Below, one piece after another: positions 1 through 64,000 of a stretch of DNA of 64,000 nucleotides. The stretch is taken from assembly GCF_006345805.1 (NCBI RefSeq), contig NC_043026.1:8618001-8682000 (forward strand), read 5' to 3'. Numbering within the stretch: position 1 is the stretch's first letter; every line of letters starts with the position of its first letter. The notes below the pieces were generated by a model that searched no databases, had not been told where the DNA came from, and saw only the letters and a list, made by a program, of their open reading frames with translations. Both the position numbers and the translations under genes were made by a program. This DNA comes from Octopus sinensis (lineage: Eukaryota).

Positions 1-1620
1 TATTGGTAGATGTCAGACGCCGGAGGCTAGTCGACAGTCCGACTACACTCTCCACGCCGACCAGAGAATCTACCGATTCAGCTCTTAGCCCGACATTTTT
101 TGTTGCTACATCTGGAGATGATTTTCATTCTCTTTTGGTTTCTTTTCCAGAGCTACTCGATATTACTTTTAAAATGGCAAAACACGTACACTCGACACTC
201 CATTTCATTACAACTACTGGGCCACCTGTTTTTTCGCACCCACGGCGTCTTGCACCTGACCGTCTTAAAACGGCTAGGGCTGAGTTTGAGCATATGCTCC
301 AGCTTGGTATGATACGCCCATCAATCAGTCCATGGGCATCACCCCTTCATTTTGTTCGAAAAGGGGATACAGATTTTCACCTGGTGGGAGATTATCGGCG
401 TCTAAATTCTGTGACGATTCCGGACAGATATCCAATTAGGAATCTTAATGACTTTTCAGCGAATCTCCATGGCTGTACCATTTTTTTCTAAGGTTGACCT
501 CATATGTGCTTATCATCAAATACCGGTCAACCCAGACGATGTTCCTAAAACGGCAATTACCACTCCTTTTGGTTGTTTCGAATTTCTATACATGAGTTTC
601 GGTTTGCGGAACGCCACTAGTACGTTCCGTTTTATAGATGAAGTTGTTCGTGGACTTGATTTTGTTTTCGCGTATGTCGATGATATTCTCATCGCAAGTG
701 ATACGCATGAAAATCATCTTCAGCACTTGTCTCAGCTTTTTCAGCGTCTTCGCGACTATGGTGTTCGCATTAATCCAGACAAGTGTGTTTTTGGGCAATC
801 ATCTCTTGATTTTCTTGGTCATTATATTGATTCGAGTGGAATCAAACCTCTCTCGTCTAAAGTCGATGCAATTCAGCGCATCGCACCACCTTCTTCTTTG
901 CGTCAACTTCGCCATTTTTTGGGTATAGTTAATTTCTATCGACGTTTCATAAACTGGTGTGCAGACAAGTTGTTTCCTTTAACGCAGATGCTAAAGAGCA
1001 ATTCTGAAAAAAACGCCCCTCTTACTCTTTCAGCTGAAGCACTGTCTGCCTTTGAGTTAGTTAAAAAGGAACTAGCTTCAGTTCCTGTTCTAGCACATCC
1101 GGCTCCTGATGCTCCACTTACTTTATCTGTGGACGCATCAGATTCTGCAACTGGCGCTGTCTTGCAGCACACCGTAGATGGTGAAACTAAACCATTGGCT
1201 TTCTTTTCTTGCCAGCTGCAGCCTGCTGAACGCAGATATAGTACTTTTGATCGAGAGTTACTAGCGATCTATCTGTCAGTTTGGCATTTTCAGCACCAGC
1301 TCGAGGGACGAGAATTTGTGATTTATACTGATCACAACCCCCTTATGTTTGCACTATCTTCTAAAACGGACAAACTCTGCCCTCGTGCTTTCTGTCACCT
1401 GGACTATATTTCTTAGTTTACAAGTGACATTCGACATGTGCCAGGGAAGGAGAACGTCCCAGCTGATGTTCTCTCTAGACTCGCTGTCAATTCCATTTTC
1501 TCTCCTGCAGCAATTGACTTAACTGCTATTTCGCAGGATCAACCACCTTTAGCGGAGTTGAATTTAACTTCGCCCAAGTTTATCAATTGTAAGTTTGCTT
1601 ACCGTCCGCTCCCTTCAGCA
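1..1620 (+). mobile_element. Ty3/Gypsy LTR-retrotransposon pol relic (RT + RNase H), inactivated and 3'-truncated
   Basis: ORFs 3-491 and 448-1416 give [45 protein letters not shown] (RT YxDD), LSVDAS..GAVL and [12 protein letters not shown] (RNase H). Frameshift in the T-run at ~481-488, TAG at 1414-1416 inside YIS*FTSDIRHVPGKENVPADVLSR, and no integrase before the SINE at ~1624. Confidence 0.95.
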
Positions 1621-1623
1621 GTT

Positions 1624-1868
1624 ACTGGGACGTAAACACACCAGCATCGGTTGTCAAGCGATGTTGGGGGGGACAAACACACACACACATACAAATATAT
1701 ATATACATATATACGGCAGGCTTCTTTCAGTTTCTGTCTACCAAATCCACTCACAAGGCTTCGGTCGGCCCGAGACTATAGAAGAAGACACTTGCCCAAG
1801 GTGCCACGCAGTGGGACTGAACCATGTGGTTCATAAGCAAGCTACTTACCACACAGCCACTCCTACGC
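1624..1868 (-). mobile_element. tRNA-derived SINE family A (partial)
   Basis: Reverse complement of the GGCGCAGGAGTGGCTGTGTGG...GGTTCAGTCCC head and body seen in many copies in this window. Confidence 0.85.
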
Positions 1869-2104
1869 CTATAATATATAATATTGTTTACATTTGAAAA
1901 GCTTCATAGTTAATAAAGCTTATAAAGACACTGACCAGTTGTTGTTTGTTTATATTTCGCTTCTTTTTATATTATTTTTTTCTTTCTATTTTCAAAGCAG
2001 TTTTTGTTCATCTTTTTACTTGTTTCAATCATTTGACTGCGGCCATGCTGGAGCACCACCAAGTATAAGTTCTTAGTTGAACGAAACAACCCACTTGTAT
2101 ATAT

Positions 2105-2490
2105 GAAGAAAGGCTGAAGACACTCGACCTTTATTGGCTAGAAAAACGACGACGCCGTGGTGATCTCATTCTTGCTCACAACATCATAAGCAGAAAGAGC
2201 TGCTCTTCACTCCTGCTCCAGAGCGTCGGCTGCGGGGTCACTCCGAAAAGATCTATCTGTGACGATTTCATCTCAGTCGAAGGAGAGGGGCTTTCTCCGT
2301 CCGGGTTGCGGATCCGTGGAATAAGTTGCCGGACGAGATAGTGAAGATGCCGACGACCGCTCGGTTCAAAGTCTCTCTTGACCACAAGTGGCCTGAACTC
2401 TTTACATGAACACCACCCTGAACATAACTCCATGTCCCCCTACATGGCCTTGCTTTTTGCTTTTTGAGCCAAAAAATTAACTTAACTTAT
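2105..2490 (+). mobile_element. CR1/L2-type LINE 3' end (RT C-terminus + 3'UTR)
   Basis: Translates to RLKTLDLYWLEKRRRRGDLILAH..LRGHSEKI..FSVRVADPWNKLPDEIV..FKVSLD, the typical CR1-group ORF2 C-terminus, with an internal stop. Confidence 0.8.
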
Positions 2491-2617
2491 ATTTTTTAAG
2501 TCTGGTAGTTAGTTATTCTGTCAGTATTTTTTACCAAACCCCTAAATTACACCAAGACCAGATGTCAAGTGGCGGGGTGGGGACACAGACACACTGTTAT
2601 TTAGGAAGCTGATGACA

Positions 2618-2945
2618 AGGTTCCGGGTTCAGTCCCACTGCGTGGCACCTTGGGCAATTGTCTTCTGCTATAGCCCTGGGCCGACCAATGCCTTGTGAGT
2701 GGATTTGGTAGACGGAAACTGAAAGAAGCCTATCGTATATATGTGTGTTTGTCCTCCTCGCATTGCTTGACAACCGATGCTGGTGTGTGTTTACGTCCCC
2801 GTCACTTAGCGGTTCGGCAAAAGAGACCGATAGAATAAGTACTGGGCTTACAAAGAATAAGTCCCGGGGTCGATTTGCTTGACTAAAGGCGGTGCTCCAG
2901 CATGGCCGCAGTCAAAATGACTGAAACAAGTAGTAAAAGAGTAAA
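2618..2945 (+). mobile_element. SINE family A
   Basis: B-box GGTTCAGTCCC, family A body, and 3' end GGCGGTGCTCCAGCATGGCCGCAGTCAAAATGACTGAAAC. Confidence 0.85.
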
Positions 2946-3270
2946 CCTCTAAATTACTCCGAGACCAGTTGTCAAGTGGTGGGGGTCGGGACACAGATAC
3001 ACTTTTATTTACGGGGCTGATAACAAGTGAACAAGGCATCTGGCAATAAGTTTTGCTTGAGAAGACTCATCAAACCAAGTGAATGGCTACCTGTGCTGGC
3101 GGCACATAAAAAGTGCCCATTATACATTCAGAGTGGGTGGCATTAGGAAGGGCATCAAGCTGTAGAAACCAGGCCAAATCAGACTGGAACCTGATGCAGT
3201 TCTCCGGTTTGCCTGTTCCAGTCAAGCTATCTAACCTCATGATTCTCAACGTGGGGCTATGATGAATTTT

Positions 3271-3977
3271 TATACCTTTTGTACACAATGTTTTTAGTAA
3301 GAATACTTCGTCTGCCGTTACGTTCTGAGTTCAAATTCCGCTGAGGTCGACTTTGCCTTTCATCCTTTCGGGGTCAATAAATAAAGTACCAGTTTTGCAC
3401 TGGGGTCGATGTAATCGACCTAATCCCTTTGTCTGCCCTTGTTTGTCCCCTCTGTGTTTAGCCCCTTGTGAGTAGTAAAGAAATGGGTATTTTGTCTGCC
3501 GTTACGTTCTGAGTTCAAATTCCTTTCGGGGTCGATAAATAAAGTACCAGTTTCACACTGGGGTCGATGTAATTGACTTAATCCCTTTGTCTGTCCTTGT
3601 TTGTCCCCTCTATGTTTAGCCCCTTGTGGGCAGTAAAGAAATATATACTTATAGAGAAAGGGAGCAATTTGAGAATGAATTACTAAAAAAAAAATTTTGG
3701 ACACTTTAGAGACAACAGAGTTCTCATCTGTTTATAAAAGTTTTGACACTTTAGAGACATCAGGTCATGTCTTTTCCATCAGATCATTCATAAGATTTGA
3801 TGTCTCTAAAGTGTCAAAACTTTTATAAACAGATGAAAAACTCTGTTGTTTCTAGTGTCCAAAATTGATAAAATTGTCCACAGAAGGGACGTAAAGATTT
3901 TTTTTTTAGTAATTCATTCTCAAATTGCTCCCTTTCTTTATTGGTATACTTACTAAACATTGTGTACAAAAGGTATT
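3271..3977. mobile_element. Foldback/MITE-like element with long inverted arms, interrupted by SINE family B (~3310-3643)
   Basis: ATACCTTTTGTACACAATG (3272) is inverted at 3958-3976. 3655-3700 is inverted at 3895-3940. The inner arms 3700-3770 and 3797-3862 are near-perfect inverted repeats. Confidence 0.75.
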
Positions 3978-4245
3978 TTCTTCAATTTAGTGGTATGTGA
4001 AAACATTGGTAATTACAAACGCATATGTGTGTCTGTAGTATAGAACTGGTTGGTACTGAAAGCAATGCCATCTTAATTCCCAATGGAGAAATAAAGTATT
4101 GGGTCAGCATTTGGCAGACTCTCTCCCATTCATTCTCTTCATTTGACAACCTTTCATAGTGGCATCTCCGAGTCCTCTCTTTGCAGCATCATTAATTCCA
4201 AGTGAGCCATCATCCATGCAGACAAATCTTGACGTAGCTTCTTTG

Positions 4246-5193
4246 CATTGGTTATGCATTCACTGGTCTAGTCTGTCTGCCTGGAGTTACTTTTATATAA
4301 ACAAATGACAAGAAGAACCAGGTAAATTCAAGGCAACTGTTATTTATTACAACCCCTTATAAAAATACATGGCAAATGTCTTACATATTGTGAAGTAACA
4401 GGTTTGGCAAGTTTTAACAAACTCTATCTGGAACAGTGGGAGTTGTATCACAGTTGAAATTCTGTAGCATCTTCCTGGTTTGGTTCTGTGTGCTGGGCAG
4501 CATCAGTTGTTGTGATCTGTCCGTTGCTGTAGAGGAAGTACAAGTTTACCAGGCCAGAGAGAGAGAGAGAGATGAGGAATGAAGACAGAAACAGGTGTGC
4601 CGCCACAAAGGAGATACATGGTTACCCAGCCTGAGGGAAACGCAGGAGAAGGAGATAGAGGGTGGGAGACAACACGATGGAGATAGTGGCAAAATGATGG
4701 GCGTATTCACTAGGGAGGGGATTAGAGCATAGATGAGGATGGTTGAGTAAAGGAAGAGGGAGATATAGATGGTGGCAAGGGCCAGGCCATACCCTTGGGG
4801 TTTAAACGCCATAATATCAGGGACAGGATACTGCAAAGGAAGCATGATTAGAGTGTAGAGGGTGTTGAGTTTTAACAAATTCTATCTGGAACAGTGGAAG
4901 TTGAATCACAGTTGAAATTCTGTAGCATCTTCCTGGTTTGGTTCTGTGTGCTGGGCAGCATCAGCAATGGGAATATGTCTGTTTGGTTGTTGTTGTTATC
5001 TAATCTCTCACTCCCTCCTTCTCTCTGCTCAAAAGCATGAGGGACCGTTCCTTATATAATGACAGGTGGGCGGGAAGAGACCTTTCCTGTGCTGGGATAA
5101 AAACTGTTGCTCAGACACCGGTTGGGTGGATAAGACCATTTGACCTTTGCAACAGATTTAGTCCAACCCTAATCGCATGATCAAATGCTGACA
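4246..5193 (-). mobile_element. Solo LTR (long variant), copy 1
   Basis: Homologous to 19636-20137 and 50597-51507. The family has TGT...ACA termini (left end decayed in this copy). Minus-strand TATATAA at 5058-5052 and AATAAA at 4348-4343. Confidence 0.7.
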
Positions 5194-5441
5194 ATACTGA
5201 AATACACCCATTTGATATGATTTAAAGCTGAATAGCCAGGTAGACAATATGCTAGCTATATATATATATATATATCACACTCACAGTGGTTGGCATTAGG
5301 GAGGGCATCTAGCCATAGAAACTATGCCAAATCAGAATGGTGTCTGGTGCAACCTTCCAGCCCTAATCAAACCATCCAACCCATGCTGGCACAGACAACA
5401 GATGTTAAATGGTGATGATGATGATATATACATATATATGC

Positions 5442-5645
5442 GAGCTGGCCGAAATGCTTAGCCGTATTTCGTCTGTCGTTACGTTCCGAGTTCAAATACC
5501 GCCGAGGTCGACTTTGCCTTTCATCCTTTCGGGGTCGATAAATAAAGTACCAGTTTCGCACTGGGGTCGATGTAATCGACTTAATCCCTTTGTCTGTCCT
5601 TGTTTGTCCTCTCTATGTTTAGCCCCTTGTGGGTAGTAAAGAAAT

Positions 5646-5650
<5 letters not shown>
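5442..5650 (+). mobile_element. tRNA-like SINE family B
   Basis: GAGCTGGC...GAGTTCAAAT B-box-like head and GGGGTCGATAAAT..AAGTACCAG body; repeated at ~3310, 50097 (minus) and 56641. Confidence 0.8.
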
Positions 5651-5697
<47 letters not shown>

Positions 5698-5916
5698 AAT
5701 GAGCTTCTTTCAGTTTCCATCTTCCAAATCCACTCACAAGGGTTTGGTCGGCTCAGGGTTATAAAAGAAAAGACTTGCTCAAGGTGCTATGCAGAGGGAC
5801 AGAACCCAGAACCATGTAGTTGGGAATTAAGCTTCCCACACAGCCACGCCTATTGGTTTTAACAGTTTCATAACAAAATTCATGCCAAACAAATTTAAAA
5901 TCTGGAGGAAATTGCT

Positions 5917-5952
5917 TTTATTAAAAAAAATATCCCACAGGTAAGTTACCTG
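5917..5952 (-). promoter_or_regulatory. Putative polyA signal of ZNF1 with upstream 15-nt hairpin
   Basis: Minus strand reads CAGGTAACTTACCTG (5952-5938), then 15 nt, then AATAAA (5922-5917). Conserved at 20576-20611 and 52914-52950. Confidence 0.6.
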
Positions 5953-6241
5953 AGATGTGGTGACATGAATTATAGAGTTGGGAGATTATCACACCAAGTT
6001 CTATCTTCATTCCTTTGTGAATATAATAAGACAGTTGTAGACAGTGTCCCTTATTTATTATTTTTTTTGTCATGGAGGAAGTTTGACAAATACAGCAATT
6101 TCCTGATAAATAGCTTCGTTATTGACATGGAGAACGCTCACAACGCTAACACCAATTTAGGAGTTGAAAATGCTTATTGTTCTTATGAATTGTCACATTT
6201 GATAGTCATACATCTATATGAATAGATACACATTTAGTTAA

Positions 6242-6461
6242 CTCTCTAGCATTTAAATCAGCCATACCTGGACCAAATATTCTACCTATTTTATGATCAA
6301 ACTAGTCAGAGTTGGCTTCTTACACCTACCCTACAATGTCATTGTGAAAATACACAATCATATCATCAAAATTTGAAAGCTGTGGGTTAATGCAGGACAA
6401 ATTGAAAATAATGTGAATAAATGAATATCACATTTGATAGAATAATCTGCATGATAAAGGG
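6242..6461. mobile_element. Old piggyBac-like MITE in the ZNF1 3'UTR
   Basis: Degenerate copy of the TTAA-CCCTTTAG...CTAAAGGG-TTAA family (young copies at 51673 and 58861). Same position relative to the finger array in all four ZNF cassettes. Confidence 0.7.
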
Positions 6462-6499
6462 GTCAGTAACCCCTTACAGACAATAATTCATCACAAATA

Positions 6500-7750
6500 T
6501 CAGTGGTATCGTTTCTCCCCGGTATGAACACGTTTGTGAGAAGTTAAGTTGTTACGCTGAGTGAACGACCTTCCGCAGATATCACAAGGATATGGCTTCT
6601 CTCCTGTATGGATACGTTTGTGTGTAGTCAAGTAACTACTTCTGGAGAACAATTTGCCACAGATATCACAGCGATAGGGCTTCTCACCTGTATGAAATCG
6701 CCTGTGCCTAGTTAAGTCACTGCTTTGAGAGAATGATTTGTCACAAATATCACAATGATATGGCATTTCTCCTGTATGAATAAGTTTGTGTTTACCAAAG
6801 TTACTACTATGAGAAAATGATTTACCACAGATGTTACACTGATATGGCTTCTCTCCTGTATGGATATATTTGTGTTCAGCTAAGTTACAACTCACGGTGA
6901 ATGATTTACCACAGATATCACAGTGATATGGCTTCTCTCCTGTATGGAAACGTTTGTGAGAAGCTAAGTTGCCACTTTGAGAGAATGATTTACCACAGAT
7001 ATCACAAGGATATGGTGTCTCTCCTGTATGAGTACGTTTGTGATTAGTTAGGGTACTACTGACAGAGAAAGATTTGTTACAGACATCACACTGATATGGC
7101 TTCTCTCCTGTATGAATACGTTTATGAGAAGTTAAAGCACTGTTGTCAGAAAATGATTTACCACAGATATTACAGGAATATGGTGTCTCTCCTGTGTGAA
7201 TACGTTTGTGAGAAGTTAAAGCACTACTTTGAGAGAATGATTTACTGCAGATGTTACACTGATATGGCTTCTCTCCTGTATGAACACGTTTGTGAGAATT
7301 TAAAGCACTTCGGTCAGAGAATGATGTACCACAGACATTGCAGTGAAATGGCTTCTCTCCTGTATGAATACGTTTGTGGGTAGTCAATTTACCACTTTCA
7401 GAGAATGATTTACCACAGATGTCACAGTGAAATGGCTTCTCCCCTGTATGAATACGCTTGTGTTTAGTTAAGTTACTAGTTAAAGAGAATGATTTACCAC
7501 AGACACCACAATGATACGGTTTCTCCCCTGTATGGATATGTCTGTGACTAATTAAGTAACTATTTACAGAAAATGATTTACCACAGATTTCACAGTGAAA
7601 GGGCTTCTCCCCTGTATGAATACGTTTGTGCTTATTCAAGTTACCCTTTTGCGAGAAGGACTTCTTACAAACATCACAGTCATGTGACAATTTCTGTCTC
7701 CCTTTTTCTTCAGGAAAAATCAGTTCCTTTGGATTCTCACTCTTTTCCAT
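6500..7750 (-). CDS. C2H2 zinc-finger protein ZNF1, 416 aa, 14 tandem fingers, no effector domain
   Basis: Uninterrupted ORF of CxxC-x12-HxxxH repeats with TGEKP linkers and a ~22-aa N-terminal leader. Confidence 0.97.
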
Positions 7751-8130
7751 TATTTTTCTTCTAAAATCACAATATATATTTTTCTTCTACTTTTTGCTTC
7801 TATAGTCTTTTGTTTCCAAATATTTCAACTGCTGTATTTCTGTCCAGTGTTACCTTTGTCCCAAAACTCGTTAGTAAATTTATCCAAGTTTAATTTGCTA
7901 AGAGACTCATCTTGTAGACACTCCAGCCAGTGATGTCCAGAAGGTTTGCTAATAACACATTTCAGAGTAAATATATCAGAGGAATTCCACCACAGATTTA
8001 TAGAAACAATCTTATATATCTGTTCTGTACAATATTTTCAATTTGGTCTTTAAAAGATGATAAATAATGAGAATGTATCTTCAGTTATGCCAATGTCATC
8101 TGATATTCTGAAATAATAAAGAAACAACAG
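7751..8130 (-). other. 5'UTR part of the ZNF1 terminal exon plus 3' splice acceptor
   Basis: Minus strand TGTTGTTTCTTTATTATTTCAG|AATATC, exon start at 8107. Nearly identical blocks precede ZNF2 (24510), ZNF3 (55759) and ZNF4 (60923). Confidence 0.75.
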
Positions 8131-8178
8131 TGTAAGATATAGAGGCTACTTAAAAAAATACAGATTCAACATTTCCAT

Positions 8179-8735
8179 GCAATAACAGAAGAATTTAAGA
8201 CAGACTGCCCCTGGGAGCTCCTCTATGCTGATGACCTTGTTTTTATAGCTGAATCACTACCAGAAATAGAGAAATTTCAGGTGTAGAAGCAAGGTCTAGA
8301 ATTGAAGGGCCTTAGAGTTAAGCTAGTAAAAACCAAAATCTTAATAAATAGGAAAGCAGACAAATCATAAATCTCTTCATATAGATGGCCCCTACTTGAT
8401 CTGTAGAAAAGGCACAGGTAGAAATTCCCTAAGATTTACTCAGTGTAAGCTGTGGACACATAAGAGGTGCAGCAATATCAGAGGAAGGTTAACAGGGAAA
8501 TAGTTTTCACGTGTGAAATGTGCCCAGTTACAATTAACACTCTGTATATATATATATATATAGGAGTGGCTGTGTGGTAAGTAGCTTGCTTACCAACCAC
8601 ATGGTTCTGGGTTCAGTCCCACTGCGTGGCATCTTGGGCAAGTGTCTTCTACTATAGCCTCAGGCCGACCAAAGCCTTGTGAGTGGATTTGGTAGACGGA
8701 AACTGAAAGAAGCCCGTCGTATATATGTATGTATG

Positions 8736-8794
<59 letters not shown>

Positions 8795-9190
8795 TGTGTG
8801 TATGTGTGTCTGTGTTTGTCCCCCTAGCATTTCTTGACAACCGATGCTGGTGTATTTACATCTCCGTCACTTAGCGGTTCGGCAAAAGAGACCGATAGAA
8901 TAAGAAGTACTGGGCTTAAAAAAGAGTAAGTCTCGGAGTCTAGTTGCTCGACTAAAGGTGGTGCTCCAGCATGGCCGCAGTCAAATGACTGAAACAAGTA
9001 AAAGAGTATACAGAAAAATAGACTCCATCAAATGCTTGGGGGGAGGGGAAACTAGAAGTAGTTGATAACTTCCATTACCTAGGTGACCAAGTCAGTAGTG
9101 TGATGGATGCTCCAAGAGCATAGTGGCTAGGATAAGAATAAGTTGGGGAAAGTTCAGACAGCACCTGCCTCAGTCTCACCTGTATTGATA
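8179..9190 (+). mobile_element. RTE-like LINE reverse transcriptase fragment split by a SINE
   Basis: AITEEFKTDCPWELLYADDLVFIAES (YADD) from 8179. LEVVDNFHYLGDQVSS resumes after the SINE. Contains stops and frameshifts. Confidence 0.8.
8562..9010 (+). mobile_element. SINE family A, near full length
   Basis: A/B-box head, internal (TA)n and conserved 3' end. Confidence 0.9.
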
Positions 9191-9218
9191 TTTTTCAAGT
9201 TTTCTCCATCTGCTTTAA

Positions 9219-9436
9219 CCCTTTAGTGTTTAAACTGGCCAAATCCGGCCCAAATATTCTACATGTTTTATATTCAAACTGGCGATGTCTAGCCTCTCAC
9301 ACCTAACCTACAATGCCATTCTAAAAATAAGTAATCACATCATTGAAACCTCAAAGCTGTAAGATGATCCAGGATTAATTCAAAACAATTTGAGTGAAAA
9401 AGTATTACATTTAACAGAGTATTCTGAACACTAGGG
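9219..9436. mobile_element. piggyBac-like MITE
   Basis: TTAA|CCCTTTAG start, body homologous to 58861-59070, right end degenerate. Confidence 0.7.
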
Positions 9437-9640
9437 ACTTCTTACAAATCTCTCATGATTTTAAATATTTTTTGGAATTTTCAGGAAATTTTTTTTTGCA
9501 GACTTGTGTTTTACACACAGAAATTCACAAAACTGAAAAAAATTTCTTCTAATTTTCTGAAACTTTTTTTTTGAGGAATTTAAAAAAATTTTTCAAATTT
9601 CTCATAACAGCTAAATAGTCCTTAAATCACTCTTTTTTTT

Positions 9641-10025
9641 TACTCTTTTCTTTTATACTTGTTTCAGTCATTTGACTGCGGCCATGCTGGAGCACCGCCT
9701 TTATTCGAGCAACTCGACCCCGGGACTTATTCTTTTGTAAGCCCAGTACTTATTCTATCAGTCTCTTTTGCCGAACCGCTAAGTAACAGGGACGTAAACA
9801 CACCAGCATCGGTTGTCAAGTGATGCTAGGGGGACAAACACAAACACGCATATATATATATACGACGGGCTTCTTTCAGTTTCCGTCTACCAAATCCACT
9901 CAAAAGGCTTTGGTCGGCCTGAGGCTATAGTAGAAGACACTTGTCCAAGGTGCCGCGCAGTGGGACTGAACCCGGAACCATGTGGTTGGTAAACAAGCTA
10001 CTTAGCACACAGCCACTCCTGCGCC
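9641..10025 (-). mobile_element. SINE family A, full length, inverted relative to 8562-9010
   Basis: Reverse complement of family A ending ...CTCCTGCGCC. Confidence 0.9.
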
Positions 10026-10273
10026 TATAATTTTTAAATATATTTGTGCCAAATGTTGAAGAGATATTTTGTGCAATTCAGGTGGAGCAAGGTATTTTTA
10101 TTCAGAAACCCCATCTTTTGGGGGCCTCTTGCTGATATAGTTTGATATGCATGCATGTACTGGTGGCACGTGAAAAAAGATTGGAACGAGGTTGTTGCCA
10201 GTACCGCCTGACTGGCCCTCGTGCCGGTGGGACGCAAATGCAGCCACTACACTCTCAGAGTGGTTGGTGTTAA

Positions 10274-13200
10274 GGAAGGGCATCCAGCTGTAGAAACTCT
10301 GCCAGATCAAGACTGGAGCCTGGTGCAGCCTCTTGTTTGCCAGACCTCAGTCAAATCGTCCAACCCATGCTAGCATTAGGAAGGGCATCCAGCTGTAGAA
10401 ACTCTGCCAGATCAAGACTGGAGCCTGGTGCAGCCATCTGGTTCACCAGACCTCAGTCAAATCGTCCAACCCATGCTAGCATTAGGAAGGGCATCCAGCT
10501 GTAGAAACTCTGCCAGATCAAGACTGGAGCGTGGTGCAGCCATCTGGTTCGCCAGACCTCAGTCAAATCGTCCAACCCATGCTAGCATTAGGAAGGGCAT
10601 CCAGCTGTAGAAACTCTGCCAGATCAAGACTGGAGCCTGGTGCAGCCTCTGGTTTGCCAGACCTCAGTCAAATCGTCCAACACATGCTAGCATTAGGAAG
10701 GGCATCCAGCTATAGAAACTCTGCCAGATCAAGACTGGAGCCTGGTGCAGCCATCTGGTTCACCAGACCTCAGTCAAATCGTCCAACCCATGCTAGCATT
10801 AGGAAGGGCATCCAGCTGTAGAAACTCTGCCAGATCAAGACTGGAGCCTGGTGCAGCTCTGGTTTGCTAGACCTCAGTCAAATCGTCCAACCCATGCTAG
10901 CATTGGGAAGGGCATCCAGCTGTAGAAACTCTGCCAGATCAAGACTGGAGCCTGGTGCAGCCTCTGGTTTGCCAGACCTCAGTCAAATCGTCCAACCCAT
11001 GCTAGCATTGGGAAGGGCATCCAGCTGTAGAAACTCTGCCAGATCAAGACTGGAGCCTGGTGCAGCCTCTGGTTTGCCAGACCTCAGTCAAATCGTCCAA
11101 CCCATGCCAGCATTAGGAAGGGCATCCAGCTGTAGAAACTCTGCCAGATCAAGACTGGAGCCTGGTGCAGCCATCTGGTTCACCAGACCTCAGTCAAATC
11201 GTCCAACCCATGCTAGCATTAGGAAGGGCATCCAGCTGTAGAAACTCTGCCAGATCAAGACTGGAGCCTGGTGCAGCCTCTGGTTTGCCAGACCTCAGTC
11301 AAATCGTCCAACCCATGCTAGCATTGGGAAGGGCATCCAGCTGTAGAAACTCTGCCAGATCAAGACTGGAGCCTGGTGCAGCCTCTGGTTTGCCAGACCT
11401 CAGTCAAATCGTCCAACCCATGCTAGCATTAGGAAGGGCATCCAGCTGTAGAAACTCTGCCAGATCAAGACTGGAGCCTGGTGCAGCCATCTGGTTCACC
11501 AGACCTCAGTCAAATCGTCCAACCCATGCTAGCATTAGGAAGGGCATCCAGCTGTAGAAACTCTGCCAGATCAAGACTGGAGCCTGGTGCAGCCATCTGG
11601 TTCACCAGACCTCAGTCAAATCGTCCAACCCATGCTAGCATTAGGAAGGGCATCCAGCTGTAGAAACTCTGCCAGATCAAGACTGGAGCCTGGTGCAGCC
11701 ATCTGGTTCACCAGACCTCAGTCAAATCGTCCAACCCATGCTAGCATTAGGAAGGGCATCCAGCTGTAGAAACTCTGCCAGATCAAGACTGGAGCGTGGT
11801 GCAGCCATCTGGTTCGCCAGACCTCAGTCAAATCGTCCAACCCATGCTAGCATTAGGAAGGGCATCCAGCTGTAGAAACTCTGCCAGATCAAGACTGGAG
11901 CCTGGTGCAGCTCTGGTTTGCCAGACCTCAGTCAAATCGTCCAACCCATGCTAGCATTAGGAAGGGCATCCAGCTGTAGAAACTCTGCCAGATCAAGACT
12001 GGAGCCTGGTGCAGCCTCTGGTTTGCCAGACCTCAGTCAAATCGTCCAACCCATGCTAGCATTGGGAAGGGCATCCAGCTGTAGAAACTCTGCCAGATCA
12101 AGACTGGAGCCTGGTGCAGCCTCTGGTTTGCCAGACCTCAGTCAAATCGTCCAACCCATGCTAGCATTAGGAAGGGCATCCAGCTGTAGAAACGCTGCCA
12201 GATCAAGACTGGAGCCTGGTGCAGCCATCTGGTTCACCAGACCTCAGTCAAATCGTCCAACCCATGCTAGCATTAGGAAGGGCATCCAGCTGTAGAAACT
12301 CTGCCAGATCAAGACTGGAGCCTGGTGCAGCCTCTGGTTTGCCAGACCTCAGTCAAATCGTCCAACCCATGCTAGCATTAGGAAGGGCATCAAGCTGTAG
12401 AAACTCTGCCAGATCAAGACTGGAGCCTGGTGCAGCCATCTGGTTCACCAGACCTCAGTCAAATCGTCCAACCCATGCTAGCATTAGGAAGGGCATCCAG
12501 CTGTAGAAACTCTGCCAGATCAAGACTGGAGCCTGGTGCAGCAATCTGGTTCACCAGACCTCAGTCAAATCGTCCAACCCATGCTAGCATTAGGAAGGGC
12601 ATCCAGCTGTAGAAACTCTGCCAGATCAAGAATGGAGCCTGGTGCAGCCTCTGGTTTGCCAGACCTCAGTCAAATCGTCCAACCCATGCTAGCATTAGGA
12701 AGGGCATCCAGCTGTAGAAACTCTGCCAGATCAAGACTGGAGCCTGGTGCAGCCATCTGGTTCACCAGACCTCAATCAAATCGTCCAACCCATGCTAGCA
12801 TTAGGAAGGGCATCCAGCTGTAGAAACTCTGCCAGATCAAGACTGGAGCCTGGTGCAGCCTCTGGTTTGCCAGACCTCAGTCAAATCGTCCAACCCATGC
12901 TAGCATTAGGAAGGGCATCCAGCTGTAGAAACTCTGCCAGATCAAGACTGGAGCCTGGTGCAGCTTCTGGTTCACCAGACCTCAGTCAAATCGTCCAACC
13001 CATGCTAGCATTAGGAAGGGCATCCAGCTGTAGAAACTCTGCCAGATCAAGACTGGAGCCTGGTGCAGCCATCTGGTTCCCCAGACCTCAGTCAAATCGT
13101 CCAACCCATGCTAGCATTAGGAAGGGCATCCAGCTGTAGAAACTCTGCCAGATCAAGACTGGAGCCTAGTGCAGCCTCTGGTTTGCCAGACCTCAGTCAA

Positions 13201-16170
13201 ATCGTCCATCCCATGCTAGCATAAGAAGGGCATCCAGCTGTAGAAACTCTGCCAGATCAAGACTGGAGCCTGGTGCAGCCTCTGGTTTGCCAGACCTCAG
13301 TCAAATCGTCCAACCCATGCAAGCATTAGGAAGGGCATCCAGCTGTAGAAACTCTGCCAGATCAAGACTGGAGCCTGGTGCAGCCTCTGGTTTGCCAGAC
13401 CTCAGTCAAATCGTCCAACCCATGCTAGCATTAGGAAGGGCATCCAGCTGTAGAAACTCTGCCAGATCAAGAATGGAGCCTGGTGCAGCCTCTGGTTTGC
13501 CAGACCTCAGTCAAATCGTCCAACCCATGCTAGCATTAGGAAGGGCATCCAGCTGTAGAAACTCTGCCAGATCAAGACTGGAGCCTGGTGCAGCCATCTG
13601 GTTCACCAGACCTCAATCAAATCGTCCAACCCATGCTAGCATTAGGAAGGGCATCCAGCTGTAGAAACTCTGCCAGATCAAGACTGGAGCCTGGTGCAGC
13701 CTCTGGTTTGCCAGACCTCAGTCAAATCGTCCAACCCATGCTAGCATTAGGAAGGGCATCCAGCTGTAGAAACTCTGCCAGATCAAGACTGGAGCCTGGT
13801 GCAGCTTCTGGTTCACCAGACCTCAGTCAAATCGTCCAACCCATGCTAGCATTAGGAAGGGCATCCAGCTGTAGAAACTCTGCCAGATCAAGACTGGAGC
13901 CTGGTGCAGCCATCTGGTTCCCCAGACCTCAGTCAAATCGTCCAACCCATGCTAGCATTAGGAAGGGCATCCAGCTGTAGAAACTCTGCCAGATCAAGAC
14001 TGGAGCCTAGTGCAGCCTCTGGTTGCCAGACCTCAGTCAAATCGTCCATCCCATGCTAGCATAAGAAGGGCATCCAGCTGTAGAAACTCTGCCAGATCAA
14101 GACTGGAGCCTGGTGCAGCCTCTGGTTTGCCAGACCTCAGTCAAATCGTCCAACCCATGCAAGCATTAGGAAGGGCATCCAGCTGTAGAAACTCTGCCAG
14201 ATCAAGACTGGAGCCTGGTGCAGCCTCTGGTTTGCCAGACCTCAGTCAAATCGTCCAACCCATGCTAGCATTAGGAAGGGCATCCAGCTGTAGAAACTCT
14301 GCCAGATCAAGACTGGAGCCTGGTGCAGCCTCTGGTTCACCAGACCTCAGTCAAATCGTCCAACCCATGCTAGCATTAGGAAGGGCATCCAGCTGTAGAA
14401 ACTCTGCCAGATCAAGACTGGAGCCTGGTGCAGCCATCTGGTTCCCAGACCTCAGTCAAATCGTCCAACCCATGCTAGCATTAGGAAGGGCATCCAGCTG
14501 TAGAAACTCTGCCAGATCAAGACTGGAGCCTGGTGCAGCCTCTGGTATGCCAGACCTCAGTCAAATCGTCCACCCATGCTAGCATTAGGAAGGGCATCCA
14601 GCTGTAGAAACTCTGCCAGATCAAGACTGGAGCCTGGTGCAGCCATCTGGTTCACCAGACCTCAGTCAAATCGTCCAACCCATGCTAGCATTAGGAAGGG
14701 CATCCAGCTGTAGAAACTCTGCCAGATCAAGACTGGAGCCTGGTGCAGCCATCTGGTTCACCAGACCTCAGTCAAATCGTCCAACCCATGCTAGCATTAG
14801 GAAGGGCATCCAGCTGTAGAAACTCTGCCAGATCAAGACTGGAGCCTGGTGCAGCCATCTGGTTCACCAGACCTCAGTCAAATCGTCCAACCCAGGCTAG
14901 CATTAGGAAGGGCATCCAGCTGTAGAAACTCTGCCAGATCAAGACTGGAGCCTGGTGCAGCCATCTGGTTCACCAGACCTCAGTCAAATCGTCCAACCCA
15001 TGCTAGCATTAGGAAGGGCATCCAGCTGTAGAAACTCTGCCAGATCAAGACTGGAGCCTGGTGCAGCCATCTGGTTCACCAGACCTCAGTCAAATCGTCC
15101 AACCCAGGCTAGCATTAGGAAGGGCATCCAGCTGTAGAAACTCTGCCAGATCAAGACTGGAGCCTGGTGCAGCCATCTGGTTCACCAGACCTCAGTCAAA
15201 TCGTCCATCCCAGGCTAGCATTAGGAAGGGCATCCAGCTGTAGAAACTCTGCCAGATCAAGACTGGAGCCTTGCAGCCATCTGGTTCACCAGACCTCAGT
15301 CAAATCGTCCAACCCATGCTAGCATTAGGAAGGGCATCCAGCTGTAGAAACTCTGCCAGATCAAGACTGGAGCCTGGTGCAGCCATCTGGTTCCCCAGAC
15401 CTCAGTCAAATCGTCCAACCCATGCTAGCATTAGGAAGGGCATCCAGCTGTAGAAACTCTGCCAGATCAAGACTGGAGCCTGGTGCAGCCATCTGGTTCA
15501 CCAGACCTCAGTCAAATCGCCCAACCCATGCTAGCATTAGGAAGGGCATCCAGCTGTAGAAACTCTGCCAGATCAAGACTGGAGCCTGGTGCAGCCATCT
15601 GGTTCCCCAGACCTCAGTCAAATCGTCCAACCCATGCTAGCATTAGGAAGGGCATCCAGCTGTAGAAACTCTGCCAGATCAAGACTGGAGCCTGGTGCAG
15701 CCTCTGGTTTGCCAGACCTCAGTCAAATCGTCCAACCCATGCTAGCATTAGGAAGGGCATCCATCTGTAGAAACTCTGCCAGATCAAGACTGGAGCCTGG
15801 TGCAGCCATCTGGTTCACCAGACCTCAGTCAAATCGTCCAACCCATGCTAGCATTAGGAAGGGCATCCAGCTGTAGAAACTCTGCCAGATCAAGACTGGA
15901 GCCTGGTGCAGCCATCTGGTTCCCAGACCTCAGTCAAATCGTCCAACCCATGCTAGCATTAGGAAGGGCATCCAGCTGTAGAAACTCTGCCAGATCAAGA
16001 CTGGAGCCTGGTGCAGCCTCTGGTTTGCCAGACCTCAGTCAAATCGTCCAACCCATGCTAGCATTAGGAAGGGCATCCAGCTGTAGAAACTCTGCCAGAT
16101 CAAGACTGGAGCCTGGTGCAGCCATCTGGTTCCCCAGACCTCAGTCAAATCGTCCAACCCATGCTAGCAT
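10274..16170 (+). repeat. Tandem satellite, ~56 units of 105/106 bp, amplified inside a (GAT)n-tailed retroelement 3' end (family D)
   Basis: Unit GGCATCCAGCTGTAGAAACTCTGCCAGATCAAGACTGGAGCCTGGTGCAGCC(A)TCTGGTT..CCAGACCTCAGTCAAATCGTCCAACCCATGCTAGCATTAGGAAG. The element's 5' part precedes the array (~10140) and GGAAAGTGGACTCTAAAC(GAT)n follows it (16171-16206). Confidence 0.97.
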
Positions 16171-16299
16171 GGAAAGTGGACTCTAAACGATGATGATGAT
16201 GATGATATTTCTTGGAATTTCACAACAGATTCCTCCTCCAACGTAATCTACGTTATCTGGAGTGTATTTGCAGAAAATTCCATGAAAAAAATTGTCAAT

Positions 16300-17240
16300 C
16301 TTCGTAAATTACAAGGAAAGAAACTGATTGTAAGCATCGCCTCATCATTTATTTATTGCAATACAAAATGATGAGGCGATGCTTACAATGTAATCACTTC
16401 AAACAGGTTTGAAAAAGACATAAGGAGAAATTGGCAATTACTCATTTTGCCCCGCTTACTAATTTCGTCCTCTTCCCTATATCAAGTGACAAATATTCGA
16501 TAAATTATAATAAAGCATGGGATTCTCAACATTTCTGTGGTTGGAGTTTATTTGGGAACATTTCTCAAACTAAAACAGAACAAATGAACGTAGAAACGAT
16601 GGAACGTGTAGGTAGAAATGAGGAATTACTCATTTTGCCCCGCTTACTAATTATGTCCTCTTACCTTATATCAAGAAACAAGGGTTCGATAAATTATAAT
16701 AAAGCATTGGATTCTCAGCATTTCTGTGGTTGGAGTTTATTTTAAGAACATTTCTCCACCTAAAACACACAACAAACAAACTTAAAGAAGAAACGATGGA
16801 GCGTGTAGGAGGTTGCCGCCATAGCTAGAAATAGCAGCCAAATGTGGAACAGATCAAAGGACATCTGAGACACCAAAGTATTAAAAGATTAAATGTTTTC
16901 GTTGTTTAATACTTACGGAAATGTCTTTATAAAGGATGGTGTTGTTGTTGGAAGTGCGTCAGGTGGTTGAGAAATGTATTATAAATGTGTTTGGGATTTA
17001 ATTGAGAGAAATTCTGGCATCAGTCGCAACAGACTTGACAGAGGCGGAAGTACGTTTAGTGCGCATGCGTATGAAATATTGGGTTCAAATTTTGGCACAA
17101 GGCCGGCAATTTTGGGGGAGGGGTAGGGCGTGAATCGATTCCATAAAAAAGGATATTTTCTAATGAAATTTCCAGCAAATACGCTTCCGATGCTGTAGAT
17201 TACGACTGTATTGAAATTTGTTGGGAAAAAATCGTTTTAA
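16300..17240 (+). repeat. Unclassified interspersed repeat with internal ~190-bp duplication (AATTACTCATTTTGCCC module)
   Basis: Homologous blocks at ~28055-28500 and ~63400-64000. Confidence 0.75.
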
Positions 17241-17337
17241 CGAAGATGGGAAGAAAGTTTCTGAAATTTTACAGAAGTCAGCTTTCTTTTCTCATAATTT
17301 TCAGAAAAAATAGGGGATCTTTTCCGAGATTTTTCTA

Positions 17338-17769
17338 GGCGATCTTTCGTCTCTGGTAGACCTTTCCGTCGATTTCCGTAAAATTTTTTTTTTTTTTTTT
17401 TTTTTACATATGGGCTTGCGGGAACTTTTGAAGTAATATACATACATATACACATACACCGAGTAAAAAATTTCAGTTATCTCTTTCTTTCACACATTAC
17501 TCTGTCTCTTCACAAACACTAACAGAAGCACTTCACTTACACAACATACTGTCTGTCTCCCACACCCCATCAAACACACACACACACACACATGTACATC
17601 AATGCTTGCCATGGACGGTAACTTCAAAAGAACTTCCCTCGTCATACAATCGCTTTCTCTTAGTCTCTTTCGCTCTCATTACTTCAAAAGTTCCCGCAAG
17701 CCCATATGTAAAAAAAAAAAAAATTTTACGGAAATCGACGGAAAGGTCTACTAGAGACGAAAGATTGCC
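17338..17769. mobile_element. Merlin-type MITE, family A
   Basis: ~100-bp TIRs starting GGC(G/A)ATCTTTCG and an 8-bp TSD TTTTTCTA (17330-17337 and 17770-17777). Inverted copy at 27624-28047. Confidence 0.85.
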
Positions 17770-18054
17770 TTTTTCTACAACCACCTTCCAGAGAGGGTTT
17801 AGATTACGCTTGTATCTGAATTTAATAAGAGAAATAAAAGTAATTTCATTTGCTCGTATACATACATACAGGCAAACTTCTAAATTTCAAGGTTTGTTTT
17901 GAGATATGTGTCAGTATGTATGTGTAGATCCCATCGATTCTTTTCCTTTTCCACAAGAAAGTCCGATGCAATCGTAATCTACACCATGTGAAGGGTATTT
18001 ATACAATATTTCGTTAAGAAATATCCATTTTCCAGAGAGTTATGATGAAACAAG

Positions 18055-18544
18055 GGATCTTTTCCTTTTGAACGGCAGATGTCAACACAATTTCTAGTTA
18101 ACTAAACTTTTTAACTTCGTATACTGGTAGAATGTGTTTATAAACATTTTTTTTTTTCTTGGCTTTCTTGAGAAAATTGTAATTTGTTTGTTTAACGTAG
18201 TTTAATTTTTTGAATTTTAACCAATCCTATGCTCTCTTTTGAACTAAAATCATTTGCTGTGTCTAAAACTGAGACATCCTGTAACTAACCCTAACCCTAA
18301 ATATTTTTTTCTTAATAGTTAAATTAATTTAATTGTTACGAGTGAAAAAAAACTAAAATCGATTGGTTAAAATTGCCGAAATGCTCGGATTTTCAGACGA
18401 AATATCTTACAAACTATATAATTTTCTCAATAAAGCCAAGAGGAAAAGATGTTTTATAAACACATTCTACCAGTATACGAAGTTTAAAAGTGTTTAGTTA
18501 CGTGGAAATCGTGTTGACATCTGCCGTTCAAAAGGAAGAGATCC
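18055..18544. mobile_element. Merlin-type MITE, family B
   Basis: ~125-bp TIRs GGATCT...AGATCC, flanks GAAACAAG / AAAACAAG (8-bp TSD, one mismatch). Further TIR pieces at ~42608-42726 and 45837-46378. Confidence 0.8.
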
Positions 18545-19635
18545 AAAACAAGGTGCACTCATATTCGTTTTCCGAATCACCTCACCTCACCCTCGCAAAG
18601 AAGTGTTTCAGTTCTACAGTGACCCAGTTTCGAGACATTCTCATCAAGCCCTTTTCCTTCTGTATATATTTAGAGAAAGATTGAGATAAGGAGAGATAAG
18701 TTGAGAGGAAGAAAGAGAAGCTGCCATTTTGTGATTGCACGTTTTGTGGTCAATATCCTGAAATTAGCACGTATTGTCAATATTTGTAAACGTGTTTCGT
18801 AGTTTGAAGCATTCAATAAGCATTTAAAACGTTATTTAGTTGTTATTTTTAGCACACCTCACAACCACTTCAATGGCAAAATAAACGAGAAAACAAGTAG
18901 TTTTAAGTATTCGATATTTGGCGATCCTTCGGTATCATAACTGCCAATTATAAACCGACGTGGGTTTATTTACATTTCTGAAGAAAAAAGAAAGGATATT
19001 TTCGGTTTGAACAGCAGTTTTTTTTTTTTCTAGCGGTGTCATATGAAATTGTCACCCATAATTATGACCCTAGTATCGATCTATTGCATTTCAATCTGTT
19101 TTAGGGCTAGGGGTGGAGGGAAGGGTATCTTTTTTTCTTCAGAAATGTAAATAAACCCAATCTGTTTCTTAAAGGAGGGACATATTCATATGGCACAGAA
19201 CATTATTTACCTAAATGGAGGTATTCGTCCGTTTTCCATGCTAGCATGGGTTGGACGGTTCGACCGGAGTCTGGGAAGCCAGAAGGCTGCACCAAGCTGC
19301 AGTGTTTCTACAGCTGGATGCCCTTCCTAATGGCATTAGGAATCATCACCCTCACCCTAATCATGTGAAAGCATTACTGACAGGCTAAGTAACGTAATGA
19401 CAAGCAAAGCAGAACTATTATAAGATTATACATATGATATATATATATGTGTATATATAATACCATACTAAATTCTGGTGCCTTCAACTTAAGTACCATA
19501 TTCATCTGAATCTATCTATCTATATATATACACACACACAACTAATTTACAGGGATGTAACCACACCGACACCAGTTGTCAAGCAATACTGGGAGATAAA
19601 CGGAGACAGAAAGACACACATATATATATAATGAG

Positions 19636-20137
19636 TGTTGGTTATAATTTTCGCTTGAGTTAACTGTGGCTGGTTCATCTTGATGTACCTGTGTGTTGGT
19701 TATGGATTAACTGGTCTAGTCTGTCTGCCTGGAGTTACCGAATACAAAAGAATGACAAGAACCACGTAAATTCAATGCGATTTATTTATTACAACCCTTT
19801 ATAAAAATACATGGCAAATATCTTACATATTGTGAAGTAACAGGTTTGGCAAGTTTTAACGAACTCTATCTGGAATGGTGGAAGTTGTATCACAGTTGAA
19901 ATTCTGTAGCATCTTCCTGGTTTGGTTGTGTGTGCTGGGCAGCATCAGTTGTTATAATCTCATCTCTCTCTGCCCAAAAGTTTGGGGGGCTGTTCCTCAT
20001 ACAATGACTGGTGCTCAGGAAGAGAATTTTTCTGCTTTGGAAGAAAAACTGTTGCTCATACACCAATCGGCTAATTAAGACCATTAGATCTTTGCAACAG
20101 ATTTAGTCCAACCCTAATCATGTCATCAATGTCGACA
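19636..20137 (-). mobile_element. Solo LTR (short variant), copy 2
   Basis: Homologous to 4246-5193 but lacks the internal ~430-bp block. Ends ...GTCGACA. TATA motif is mutated. Confidence 0.7.
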
Positions 20138-20575
20138 ATATTGGAATACGTCCATCGTCATCATCATTTAATGTCTGTTGTCCATGCTGGCATGGAGTAG
20201 CAAACTGGAAGGCTGGACCAAACTCTAGTCTGGTTTGGCCTGTTTTCCATGGCTGGATGCCATTCCAAACACGAACCATTCAATGTGTAACGGGTGCTTT
20301 TATGTGCCACCAGCATGGGTGCCATTTGCATGAAACCAGTAACTGCTTACTACATATATAAATAATGGGTTTCTTTCAGTTTCCTTCAAACAAACCCACT
20401 CACAAGGGTTTGTTTGGCCTGGGCTTTATAGTAGAAAAGATCTGCCCTAAGTGCCATGCAGTGGGACTGATCCTAGAACCATGTAGTTGAGAATTAAGCT
20501 TCTTACCACACAGCCACACCTATTACTTTTAACAAAATTCATGCAAAACAAATACAAAATTTGGAGGAAATTGCT

Positions 20576-20611
20576 TTTATTAAAAAAAATATCCCACAGG
20601 TAAGTTACCTG
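20576..20611 (-). promoter_or_regulatory. Putative polyA signal of ZNF2 with upstream hairpin
   Basis: CAGGTAAGTTACCTG at 20597-20611 (plus strand) and TTTATT at 20576-20581. Confidence 0.6.
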
Positions 20612-20971
20612 AGATGTGGTGACATAAACTATAGAGTTGGGAGGTTATCACACGCTGTTCTACCTCCTCTCCTGTGTGAATACATTTACAGTTACAGAGT
20701 GTCCCTTTTCTTTCTTTGGCCTAAAAGGAGCTTTGACAATTACAGCAATTCCCTGATGAATAGTTTGGTTAATGCCAAGGAGAAAGCCCACAACACTATC
20801 ACCAATTTAGGAGGAGCTCAAAATGCTTATTGTTCTTATGAATTGTCACATTGATAGTCATACATCTATATGAATAGATACACATTTAGTTAACACCAGA
20901 AGTACCGAGCAGTCATTTTTCACCAATTCTGCTTATTACTTTTTTAATTTCTACAACTGTATTGAATGTGC

Positions 20972-21360
20972 GTGGAGGCGCAATGGCCCAGTGGTTAGGG
21001 CAGCGGACTCGCAGTCATAGGATCGCGGTTTTGATTCCCAGACCGGGCGTTGAGAGTGTTTATTGAGCGAAAACACCTAAAAGCTCCACGAGGCTCCGGC
21101 AGGGGATGGTGGTGATCCCTGCTGTACTCTTTCACCACAACTTTCTCTCACTCTTACTTTCTGTTTCTGTTGTACCTGTATTTCAAGGGTCCGGCCTTGT
21201 CACTCTCTGTGTCATGCTGAATATCCCCGAGAACTACTTTAAGGGTGCACGTGTCTGTGGAGTGCTCAGCCACTTACACGTTAATTTCACGAGCAGGCTG
21301 TTCCGTTGATTCGGATCAACCGGAACCCTCATCGTCGTAACCGACGGAGTGCTTCCATCC
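20972..21360 (+). mobile_element. tRNA-derived SINE family C, full length, in the ZNF2 3'UTR
   Basis: Head GGAGGCGCAATGGCCCAGTGG..GGTTTTGATTCCC and an 11-bp TSD ATTGAATGTGC (20961 and 21361). Empty site in the paralog at ~57055. Confidence 0.9.
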
Positions 21361-21737
21361 ATTGAATGTGCAATCATGAGCGTCATTTTATTATGTGTAT
21401 AGATATATATTTTTCACATGTAAATAAATGCTAAAAGAATGTATTTTCAAATCCTTTATTCAATGCATTTGCTGATATTTAAAATAAATTGTATTAAATG
21501 TGATTTTCAATGACAGTCAAAAATGGCCCCCTATGGTCCTTGTAGGAAGTAAGAAATGTTGGTACATCTAGTATCCACTCTTCAGCATTTAAACTAGCCA
21601 TAGCTGGCCTAAATATTCCACCTATTTTATGTTCAAACTACCCAGAAACGGCCTCTTACACCTACCCTACAATGTCATTCTGTAAATACACAATTACATC
21701 ATCAACCCTTGAAAGCTGTGAGTTAATGCATGACAAA

Positions 21738-22037
21738 TCTTTATATATAAAACTGAAGTTGTGTGAGAGTCTGTCTCCTCCGATTTAGATTCCTAACTAC
21801 TCCCACATTTTGCGGAGCAGTTTAACCAAAAGCGGGTATCTTATAGTCGTGATTCATATCGAGCCCTTCTGGGTATTAGCACGCATCTACAATGAGTCTA
21901 CGATTTAAAAAGAAATTTACCATCATTTTTCAGATTTTTAATGCATTTTTTTGCTCGGTTTATATAAGTAACTCTCTAAAAATGCTTATATAGTTATTTC
22001 CCTTACAAACCCAAGCAACGCCAGGCGATACTGCTAG
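21738..22037 (+). mobile_element. Non-autonomous Helitron inserted in the old piggyBac-like MITE (21578-22097)
   Basis: 5' TC, 3' CTAG with a subterminal GC hairpin-like motif, inserted at A^T with no TSD. Paralogs read GACAAA^TTGAAAAT uninterrupted (~6396, ~53678). Confidence 0.9.
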
Positions 22038-22131
22038 TTGAAAATAATTTGAAGAAATAAACATCACATCCGACAGAATAATCTGCATGGTAAAAGGTTA
22101 ACTAACCAATTACAGAGAGAGAAAGCTTTTC

Positions 22132-24126
22132 TCATGTATGAATACACTTGTGAGAAGTTAAGGAACTACTTTGAGAGAATGATTTACCACAGATTTTACA
22201 GGGATATGGCTTCTCTCCTGTATGAACACCCTTGTGACTATGTAAAGTACTACTCTGACAAAATGACTTACCACAGATATCGCAGTGATACGGCTTCTCC
22301 CCTGTATGAATACGCTTGTGACTATTTAAAGCACAACTCTGAGAGAATGATTTACTACAGATATTACACTGATATGGCTTCTCCCCTGTATGAATACGTT
22401 TATGGGTGGTTAGATTACTACTGGCAGCAAAAGATTTGTCACACATGTCACACTGATATGGCTTCTCTCCTGTATGAATACGTTTATGATCAGTCAAAGC
22501 AGTGCTGCGAGGGAATGATTTACCACAGATATTACAGGAATATGGTTTCTCTCCTGTATGAATACGCTTGTGAAAATTTAAATAACCTTGTTCACTGAAA
22601 AATTTACTACAGATGTTACACTGATATGGCTTCTCTCCTGTATGGGAACGTTTGTGACGACCAAAATCACTCTGGTCAGAGAAGGAGTTACCACAGACAT
22701 CACAGTGAAATGGCTTCTCTCCAGTATGAATACGTTTGTGGTTAGACAACTTACCACTTCCAGAGAATGATTTACCACAAATGTCACACCGAAATGGCTT
22801 CTCCCCTGTATGAACACGTACGTGTGCATTTAAAGCACTTCGATTAGAGAATGATTTACTACAGATCTCACAGTGATAGGGCTTCTCTCCAGTATGAACA
22901 CGTCTGTGTCTAGTCATGGAAGTATTTGTGGAGAACAGTTTACCACAGATATCACAGTTGTATGGCTTCTCTCCTGTATGGAAACGTTTGTGTTCAGATA
23001 AGTCAGATCTCACAGAGAATGATTTACCACAGGTACCACAGTGATAGGGCCTCTCTCCCGTATGAATACGCTTGTGCGTAGCTAAGGTGCCACCGCGAGA
23101 GAATGATTTACCACAGATATCGCAAGAATACGGTCTCTCCCCTGTATGTGTACGTTTGTGAGCAGACAGGGTACCACTTCGAGAGAAATATTTATCACAG
23201 ACATCACAGTGAAATGGCTTCTCTCCTGTATGGATATATTTATGCATAGCTAAGTTGTCTTTGCGGGAGAAGGATTTTCCACAGACATCACAAGAATATG
23301 GTGTCTCTCCTGTATGAGTACGCTTGTGATTAGTAAGGCCAGTACAAGCAGAGAAAGATTTGTTACAGATGTCACACTTATATGGTTTCTCTCCTGTATG
23401 AATGCGCTTGTGTATAGTCAAAGCACTGCAGCCAGTAAATGAATTACCACAGATATTACAAGAATATGGTTTCTCTCCTGTATGAATACGTTTGTGAAAA
23501 TTTAAAGTACTTCGGTTAGAGAATGATTTACTGCAGAGGTCACACTGATATGGCTTCTCTCCTGTATGAACACGTTTGTGAGAATTTAAGTCACTTCGCT
23601 GAGAGAATGATTTACCACAGACTTCACAGTGATAAGGCTTCTCCCCTGTATGAATACGTCGGTGTATAGTCACGTAAATTTTTTTAGAGAATGATTTACC
23701 ACAGATGTCACAGTCAAATGGCTTCTCCCCTGTATGAACACGTTTGTGTGTAATCAAGAAAAACTTCCTAGAGAATGATTTACCACAGATGTCACAGTGA
23801 AATGGCTTCTCCTTTGCATGAACACGTTGGTGTGTAGTGAAGTTAATTTTTTTAGAGAATGAATCTCCACAGACGTTACAATGAAATGACTTCTTCTGTG
23901 TATGAATACGCTGGTGTGTAGTCAAGCTAATTTTTTTAGAGAATGATTTTCCACAGGTGTCACAGTGAAATGGCGTCTCCCCTGTATGAACACGTTTGTG
24001 CATATTTAAGTGACTCTTTTGTGAGAAAGACTTTTTACAGACATCACAGTCATGTGACAATTTCCGTCTCCCTTTTTCACTATCTTCTACTAAAGTCAGA
24101 TCCTTTTGTTTTCCAATCTTTGCCAT
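22132..24126 (-). CDS. C2H2 zinc-finger protein ZNF2, 664 aa, 23 tandem fingers
   Basis: Uninterrupted ORF with TGEKP-type linkers and a short leader homologous to that of ZNF1. Confidence 0.97.
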
Positions 24127-24535
24127 TGTTTTTCCTCAAAAACTACAACATGTATTTAAAAAATTTTCTTTTTGCTTCTATAGACGTTTGTTGACAAATA
24201 TTTTGACTGCTTTGTTTCCTGCCAATCTTGTATGAATACATCTGACTAGACACAAATGTATTCATACCATTTTTAGTAAATTTATCCAAGTTTAATTTGC
24301 AAAGAGACACATCTTGTAGACACTCCAGCCAGTGATGTCCAGAAGGTTTGCTAATAACACAATTCAGAGTAAATATATCAGAGGAATTCCACCACAGATT
24401 TATAGAAACAATCTTATATATCTGTTGTGTACAATATTTCCATTTTGGTCTTTAAAAAGATGATAAATAATGAGAATGTATCTTCAGTTATGCCAATGTC
24501 ATCTGATATTCTGAAATAATAAAGAAACAACAGTG
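24127..24535 (-). other. 5'UTR and splice acceptor of the ZNF2 terminal exon
   Basis: TTTATTATTTCAG|AATATC, exon start at 24510; paralogous to 7751-8130. Confidence 0.75.
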
Positions 24536-24585
24536 TAAAATATAGAGGCTACTTAAAAAGATACAGATTCAACATAAAGATAATT

Positions 24586-24765
24586 GGTACTATTTAAGAA
24601 GAGTGGTCCCGGTGCGCGCACTCGCGCATCGTGACTAGTCGATCTTAACTTTGTTTTATTTACTTTGCTAGGTAGTCGTTGTAGGATCGACTAGTCACGA
24701 CTAGCTGGCACGGATGCGCATGTACGCGAGTGCGCACACCAGGACCACTCTTCTTAAATAGTACC
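24586..24765. mobile_element. CpG-rich palindromic MITE, family C (GG termini, probably Merlin-type)
   Basis: Perfect 24-bp TIR GGTACTATTTAAGAAGAGTGGTCC, extending to ~41 bp with 2 mismatches. Absent at the paralogous site (~55830). Relatives at 26816-27007, ~44817-44853 and 62977-63124. Confidence 0.85.
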
Positions 24766-25414
24766 GATGAATTCTAGAAATAAACATTTAACTGAACAAC
24801 AGAACTTTTTAATTTATTAAAATTTACATAGGCGCAGGAGTGGCTGTGTGGTAAGTAGCTTGCTTACCAACCACACGGTTCCGGGTTCAGTCCCACTGCA
24901 TGTCACCTTGTGCAAGTGTCTTCTACTATAGCCTGAGGCCGACCAAAGCCTTGTGAGTGGATTTGGTAGACAGAAACTGAAAGAAGCCCTCGTATATATG
25001 TGTGTATATATATATATATCATCATCATCATCATCGTCGTTTAACGTCCGTTCTCCATGCTGGCATGGGTTGGACGGTTCGACCGGGGTTCTGGGAAGCC
25101 AGAAGGCTGCACCAGGCTCCAGTCTAATTTGGCAATGTTTCTACGGCTGGATGCCCTTCCTAACGCCAACCACTCCGTGAGTGTAGTGGGTGCTTTTTAC
25201 GTGCCACCTGCACAGGTGCCAGGCGGGGCTGGCAACGGCCAAGGCTAAAAAAACCACTATGTGGTCAGCCATATGCTAGAAGTAGATCACCTGCAATCAA
25301 ACTTTAGCCCTTTAAATATATACACATGTATCAGAATTTTCTGATTCTTCAGATTTTTGAATTCTAGGCTACTGGTTTTAAATTGATATTGAATTTATCT
25401 CCCTCATTATTTAA

Positions 25415-25470
<56 letters not shown>

Positions 25471-25984
25471 GTGTATAGGTTTGTGTCTGTGTTTGACCCC
25501 CTACCATTGCTTGACAAATGACGGTGGTGTGTTTACATCCCCGTAACTTAGCGGTTCAGCCGAACAGACTGATAGAATAAGTACTGGGCTTACAAAGAAT
25601 AAGTCCTGGGGTCGATTTGCTCGACTAAAAGGCGGTGCTCCAGCATGGCCGCAGTCAAATGACTGAAACGAGTAAAAGAGTTATTTAAATATCTAGTTCA
25701 AATGAAAGAGGAACAGAGACAAATTGCAAACGATGTGAAATTAATGAAGATCGATTTAATATAAAAAAAATAAAAAAACTCGAAATAAAATATTACCTAT
25801 AGCATTTTTACTATCTCTTCATGATAAATGTACGTCAGTGACTAAGTCAAGTAACTTTTTACAGAGAATTTTAATCATTTTCTCATTGTAACACTGTGAA
25901 GTTAATGATTAGAAAATATTGAAATTGAACATTACTGGTTTTTGCCCTATAAGAAACAATATTTTCAAACCCCACCCGTCTAAC

Positions 25985-26570
25985 AAAATACCGGTGTGGA
26001 ACCCCATCTTGCCCAGGATATTAATTGTCTGGAAACCGTTCAGCGATATGCAACCAAGAGAATACCCTCCATCAGGCATTTGCCATATTCTGAACGCCTT
26101 ACTTCCCTGGGCATGGACACATTGAAACTCCGACGTCTGGCAGCTGACTTGGCAGACACCCATAAAATTATCAACCATCGTACAAACAATAACTCTGAGC
26201 ACCTTTTCAAACTCCACCCGTCTAACACCTGTGGACATGTTTACAAAGTCAGAAAACAGCACAGCTCCCATGACTTTAGGAAACATTTTTTCACGCTGAG
26301 AGTTGCTGAAGCATGGAACAAACTGCCAGCATCAGTTGTTAGTTGTCGGAGCACTGCATCCTTCAAAACTTCCATGCTTCCTGAGATTCGCCAACACTAC
26401 ACCTGATCTTCTCCCCTCCATACACACACAAGCATGTATCTGACTCATACACTGTTCACTTTCCAGACATTTGTACATTACTGCATATACTTTATATGCA
26501 CTTTCTGACAAGTTGTGGTGCACCTGAGCACTTTATACAATAATTTCATCATTATTATTATCATTATTAT
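25985..26570 (+). mobile_element. CR1-type LINE 3' end
   Basis: PVWNP...LETVQRYATKRIP...YSERL..LGMDTLKLRR...FFTLRVAEAWNKLP, followed by a 3'UTR and an (ATT)n tail. Confidence 0.85.
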
Positions 26571-26815
26571 AATCGTGTGGGGGGAAAAAAATTGACTTTG
26601 AATCCAACAGAGAAAAGAATATTAATTGTTAAACACTGAATATCATCCAGGTATTTTAATTAGCAACCTCAATTATAATCGGGTTGAGAGGTGAGGGAAA
26701 ATTTCTTGAAAATGAAAAGGACCTGGCAACTAAGTTTTGGACTGAGATTTCAACAAAACAACTAAGACAGATGACCAATTTCCAGTCCTAAATATAATGA
26801 AGCAATACTCATAAT

Positions 26816-27007
26816 GGGTACTACTAGAGAACAGTGGCCCCGGAGTGCGCGCTAGCTAGTCGTGACTAGTCGATCCTACAACGACTACCTAGCAAAGTAA
26901 ATAAAACACAAAATCACAAAGTAAGGATCGACTAGTCATGACTAGCTAGTTCGGATGCGCGAGTATGCGAGTGCGCGCACTGGGACCACTGTTCTCAAGT
27001 AGTACCC
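26816..27007. mobile_element. MITE family C
   Basis: GGGTACTAC...GTAGTACCC termini and the same core as 24586-24765. Confidence 0.8.
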
Positions 27008-27045
27008 ACAGAATGTAATAATTTCAAACAGGTTTAGAAAAAATA

Positions 27046-27205
27046 TGGAGTGGCTGTGTGGTAAGTAGCTTGCCTACCAACCACATAGTTCCGGGTTCAG
27101 TCCCACTGCGTGGCATCTTGGGCAAGTGTCTTCTGCTATAGCCCCGGGCCGACCAATGCCTTGTGAGTGGATTTGGTTGATGGAAACTGAAAGAAGCCTG
27201 TCGTA

Positions 27206-27275
<70 letters not shown>

Positions 27276-27490
27276 AGTTTGTGTGTCTGTGTTTGTCCCC
27301 CATAGCATTGCTTGACAACCGATGCTGGTGTGTTTACGTCCCCGTCACTTAGCGGTTCGGCAAAAGAGCCAGATAGAATAAGTACTGGGCTTACAAAGAA
27401 TAAGTCCTGGGGTCGATTTGCTCGACTAAAGGCGGTGCTCCAGCATGGCCGCAGTCAAATGACTGAAACAAGTAGAAGAGTAAAGAGTAA
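27046..27490 (+). mobile_element. SINE family A
   Basis: Full head, body and tail. Confidence 0.9.
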
Positions 27491-27623
27491 ATGGGAAATT
27501 TCTGGTTTTGCCCCGCGTAAATGTCTTTGTACCTTTCCAACACATGTTTTCGGCCTAAGAAAAACCCCTAAACCCTAAATACCCGGACAACTTATTCTGC
27601 AACTTCGCCGGAAAAAAAAATTC

Positions 27624-28047
27624 GGCAATCTTTCGTCTCTAGTAGACCTTTCCGTCGATTTCCGTAAAAACCTTTTATTATTTTACATATGGGCTTGCGG
27701 GAACTTTTGAAGTAATGAGAGCGAAAGAGACTAAGAGAAAGCGATTGTATGACGAGGGAAGTTCTTTTGAAGTTACCGTGCATGGGAAGCATTGATGTAC
27801 ATGTGTGTGTGTGTGTGTTTGATGGGGTGTGGGAGACAGACAGTATGTTGTGTAAGTGAAGTGCTTCTGTTAGTGTGTGTGAAGAGACAGAGTAATGTGT
27901 GAAAGAAAGAGATAACTGAAAATTTTTACTCGGTGTATGTGTATATGTATGTATATTACTTCAAAAGTTCCCGCAAGCCCATATGTAAAAAAAATAAATA
28001 TTTTTACGGAAATCGACGGAAAGGTCTACTAGAAACGAAAGATTGCC
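27624..28047. mobile_element. Merlin-type MITE, family A (inverted copy)
   Basis: GGCAATCTTTCG...CGAAAGATTGCC flanked by the direct repeat AAAATTC. Confidence 0.85.
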
Positions 28048-28757
28048 AAAATTCGATAAATTATAATAAAGCATTGGATTCTCACCATTTCTGTGGTTGG
28101 AGTTTATTTTAAGAATATTTCTCCAACAAACACATGGGGAAACGATGGAGCGTGTAGGAGGTTGCCGCCATAGCTAGAAATAGCAGCCAAATGTCGCACA
28201 CATCAAAGGACATCTAAAACACCAAAGTATTGAAAGATTAAATGATTTCATTGTTTAATACTTACGGAAATGTCTTTATAAAGGATGGTGTTGTTGTTGT
28301 TAGAAGTGCTTCAGGTGGTTGAGAAATGTATTACAAATGTGTTTGGGAGTGAATTAGGAGAAACTCTGGCGCCAAACACGATCGTCAAGATGCAATGAAT
28401 GAAGACGGAAGTACGTTCCGTGCGCATGCGTATGAAATATTAGTTTCATATTTTGGCACAAGGCCTGCAGTTTTGGGGGAGGGGGCGTAAGTCGATTCCA
28501 TGGACCTCAGTAGTCCACTGGTATTTGGGCGATCTTTCGATATTCGGAATTTTGTCCAGAATTTGTTTAGAAAATGTTATCTTCCGATGGTGGGAGTAAA
28601 GAGATTCGGGAAATGAACACGAGTTGGCCTTGTTTCGTTATAACATTCCGAAAAATGGATATTTCTTGACGAAATTTCCTATAAATGCCCTTAAATTACA
28701 AATCAGATTTTCTTATGCAAAAGGGAAAAAAAAATCGTTGAGATTTACACATACTCA

Positions 28758-29178
28758 GGCGCAGGAGTGGCTGTGTGGTAAAGTAGCTTGCTAACCAACC
28801 ACATGGTTCCGGGTTCAGTCCCACTGCGTGGCATCTTGGGCAAGTGTCTTCTACTAGAGCCTTGGGCCGACCAAAGCCTTGTGAGTGGATTTGGTAGACG
28901 GAAACTGAAAGAAGCCTGTCGTATATATGTATATATATATATAAGTGTGTGTGTGTATGTTTGTGTGTCTGTGTTTGTCCCCCTAGCATTGCTTGACAAC
29001 CGATGCTGGTGTGTTTATGTCCCTGTCACTTAGCGGTTCGGCAAAAGAGACCGATAGAATGAGTACTGGGCTTACAAAGAATAAGTCCCGGGGTCGATTT
29101 GCTCGACTAAAGGCGGTGCTCCAGCATGGCCGCAGTCAAATGACTGAAACAAGTAAAAGAGTAAAAGAGTAAAGAGTA
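28758..29178 (+). mobile_element. SINE family A, full length
   Basis: GGCGCAGGAGTGGCTG head through to the AAGAGT-repeat tail. Confidence 0.9.
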
Positions 29179-29290
29179 TACTTTCTGACAGACATCTCGA
29201 AATAAAACTTGAAATTTCGAAAAGAATTGTGGCCTATGTCAGTATGTATGTATAGGAGCCAACCAGTTATCTTTAATTTTTATTATTAAA

Positions 29291-29688
29291 CTAGCAGTAT
29301 CGCCCGGCGTTGCTCGGGTTTGTAAGGGAAATAACTATATAAGCATTTTTAGAGTTATAGCCAAAAAATAGCAAAAAATGCATTAAAAATGGAAAAAAAA
29401 ACGATGGTAAATTTTTTTTTTAATCGTTGACTCATCGTAGACATTTTTAGAGAGTTACTTCCCTTATATAATAGCGAAAAAATGCATTAAAATGGAAAAA
29501 AATGATGGTAAATTTTTTTTTAATCATAGACTCATCGTAGACGCGCGCTAATACCCAGAAGGGCTCGATATGAATCACGACTATAAGATACCCGGTTTTG
29601 GTTAAACTGCACCGCAAAATGTGGGAGTAGTTAGGAATCTAAATCGTAGGAGACAGACAGCACACAACCTCACTTTTATATATAAAGA
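29291..29688 (-). mobile_element. Non-autonomous Helitron
   Basis: Reverse complement of the 21738 family: TC start, CCCGAGCAACGCCGGGCGATACTG-CTAG end, A^T target. Confidence 0.9.
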
Positions 29689-29820
29689 TTCCGACATAAT
29701 CTAATCTATACACTCTGGAAGGGTTTTGTAGAAAATTTGGCAAGACTTCCGCCCACCCCCAATCCACCCTTAAAATTTTTTTTTTCTCTTTCGACACCCC
29801 CCCCCCCTTTTCGGCTACGG

Positions 29821-30186
29821 AGATTATGATTCAGACAAAAATTTCCAAAAGTTTTGTCAAAATTTTTTTTTAGAATTTTTTTTTTTTTCAAAATATGCGG
29901 AAAAATACGGAAATTATGGATTCGGACAAAAATTTCCAAAAGTTTTTGTAAAAATTTTTTTTTTCAAAATATGCAGAAAAATACGGAGATTATGATTCTG
30001 AAAAAAATTTCCAAAAGTTTTTGTAAAATTTTTTTTAAGAATTTGTTTTCTAAATATGCGGAAAAATACGGAGATTATGATTCGGACAAAAATTTCCAAA
30101 AGTTTTGTAAAATTTTTATTAGGAATTTTTTTTTCTAAATATGCAGAAAAATACAGAGATTGTGATTTGGACAAAAATTTCAAAAC
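29821..30186. repeat. AT-rich minisatellite, ~4.3 units of ~85 bp
   Basis: GATTATGATTCGGACAAAAATTTCCAAAAG...AATATGCGGAAAAATACGGA repeated. Confidence 0.85.
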
Positions 30187-31297
30187 ATTTCTGTACTTAC
30201 GGTTAGAGTTTTAGGGTTAGTTGTGGGAGAAAAAAGTCAAAATTGAAGAAGTTGGGGGGAGGGGAAAAGGAGGAGAAAAAATTTCACAAAGCCGATTTTT
30301 GCCAATTTTCCGGAACCTCCATATCCGGAAACGGGAATTTTTGGCAAAAAATAATGACAAAAATAAACAAATTTGGGAGAAAATGGTGGGGGAGGGGGGC
30401 GGAATACTTTCCCTCCCCTCTTCCAGTCCAGATCAATTTTGACCCTTTTTTTATTTGTTTTTGTTCGACGCACTTAAAACCCGTGAGAGAAACATTTTCG
30501 CTGAAAAATATATTATGTAAATTTTAGCAAGAAAACCCCACGATTTTCACTAAGAAACAAAAACAAACTTGTATTTCTTTTCCTTAGTGAAAATCGTGTG
30601 GGTGTCCTTACCAAAATTTAGCAAAAATTGTTAATAATTTGAGAGGAAAATCTGATTTGAGGGAGGTATGACTGTTATTTCTAGCACATCCCAACACCTC
30701 CCTCCTCGTTTCTTTCTGAATCTCACATCTATTGATGCTTTTCAATATTTTTTCTCCCCAGAAACACATTTTATGGAATGATGATGCCAAAGTAACACAC
30801 GCCTGGTCCCTTGCTGCGATATAATAAGCTAAGAGAAAAGACAAAATGGTAATTTCGATTTTTATTCGCATCGCAACCAAGCGAGGCCGTGTGTGTAAGA
30901 AAAGAAAGCATTTTCTAACAGAAAAGGATGCTCTCAAAAGAAATCCTCTTTTACAAAGCTCTTATTTAAATCATTTATACACATATGGAGGCGCAATGGC
31001 CTAGTGGTTAGGGCAGCGGACTTGCGGTCGGAGGATCGCGGTTTCGATTCCCAGACCAGGCGTTGTGTGTGTTTATTGAGCGAAAAAAACACCTAAAAGC
31101 TCCACGAGGCTCCGGCAGGAGGTGGTGATCCCTGCTGTACTCTTTCACCACTCTAAAGGCGGTGCTCCAGCATGGCCGCAGTCAAATGACTGAAACAAGT
31201 ACAAAAAAAAAAAAAAAATATATATATAGATATATACCTACATATACACACACGTTTTTGCAATGTTTTTTAAACACATAACTCATAGATGCATACT

Positions 31298-32339
31298 TCT
31301 ATATATATAAAACTCAACTTGTGTGTGTGTGTGTATCTGTGTGTTTAACTTCCCAGCACATCTCCTCCTAGCCAACAAATCATAGAATCGCTGAAAATGG
31401 GTCACTTAAAGTTTGGGCGAATGAAAATTGAACTGCGCTATTTCTGTTCCGAAATTCATCTCACAAGTGCAAAAATCGATAATGTGTTTGTTTAGGCCTT
31501 ATCCCATACATTGGATAGTGAACTGATGTGAACTGTGTTCACCATGTGTGCAAGCATGCGTAAATTGCATGAAAAATAAAAAAATCAAGATATAAAAACG
31601 AATCGCCGTAAACATTCTAGAAATTCGTCAAAGAAATGAATTTTTGGGATGTAACCTGGAGGGTTTTTTCGTATTAATCGTTTGGACTTTGTAAACACAT
31701 ACCAATTGTTTTCATAACATTTTTAACACTTTGAATTAAATGTGACCATTTTGCGTTGAGTCTGCAGTTTGAATCATTTTAACCAAATTTTAGCAGGCCA
31801 GATTTTTGATCATCATGATACATCGCCAGCGACTCCCTGAAATCCCCGTTGAGAAATCTATATATATAAAACTCAACTTGTGTGTCTGTGTGTTTAACTT
31901 TTGGATCTACCAAGTTTCATTATTAAGGATGGAAAGTAGTGTGTAGCAAATCTATATATATAAAGCTGAAGTTGTCTGTGTGTGGCAGGTTTGGTAGCCT
32001 TCAACTAACACTATCTCCTCTGAGACCCTGCAGCGCAAGTTGACCAAAATTGAGAGTATGATAGAAGAAGGCTTGCTCTTCATTCTGTAGAAGAAAGAAT
32101 TCAAATCGGCCCATGTTAACACCCAAAATTATTTACATCAAACAGGTGCTTTTTTTCTATGAAAATCCCTATTTTTTACGATTTTTGACTGCTGTGTCAC
32201 CATTTTTCGGTGTATTTCAACCAGAAAAATGTTCACTTGAAGAGAATAACAAGCTACATAATGCAAAATTTTTACTTTTCAAAAATTCCAATTCTAAAGG
32301 GTCAAAACAAACCCGAGCAACGCTGGGTGATACTGCTAG
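31298..32339 (+). mobile_element. Composite non-autonomous Helitron(s): three 5' ends, one 3' end
   Basis: TCTATATATATAAA starts at 31298, 31857 and 31951. A single end CCCGAGCAACGCTGGGTGATACTGCTAG|T at 32339. Confidence 0.75.
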
Positions 32340-32340
32340 T

Positions 32341-32428
32341 ATATATATATATGTGTGTGTGTGTATACGTATACATACATGATATATATATATATAAATC
32401 ATGTTGTTGTTTCTTCTATCTGTTATAC

Positions 32429-32468
<40 letters not shown>

Positions 32469-32590
32469 GTATGTATATATATATATGTGTATGTATATAT
32501 ATATATATGTATGTATATATATATATACACACATATATATATATATATATACACACATATATATATATATATATACATACACATTTTATT
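32341..32590. repeat. Compound (TA)n/(TG)n/(CA)n microsatellite
   Basis: Directly visible; source of the YIYIY ORFs. Confidence 0.95.
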
Positions 32591-32921
32591 TAAACTGCAA
32601 AATTTTCTGAGAACTGTTGTACATTTTCTTTTACTTGTCTCAGTGATTTTGAATGCGGCCATACTGGAGCACCTCTTTATGTATATATATTATATTCAAA
32701 AGTGAGTTCATATTTATGTTTACAGACTTATTTCTATACATACATAAATATGTGTGTATATATATATACAAACACATGTACATATACTGTATATAAATAT
32801 ACACATACAGAAAGAGAGTGTGTAGAATGCAATGTAGGTTCAATTCCTTGTTGAATCCATTTACTACAACAACAACAACAATAAGAAGAAGAAGATTGAA
32901 GTTTAATATTTCTGAAAATAT

Positions 32922-35900
32922 TTATTTCTCATAATAAAAGAAAGCAAAAGATTGACGTCCAGGAATAATTCCAAAAACCATCAAAGAATTGTCTGAAACA
33001 TCCAAACCAAGAACTTCAAAGACTTCATTATCAATATTCCTCAGAAGTAAATATTTTGGATTATCTTTTAATCCCAGGATTTCATCGTCTTCAGATGTTT
33101 CCTCTTCAATATGTCGAGGTATTTCGTAAATATTGTTTCTTCTATCTGTTATATAAACACATTCACCAATTATGGTTAAATGAGGTCTTGGAATATAATA
33201 ATCCAGACCATAAAATATACTTCCTTCTATTCTTAGCCTCCTCACCAACAAATTTTCCCTGAACCATTCCACAAAACACAAATCATTCCACAATTCAAAC
33301 TCCTTCTTCCACTCCCTCCTCACAACAACAACATCACCAAAAGATGTGACTCCTACATCATCCACCCCTTCATCTCCCTCAAACCTTCCACATCTCCTTA
33401 TCTTCCCACGACACACTTCATCTTTACATTTCCCATCTTTGATATCAACCACATCCACATAATAAGGGTCAAAGAGGGCGGGGTCTTTGCAATAAAAGTA
33501 ATACTTGTTGTTCATCCATTTTCTTTGGTATTTCTTGTGTCTCTCTTCTTGAGTTATGTCTCTAATATAATGACCACCACACACGAGTTGATTGTCGTTG
33601 TATTTATAAATCCTGTTGTAGTATTTCTCAGTTCTGATGGTTTTTAAACGACAGAGATCCCTGTTGAAGACCCTCATTTCTCTCCCAAAGGCGACAATGA
33701 AACATTCATCTGTCCACCGACATATGTCCAATGGTGGTCGTTGTTGTTGTTGTTCATATTGAAGTATGTCAACTGTTGTTGTTGTTCTGATTAATGTGAC
33801 ACTTTCTCGAAATATCAACACACTCACATTCTCATCTAACTTAATTAGTTTACTGTTCCAATCCCTAATGTCCTTAAAATCATAATTAACGGGTTCCTCG
33901 AATGCAGGAATGGAAAAAGGGACCATTGCTGTCCTATATGGAAGTCTCCTCACTGATATTTCATCAATTCCTGAATTATTAATCTCCGCTATGTAATTAC
34001 CACATCTCACCTTTAATCTACCTTTACCAATAATTTCACCTGATTTACCTCTTCTTCTTCCTCCTCCATCTCCATCTCCTCCTCTGTATTCCAATTTATT
34101 AATTAATTCATTACTGAATATTTCCTTGTTTGTTTCAGATGTAATGGAAGGGAAACGAAGACCAGAATCAAGATTTAATAACGACACAGATTCCAGAATG
34201 TTCACTTGGTCCCCATCAATCTTTATGCAATGACATTCAATCAATTCAATATGTACACACCAGTAAATACCCGCCACTTTTCTCCATATTACACCATAAG
34301 GGATGAGACTCGGCCAAACTTTAGATGTCTGCAAATCTTCTCCATTCAGTTGGAATATTTCTTTCCTTTTAGGAACCGTGGCCATTATGTGTGATTTTTG
34401 TGTAAAACACACACCACCAACTAAACTTGCAACATTTCTGTGACATAGCAACTGGCCGTCTTCATCAAATATCTTAACATTTCCATTATTGGTTTTTTCA
34501 CACACAACTGTCTTTCCTTCCTCAGAGACATCAAAATCTTTTACTTGAACAGGACATTTGTCTGTTTGTAAACGAGCAACCGGGAAGCTGTCTCGATTCA
34601 CCATAAACAACCCTTCAACATACAATTCATTTCTTCTTCCCTTCCTGGGGCTTCCAACAAACCTTGGTCCTTTATAGTTTATACTGAAGAATTCTACTTC
34701 ATCTTTATAAATTCTTTCATTTAAAAATATTCTCTTGTATTCCCCATTCTGGGTCAAACACAAAATGCTATTATATCCAGAGAAAGCTAAATATTTTTCC
34801 CATCGACCACAAATGTACAAAAAACTGTCATCAATTGTCATATTGTCTTCACCAAAATAATACTTCATGTAGTGACTGACTGAATGTAAATATTGACCAC
34901 CACTGTTGAAGAAAATTATGAATCTTTCGTTTAAGACAATGATGACATCTTCATCAGTAACTTTAATATCCTTGATGTCATCAGAATAATTTCCATCTTC
35001 TTTTCTCATTATTAATGGTTCAGGTATCTTTATTTGTTTTATTTCCTTCACACTCGTATGTATTTCATCAATATCAACAAAATGCAAATGTCTTTCATCT
35101 TCCCATTCACTCAAAACCAGTTGATTATTTGATAAAGAAGCCACACATTTATAATTAGTTCTCGTTTTGTAAATTATCAACGACAAGGGAAATTCCACTT
35201 TTAATGTCAATAGCTGGGATTTATTATCAAAACGATCCTTATTCGTAATGACCAGTGTGTTTGACTGCCATCGACACATTTTAATAAATCCATTAACATT
35301 CCATTTGATTGAATCCAAAAGTTGACCATCCAATGTGAATATCTTAATGTTTTTATTCCACTCATCACAACCTGCAATCAGACTATTTTCAGTAAGAACC
35401 AAATAATTAATCCCCACTGGTTCTTTGTCCCCCAAATGTTGAGGGAGAGGAATATGTCTGGCTTTATCAGAAACTGTCAGGTCCTGTAGATATAAAGTGG
35501 AAGACAACATTTCACTGAGAGAAATGTTTCTAGAAAATACATCCACCAGGTCGATATAATAATTAAGTTGATTATTAGTAACGAGATCATTAACCAACAA
35601 ATTCTGATCGTTTATGGCAAACATACGGCTTCTGTCTATCAGATAAACAGACGTTTGGTCAATAGATCCACCTTGGAGATTGGGGAGACGTTTCACTTGG
35701 GACATTAAAACACTGGGGACCATCTGACGACCGCCATGGCCACCACCGCTAATGTGCTTGAAGAAAGCTTCTGTTTCGGACTCTGAATCACTGGATACCA
35801 TGTCAATACTACTAATACTACCATCACTGCCACCACTCTGACAACATGCCCTGCCATGACTACCACTACCTATTGTAGTGTTGTATTGAATAGCTTTTCC

Positions 35901-38441
35901 CCTAGTAACAATTAATAGCTTTTCTGTTTTCTTGTCTATTGATAATGATTTCACAAAAACAGGGATATTAATTGTCTTAATTACTTCGACTTGATTATAA
36001 TAATTGATGACTAAAATATCTAAATGTGATGGTTTATCACAATAACAAACAATTTCACATTCACCCATCTTACACACCCGTACATAAGGCTGCCTTAATG
36101 ACACACTTCTCACTGTCTTTGACAGGTTTCCGATGACCCTTAATTGTTTCTGTAGGGGTAATGTGACCCCTATATGATTTGAATCCCATCGACATATATC
36201 TGTGGCTGTAGACGGCAGAGATAATCTGGACACAATGTCTCCTTCCTGAGAAATGTATAACAAGCAATCATGCTTGATGTCGGAAACCACCAACTGTCCA
36301 TTGGACAGATTACATATTTCGCCAATGACAAGTTTTTGGTCATTCTCCTTTTCTTTGAGTCGTAGATTTAGATTTCTGATATAAGGATTTTTCGTGGGTA
36401 AACGACAGCCAGACGACAGGTCTTGATACTTGTAAAGAAGAACCCTGTTGAGTTGAGTGTCCGGGACATAAAGAGTTCCTTGGAAAACAGCAATGTGAGG
36501 GTGAACAGGGAAAGGCAGTTTCCACTGCCATTTCATTTCTCCATATAGATCGTAACATCTGAGAATAGAGTGTCTCCTGAAGAGGACATAGAAATAAACA
36601 TTATCAGAGTAGATGTGATGAGGGTAGCCATAGAATGGAAGGTATTTTTGAAAAAGTTCTTCACCAAATGTGGAATAAAATACCATTTTATTTTCGTTTC
36701 CATCTACGACGACAAAATTAATTGGAGTTGCAGCAATGCTGACATTATGATGTCCCAGAGAAATTCTTTCTGCAATGTCAACTTTATCTTCGTTGATCAA
36801 GAGGATATGGACCTCACTTTTGTTTTCAGTGGTGGTCACAGCCAGACACTTATTTGATACAATATGACATATTTTCATGTAACCAGTTTGCACCTTTATT
36901 AAAGGGCCTTTTCTTAGTTCAGGACAGGTGATATACTGAAACCCTTTCGTTTCAGGATAAAATACCAGGAATCTGTTTGCGTTTATTCTACAACAGAAAG
37001 AAGGAAGCTCAAGGAAAACTGAATTATTTTGGTTAATTATTTCCCCGTTATCAGTAAATAATTTAGCTTTCTTGTTTTTGTAAATTATTAATATAGAAGA
37101 TGTAGACATAGGTAGAATATTTGTAATGTTGTAGCAATCCTCAATATCAATATAGTCTTTTAAACTGGGGGTATGTAGCTGGTGGTTGTATGACAGTTTG
37201 GGCCAAAAGTCTTTATTCATTTGAATACCATGTGGTTTACCGCAATAATCTGTTACCAAAATGGTATCTTTACCAACAGAAATAGAGCGGCATTTCCTGC
37301 CAATGTCCCTCCTTGTTACACCACCTTTAGCTGAAATCCTATAAATTATTTGTCCCTGAAGGACATAGAAATAATTTTGGTAGAGAGAGATTTTACTTGG
37401 GAGGTGCAGAGAATGGGTCTCTACCTCCCATAACTGTTGGCCATCCAGTTTGTAACAGATTACTCTGTTGATGCTGGCGAATGTAATTACAAGTATATTC
37501 TGGATCCCTACAGCAAGATCTGTTGGGGTTTCTTTGGTAATAAATTGATAGTTTATGGTATTATCCTCCCAATCAAATTGGTAAACAGTCTTACCAAACA
37601 TTTCTACACCTATAAGTGTAGAATCTTCCAAGTAACTCACCATATGTAACCCCAACTGTATCCTTTTGATTTTGAAGGTTTTGGGGCTGATAATAAGAAT
37701 CATTTCTCGGAAGGGGAGGGTTGCCAGAACCATGTCTTCACTGATTCTGGTGAAACTGGTCACAGAAGATGGACAATGGACATCAATTCTGTCACTGTCT
37801 CTTGTTACTAAACTTATTGTCTTACAATGGTGGGAATATGTCATAACTCCCTCCTCTATAATGACAATATTGGATATTATTGTCCTTTCTTCAAATTCTT
37901 CTCCAGATTCCTCAATCTTTGCTTCTCTGGTCACAACTGGCTGAAGCGGCCGAAATTTTGTGGTCACTTTTGGTGGTTCAATGGTCTTGTGGTTGTATGG
38001 GTTACAGGTGACATAAATGTCAAAGAGTCTTTGTTGAAACCAATCAAGGTTTTGGTGAACAAAATCATTATTTTGTTTTGCAAATTCCAGAAATCTTGGC
38101 ATTTTACGTTTGATATTACGTAAAATACGAGATCCATTTAAGCCCAGAGAGTCCATGTGATTACATTTATCCTTTACATAATCTATAAACATATTGATGT
38201 GGTCTGTTTTAATTAGTGTTCGGTAACATCTCACAATATGAAGAAAACTTGGTAACATGGACTTTTCCTGTTCTTTAGATTTCTTTGTGTCTTTTCTTTC
38301 CTGTTCTTCTGTTTTCTTTGTGTTTTGTGTATGTAATATTTGGGGAAGATTTGGTGTAGTTTCCTTATGAATTGGTGTTGTATCACAGACTGTGGCAGGA
38401 ATGAGAGCCAACATTTTGTTTTCTTCATTAATCTTCTCCAT
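32922..38441 (-). CDS. 1839-aa single-coding-exon protein with ~6 tandem NHL/SGL-like beta-propeller modules
   Basis: 5.5-kb stop-free ORF in AT-rich DNA. Beta-strand-rich repeats with a recurring [PT]xxIC(R)Wxxxx(I/V)xVTLP-like motif at aa ~229, 482, 747, 1053, 1342 and 1571. NHL-like blades such as IGEICNLSNGQLVVSDIKHDCLLYI. An in-frame upstream stop supports the ATG. The fold assignment is an inference. Confidence 0.9.
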   Translation of the reverse strand: MEKINEENKMLALIPATVCDTTPIHKETTPNLPQILHTQNTKKTEEQERKDTKKSKEQEKSMLPSFLHIVRCYRTLIKTDHINMFIDYVKDKCNHMDSLGLNGSRILRNIKRKMPRFLEFAKQNNDFVHQNLDWFQQRLFDIYVTCNPYNHKTIEPPKVTTKFRPLQPVVTREAKIEESGEEFEERTIISNIVIIEEGVMTYSHHCKTISLVTRDSDRIDVHCPSSVTSFTRISEDMVLATLPFREMILIISPKTFKIKRIQLGLHMVSYLEDSTLIGVEMFGKTVYQFDWEDNTINYQFITKETPTDLAVGIQNILVITFASINRVICYKLDGQQLWEVETHSLHLPSKISLYQNYFYVLQGQIIYRISAKGGVTRRDIGRKCRSISVGKDTILVTDYCGKPHGIQMNKDFWPKLSYNHQLHTPSLKDYIDIEDCYNITNILPMSTSSILIIYKNKKAKLFTDNGEIINQNNSVFLELPSFCCRINANRFLVFYPETKGFQYITCPELRKGPLIKVQTGYMKICHIVSNKCLAVTTTENKSEVHILLINEDKVDIAERISLGHHNVSIAATPINFVVVDGNENKMVFYSTFGEELFQKYLPFYGYPHHIYSDNVYFYVLFRRHSILRCYDLYGEMKWQWKLPFPVHPHIAVFQGTLYVPDTQLNRVLLYKYQDLSSGCRLPTKNPYIRNLNLRLKEKENDQKLVIGEICNLSNGQLVVSDIKHDCLLYISQEGDIVSRLSLPSTATDICRWDSNHIGVTLPLQKQLRVIGNLSKTVRSVSLRQPYVRVCKMGECEIVCYCDKPSHLDILVINYYNQVEVIKTINIPVFVKSLSIDKKTEKLLIVTRGKAIQYNTTIGSGSHGRACCQSGGSDGSISSIDMVSSDSESETEAFFKHISGGGHGGRQMVPSVLMSQVKRLPNLQGGSIDQTSVYLIDRSRMFAINDQNLLVNDLVTNNQLNYYIDLVDVFSRNISLSEMLSSTLYLQDLTVSDKARHIPLPQHLGDKEPVGINYLVLTENSLIAGCDEWNKNIKIFTLDGQLLDSIKWNVNGFIKMCRWQSNTLVITNKDRFDNKSQLLTLKVEFPLSLIIYKTRTNYKCVASLSNNQLVLSEWEDERHLHFVDIDEIHTSVKEIKQIKIPEPLIMRKEDGNYSDDIKDIKVTDEDVIIVLNERFIIFFNSGGQYLHSVSHYMKYYFGEDNMTIDDSFLYICGRWEKYLAFSGYNSILCLTQNGEYKRIFLNERIYKDEVEFFSINYKGPRFVGSPRKGRRNELYVEGLFMVNRDSFPVARLQTDKCPVQVKDFDVSEEGKTVVCEKTNNGNVKIFDEDGQLLCHRNVASLVGGVCFTQKSHIMATVPKRKEIFQLNGEDLQTSKVWPSLIPYGVIWRKVAGIYWCVHIELIECHCIKIDGDQVNILESVSLLNLDSGLRFPSITSETNKEIFSNELINKLEYRGGDGDGGGRRRGKSGEIIGKGRLKVRCGNYIAEINNSGIDEISVRRLPYRTAMVPFSIPAFEEPVNYDFKDIRDWNSKLIKLDENVSVLIFRESVTLIRTTTTVDILQYEQQQQRPPLDICRWTDECFIVAFGREMRVFNRDLCRLKTIRTEKYYNRIYKYNDNQLVCGGHYIRDITQEERHKKYQRKWMNNKYYFYCKDPALFDPYYVDVVDIKDGKCKDEVCRGKIRRCGRFEGDEGVDDVGVTSFGDVVVVRREWKKEFELWNDLCFVEWFRENLLVRRLRIEGSIFYGLDYYIPRPHLTIIGECVYITDRRNNIYEIPRHIEEETSEDDEILGLKDNPKYLLLRNIDNEVFEVLGLDVSDNSLMVFGIIPGRQSFAFFYYEK

Positions 38442-38580
38442 TTTATTAATATAGAATTATTATCTTTTTCTGTTAAATATATTCTTTTCTGTGGATTTTG
38501 TTTTCTTCCTTTCGAATACAATTTATCTCTTCAAAATTCACTAATTTTTAAAGCAAAGCTGAAATAAAATGAAAACTTTA
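38442..38580 (-). other. 5'UTR and splice acceptor of the propeller-gene terminal exon
   Basis: TTTTCATTTTATTTCAG|CTTTGC, exon start at 38558, 117 nt before the ATG. Confidence 0.6.
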
Positions 38581-40471
38581 TTAGTTTTGTGAAAAGCTTT
38601 TAATAAAATAGTATTTACTTGATTCATTCAAACAATTTCAAGGAAAACACACATTTCATTAAATATATTAAACAAATTGTTTATTTGACAGTGAAGATCA
38701 ACATTTAAACTGTTTCCAATGGAATAATCATTAGAAATAAAACTTGAAGATATAAATACACCATTATCTTTATTGACTGAATATAAGTGATGGTGAAAAG
38801 TGTTGTAGTAAGAAGGAATATAAATATTTTGTTGAGGTTATTTCTACAGATATTATCGGTAGAAATTATAGCCAGGACTGAATTCCTGCTACAACATTTC
38901 ATATCGAAATGTCAGACGGAAACAAACAATGAGATCAAAGAGAAAAACATCTGTTGTTTGTTCTCATTGTTTATCTCATTGTTTGTTTACATCTGACATC
39001 TCGATAGGAAAGGTTTCAGCAAAAAATCAGAGCCAACTATAATTTCTATGGAATATCAATAGAATAATGTGAAAAACACTGCTAACAAAGTAGAATGTGG
39101 TGTTGACTTCTAAAACGATTTAATATATTTTCCAGGAATTTATGGTTGCATAATGATATACCATGTCCCTACAAATCAGGAATATAAGTATTATTAATAA
39201 TTATATGCACTGGAAATGATGTGACAGTCATGGCTGGCTTGGTTTCCATCATATTTACTTGGATTCACAGATACCAATAAAGCTGGAGATGAAACTGTTC
39301 TTAACCTGACAAATGCTGTAAATCTCTCAACATTTCAATATAATCCACACAATTATCATACACAACATTGATTAACTCGGAAAGCTTATCCAAAGATGGG
39401 CTTTCATATAATCACACTGATAGACAGCATGTTGAGAGGATCGTTATTATTTGTTGCTGATTGAGATAATAAAGATTGGTTAATGAATAAGCCCAATTAA
39501 TGAAAGGTAGGTTCATCTTAATTATCTTTAATATAAGGGACAATGTTTGGGTAGCAATGAGAAAGATGTGTTTCCATGAAAAAGGGGTTTGGCAGGTGAA
39601 GTGTGTTTTGTTTTGTGTTAGGTGAGGAGTTATAACTTGGTGTAGTTTATTATGACGTATTGGGGGTTTAATGAGGGTTAAACTAAAGTGTTTGACCTGG
39701 TCATAAAAAAAATAATGTAATAGGTGTAAAGCAACTTCCTCTAAACGAATACGACACAAAAAAAAATCTTGCGAAAGTGGGGGAGAGAGGCCTCGGAAAA
39801 TTCACATCATGAATGTTCCGGGTCTGACCCATTCACAACCCCCCCCCAAAAAGTGTAATAGGTGCAAAACAACTTGTTCTAAATGATTATCAAGAACATA
39901 CACACACACATACAACAGACTTCCACAGTTTCTATCTATCAAATTCTCTCACTGGGCATCTGTCAACCATCACACCCACCTTGGAAGACATGGGAAATAA
40001 GAACTTTTGTTCTTGCAAAATGGTTTTGGGTGAGCAATAGGAAGGCTGTCTGCCTGTAAAACAAGGCTACAATAATATATTCACCTAACCCATGCTAGCA
40101 TACAAAATCAGATGTGCAATCAAACATAAGTAAACCCATGTTTATTCATTCATATACTCTTATGCATGCATAAACACACACACACACGTGTATGTGTGCA
40201 TCTGGTGTTAAGAAGATCATCCAGCTATAGAAATCTTGCCAAATCTTTCATTGGCGCTCAGCAATGTCCTCTGGTTCACTGCTTCCTCATCAACTGTCCT
40301 ACCCATGCCAGTTAGGGAAAATGGATGTCAAAACCTTTATAATACATCAGATGATGTATTTTCTTTTCTGTATTTTCCCTCTCATAATTTTGTTTTGTTT
40401 CTTGCCAGGTTCTTGTGAGTCCCACTCAGTCAAGTCTATGACTACACTCGATGAGGGTCACCAATCCTCAC

Positions 40472-40552
40472 CTGGTTTCAAGCAAGAGAATATTTCCCCA
40501 AGTTCTTCCAACATGAACAGCACAATGGTTGGATATGTTTTCTGGTGGAACA
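40472..40552 (-). other. Candidate 81-nt non-coding internal exon of the propeller gene
   Basis: GTCGTTTGTTTGCAG| acceptor and CCAG|GTGAGG donor in non-repetitive sequence. An alternative plus-strand acceptor at ~40408 cannot be excluded. Confidence 0.35.
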
Positions 40553-40879
40553 CTGCAAACAAACGACTCTGTTCGTGTGACGTGACATTTGTTTATAATT
40601 CGCAGCAGATGTCAAGACAAGCAGATGTGAGCAGACATATGCACACACATACAAATATAAATATGCACATATGAATATACACACACATGTATATACCATA
40701 GGCTTTATCAGTTCCATGTACGAAACCCACTCACAAGGCTTAAGTCAACTTGGAACATTAGAAGTCATTTCTGTAAGGTGCTGCAAAGTGGGACTGAACC
40801 TGAGACCACAAGGTTTTGAAGTGAATTCCTTAACCTTACAGCCATGCTCCCATCTTTTTTTGGTGATATTTTGAAGATA

Positions 40880-41300
40880 AATAATAATAATAATAATTAA
40901 TTCTTTTTATTGGCCACAAGGCCTGACACACATGATTAGAAAACATAAAGGGACAAAACAGGACGAAAGGTTACAAAGGGTTTTGTGTCCGTTTGTGAAA
41001 AAATCATGTAAAAGCAGTGTAACAATCAAATAATATAACAACGAAAAACTCCCAATAGGGGGAGGCGCTTCGAAAGGTTCCTGGTGGAAAAAACCCCATA
41101 AAAGCCAACGGGAGCCTGGTCAAAAGGGGGGTAGAGAGCCGTTTTCTCCTTTTATAATACCTTTTTCAATTACAGGCAAAACCTCAGAATTGGTCCATTT
41201 ATACTGGCCATTCTTGCACAATTCACCCACCTTTCAGAAAACTTGCTATCGGACAGCACTCTCCTCTCTAACCTCATCTTCCTTTTCAAGTGAAACTTGA
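40880..41300 (-). mobile_element. Tx1/L1-like LINE 3' end
   Basis: Minus strand gives FKFHLKRKMRLERRVLSDSKFSERWVNCARMA, then a 3'UTR with AATAAA and a (TTA)n tail. Confidence 0.5.
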
Positions 41301-43191
41301 ATTTTTTTATTATAATAAAAATGATTTCAAGTTTTGGCACAAGGCCAGCAAGTTCAAGGAAGGGGCCAGTCTATTACACCGACCCCAGTACTCAGCTAGT
41401 ACTTAATTTATTGATCCCAAAATGATGAAAGGCTAAGTCAACCTTAGTGGAATTTGAACTCGGAATGTAAAAAGGGACAAAATGGTGGTCAAAATTTTGC
41501 TTTGCATCCTCACAATTCTGCCAGCTCATCACAACAATAATAATAATAATAATGATCCTTTCTTACTATAGGAAGAAGGCCTGAAATTTGGGGTGAGGGG
41601 ACTAGTTGAATACTTCAACCTCAGCGTGTAACTGGTACTTATTCAATCGACCCCAAAAGGGTGAAAGGCAAAGTTGAACTCAGAACATTGCGGCAAACGA
41701 GTCATAGTAATAATAATAATAATCATCATCGTTTAACGTCCGCTTTCCATGCTAGCATGGGTTGGACGGTTCAACTGGGGTCTGGGAAGCCAGAAGGCTG
41801 CGCCAGGCCCAGTCTGATCTGGCAGTGTTTCTACAGCTGGATGCCCTTCCTAACGCCAACCACTCCGAGAGTGTAGTGGGTGCTTTTTACGTGCCTCAAT
41901 AATAATAATAATAATGCTGCTTTCAAATTTTAGCACAAGGCCAGCAAGTTGAGGGGAGCAGGTAAGTTGATTACATCGACCCCAGAACTCAAAAGGTACT
42001 TATTTTATCAACCTCATGAGAATGGGGCCCCAAGACAGATTGAAAGATCTCAGCCAGCAGCGAACTGTCTCTACACAAATAGATCTGTGGTGACTCCCTA
42101 GGGTGTGCCTAACTGATTCTATTGCCCTCCAGAATATATTTATTTTAAATCATTTATTTTAAATCGTTCATCTTTCTTCCCTTCTCTCTCTCACACACAC
42201 ATTACTTTGGGTGCGAAAGAGTTTTGTTTTTATTTTAAGCCGAGTAAAAAAGTGTTTTGTTGACAATCCATTTATTTAACAGCAAAGAAACAAAGAGGTG
42301 GGTAACAATTTGTCAGTGAATTACACAATATAAATGGGTACAATTTACGAGGTTTCAACCCCACCCACTCCATTTCACGGACAACAAAAAGGGTTTTGAG
42401 GCCAGAGTAGTTGATTCCATGCAAAAAAAAAAAAAAACCATTTTTTTTCTTAGTGAAAATTATGTGAGTGTTAATCTAGAAATTTAACAACATTTTTCCC
42501 ATTCGTTTCTGTCTATGAACATGTATGCGTGCACAAAGCATGCAATACGTGTACGTATGTACGTGTGTTCGTGTCTGAGACGTTAAACTAACGAATTACA
42601 ATTTTATCAAGAAAGCCAAGAGAAAAAAATGTTTTATTTTGACACATTCTACCAGTATACGAAGTTTTAAAGTGTTTAGTTAACTATAAATTGTGTTGAA
42701 AAGTGCCGTTCAAAAGGAAAAGATCCCTCACCATTCTCGCAAACCCTGAAAAATAACGGGTCATCGGCAGGGCCTTTCTGTCTTGACTAAGTTTTGAAAG
42801 AATTAAGTTTACGAAAAACAACCAATTAATTTAACTCATAAAATCAATTTAGAAATTTGAAATTTCACTTGAGAATTAGAAATCCACTTAAAACTACTTC
42901 AAATATTGTATCCTTAGATGAACATTTCCATCAAATAGTTCTGACATTGTGACCTACATTTGCCATTTAAATATGGCTAACCGCTAAGGGTGGATGCTAC
43001 TGTAAAGACACAGAAAGTGTGTCTATGGCCAGCTGGAGGAGGTGTCCTCATGGGGCTACAAACCACAATAGCATCCACCCTTAGGGGTTAGCCATATTTA
43101 AAAGGCAAATGTATGTCACAGTTCTGACATTGTTATAACGAAACTCTACTTGTATATTATATTACGGAAATGAAATGTTTTTTACTTGTAA

Positions 43192-43582
43192 CTAGCAGTA
43201 TCGCCCGGCGTTGCTCGGGTTTGTAAGGGAAATAACTATATAAGCATTTTTAGAGAGTTATAGCCAAAAAATAGCAAAAAAATGCATTAAAAATGGAAAA
43301 AATATGGTAAATTTTTTTAAAATCGTTGACTCATCGTAGACGTTTTTAGAGAGTTACTTCCCTTAAAAAAATATGCATTAAAATGGAAAAAAATGATGAT
43401 AAATTATTTTTTAAATCGTAGACTCATCGTAGACGCGCGCTAATACCCAGAAGGGCTCGATATGAATCACGACTATAAGATACCCGCTTTTGGTTAAACT
43501 GCACCGCAAAATGTGGGAGTAGTTAGGAATCTAAATCGAGGGGGACAGACACTCACACAACTACAGTTTTTATATATATAGA
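43192..43582 (-). mobile_element. Non-autonomous Helitron
   Basis: Same family as 29291-29688, with TC...CTAG ends. Confidence 0.9.
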
Positions 43583-43625
43583 TATAACATAGTAAAACGT
43601 TTGAACAATGTCTAGTCTAAAAAAT

Positions 43626-44105
43626 TACGGAGATGTACTCGCATAGCAAGTGACTTGATCTGAGATCGTGTGCTGGAACGAAAACAATTGCAGCGTGGAA
43701 GGTGTTTGTAAGCCATTTAAGCCGTTCGATTCACTTCAACATTTAAGTTTTATTTTTCAAAATATAAGGTTGTCCCAAAAGTTCGTAGAAAGTCTTGGAA
43801 AATAATGGTCTTTATTTTGAGGAATAATTTTTGTTGCTTTTGTTAGAACTTGGCGAGTAAAAATTCAATTTTCGCAAGTGTTTACGAACTTTTGGGACAA
43901 CCTAATATCTCCATCGCTTCAAGACCGCAACCTGTTCACTGACAAAAATCCGTGCTGCATCTCTGAGATGTCTTTCGGTATTTAATGGACTTTTGTCTTA
44001 AAGCAACGAAAATATTTTGACAAATTAAACTTAAATATTGAAGTGAATCGAACGGCCTTTGTGTGTTTCTTGAATGGCTTACAAACACCTTCCACGTTGC
44101 AATTG
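43626..44105. mobile_element. Unclassified element with a 13-bp flanking direct repeat and internal inverted arms
   Basis: TAGTCTAAAAAAT at 43613-43625 and 44106-44118. ~43685-43750 is inverted at ~44025-44105. Confidence 0.6.
43765..43905. mobile_element. Tc1/mariner-type MITE nested in the previous element
   Basis: Perfect 21-bp inverted repeat AGGTTGTCCCAAAAGTTCGTA, flanked by TA. Confidence 0.85.
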
Positions 44106-44240
44106 TAGTCTAAAAAATATTGCCTGAAAATAAAACAAATTCCAGTATAAAAGTGTATTTATATTTGCAATAAGTTCCAACGAATATTTAACAAAGTAAA
44201 TGTATTAGAGAATTATTAATTAAAATAATTATCACAATAA

Positions 44241-44364
44241 TACTTACTAGAGTATGAATTTCAGCCTCAAATCTTTCAATCTCGGGACAATTCTGCAAGA
44301 CCCTTTCGTTCTCGAGGCTGTCCCAAAGTATTTGTGGCCCCGACCTGCTGACGTGGTATTTATA
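44241..44364 (-). promoter_or_regulatory. Candidate TATA promoter and non-coding first exon of the propeller gene
   Basis: TATAAATA at 44364-44357 in a locally CpG-rich unique stretch, predicted start ~44335, and donor CTA|GTAAGT at 44248/44247. Confidence 0.45.
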
Positions 44365-45127
44365 CGACAGCGGGAAGGAGTTTATAGGCGTATGGGCGTT
44401 ACCTTACGCAGCTCTGCTTCAACGTCTGTGTGTATATATATCTATGTTGAAGTGTCTATGTCAGCATGTAAGTTTCTTTAAATGTCTGTGTGTATATTGC
44501 AGTGTGTGTATGTTTGATTAAGGTACTATTGTATGTACGCATATGTGAATGTATGTATATGTCTGTGTGTGTGTGTGTTCAGAATGGTCTACATTCGAGG
44601 AACTCAAATGAACTTTTATTTTATTTTATTTTATTGTTTGGTGACATTTTCGAACGAATTGCAAGAACTGTGAGATATTCAATTTTTTTATTTACATTTA
44701 TTTACATACACACACACATACATAAATACACACACATACACACATAAATATGTATCGCGCACGTGCGATACAAGTATGTATCGCGTAGGCGCCAGTCATC
44801 TCATTTGCATACGCGTGTGTGCGCACCGGGACCAGTATTCGCTAGTAGTACCCTTGGCTAACAATGTGTATGCGTGTCAGCCAGCCTTCTCCCACTGTGT
44901 GGATAATCTATCTCTCCCCACCACTCCCATTCATTTATACACTCTTTCTTTCTCTTTCTACTTTTTCTCAGAGAAAAACTTTTAAAAGTTTCTGAACAAA
45001 TTTCTTTTTTGTTTTTAGAAAATTTCCTTTCGTGGAAAAAATACATTTGGAATGTTTTAACGCATTTATACAACAACCACATATAGAAATGTATACCCAC
45101 CTACTTACATGCACACACATTTATATG

Positions 45128-45492
45128 AGGAAGCACTCCGTCGGTTACGACGATGAGGGTTCCGGTTGATCCGAATCAACGGAACAGCCTGCTCGTGAAA
45201 TTAAAGTGTAAGTGGCTGAGCACTCCACAGACACGTGCACCCTTAACGTAGTTCTCGGGGATATTCAGCGTGACACATGAAATACGGGTACAACAGAAAC
45301 AGGAAGTAAGAGTGAGAAAGTTGTGGTGAAAGAGTACAGCAGGGATCACCACCATCCCCTGCCGGAGCCTCGTGGAGCTTTTAGGTGTTTTCGCTCAATA
45401 AACACTCACAACGCCCGGTCTGGGAATCGAAACCGCGATCCTATGACCACGAGTCCGCTGCCCTAACCACTGGGCCATTGGGCCTCCACACG
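45128..45492 (-). mobile_element. SINE family C
   Basis: Reverse complement of 20972-21360, flanked by a CATTTATAT direct repeat. Confidence 0.9.
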
Positions 45493-45836
45493 CATTTATA
45501 TATTAACTGCGAGTAAGCACGTGTGTATGTATGTGCCTATATAAAAATATGTGTATATCCATATTAAGTATGTGTACATATGGCTTAATTGCAAAACAGT
45601 GACGAGGTCACACACATTCTGAGTTGTTCTACTACACCAGAATCTTAATTATGTATGTATTGTTGTGTGTGTGTATATACATACATACAGGTTAAACTAA
45701 AGCGTTAAACCCGGCCATAAAAACAAACAAAAAAATAGGGTTAGGGTTAGTAACAAGATGTCTCAGTTTTAGACGCAGCAAATGATTTTAGCTCAATGAA
45801 ATGAAGAACAACTTTCAAAAGAAACATATTTATTGC

Positions 45837-46378
45837 GGATCTTTTCCTTTTGAACGGCAGTTTGTAACATGATTTCTAGGTAACTAAAAACTTTTAAACT
45901 TCGTATACTGGTAGAATGTGTTCATAAAACATCATTTTCTCTTGGCTTTATTGAGAAAATTCTGTAGTTTGTAAGCTATTTCCACTTTAATTTCTTGCAT
46001 TTCGGCAAATTCAACCAATCACTCACGTCTATTGAGGTAAAAAAATATTCTGTGACGTATGAATATGTCCCTCGTTTAAGAAACAGATTGGGGATCTTTT
46101 CCTTTTGAACGGCAGTTTGTAACATAATTTCTAGGTAACTAAAAAGTTTTAAACTTCGTATACTGGTAGAATGTGTTCATAAAACATCATTTTCCCTTGG
46201 TTTTATTGAGAAAATTCTATAGTTTGTAAGATATTTCGTCTGAAAATCCGAGCATTTCGGCAATTTTAAGAAAGCCAAGAGAAAAAAAATGTTTTATTTT
46301 GACACATTCTACCAGTATACGAAGTTTTAAAGTGTTTAGTTAACTAGAAATTGTCTGCCGTTCAAAAGGAAAAGATTC
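45837..46378. mobile_element. Rearranged Merlin-type MITE family B (two left TIRs, one right TIR)
   Basis: GGATCTTTTCCTTTTGAACGGC at ~45837 and ~46092; inverted copy ending at ~46378. Confidence 0.7.
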
Positions 46379-46836
46379 TTTATTGCTTTAAAATAAATTC
46401 AATGAAACAATATTGAAAATGTAAAAAAAAAACAAAAACAAAAGTATTTAAATTAAAATCACACTCCATGGGGATGGAATATTCTAAAAGTTTACACACT
46501 GCCACTCCTTTTCTCCCTCTCCCTGTCTCACACACACACATAATGCTGGCATGTCTGTAATATAAAACGTTTCCTTCCCATCCACAATTAACAACAAGCT
46601 GGCATATTGAGGCCGACTTATTAAACCGAATAAGGAAGGAAGTAATTGAAAAATGGGTCAACACAATTCTGAGAAAACGCAGCTCATATCCTTGTCCTAG
46701 ATTTATAACGCAACTACCCAGATAAGATTCAATATTGTAGCTTAACCTGCACAAAAAAGCAAGTAAATCACACTCAAATCAAACAATATTCCTTATGTAT
46801 AATTAATATATACATAGGAGTGTATATATACATATA

Positions 46837-47385
46837 CGCAGGAGTGGCTGTGTGGGTGCCCTACTGTATAATACAACATTTTAAAAACTTTATATTGTAA
46901 ATATTATATATATTTTATTGTAATCACCAACGTTTTAAGCTACTACACCCTATATGTTTGTCTGTATTTGTATGTCCCCTCTATGTAACGCCTTAATGGC
47001 GAATCTTTCATGAAATAAAGTAGCTTGTCTACCATCCACATGGTTCCGGGTTCAGTCCCACTGCGTGGCACCTTGGGCAAGTGTCTTCTACTATAGCCTC
47101 GGGCCGACCAAAACCTTGTGAGTGGATTTGGTAGACGGAAACTGAAAGAAGCCCGTCGTATATATGTATATATATATATATGTGTGTGTATGTGTTTGTC
47201 CCCCTAGCATTGCTTGACAACCGATGCTGGTGTGTTTACGTCCCCGTCACTTAGCGGTTTGGCAAAAGAGACCGATAGAATAAGTACTGGGCTTACAAAA
47301 GAATAAGTCCCGGGGTCGATTTGCTCGACTAAAGGTGGTGCTCCAGCATGGCCGCAGTCAACTGACTGAAGCAAGTAAAAGAGTA
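46837..47385 (+). mobile_element. SINE family A with a ~165-bp insertion in its head
   Basis: GCAGGAGTGGCTGTGTGG, then a foreign segment ending ATGAAATAAA, then GTAGCTTG resumes at ~47021. Confidence 0.8.
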
Positions 47386-47409
47386 TATGTATAAACCAAC
47401 AAGTGAATG

Positions 47410-47916
47410 TTCTACATAGTAGCTAGACGTCCCTCACCTCAAGTTGTAAACTCTTATGTATGTATATATGAACCAATAATGGAGTCCCGTATACGGTTGC
47501 TAGACCTTTTGGAAACAACAGCCAAATCTCTCAAATCAAACACTACCGTCTTATGTATATATCTTTGTATACTTAAGTAAGATGGCCCACCACATGCTAG
47601 CTACACTTGTTAGAAATAACAGCTACCCCTCACTCAAATCACACCATACTCTCTGATCATTGTATATGGGTATGAGCCGACAAGTGGGACCTCTGCATTG
47701 TAACTAGTCCTGGCAGAAATAGCAGAGACATCTCCCTCCAATCACCCCAGCTACCTTATGTATGTATGAATATATGTCTAAACCCATGAGAGATGTGTCT
47801 ATATGGTAGCGAGACCTGCTAGAAATAGCAGATACTCTTCTCACAGATTAAATTCTACTGCTTTATGTCTGTGCATATGTGTGTACATGCCAATGATTGA
47901 GGTAAGAACCTGGCCA

Positions 47917-47960
<44 letters not shown>

Positions 47961-48290
47961 TATATGTGTATTTGTATGTACCACTAAGGGAGATGTCAGA
48001 CATAGTAACTGGACCTTTTGAAAATAGCTGCTAAATCTCCCTCAAACCCCACACAACACTCTCTTTTGTATGCATATATGAAAGTATAAGCCAACAGCTG
48101 AGACCTCTAAATGCTTGCTGGAACTGCTAGAAATATCAGCTAAATGTTACTCAAATCACACCCAACACTCTCGTCTAGGAAGCCATGCATGGATATGCAA
48201 GCAAGTGAGGAGTCTACACAGTAGCTAGACCTACTAGAAATAGCAGCTAAACCACCTTCAAATAAGACCTTACAGTCTTATGTATAGTTA
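47410..48290 (+). repeat. Degenerate tandem repeat, ~8 units of ~100 bp
   Basis: Recurring (GC)TAGAAATAGCAGC(C/T)AAATCTCCCTCAAATCACAC motif. Confidence 0.7.
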
Positions 48291-48374
48291 ATCCAAACAT
48301 GAAAACACAACAACGCGAGGACGTGGAACAAATATAGTATTATTGGACGCTCAGGAAGGAAGGGAAGAAGAAGG

Positions 48375-48409
48375 GTTTAACGTTTCGAGCAGAGCTCTTC
48401 GTCGGAAAC
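48375..48409 (-). ncRNA. Minimal type-I hammerhead-ribozyme-like motif within a Penelope-like terminal repeat (~48295-48480)
   Basis: Minus strand GUUU-CCGACGA-A-GAGC-UCU-GCUC-GAA-AC-GU-U-AAAC gives stem I 4 bp, stem II 4 bp and a palindromic stem III. The core has C instead of the canonical U4. Confidence 0.55.
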
Positions 48410-48619
48410 ATAGGAGAAGGAAAGATCCAGAGAAGGGAAGACAGAGGAAAAAAATCGCCAATGGTACACACGCGGTCATGTATGAGTCAATGGGGGAGTC
48501 CACTACAGAGTTAGACATAGCAGAATAACCTCTTCCCCATTTCCTAATCCTGTGTATTTACTTAGATTACTGAGACAAGTTTTAGACAGAATCGGTCCAA
48601 GCCTTGACTAATTTCATAG

Positions 48620-48830
48620 CATTACCTTCTAAAGACAACAAAATATGAGGATTAGTCCACAAGGCTCTTGTAAAGGGATGGTCCATGGCCTCGTTCCCCG
48701 TTGAAATTGGCTGCCATGGCTTTCCAGCTACATCAGTGTGTTATATCCTGCAGAAGATAAGGGTGGGACCCAAACAACTGACAAAAGCCAACAAGAGGAT
48801 GGATAGGAGAGCACAAACTAGATGAAGATG
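48620..48830 (+). mobile_element. RLE-type (HERO/NeSL-like) LINE endonuclease C-terminal fragment
   Basis: KYE(fs)LVHKALVKGWSMASFPVEIGCHGF matches the KY..L......GW......VEVG.RG pattern. Confidence 0.5.
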
Positions 48831-48948
48831 TGTATAATGAGAAACCACAATTGGAACCCTTATGTAGGTGATGGTTATTTAAGTCCTTGCTGCCCCACAC
48901 AGGTCATGTATACAGGCTGAGGGACAAAATTCTTGGTGCTTCCGTTGC

Positions 48949-49430
48949 TTAGGTGACCAATTTACTAGTAGTGGGAAGTGATTCTGAATGCACAGCTTCT
49001 AGAATAAGAACAGGCTGGGTGGAGTTCAGAGAGTTACCACCACTGTTAGTAACGAAGGGCCGTACCGTCAGAGGGAAAGGCAGACTGTATGATGCCTGCG
49101 TACAAACAGCTCTGCTACGTGGCAGTGAGAGCTGGACTGTGACTACTGAGGATCTGCAAAGGCTTCAAAGAAGTGAAGCAAGTATGCTTCGATGGATGGG
49201 TAATGTCAGTGTGCATATATGACAGGGTGTAAGTGGTGGTTTGAGAGAAAGAATGGGTGTATGAGGCACCAGGGTTAGCGTACAAGAGAGAGAAGACTGC
49301 GCTGGTGTGAGCATGTAATGTGTATGGATGAAGACCGTTGCACCAAGATGTGCTGATGTCTAATTATAGAAGGAGCCTGTGGAAGGGATAGACCCAGGAA
49401 GACGTGGGACAGAGGGGTGAGAAAGGATCT
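48949..49430 (+). mobile_element. RTE-like LINE ORF C-terminal fragment
   Basis: LGDQ..RIRTGWVEFRELPPLL..GRLYDACVQTALLRGSESW..SEASMLRWM..ERRLRWCEHV..GRDRPRKTW, with stops. Confidence 0.8.
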
Positions 49431-50096
49431 ACCCAAAATTTTTGTACCTAAAAACCATGGAAGGAGCCTTTTCTTAAAAAAAATTTTCAAAATATAATAC
49501 AAAAGAATTGTAAATATTTTCAGGGTGAGATTTAAGGAGATTTGGCTGTTTTTTTCTAGCACATTGGAAGACCAGCTCCCTGGTTTTCAGTCTCATATGT
49601 ATTGATGTTTTACAATATTTTTCTCCTAAAAAATCACATTTTATGGAATGATGATGTGGAAGTAACACACACATGGTTCATTGGTGGCATATAAGCAAAA
49701 ACAACCGAGAAAACAATTTAAATGTTGACCCCCACCTCACAAGCAGAATTGTTATAAGATTTCATATATTTATATCATCATTTAACATCCATGGGTTAGT
49801 CTTATATATGATATATTAATTTATACACTGGAGACTGGTGCAGCCTCCTGGCTCACCAGTCCTCAGTCAAACGGTCCAACCCATGCCAGCTTGGAAAGCG
49901 GACGTTAAATGATGATTATGATATATACACACCCAAGGATATGGCCTATAATGACTAAGCATATAAGAGTAACTTCATCACCACACACCACTTCCATGGA
50001 CTGTAATCTTCTAAACCGTATTCTACACTCCCACTTCAACGGGTCCAATATTAAACTCCTTCGCTTTTTCATATCATTCCCATTGTTTCAATACCT

Positions 50097-50315
50097 ATTT
50101 CTTTACTACCCACAAGGGGCTAAACACAGAGGAGACAAACAAGGATAGACAGTCGGATTAAGTCGATTATATCGATGTGGTCTGGGAAGTTACACTGGTG
50201 CGTAACTGGTACTTAATTTATCGACCCCGGCGGAATTTGAACTCAGAACGTAACGGCAAACGAAATACGGCTACGCATTTCGCCCGGCGTGCTAACGTTT
50301 CTGCCAGTTTGCCGC
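50097..50315 (-). mobile_element. SINE family B
   Basis: Reverse complement of the 56641 family. Confidence 0.8.
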
Positions 50316-50596
50316 CTTCCACAACCCATTTTCATTTACCCAAAGGACAGCACACCTCATGAACCCTCCCACCCATACCCCATATTCTTCTTGTCCACTT
50401 CAATACAGAATCAGCTCAGCATATATTGACCTCATCCAGTTGCTCTTAATCTTGCATCATCTAAAAATGGCCATCGTCTCATGTGTTTGAGTTGCTGTGT
50501 GTTTCTTTCATCTTTTACTTGTTTCAGTCATTTGACTGTGGCCATGCTGGGGCACTGCCTCGAAGAAGTTTTAGTCAAATAAATCAACCCATTACT

Positions 50597-51507
50597 TGTT
50601 GGTTAAGCATTCACTGGTCTATTCTGTCTGCCTGGAATTCCCTTTATACAAAAGAATGACAAGAAGAACCAGGTAAATTCAATGCAACTGTTATTTATTA
50701 CAACCCCTTATAAAAATACAAGGTAAATGTCTTACAAATTGTGAAGCAACAGGTTTGGCAAGTTTTAACGAACTCTATCTGGAACAGGGGGAGTTGTATC
50801 ACAGTTGAAATTCTGTAGCATGTTCATGGCTTGGTTCTGTGTGCTGGGCAGCATCATTTGTTGTGATCTGTCTGTTGCTGTAGAGGAAGTACAAGTTTAC
50901 CAGGCCAGAGAGAGAGAGATGAGGAATGAAAACAGAAACAGGTGTGCCGCCACAAAGGAGATACATGGTTACCCAGCCTGAGGGAAACGCAGAAGGAGAT
51001 AGAGGGTGGGAGACAACACGATGGAGATAGTGGCAAAATGATGGGCGTATTCACTAGGGAGGGGATCAGAAGATAAATGGGGATCCTTGAGTAAGGGAAG
51101 AAAGAGATATAGATGGTGGAAAGGGCCAGGCCATACCCTTGGGGTTTAAACGTCATAATATAAATGACAGGATACTGTAAGGAAGCATGATTAGAGTGTA
51201 GGGGGTGTTGAGTTTTAACAAACTCTATCTGGAACAGTGGGAGTTGTATCATAGTTGAAATTCTGTAGCATGTTCATGGTTTGGTTCTGTGTGTTGGGCA
51301 GGGTCAATTGTTGTGATCTCAACTCTCTCCCTTCTTTTCTCTGCCCAAAAGCTTGAGGGATTGTTCCTTATATAATGACTGGTGTGCAGGAAGAGAATTT
51401 TTTCTGTTGGGTTAAAACCTGTTGCTCAGGCACCAATTGGCTAGTTAAGACCATTTGATCTTGGCAACGGATTTAGTCTAACCCTAGTTGCATGATTAAT
51501 GTTGACA
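50597..51507 (-). mobile_element. Solo LTR (long variant), copy 3
   Basis: TGTTGG...TTGACA termini, flanks TTACT/TTACC (5-bp TSD, one mismatch), and minus-strand TATATAA at 51374-51368. Confidence 0.75.
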
Positions 51508-51672
51508 TTACCAAAATACGCCAATCATTATTATCATTTAACATCTATTGTTCATGTTGTTATGCGTTGGACAACTTGACCTGGGTTGGCAAACTGGGAG
51601 ACTGGACCAGGCCCCAGTCTGATTTCGCATGTTTCCTATGGCTGGATGCCCTTCCTAACACAAACCACTTAA

Positions 51673-51883
51673 CCCTTTAGTGTTCGCATTATTCTACCAA
51701 AATTAATGCTTCTTTATCCACATTGTTTTGAACTAATCATGTATTATCTTGTGGCTATGAGATTTTGATGAGGTAGCTGTTAATTTTTAAAATGATATTG
51801 TAGGGCTGGTGTACGAGACCAGGTCTGGCCAGTTTGAATATAAAACAGGCAGAATACTTTTGGCCGGATTAAATGCTAAAGGG
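51673..51883. mobile_element. piggyBac-like MITE
   Basis: TTAA|CCCTTTAG...CTAAAGGG|TTAA. Confidence 0.85.
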
Positions 51884-52210
51884 TTAAAGTGCCAGAACCG
51901 GGGTTGCCGTAAGCATTTCCCCAGTACCTGCCACAACTACCATCTCACTTGGCTTCCTGGGTCTTCTTCTCATTTGATACAATTTAAAGCTGAATAGCTG
52001 GGTGGGTAGAATGCTTCCTACATATATAAACAATGGCTTTCTTTCAGCTTCCATCTACCAAATCCACTCAAAAGGCTTTGGTCAGACTGAGCCTATAGTA
52101 GAAGACACTTGCCCAAGGTGCCACGCAGTGAGACTGAACCCAGAACCATGCAGTTGGGAAGCAAACCTCTGACCAAACAGCCACACTTATTGTTTTAAGA
52201 GTTTTATAAC

Positions 52211-52726
52211 AAAAAAACACCATCCGAGCGTGGCTGTCTGCCAGCCTCGTCTGGCACCTGTGTCGGTGACAAATAAAAAAACACCATCCGAGCGTGGCCG
52301 TCTGCCAGCCTCGTCTGGCACCTGTGTCGGTGGCACATAAAAAAACACCATCCGAGCGTGGCCGTTCGCCAGCCTCGTCTGGCACCTGTGTCGGTGGCAC
52401 ATAAAAAAACACCATCCGAGCGTGGCCGTCTGCCAGCCTCGTCTGGCACCTGTGTCGGTGGCACATAAAAAAACACCATCCGAGCGTGGCCGTTCGCCAG
52501 CCTCGACTGGCACCTGTGTCGGTGGCACATAAAAAAACACCATCCGAGCGTGGCCGTCTGCCAGCCTCGTCTGGCACCTGTGTCGGTGGCACATAAAAAA
52601 ACACCATCCGAGCGTGGCCGTCTGCCAGCCTCGTCTGGCACCTGTGTCGGTGGCACATAAAAAAACACCATCCGAGCGTGGCCGTCTGCCAGCCTCGTCT
52701 GGCACCTGTGTCGGTGGCACATAAAA
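52211..52726 (+). repeat. Tandem array, 8 x 64 bp, amplified inside a family D retroelement 3' end
   Basis: Exact 64-bp period (CACC at 52218, 52282 ... 52666). Continues into the normal family D sequence and a (GAT)n tail at ~52890. Confidence 0.97.
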
Positions 52727-52913
52727 AGCACCCACTACACTCACGGAGTGGTTTGCGTTAGGAAGGGCATCCAGCCGTAGAAACACTGCCAGATCAGACT
52801 GGCCTGGTGCAGCCTTCTGGCTTCCCAGACTCCAGTTGAACCGTCCAACCCATGCTAGCATGGAAAGCGGACGCTAAACGATGATGATGATTCAAAATCT
52901 GGAAGAAATTGCC

Positions 52914-52950
52914 TTTATTAAAAAAAAACATCCCACAGGTAAGTTATCTT
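52914..52950 (-). promoter_or_regulatory. Putative polyA signal of ZNF3; hairpin decayed
   Basis: TTTATT at 52914-52919. CAGGTAAGTTATCTT at 52936-52950 has lost pairing. Confidence 0.5.
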
Positions 52951-53784
52951 AAATGTGGTGACATAAACTATAGAGTTGGGAGGTTGTTATCACACACTGT
53001 TCTGTCTCCTCTCCTGTGTGAATATACAGTTGTAGAGTGTCCATTAAAAAAAATTTTTGTCTTCTTTGGCATAGAAGGAACTTCCACAATTACAGCAATT
53101 CCCTGATGAATAGCTTGGTTAATGCCATGGAGAAAGGCCAGAACACTATCACCAATTTAGGAGGAGCTCAAAATGCTTATTGTTCTTATGAATTGTCACA
53201 TTGATAGTCATACATCTATATGAATAGATACACATTTAGTGAACACCAGAAGTACCGAGCGGTCATTATTCACCAATTCTGCTTATTACTTTTTAGTTTC
53301 TACAACTCTATTGAATGGTGCAATCATGAGCATCATTTCATATGTGTATAGATATATATTTTTTGCATGCAAATAAATGATAAAAGAATGTATTTTCAAA
53401 TCCTTTATTCAATGCATTTGTTTATATTTAAATTAATTTGTATTAAATGCGATTTTCAATGACAGTCAAAAATGACCGATATGAGTTTTGTAAGAAGAAA
53501 GAAATGTTGGTACATCTAGTATCCACTCTTCAGCATTTCAACCACCCATATCTGGCCTAAATATTCTACCAGTTTTATTTCAAACAGATTAGACACGGCC
53601 TCTTACACCTACCCTACAATGTCATTGTGAAAATACACAATCACATCATCAAATCTTCAGAGCTGTGAGTTGATGCATGACAAATTGAAAATAATGTGAA
53701 TAAACAAACATCACATTCGACAGAATAATCTGAATGGTAAAGGGTTCAGTCACAACTTATAGAGAAGGGTTTACCATGAATATC

Positions 53785-55386
<1,602 letters not shown>

Positions 55387-55785
55387 TATTTTTCTTTGAA
55401 AATCACAAAAAATATATATATATATATATATATGTTTTCTTCTTTGTACTTCTATAGTCTTTTGTTTGCAAGTATTTCGACTGCTGTATTTCTGTCCAGT
55501 GTTACCTTTGTCCCAAAACTCGTTAGTAAATTTATCCAAGTTTAATTTGCAAAGAGACACATCTTGTAGACACTCCAGCCAGTGATGTCCAGAAGATTTG
55601 CTAATAACACATTTCAGAGTAAATATATCAGAGGAATTCCACCATAGATTTATAGAAACAATCTTATATATCTGTTCTGTACAATATTTTCATTTTGGTC
55701 TTTGAAAGATGATAAATAATGAGAATGTTTCTTCAGTTATGCCAATGTCATCTGATATTCTGAAAGAATAAAGAAACAACAGTGT
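55387..55785 (-). other. 5'UTR and splice acceptor of ZNF3
   Basis: TTTATTCTTTCAG|AATATC, exon start at 55759. Confidence 0.7.
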
Positions 55786-56239
55786 AAGATATAGAGGCTA
55801 CTTAAAAAAATACAGATTCAACATTTCCATAGAGATAAACTCTAGAAACAAACATTTAACTGAACAACAGAACTATTCACTTTATTAAAATTTAGATCAG
55901 AAAATTTTGTGTGAAGCTAACAGATTTTAAACTCTATAGACACACTCACCTTTATATATATACACACATACATACATGTGCGTGTGTGTGTGTATATATA
56001 TATATACATACATACACACACATATACATAAATATACAGTACAAAGTAATATATATAAAATAGTAAAAAGTGAAAAAACTACAGAAGGCTTGTTTTAGAA
56101 GGTTAAAAAATATATATTTGAGTCATTATGTCTGAAGAATGTTATAAATTTTTTTCATACAATGACATAGTTTTTGAAGAAAGACCGGTTTCGCGTTCAG
56201 CTTTTCAAATTTCTTACACTGTTATGTTTTCTCACCTAT

Positions 56240-56271
<32 letters not shown>

Positions 56272-56273
56272 GT

Positions 56274-56865
56274 GAAGGTGCAATTGTCCAATGGTTAGGG
56301 CGGTGGACACTCAGTGGTAGGATCGCAGTTTCGATTCCCAGACCGGGTGTTGTGAGTGTTTATTGAGCAAAAAATACGAGGCTCCAGTAAGGGGTGGTGG
56401 TGGTGAACCCTGCCGTACACTTTCACCAAAACATTCTCTCACTCTTTCTTACTGTTTCTGTTGTAACTGTATTTCAAAGGACCAGCCTTGTCACACTGAA
56501 TCTCCCCGAGGTACACGTCTGTGGAGTACTCAGCCACTTGCACATTAATTTCACGAGTAGGCTTTTCTGTTGATCGGATCAACTGGAACCCTCATCGTCG
56601 TAACCGATAGAGTGCCATGATACAGTAGAACCTCGCAGTACAAGCTGGCAGAAACGTTAGCACGTCGGGCGAAATGCTTAGCGGTATTTCGTCTGCCGTT
56701 ACGTTCTGAGTTCAAATTCTGCCGAGGTCGACTTTGCCTTTCATCCTTTCGGGGTCAATAAATTAAGTACCAGTTATGCACAGGGTTGATGTAATCAACT
56801 TAATACCTATGTCTGTCCTTGTTTGTCTCCCCTGTGTTTGCCCCTCGTGGGCAATAAAGAAATAT
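56274..56865 (+). mobile_element. Adjacent SINE family C (56274-56615) and family B (56641-56865)
   Basis: Homology to the other copies in this window. Confidence 0.8.
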
Positions 56866-57661
56866 GTTGCCATGGAGAAAGCCCAGAACACTATCACCAA
56901 TTTAGGAGGAGCTCAAAATGCTTATTGTTCTTATGAATTGTCACATTGATAGTCATACATCTATATGAATAGATACACATTTAGTTAACACCAGAAGTAC
57001 CGAGCGGTCATTTTTCACCAATTCTGCTTATTACTTTTTAATTTCTACAACTGTATTGAATGTGCAATCATGAACATCATTTCATATGTGTATGAATATA
57101 TATTTTTTGCATGTAAATAAATGATAAAAGAATGTATTTTCAAATCCTTTATTCAATGCATTTGCTGATATTTAAAATAAATTGTATTAAATAAAGATTT
57201 TCAATTACACTTAAAAATGACCGCTATGGTCTTTGTAAAAAGTAAGGAATGTGTACTTCAGCATTTAAACCACCCGTATTTGATCTAATACTCTACCTAT
57301 TTTATGTTCAAACTGGCCAGAGTCTTACACCTACCCTACAATGTCATTCTGAAAATAAACAATCACATTATCAAAACTCGAGAGTTATGAGACAAATTGA
57401 AAATAATTATCATCACTGTCGTTTAATGTCCACTTTCTATGCTGGAAGACAGAGGACTGGCGAGCCAGAAGGCTGCACCAGGCTCCAATCTGATCAGGCA
57501 AAGTTTCTACAGCTGGATGCCCTTCCTGACGCCAACCTCTCCATGAGTGTAGTGGGTGCTTTTTACGTGCCACCGGCACATAAACATTACATTCAGCAGA
57601 ATAATCTGCATGAGAAAGGGTTAACTGACCACTTACAGAGAACGATTTAGCACAAATATCA

Positions 57662-58027
<366 letters not shown>

Positions 58028-58087
58028 TTAAACCAGTATTGCCAGAGAGTGATTTACCGAAGATGCTACAGGAATACGGTATCTTAT

Positions 58088-58283
58088 CGTGGCCGTTTGC
58101 CAGCCTCGTCTGGCACCTGTGCCAGTGGCACATAAAAAGCATCCACTACACTCACGGAGTGGTTGGCGTTAGGAAGGGCATCCAGCTGTAGAAACATTGC
58201 CAGATCAGACTGGGCCTGGTGCAACCTTCTGGCTTCCCAGACCCCAGCATGGAAAGCAGACGCTAAACAATGATGATGATGAT
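58088..58283 (+). mobile_element. Family D retroelement 3' end inserted in a finger
   Basis: CGTGGCCGTTTGCC...GGAAAGCAGACGCTAAAC with a (GAT)n-type tail. Confidence 0.85.
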
Positions 58284-58860
58284 TGAGTGAATGATTTACT
58301 ACAGATGTTACACTGATATGGCTTCTCTCCTGTATGAATGTGTTTGTGAGATTTTAAATCCCCTCGGTGAGAGAATGATTTACCACAGACATCACAACGA
58401 TAAGGCTTCTCTCCTGTATGAAGACGTTTGTGTACAGTCAAGTCATTACTTCGAGAGAATGATTTACCACAGATTTCACAATGAAATGGTTTCTCCCCTG
58501 TATGAACACGTATGTGTAAATTTAAAGCACTTCGATTAGAGAATGATTTACTACAGATGTTACACTGATATGGCTTCTCTCCTGTATGAATGTGTTTGTG
58601 AGAATTGAAGGCACTTTTGTTAGAGAATGATGTACCACAGACATCACAGTGAAAGGGCTTCTCTCCTGTATGAATACGTTTGTGTAAGAGCAATTCGGAA
58701 CTTGTACAGAATGATTTACCACAGATATCACAGTGGTATGGCTTCTCTCCTGTATGGAAACGTTTATGGGTAGCTAAGTTGCAAAGGTGAAAGAATGATT
58801 TACCACAGATGTCACAGTGAAATGGTTTCACCCTGTATGAACACGTATGTGTGAATTTAA

Positions 58861-59070
58861 CCCTTTAGCATTCAAACCGGCCAAAATATTTAACCTGTTT
58901 TACATTGAAACTGACCAGATCTCACCTCTCACCTCAGCCCTACCATGTCATTCTAAAACTAAAAAACCACATCACTGAAATCTCTAAACTACAAGATAAT
59001 GCAGCATTAATTCAAAACAATATAAATAAACAAACATCACATTTGAGAGAATAATCTGAACACTAAAGGG
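58861..59070. mobile_element. Young piggyBac-like MITE inserted into a ZNF finger
   Basis: TTAA|CCCTTTAG...CTAAAGGG|TTAA duplicating the TTAA of a TTA AAT (Leu-Asn) codon pair. Confidence 0.9.
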
Positions 59071-59206
59071 TTAAAGTACCTAGGTTACAGGATGTATTAG
59101 GAATGTATTAGACATCATAATGATAGGTCTTCCGTTCAGTATGAATAGATTTGTGGCTATTTAGGGGACTACTCTCAGAGAAAGATTGGCCAAAGATATT
59201 GCAGTA

Positions 59207-60565
59207 TTATGGACCCTCCCCTGTATGAATACATCTATGAGAATTTAAAACACTCCTCCGATAGAATGATTTACTACAGACGTTACACTGATATGGCTTC
59301 TCTCCTGTATGAACACGTTTGTGACGTTTTAAAATACTTTGGTGAGAGAATGATGTACCGCAGATATCACAGTGATAAGGCTTCTCTCCTGTATGAGTAC
59401 GTTTGTGGGTAATCAAGTTACTACTTTGAGGGAATGATTTACCACAGATGTCACAGTGAAATGGCTTCTCCCCTGTATGGAGACGCTTGTGTGTAGTCAA
59501 GCTACTGGCTGAAAAGAATGATTTACCACAGATATCACAGTGATATGGTTTCTCTCCTGTATGGAAACGTTTGTGAATAAGTAAGCTGTTATGTCGAGAG
59601 AATGATTTACCACAGATATCACAATAATATGGTGTCTCTCCAGTATGAATACGTTTGTGGTTATTTAGGGTATTATTTTCAGAGAAAGATTTACCACAGA
59701 TGTTGCAGTGATATGGCTTCTCTCCTGTATGGATACGTTTATGAGAAGTTAAAGCACTCCTCTGAGAGAATGATTTATTACAAATGTTACACTGATACGG
59801 CTTCTCTCCTGTATGAATACGTTTGTGACGATTTAAAACACTTCGATCAGAAAATGATGCACCGCAGACATCACAGTGATATGGCTTCTCTCCTGTATGA
59901 ATACGTTTGTGTAGAGTCAGGTTATATTTTCGAGGGAAGGAGTTACCACAAATGTCACAGTGAAATGGCTTCTCCCCTGTATGAACACGTATGTGATAAT
60001 TTAAGGTACTTTGGTCAGAGAATGATTTACTACAGACATCACAATGATAGGGCTTCTCCCCTGTATGAATACGTTTGTGCTTATTTAAGTAACCCTTTTG
60101 AGAGAAGGACTTTTTACAGACATCACAGTCATATGACAATTTTCTTCCTTTTTCTCTTTCTTCAGGGGAAAAATGAATGGATTTATGAGAAGTTAAAGTA
60201 CCACGTTGAGAGAATGATTTACTACAGACATTACACTGATATGGCTTCTCTCCTGTATGAACACGTTTGTGACAATTTAAAGCACTTCGGTGAGAAAATG
60301 ATTTACCACAAATATCACAGTGATACGGCTTCTCTCCCGTATGGGTGGGTTTGTGTTCAGTTAAGTCATTACTTCGACAGAATGATTTACCACAGATTCC
60401 ACAGTGAAAGGGCTTCTCTCCTCTATGAATACGTTTGTGCATATTCAAGTTACCCTTTCGAGAGAAAGACTTTTTACACACATCACAGTCATGTGACAAT
60501 TTTTGTCTCTCTTTTTTGCTATCTTCTGGAAAAATATGTTCCTTTAGATTCTCACTCTTTTCCAT
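59207..60565 (-). CDS. C2H2 zinc-finger protein ZNF4, 452 aa, 15 fingers, chimeric (second leader after finger 4)
   Basis: Intact ORF. Internal [28 protein letters not shown] resembles the ZNF1 N-terminus [27 protein letters not shown]. Confidence 0.93.
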   Translation of the reverse strand: MEKSENLKEHIFPEDSKKERQKLSHDCDVCKKSFSRKGNLNMHKRIHRGEKPFHCGICGKSFCRSNDLTEHKPTHTGEKPYHCDICGKSFSHRSALNCHKRVHTGEKPYQCNVCSKSFSQRGTLTSHKSIHFSPEEREKGRKLSYDCDVCKKSFSQKGYLNKHKRIHTGEKPYHCDVCSKSFSDQSTLNYHIRVHTGEKPFHCDICGNSFPRKYNLTLHKRIHTGEKPYHCDVCGASFSDRSVLNRHKRIHTGEKPYQCNICNKSFSQRSALTSHKRIHTGEKPYHCNICGKSFSENNTLNNHKRIHTGETPYYCDICGKSFSRHNSLLIHKRFHTGEKPYHCDICGKSFFSASSLTTHKRLHTGEKPFHCDICGKSFPQSSNLITHKRTHTGEKPYHCDICGTSFSHQSILKRHKRVHTGEKPYQCNVCSKSFYRRSVLNSHRCIHTGEGP

Positions 60566-60950
60566 TATTTTTCTTCTGAAATCACAATATATAATCTTTT
60601 TTCACCTTTTTGCTTTTATAGTCTTTTGTTTACATATATTTCGACTGCTGTATTTCAGTCCAGTGTTACCTTTGTCCCAAAGCTCTCTAGTAAATTTATT
60701 CAAGTTTAATTCTTATACAGACTCATCTTGTAGACACTCCAGCCAGTGATGTCCAGAAGGTTTGCTAATAACACATTTCAGAGTAAATATATCAGAGGAA
60801 TTCCACCATAGATTTATAGAAACAATCTTATATATCTGTTCTGTACAATATTTCCATTTTGGTCTTTAAGAGATGATAAATAATGAGAATGTATCTTCAG
60901 TTATACCAATGTCATCTGATATTCTGAAATAATAAAGAAACAACAGTGTA
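60566..60950 (-). other. 5'UTR and splice acceptor of ZNF4
   Basis: TTTATTATTTCAG|AATATC, exon start at 60923. Confidence 0.75.
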
Positions 60951-61579
60951 AGATATTGAGGCTACTTTAAAAATACAGATTCAACATTTCCCTAGAAAAC
61001 AACAGAACTTTAAATTTATTAAAATTTACATCAGAAAATCCAGAGTGAAGCTGACATATTTCTGAACTCCAGTTACACACTCACACACACATATATATAT
61101 AGTCAATAAAACATAGATCACAAAAGCACACTCTAAGGAATGGAGCAGTAATTATTAAAAGAAAAATTTAAATTCTGGTCCCAGAATTACCAAAGGCTTC
61201 ATCTACATCAGAGCACCAGCTTCGTGGACAGCTTATCAGACTATACAAAACACGGATATGAGGAAACGGTCCAATTGGATCTTTTCGTCTGTTGGCTAGG
61301 TTTATCCGGGTCTTTCAGGGATTTTGGTTTCATCCTATGGTCCATTACCGTGTTTATACGTTAGGCCTCAAATGTTGATATCTGACACACTGCGGCTACC
61401 TATTGCTTTGATTCATCTGGCTCCCCTAACCAGGCCCTTTTTACCCTGGTTAGAGCATCTGCCTTGTTTGTCTCTGAAGGCGCAAAGACCACATTCAGCT
61501 TCAGGCCGAACTCGCCAGCCAGCTCCCCTAGAATCCCTAGGCGGCACTAAGGCTGTATTTGGTCCTTCAGTTATTTCTT

Positions 61580-61680
61580 CTACCTGAAATGACATGCATA
61601 AGATCTGGTCATCAAATCTAAGTAGAGACTTCAAACTTGAAATCTTCAAAGCCACAGTCGAACCAATTCTACTATATGGA
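61580..61680 (+). mobile_element. Short LINE RT fragment
   Basis: NDMHKIWSSNLSRDFKLEIFKATVEPILLYG. Confidence 0.55.
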
Positions 61681-62644
61681 GAGATGTATTAATTGGCTTC
61701 TTACCACGTGGACATGAAGAAATCTTCATGTCCACGTGGTAAGAAGTTTAAACTTTTTTTTTGTCTTTGTATAAGTCTGATGACAAAAGGGGATTGTACC
61801 TGCAACTGGAAGGACCAGCCTTATCCCAGGGTATCACAATAACTCAGAGCTTCGTTATGGGTGTCTTTAGAGTTCTCAGCCACTTGCACATTAATTTCAA
61901 GAGCAGGCGTTCAGTTGATCGGGGTTCATACCACCTGACAGGAAAAGGGGACCACCACAACTGCAGGGCTGCTGTTATAACTCCTTTCAGTTCCTGCCTA
62001 GGTCTTTGCCATGATGACCCTGGACAGGGCATGAAATCATCTGCTTGCTTCCCAGCAGTTAGGGTTAAAGCCAAAGGGGTCAACTACTGACAGGGTCCTG
62101 GATCTTTGTGCACTCATTGAATGCAAGTGGAGCTTCCAAACTGAAAGGTGGGGTGGAACTAGATCTTTGTAGAAAATGTATGTCTGTGACTAGTTACCTA
62201 ACAGCTCACAATTTCTTCTCTTTAACTCCATAAAGAGAAAAAATTATTGGAAATAGTCATTACTCATTTTGCCCCACGAGGAGATTTCACGATTGATTAC
62301 AAGAAGTTTATCAGCCAAGCAAATGGCCTTCCCTGAATGCATTGAAAACATTATAACAGAATCACTATTTCAGGAAATTATCATTGTTCTCTTTGAGTGT
62401 GTAGAAAGAGAAATTTGGCAGAGGCAAGAAAAGGTGAAATTGTCTCTTCAAATTATCCAGAATTACATTTGAAAACAAAGACTCAAACACATCAATATCT
62501 ATCCTTCGACATCTTAAAGATCAGAAATGCAAAAAGCTATTCAAGTATCGAATTCAAATGAAAGAGAATCAGAGAAAAATTGCAAATGATGTGAAATTAA
62601 TGAATATCGAATAAATAGAAAAACTCACTGCTTCCACAAATTCA

Positions 62645-62870
62645 AAAATACATCAAACCTGGTTCGGTTACCTACAGAGATTCCTGGGTGTCTTACAAAA
62701 GATATACAAACATTGGGTTATCAACATTACAGGATAAACCACAAAGAAAATTTTGTTGACACCAAATATGCACACGCAAAACATCGAACGCTTTTGGCGG
62801 GATTTAAAAGAATGGGTGAAAAGGCCAGGTATTCGTTCAAACTATCTACACCAGTACCTGGCCAGGTAAT
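62645..62870 (+). mobile_element. Merlin/IS1016-type DDE transposase C-terminal relic
   Basis: Across two frameshifts: KYIKPGSVTYRDSWVSYK..LGYQHYRINHKENFVD..AH(T)QNIERFWRDLKEWVKRPGIRSNYLHQYLAR, matching the I.PGS.I.SD.W..Y..L...Y.H..VNH...FV....HTQ.IE..W motif. Confidence 0.8.
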
Positions 62871-62976
62871 CATTTATCTCTGCTACAGGAAAGAAAAACA
62901 ACTAAGATGATAACATACAAAAAAAGTTGAAAAAAAATTTCTGGTGAAATCGAGGAAGCACCCCACCCCATCTTAA

Positions 62977-63124
62977 GAGTGGTCCCGGTGCACGCACTCG
63001 CGCTAGCTAGTCGTGACTAGTCAATCCTACAACGACTACCTAGCAAAGTAAATAAAATACCAAAACACAAAGTAAGGATCGACTAGTCGTGATTAGCTAG
63101 AGCGAGTGCGCGCACCGGGACCAC
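62977..63124. mobile_element. MITE family C core (outer TIRs lost)
   Basis: GTGGTCCCGGTGC...GCACCGGGACCAC inverted ends around the same core as 26816-27007. Confidence 0.75.
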
Positions 63125-64000
63125 CCATCCCTGCGTTTTCCATAGTAAAAAATGCACTTGCGATATATAAGGAGGTTGAGGGCGATTTTTCGTTCTGAGT
63201 TGAGACTTATAAAGAAACTTGTTCGCTGGTTTCCATGACGAGGGGTCGCCTTGTCAAGTGCGTGTTTCTTGTACTGTTTGACGACCGGTCGACCTTAAAT
63301 AATCGGTTTTGGAAGTTGAGGAGAAATTTGTTGAAAATAAAACGGTGACTGGCCACCTCACTCTTACGGACTCAATTTCAGGAATAACAACTACGAAGAC
63401 CATAAATATTTATTCATAAATAGAAAATAATGAGGCAATGCTTACAATAAAATTACTCATTTTGCCCCGCTTACTTATTTTGCTCCCGTCCATATATCAA
63501 GAAACAAATATTCGGTGAATCATAATACAGGAATGGATTCTCAACATTTCTGTGGTTGGAGTGTACTTGAGGACATTTCTCCAACTAAAACCCACAAGAA
63601 ACTAACATGCAATCAATAGAAAGCGCAAGAAGAGATGAGAAATTACTCATTTTGCCCCGCTTAATAATTTCGTCCCCCTCCTTTGATCAAGAAACAAATA
63701 TTCGGTGAATTATAATAAAGCATTGGTTTCTCAGCATTTCTGTGGTTGGAGTTTAATTTAAGAACATTTCTCCACCTAAAACACACAACAAACAAACTTA
63801 AAGAAACGATGGAGAGAGTAGAAGGTTGCCGCCATAGCTAGAAATAGCAGCCAAATGTGGAACAAAATCTGATTCACAAAGTATTAAAAGATTAAATGCT
63901 TTCGTTGTTTAATACTTACAGAAATGTCTTTATAAAGGATGGTGTTGTTGTTGTTGCTATGTCAGGTGGTAGAGAAATCTATTATAAATGCGTTTCGGAG

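What the first reader, a model, noticed from the sequence alone, without database searches (positions are those of the whole stretch)
32922..38441. Giant single-exon multi-propeller protein embedded in a ZNF cluster
Seen: a 1839-aa stop-free ORF with one motif recurring at ~230-305 aa spacing (aa ~229, 482, 747, 1053, 1342, 1571), two Gly/Ser-rich insertions, and a short helical N-terminus with no RING/B-box Cys pattern. Known: single NHL-like propellers cap the expanded molluscan TRIM-like proteins. Inference: this is a six-propeller scaffold or sensor with no recognisable effector, intact while neighbouring ZNFs and transposons decay. It has the same layout as the ZNF genes (5'UTR acceptor, one coding exon, minus strand). 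I cannot assign it to a named family.
Basis: partly seen in the sequence, partly recalled or inferred. Interest (0 to 1): 0.8.

Follow-up and report, generated by a model that had tools for sequence, protein, structure and literature searches.

The report
Octopus giant six-propeller protein gene
This is a real, intact octopus gene for a giant intracellular protein built from six NHL-type beta-propellers in a row, a member of an uncharacterised octopod-only family in which one face of the fourth propeller changes rapidly between gene copies, as expected of a surface that recognises varying targets.

Summary
The 1839-codon minus-strand ORF (32922-38441) is exactly as described and cannot be chance (P~1e-63). 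It belongs to an uncharacterised family found only in octopods (Octopus vulgaris/sinensis/bimaculoides, Argonauta hians). All members examined have one uninterrupted coding exon. AlphaFold models give four of them (M1, M2, M4, M6) as confident 23-24-strand, six-bladed propellers; M3 and M5 are low-confidence. An exhaustive HMM search of 1.84 billion proteins found, outside the family, only molluscan RING/B-box+NHL proteins. Every module matches their propeller (hhalign 94-99%). No RING, B-box, enzyme, transposon domain, signal peptide or TM segment is present. Pairwise dN/dS is 0.40-0.67. On the window gene's own branch the conserved modules have omega ~0.19, so this copy is functional. Between recent paralogs M4 and M6 evolve at omega ~1-4, and in M4 variability sits on alternate loops, meaning one propeller face (p=1e-7; M1/M2 controls show no such pattern). 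The family shows birth-and-death turnover: tandem copies, frameshifted pseudogenes, and a 2-bp frameshift in the O. vulgaris ortholog. Best reading: an intracellular multivalent recognition scaffold with a diversifying binding face. The function is inferred, and expression was not tested.

The parts
32922..38441 (-). Complete single-exon ORF, 1839 codons plus stop
   Evidence: Chance probability ~1e-63. Pairwise dN/dS to paralogs 0.43-0.67.
37875..38441 (-). N-terminal region aa 1-189: disordered lysine/glutamate-rich start, helical domain aa 55-146, then the conserved 'KFRPL' linker. Variable among paralogs.
   Evidence: Helices. Entropy 0.86. No Pfam hit. No similarity to TRIM N-termini.
37158..37874 (-). 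Propeller module M1 (aa 190-428), 23 predicted strands
   Evidence: pLDDT 61-88. hhalign to molluscan NHL propellers 7e-11.
36372..37157 (-). Propeller module M2 (aa 429-690), 24 predicted strands, conserved among paralogs
   Evidence: 1.6e-10; entropy 0.25.
35472..36371 (-). Module M3 (aa 691-990). Low-confidence beta structure interrupted by the Gly/Ser-rich insert. Highly conserved. Carries the 'ATDICRWD' motif.
   Evidence: pLDDT mostly below 65, below 50 over aa 673-781 and from 856. hhalign to NHL propellers 2.7e-18. Entropy 0.17.
35724..35870 (-). Gly/Ser/acidic-rich disordered insertion (aa ~858-906), variable in length and composition among paralogs
   Evidence: (pLDDT<50).
34602..35471 (-). 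Propeller module M4 (aa 991-1280), 24 strands. Hypervariable on one face between recent paralogs.
   Evidence: Omega 1.1-2.1. Odd loops entropy 1.03 vs even loops 0.20, p=1.3e-7. Omega of the odd loops 1.3-2.5.
33912..34601 (-). Module M5 (aa 1281-1510). Poorly modelled, but the most conserved module among close paralogs. Contains the Gly/Arg-rich insert aa 1453-1469 (34035-34085).
   Evidence: pLDDT<50. Homologous to M4 at 1.4e-5 and to NHL propellers at 8e-8. Entropy 0.10. Insert.
32925..33911 (-). Propeller module M6 (aa 1511-1839), 24 strands with long hairpins. Its C-terminal half (aa ~1640-1760, window 33162-33524) is a second variability hot spot.
   Evidence: hhalign to NHL propellers 2.4e-8, independent of the search query. 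Omega 1.0-3.9. Entropy profile.
38559..38575 (-). Polypyrimidine tract plus AG, a candidate 3' splice site of a 5'UTR intron ~120 nt upstream of the ATG
   Evidence: conserved in L001-L003, but so is the surrounding flank. No transcript evidence.

Best explanation
Shown: the ORF is a functional protein-coding gene of an octopod-restricted family with an intronless coding region. It encodes a soluble protein with no signal peptide or TM segment. The layout is a variable helical N-terminal domain followed by six tandem, mutually homologous modules of the six-bladed NHL-type beta-propeller kind. These are most closely related to the single propeller of molluscan RING/B-box-NHL (TRIM-like) proteins, but no RING, B-box or other effector is detectable. 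Inferred: it acts as an intracellular multivalent binding platform. The strongly conserved propellers (M2, M3, M5) would maintain a common architecture or bind a common partner. One face of propeller 4 would be the specificity-determining surface that diversifies between gene copies; by analogy with NHL loop topology this is the 'top', ligand-binding face. Part of propeller 6 and the N-terminal helices also vary. The family grows and shrinks by tandem or segmental duplication, gene conversion and pseudogenisation within ZNF-rich chromosome regions. This is the dynamics typical of recognition repertoires such as immune, restriction-factor or self/non-self systems. The ligand (protein, RNA or other) is unknown.
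For: Real gene: the ORF is improbable by chance. Eleven full-length single-ORF homolog loci were fetched from four species. Pairwise omega is 0.40-0.67 with hundreds of substitutions. Ortholog pairs give omega 0.39-0.40. On the window's own terminal branch the conserved modules have omega ~0.19 (15 nonsynonymous, 21 synonymous). Distant paralogs retain similarity only in the CDS. Fold: searches give 23-24 strands per module, and Foldseek E reaches 1.5e-19 to tandem or triple propeller proteins. Sub-threshold Pfam hits are all propeller families. NHL ancestry: with TRIM71 and Thin NHL among the only three weak PDB sequence hits. Soluble and intracellular. Diversifying surface: M4+M6 against the rest gives Fisher p=7e-6, 9e-4 and 3e-10. 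The L002-L003 comparison gives omega 2.1 for M4 and 3.9 for M6, combined one-sided p=0.001. All three independent terminal branches show omega 2.4-3.8-fold higher in M4+M6. In M4 all 12 odd loops are variable and all 11 even loops conserved (p=1.3e-7), with no such pattern in M1 or M2. Omega of the variable-face loops is 2.5, 1.3 and 2.5. Birth-and-death: L004 holds three copies in 43 kb, one with at least three frameshifts. The O. vulgaris ortholog has a frameshift. Many models are fragmentary or gapped. M1 of L003 is a mosaic.
Against: There is no expression or protein evidence. M3 and M5 are poorly modelled, so 'six propellers' rests on homology for two of them. Omega>1 is only nominally significant, the hot modules were chosen post hoc, and no single branch is significant. 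Relaxed constraint on longer loops could contribute, although the M1/M2 controls argue against a generic effect. The M6 hot spot shows no face pattern. Old ortholog pairs show no M4 excess, so diversification is confined to the recent burst. The top-face assignment comes from loop motifs and was not read from coordinates. No ligand clue exists: module charges are near neutral.
Confidence: 0.55

Rival explanations
1. It is a conserved structural or assembly scaffold, like DDB1, IFT-A or EML-type multi-propeller proteins. The elevated rates in M4 and M6 would be relaxed constraint after duplication, on the way to pseudogenisation, and would not reflect selection for new specificities.
For: Best Foldseek matches are scaffold proteins. 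Omega in M4+M6 is ~0.7-1.4 per branch and not significantly above 1. Many copies are decaying. Ortholog pairs show uniform constraint.
Against: Variability in M4 is confined to one face, with strands and opposite loops still constrained. Equally long loops in M2 are invariant in the same paralog set. The L002-L003 path gives omega 2-4. A dosage-sensitive scaffold would not be expected in dozens of tandem copies.
Confidence: 0.22
2. It is a multivalent RNA-binding post-transcriptional regulator that uses its NHL propellers as Brat, LIN-41/TRIM71 and Mei-P26 do.
For: There is homology to NHL propellers of TRIM-like proteins, and TRIM71 and Thin NHL are the only recognisable PDB sequence hints. 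From established knowledge, NHL top surfaces bind RNA in Brat and LIN-41.
Against: No module is basic; net charges range from -8 to +4. Pfam NHL is not reached in this protein. Nothing tested here bears on RNA binding.
Confidence: 0.1
3. It is a partner or cofactor of the co-clustered octopus C2H2 zinc-finger proteins, functionally analogous to the TRIM28/KAP1-KZNF pairing, and co-amplified with them.
For: The expanded subfamily lies in ZNF-rich regions. It descends from TRIM-like proteins. One gene model fuses ZNFs with a family member (P0006).
Against: Linkage is not universal: four of the eight other expanded-clade loci examined, both divergent conserved members and the Argonauta gene have no ZNF array within 10 kb. 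The fusion model is probably annotation read-through. Co-location can simply reflect duplication-prone DNA.
Confidence: 0.06
4. It is the protein of an unrecognised mobile element, or a non-functional ORF preserved by recent duplication.
For: It is multi-copy and intronless, lies among transposon debris (RT fragment at 448-1416), and has many broken copies.
Against: There are no RT, integrase, transposase or helicase domains. Paralog homology ends raggedly, 0.2-1.2 kb beyond the ORF, at different points in different copies, and distant copies share only the CDS. Omega is significantly below 1, and orthologs are retained 1:1:1 across three Octopus species.
Confidence: 0.03

Closest known systems
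Molluscan TRIM-like RING/B-box + NHL propeller proteins, and TRIM-NHL proteins generally (TRIM2/3/32/71, Brat, Thin)
   Same: The propeller modules are homologous. The only non-family hits in 1.84 billion proteins are such proteins from Sepia, Mytilus and Potamilus, and each module aligns to their propeller at 94-99% probability. Both have six-bladed, four-stranded blades, and both are intracellular.
   Different: No RING, no B-box, and no detectable TRIM coiled-coil. Six propellers in tandem where those proteins have one. The Pfam NHL model is not reached in this protein. A single ~5.5-kb coding exon. Restricted to octopods.
Multi-propeller scaffolds: DDB1/CPSF160 (three propellers), IFT-A WDR19/IFT140, UTP21, EML (TAPE) proteins, LRP4-6 (YWTD propellers)
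   Same: Tandem propeller architecture. These are the best structural matches, with Foldseek E from 1e-19 to 1e-10.
   Different: Only 7-11% identity, with no sequence or profile relationship. Most are seven-bladed WD40-type proteins, and the LRPs are extracellular with EGF spacers. They are single-copy, conserved housekeeping genes, unlike this tandemly expanding, fast-evolving family.
Hypervariable beta-propeller recognition repertoires, e.g. fungal NACHT-WD40 (HET-E/D/R, NWD) genes; also TRIM5alpha-type restriction factors with variable-loop surfaces (from my own knowledge, not tested here)
   Same: It works like them in pattern: paralog families with birth-and-death turnover, exchange between copies, and amino-acid diversification concentrated on one face or loop set of a binding domain.
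   Different: No NACHT/NB-ARC or RING effector domain. No evidence here of repeat-unit shuffling. The propeller type differs (NHL vs WD40, or SPRY in TRIM5). The biological role is untested.

Membership tests
NHL-repeat six-bladed beta-propeller superfamily | Six blades of four antiparallel strands, ~40-50 aa per blade | tested here: met
   M1 has 23 strands; M2, M4 and M6 have 24 strands each at pLDDT ~70-90. M3 and M5 are low-confidence and inferred only by homology to the other modules.
NHL-repeat six-bladed beta-propeller superfamily | Match to Pfam NHL (PF01436) at or above the gathering score | tested here: not met
   No NHL hit for the window protein even at E<=10. The divergent member P0047 reaches 18.5 bits against a cut-off of 20.
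NHL-repeat six-bladed beta-propeller superfamily | Profile-level homology to bona fide NHL-domain proteins | tested here: met
   hhalign of each module against an alignment of proteins that themselves carry Pfam NHL hits (P0066 29.1, P0067 30.2, P0069 36.1 bits) gives E from 2.7e-18 to 8e-8 and probability 94.5-99%. The N-domain control gives E 0.55. M6 was not part of the query that retrieved those proteins.
TRIM (tripartite motif) proteins | N-terminal RING finger | tested here: not met
   No RING Pfam hit. Only 4 Cys in aa 1-189.
TRIM (tripartite motif) proteins | B-box zinc finger(s) | tested here: not met
   No B-box hit in this protein or in any of the 21 members scanned.
TRIM (tripartite motif) proteins | Coiled-coil following the B-box | tested here: inconclusive
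   A helical region at aa 55-146 exists, but it shows no profile similarity to the N-terminal regions of the TRIM-like relatives (E>=0.07).
Transposable-element-encoded protein | Catalytic domain (RT, integrase, transposase, Rep/helicase) | tested here: not met
   No such Pfam hits. The fold is all-beta propeller plus a short helical domain.
Transposable-element-encoded protein | Copies share defined termini beyond the ORF | tested here: not met
   Flank homology ends at different positions in L002 and L003 and is absent in L005-L008.
WD40-type multi-propeller scaffolds (DDB1/IFT/UTP21/EML) | WD40 or family-specific sequence signature | tested here: not met
   Only fold-level Foldseek similarity at 7-11% identity. 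Pfam WD40-related hits are sub-threshold and sporadic.

The most novel reading that the evidence does not exclude
Octopods possess a previously unrecognised kind of germline-encoded intracellular recognition repertoire. It would consist of giant proteins with six NHL propellers and no effector domain, descended from TRIM-NHL proteins. One propeller face is diversified between tandemly duplicated copies under positive selection, and the family is co-amplified with the lineage-specific C2H2 zinc-finger clusters. It could serve against viruses or transposons, or in self/non-self or neural recognition.
Probability: 0.22. Interest if true: 0.8.

Novelty: new variant of a known kind. Interest (0 to 1): 0.62.

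Why it matters
Cephalopod genomes are known for lineage-specific expansions (C2H2 ZNFs, protocadherins, GPCRs). This adds an unannotated family, with dozens of copies labelled only 'uncharacterized' and no literature found. To my knowledge its architecture, six NHL-type propellers in one polypeptide with no RING or B-box, has not been described. The one-face diversification of a single propeller gives a concrete, testable hypothesis about where specificity resides. It offers a possible entry point into invertebrate intracellular recognition systems in an animal group that lacks adaptive immunity. It also shows how TRIM-NHL propellers can be redeployed without the ubiquitin-ligase part.

Tried and rejected
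- **BLASTP self-comparison:** no internal repeats at E<=10. The repeats are visible only at profile level.
- **Pfam, and PDB by sequence, on the single protein:** nothing significant. The PDB profile search gave only non-significant TRIM71 and Thin NHL hits.
- **Word-seeded homolog searches:** only Octopus proteins. The exhaustive search was needed to reach Argonauta and the TRIM-NHL tail.
- **Literature searches by gene ID and keywords:** nothing on this family.
- **N-terminal domain against TRIM N-terminal regions:** no similarity.
- **Loop-parity analysis of M6:** no face pattern.
- **Independent dN/dS replicate with P0014/P0016:** failed, because P0016's coding exon lies outside the fetched locus.
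- **Ortholog-only dN/dS (window vs O. vulgaris):** too few substitutions (46) to be informative.
- **Rfam:** no hits in the window.
- **Transposon and pseudogene readings:** rejected.
- **RNA-binding reading:** not supported by charge, but not excluded.
Full report
**Observation**

The window contains a single uninterrupted ORF on the minus strand at 32922-38441: ATG, 1839 codons, stop. Given the base composition of the region, the chance of no stop codon over that length is about 1e-63. The other five frames of the same stretch carry 76-184 stops.

'CRW' occurs exactly at aa 750, 1056 and 1574, and looser versions lie near aa 229, 482 and 1342. Two Gly/Ser- or Gly/Arg-rich stretches (aa ~858-906 and 1453-1469) are present. 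The N-terminus has few cysteines.

C2H2 zinc-finger ORFs lie on the same strand at 6.5-7.7, 22.1-24.1, 54.5-55.6, 58.2-58.8 and 59.2-60.6 kb. A retrotransposon RT/RNase H fragment lies at 448-1416.

**Source**

An O. vulgaris chromosome (OX597841.1, 22.16-22.19 Mb; locus L001) is colinear with the window at ~97.6% identity over more than 25 kb. The window therefore comes from the Octopus vulgaris/sinensis complex.

**Internal repeats**

BLASTP sees no self-similarity. A family profile compared with itself does, for example aa 694-1042 vs 1002-1332 at E=1.9e-5.

I cut the family alignment into an N-terminal region and six modules:

| Part | Residues |
|---|---|
| N-terminal region | aa 1-189 |
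| M1 | aa 190-428 |
| M2 | aa 429-690 |
| M3 | aa 691-990 |
| M4 | aa 991-1280 |
| M5 | aa 1281-1510 |
| M6 | aa 1511-1839 |

Module-module hhalign E-values form a connected graph:

| Pair | E-value |
|---|---|
| M3-M6 | 1.3e-6 |
| M4-M5 | 1.4e-5 |
| M4-M6 | 2.1e-5 |
| M3-M4 | 1.6e-4 |
| M2-M4 | 4e-4 |
| M1-M2 | 7e-4 |
| M1-M3 | 1.7e-3 |

The N-terminal region gives E>=0.24 against every module.

**Fold**

AlphaFold2 on two overlapping halves used 21-sequence family alignments.

- **N-terminal region:** helices at aa 55-146.
- **M1:** 23 strands, confidently modelled (pLDDT ~70-90).
- **M2, M4 and M6:** 24 strands each, also confidently modelled. This is the count expected for six four-stranded blades.
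- **M3 and M5:** poorly modelled.
- **Gly-rich insertions:** disordered.

Foldseek against the PDB returns only tandem or triple propeller proteins, at 7-11% identity. Examples are IFT-A subunits (E=1.5e-19), UTP21, DDB1, EML-type microtubule inner proteins and LRP4. This confirms the fold class but not a family.

There is no hydrophobic segment compatible with a signal peptide or TM helix.

**Family and ancestry**

Two word-seeded searches found ~40 proteins, all annotated 'uncharacterized' and all from O. vulgaris, O. sinensis or O. bimaculoides. Many lie on one 29-Mb O. vulgaris chromosome.

An exhaustive HMM search with a 1160-position profile (aa 180-1379) against 1.84 billion representatives found only 36 proteins at E<=1e-3.

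- **Strong hits:** family members. These include two Argonauta hians proteins and two divergent lineages with 1:1:1 orthologs in the three Octopus species.
- **Weak tail (E 1e-5 to 8e-4):** mostly molluscan proteins with RING, B-box and/or NHL Pfam domains. They include proteins from Sepia pharaonis, Potamilus streckersoni and Mytilus edulis; the other representatives looked up carry no name or organism.

Each of the six modules aligns to the propeller of those tail proteins at hhalign probability 94.5-99% (E 2.7e-18 to 8e-8). This includes M6, which was not part of the query. The N-terminal control gives E=0.55.

The Pfam NHL model itself is not reached by this protein. No RING, B-box or other effector domain is found in it or in any member scanned.

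I therefore file the modules as divergent NHL-type propellers. The protein is not a TRIM.

**Is it a gene?**

All eleven full-length homolog loci fetched, including the Argonauta gene, are single uninterrupted ORFs of 5.0-5.7 kb.

- Pairwise Nei-Gojobori omega is 0.40-0.67 over dS 0.08-0.86.
- Two ortholog pairs give omega 0.39 and 0.40.
- Between close paralogs, nucleotide similarity runs 0.2-1.2 kb beyond the ORF and ends at different places in different copies. Between distant paralogs only the CDS is alignable. This argues against a mobile element and for selection on the coding sequence.
- With substitutions polarised by an outgroup paralog, the window gene's own branch has 15 nonsynonymous and 21 synonymous changes in N, M2, M3 and M5, giving omega ~0.19. 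This particular copy has been under purifying selection.

**Turnover**

- The O. vulgaris ortholog differs by 46 substitutions and a 2-bp deletion in a (TC)n run at codon 351. The deletion breaks the frame, and the annotation bridges it with an artificial intron. It could also be an assembly error.
- L004 carries three copies in 43 kb, one of them with at least three frameshifts.
- Many database models are fragments or have internal gaps.
- M1 of L003 has dS 0.74 against ~0.06 for the rest of the gene, which indicates exchange between paralogs.
- A neighbour-joining tree places the window gene in a recent O. vulgaris/sinensis burst. Older Octopus clades, the Argonauta clade and a basal lineage only ~29% identical lie outside it.
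- ZNF arrays lie within 10 kb of several loci of the expanded clade, but not of the divergent members or the Argonauta gene.

**Where the protein changes**

Between recent paralogs, M4 and M6 have omega 1.0-1.16 (window vs L002 and L003) and 2.1 and 3.9 (L002 vs L003). The other modules stay at 0.3-0.5. Fisher tests for heterogeneity give p=7e-6, 9e-4 and 3e-10. For the L002-L003 path, a one-sided test of omega>1 gives p=0.039 (M4), 0.007 (M6) and 0.001 combined.

Because these pairs share branches, I also assigned changes to branches. All three terminal branches show higher omega in M4+M6:

| Branch | M4+M6 | Rest |
|---|---|---|
| Window | 0.72 | 0.19 |
| L002 | 1.36 | 0.52 |
| L003 | 1.44 | 0.59 |

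None of the three is individually significantly above 1. Old ortholog pairs show no M4 excess.

Across 22 close paralog proteins, positional entropy is highest in the N-terminal helices, M4 and aa 1640-1760 of M6. It is lowest in M5, M3 and M2.

Within M4 the pattern is sharp. All 12 odd-numbered inter-strand loops are variable (mean entropy 1.03). All 11 even-numbered loops are conserved (mean 0.20; Mann-Whitney p=1.3e-7). In a propeller of four-stranded blades, successive loops alternate between the two faces, so the variability lies on one face.

The same analysis in M1 and M2 shows no odd/even difference, and long loops in M2 are invariant. This is therefore not a generic property of loops.

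Omega within M4:

| M4 element | Omega |
|---|---|
| Variable-face (odd) loops | 2.5, 1.3, 2.5 (p=0.04, 0.28, 0.03) |
| Opposite-face (even) loops | 0.45-0.96 |
| Strands | 0.7-1.7 |

The conserved loops are tight turns of the form 'TLDGQ', 'NSGGQ' and 'LSNNQ'. By my knowledge of the NHL repeat, these correspond to a-b and c-d turns on the bottom face. The variable loops would then form the top, ligand-binding face. This is an inference and was not read from coordinates.

**Mechanism**

Shown:
- It is a functional gene of an octopod-specific family.
- It has six homologous NHL-type modules, four of them confidently modelled as six-bladed propellers.
- It has no detectable effector domain.
- Between recent paralogs, substitution rates are heterogeneous across modules, and in M4 the variation is confined to one face.

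Inferred:
- It is an intracellular multivalent binding platform.
- The conserved propellers provide common architecture or a common partner.
- The M4 face, together with part of M6 and the N-terminal helices, sets copy-specific target recognition.

The dynamics resemble recognition repertoires such as fungal NACHT-WD40 genes or primate TRIM5; this comparison comes from my own knowledge and was not tested here. The ligand is unknown. No module is basic, so RNA binding in the manner of Brat or LIN-41 is possible but unsupported.

Rivals are a plain scaffold with relaxed constraint, an RNA-binding regulator, a ZNF cofactor, and a mobile element or dead ORF. They are weighed in their own sections of this report.

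**Novelty**

The proteins exist in databases only as 'uncharacterized'. I found no paper mentioning them.

The fold and its TRIM-NHL ancestry are known kinds. The combination is new: a six-fold tandem NHL architecture without the tripartite motif, the octopod restriction, and the one-face diversification. I rate it a new variant of a known kind.

**Limits**

- There are no expression data.
- Two modules are poorly modelled.
- The positive-selection evidence is nominal and partly post hoc.
- The taxon range depends on which proteomes are in the libraries.

Noticed in passing
window 10273-16170: A 5.9-kb satellite: a 106-bp unit in 56 copies at 97% identity, with a 316-bp higher-order period. 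GC is ~52% against a ~38% background.
   Followed up: no
window 52211-52727: A 64-bp tandem repeat, 8 copies at 97% identity. It overlaps three nested minus-strand ORFs (52068-52861); the longest (52187-52861) was scanned and has no Pfam hit.
   Followed up: no
L001 (O. vulgaris OX597841.1), codon 351 of the orthologous ORF: A 2-bp deletion in a (TC)n run breaks the frame of the O. vulgaris ortholog. The deposited gene model P0001 hides it with an 'intron' that skips aa 343-503. It could be a real null allele or an assembly error.
   Followed up: partly
proteins P0061 / P0096 (O. vulgaris, named 'MIB2-like'): These gene models join ankyrin repeats and a C3HC4 RING to ~115 aa matching this family. 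The match runs from the 'KFRPL' linker into the first blades of M1, so the N-terminal helical domain is replaced exactly at the domain boundary. This is either a real chimera that links the family to an E3 ligase or an annotation read-through.
   Followed up: partly
L003 (paralog P0003), module M1: Between the window (or L002) and L003, dS is ~0.74 in M1 but ~0.03-0.10 in the rest of the gene. This indicates a mosaic gene produced by gene conversion or recombination between diverged paralogs.
   Followed up: partly
L004 (O. vulgaris OX597841.1, 21.89-21.93 Mb): Three family copies lie within 43 kb: an intact 1803-codon ORF, an oppositely oriented copy with at least three frameshifts, and the start of a third.
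   Followed up: yes
proteins P0006 and P0013: These deposited models fuse a family member with C2H2 zinc fingers (P0006) or with DUF4371/hAT-like domains (P0013). They are probably read-through of neighbouring genes.
   Followed up: no
window 3-1416 and 57679-58029: A retrotransposon RT/RNase H fragment is split over two frames; its RVT_1 match starts at profile position 69. A short ZNF array lies outside any ORF of 150 aa or more. Both are examples of decayed neighbours. By contrast, the ZNF ORFs at 6500-7750, 22132-24126 and 59207-60565 are open.
   Followed up: partly
window 32424-32579: A long (TA)n / (TATG)n microsatellite tract begins ~340 bp downstream of the stop codon.
   Followed up: no
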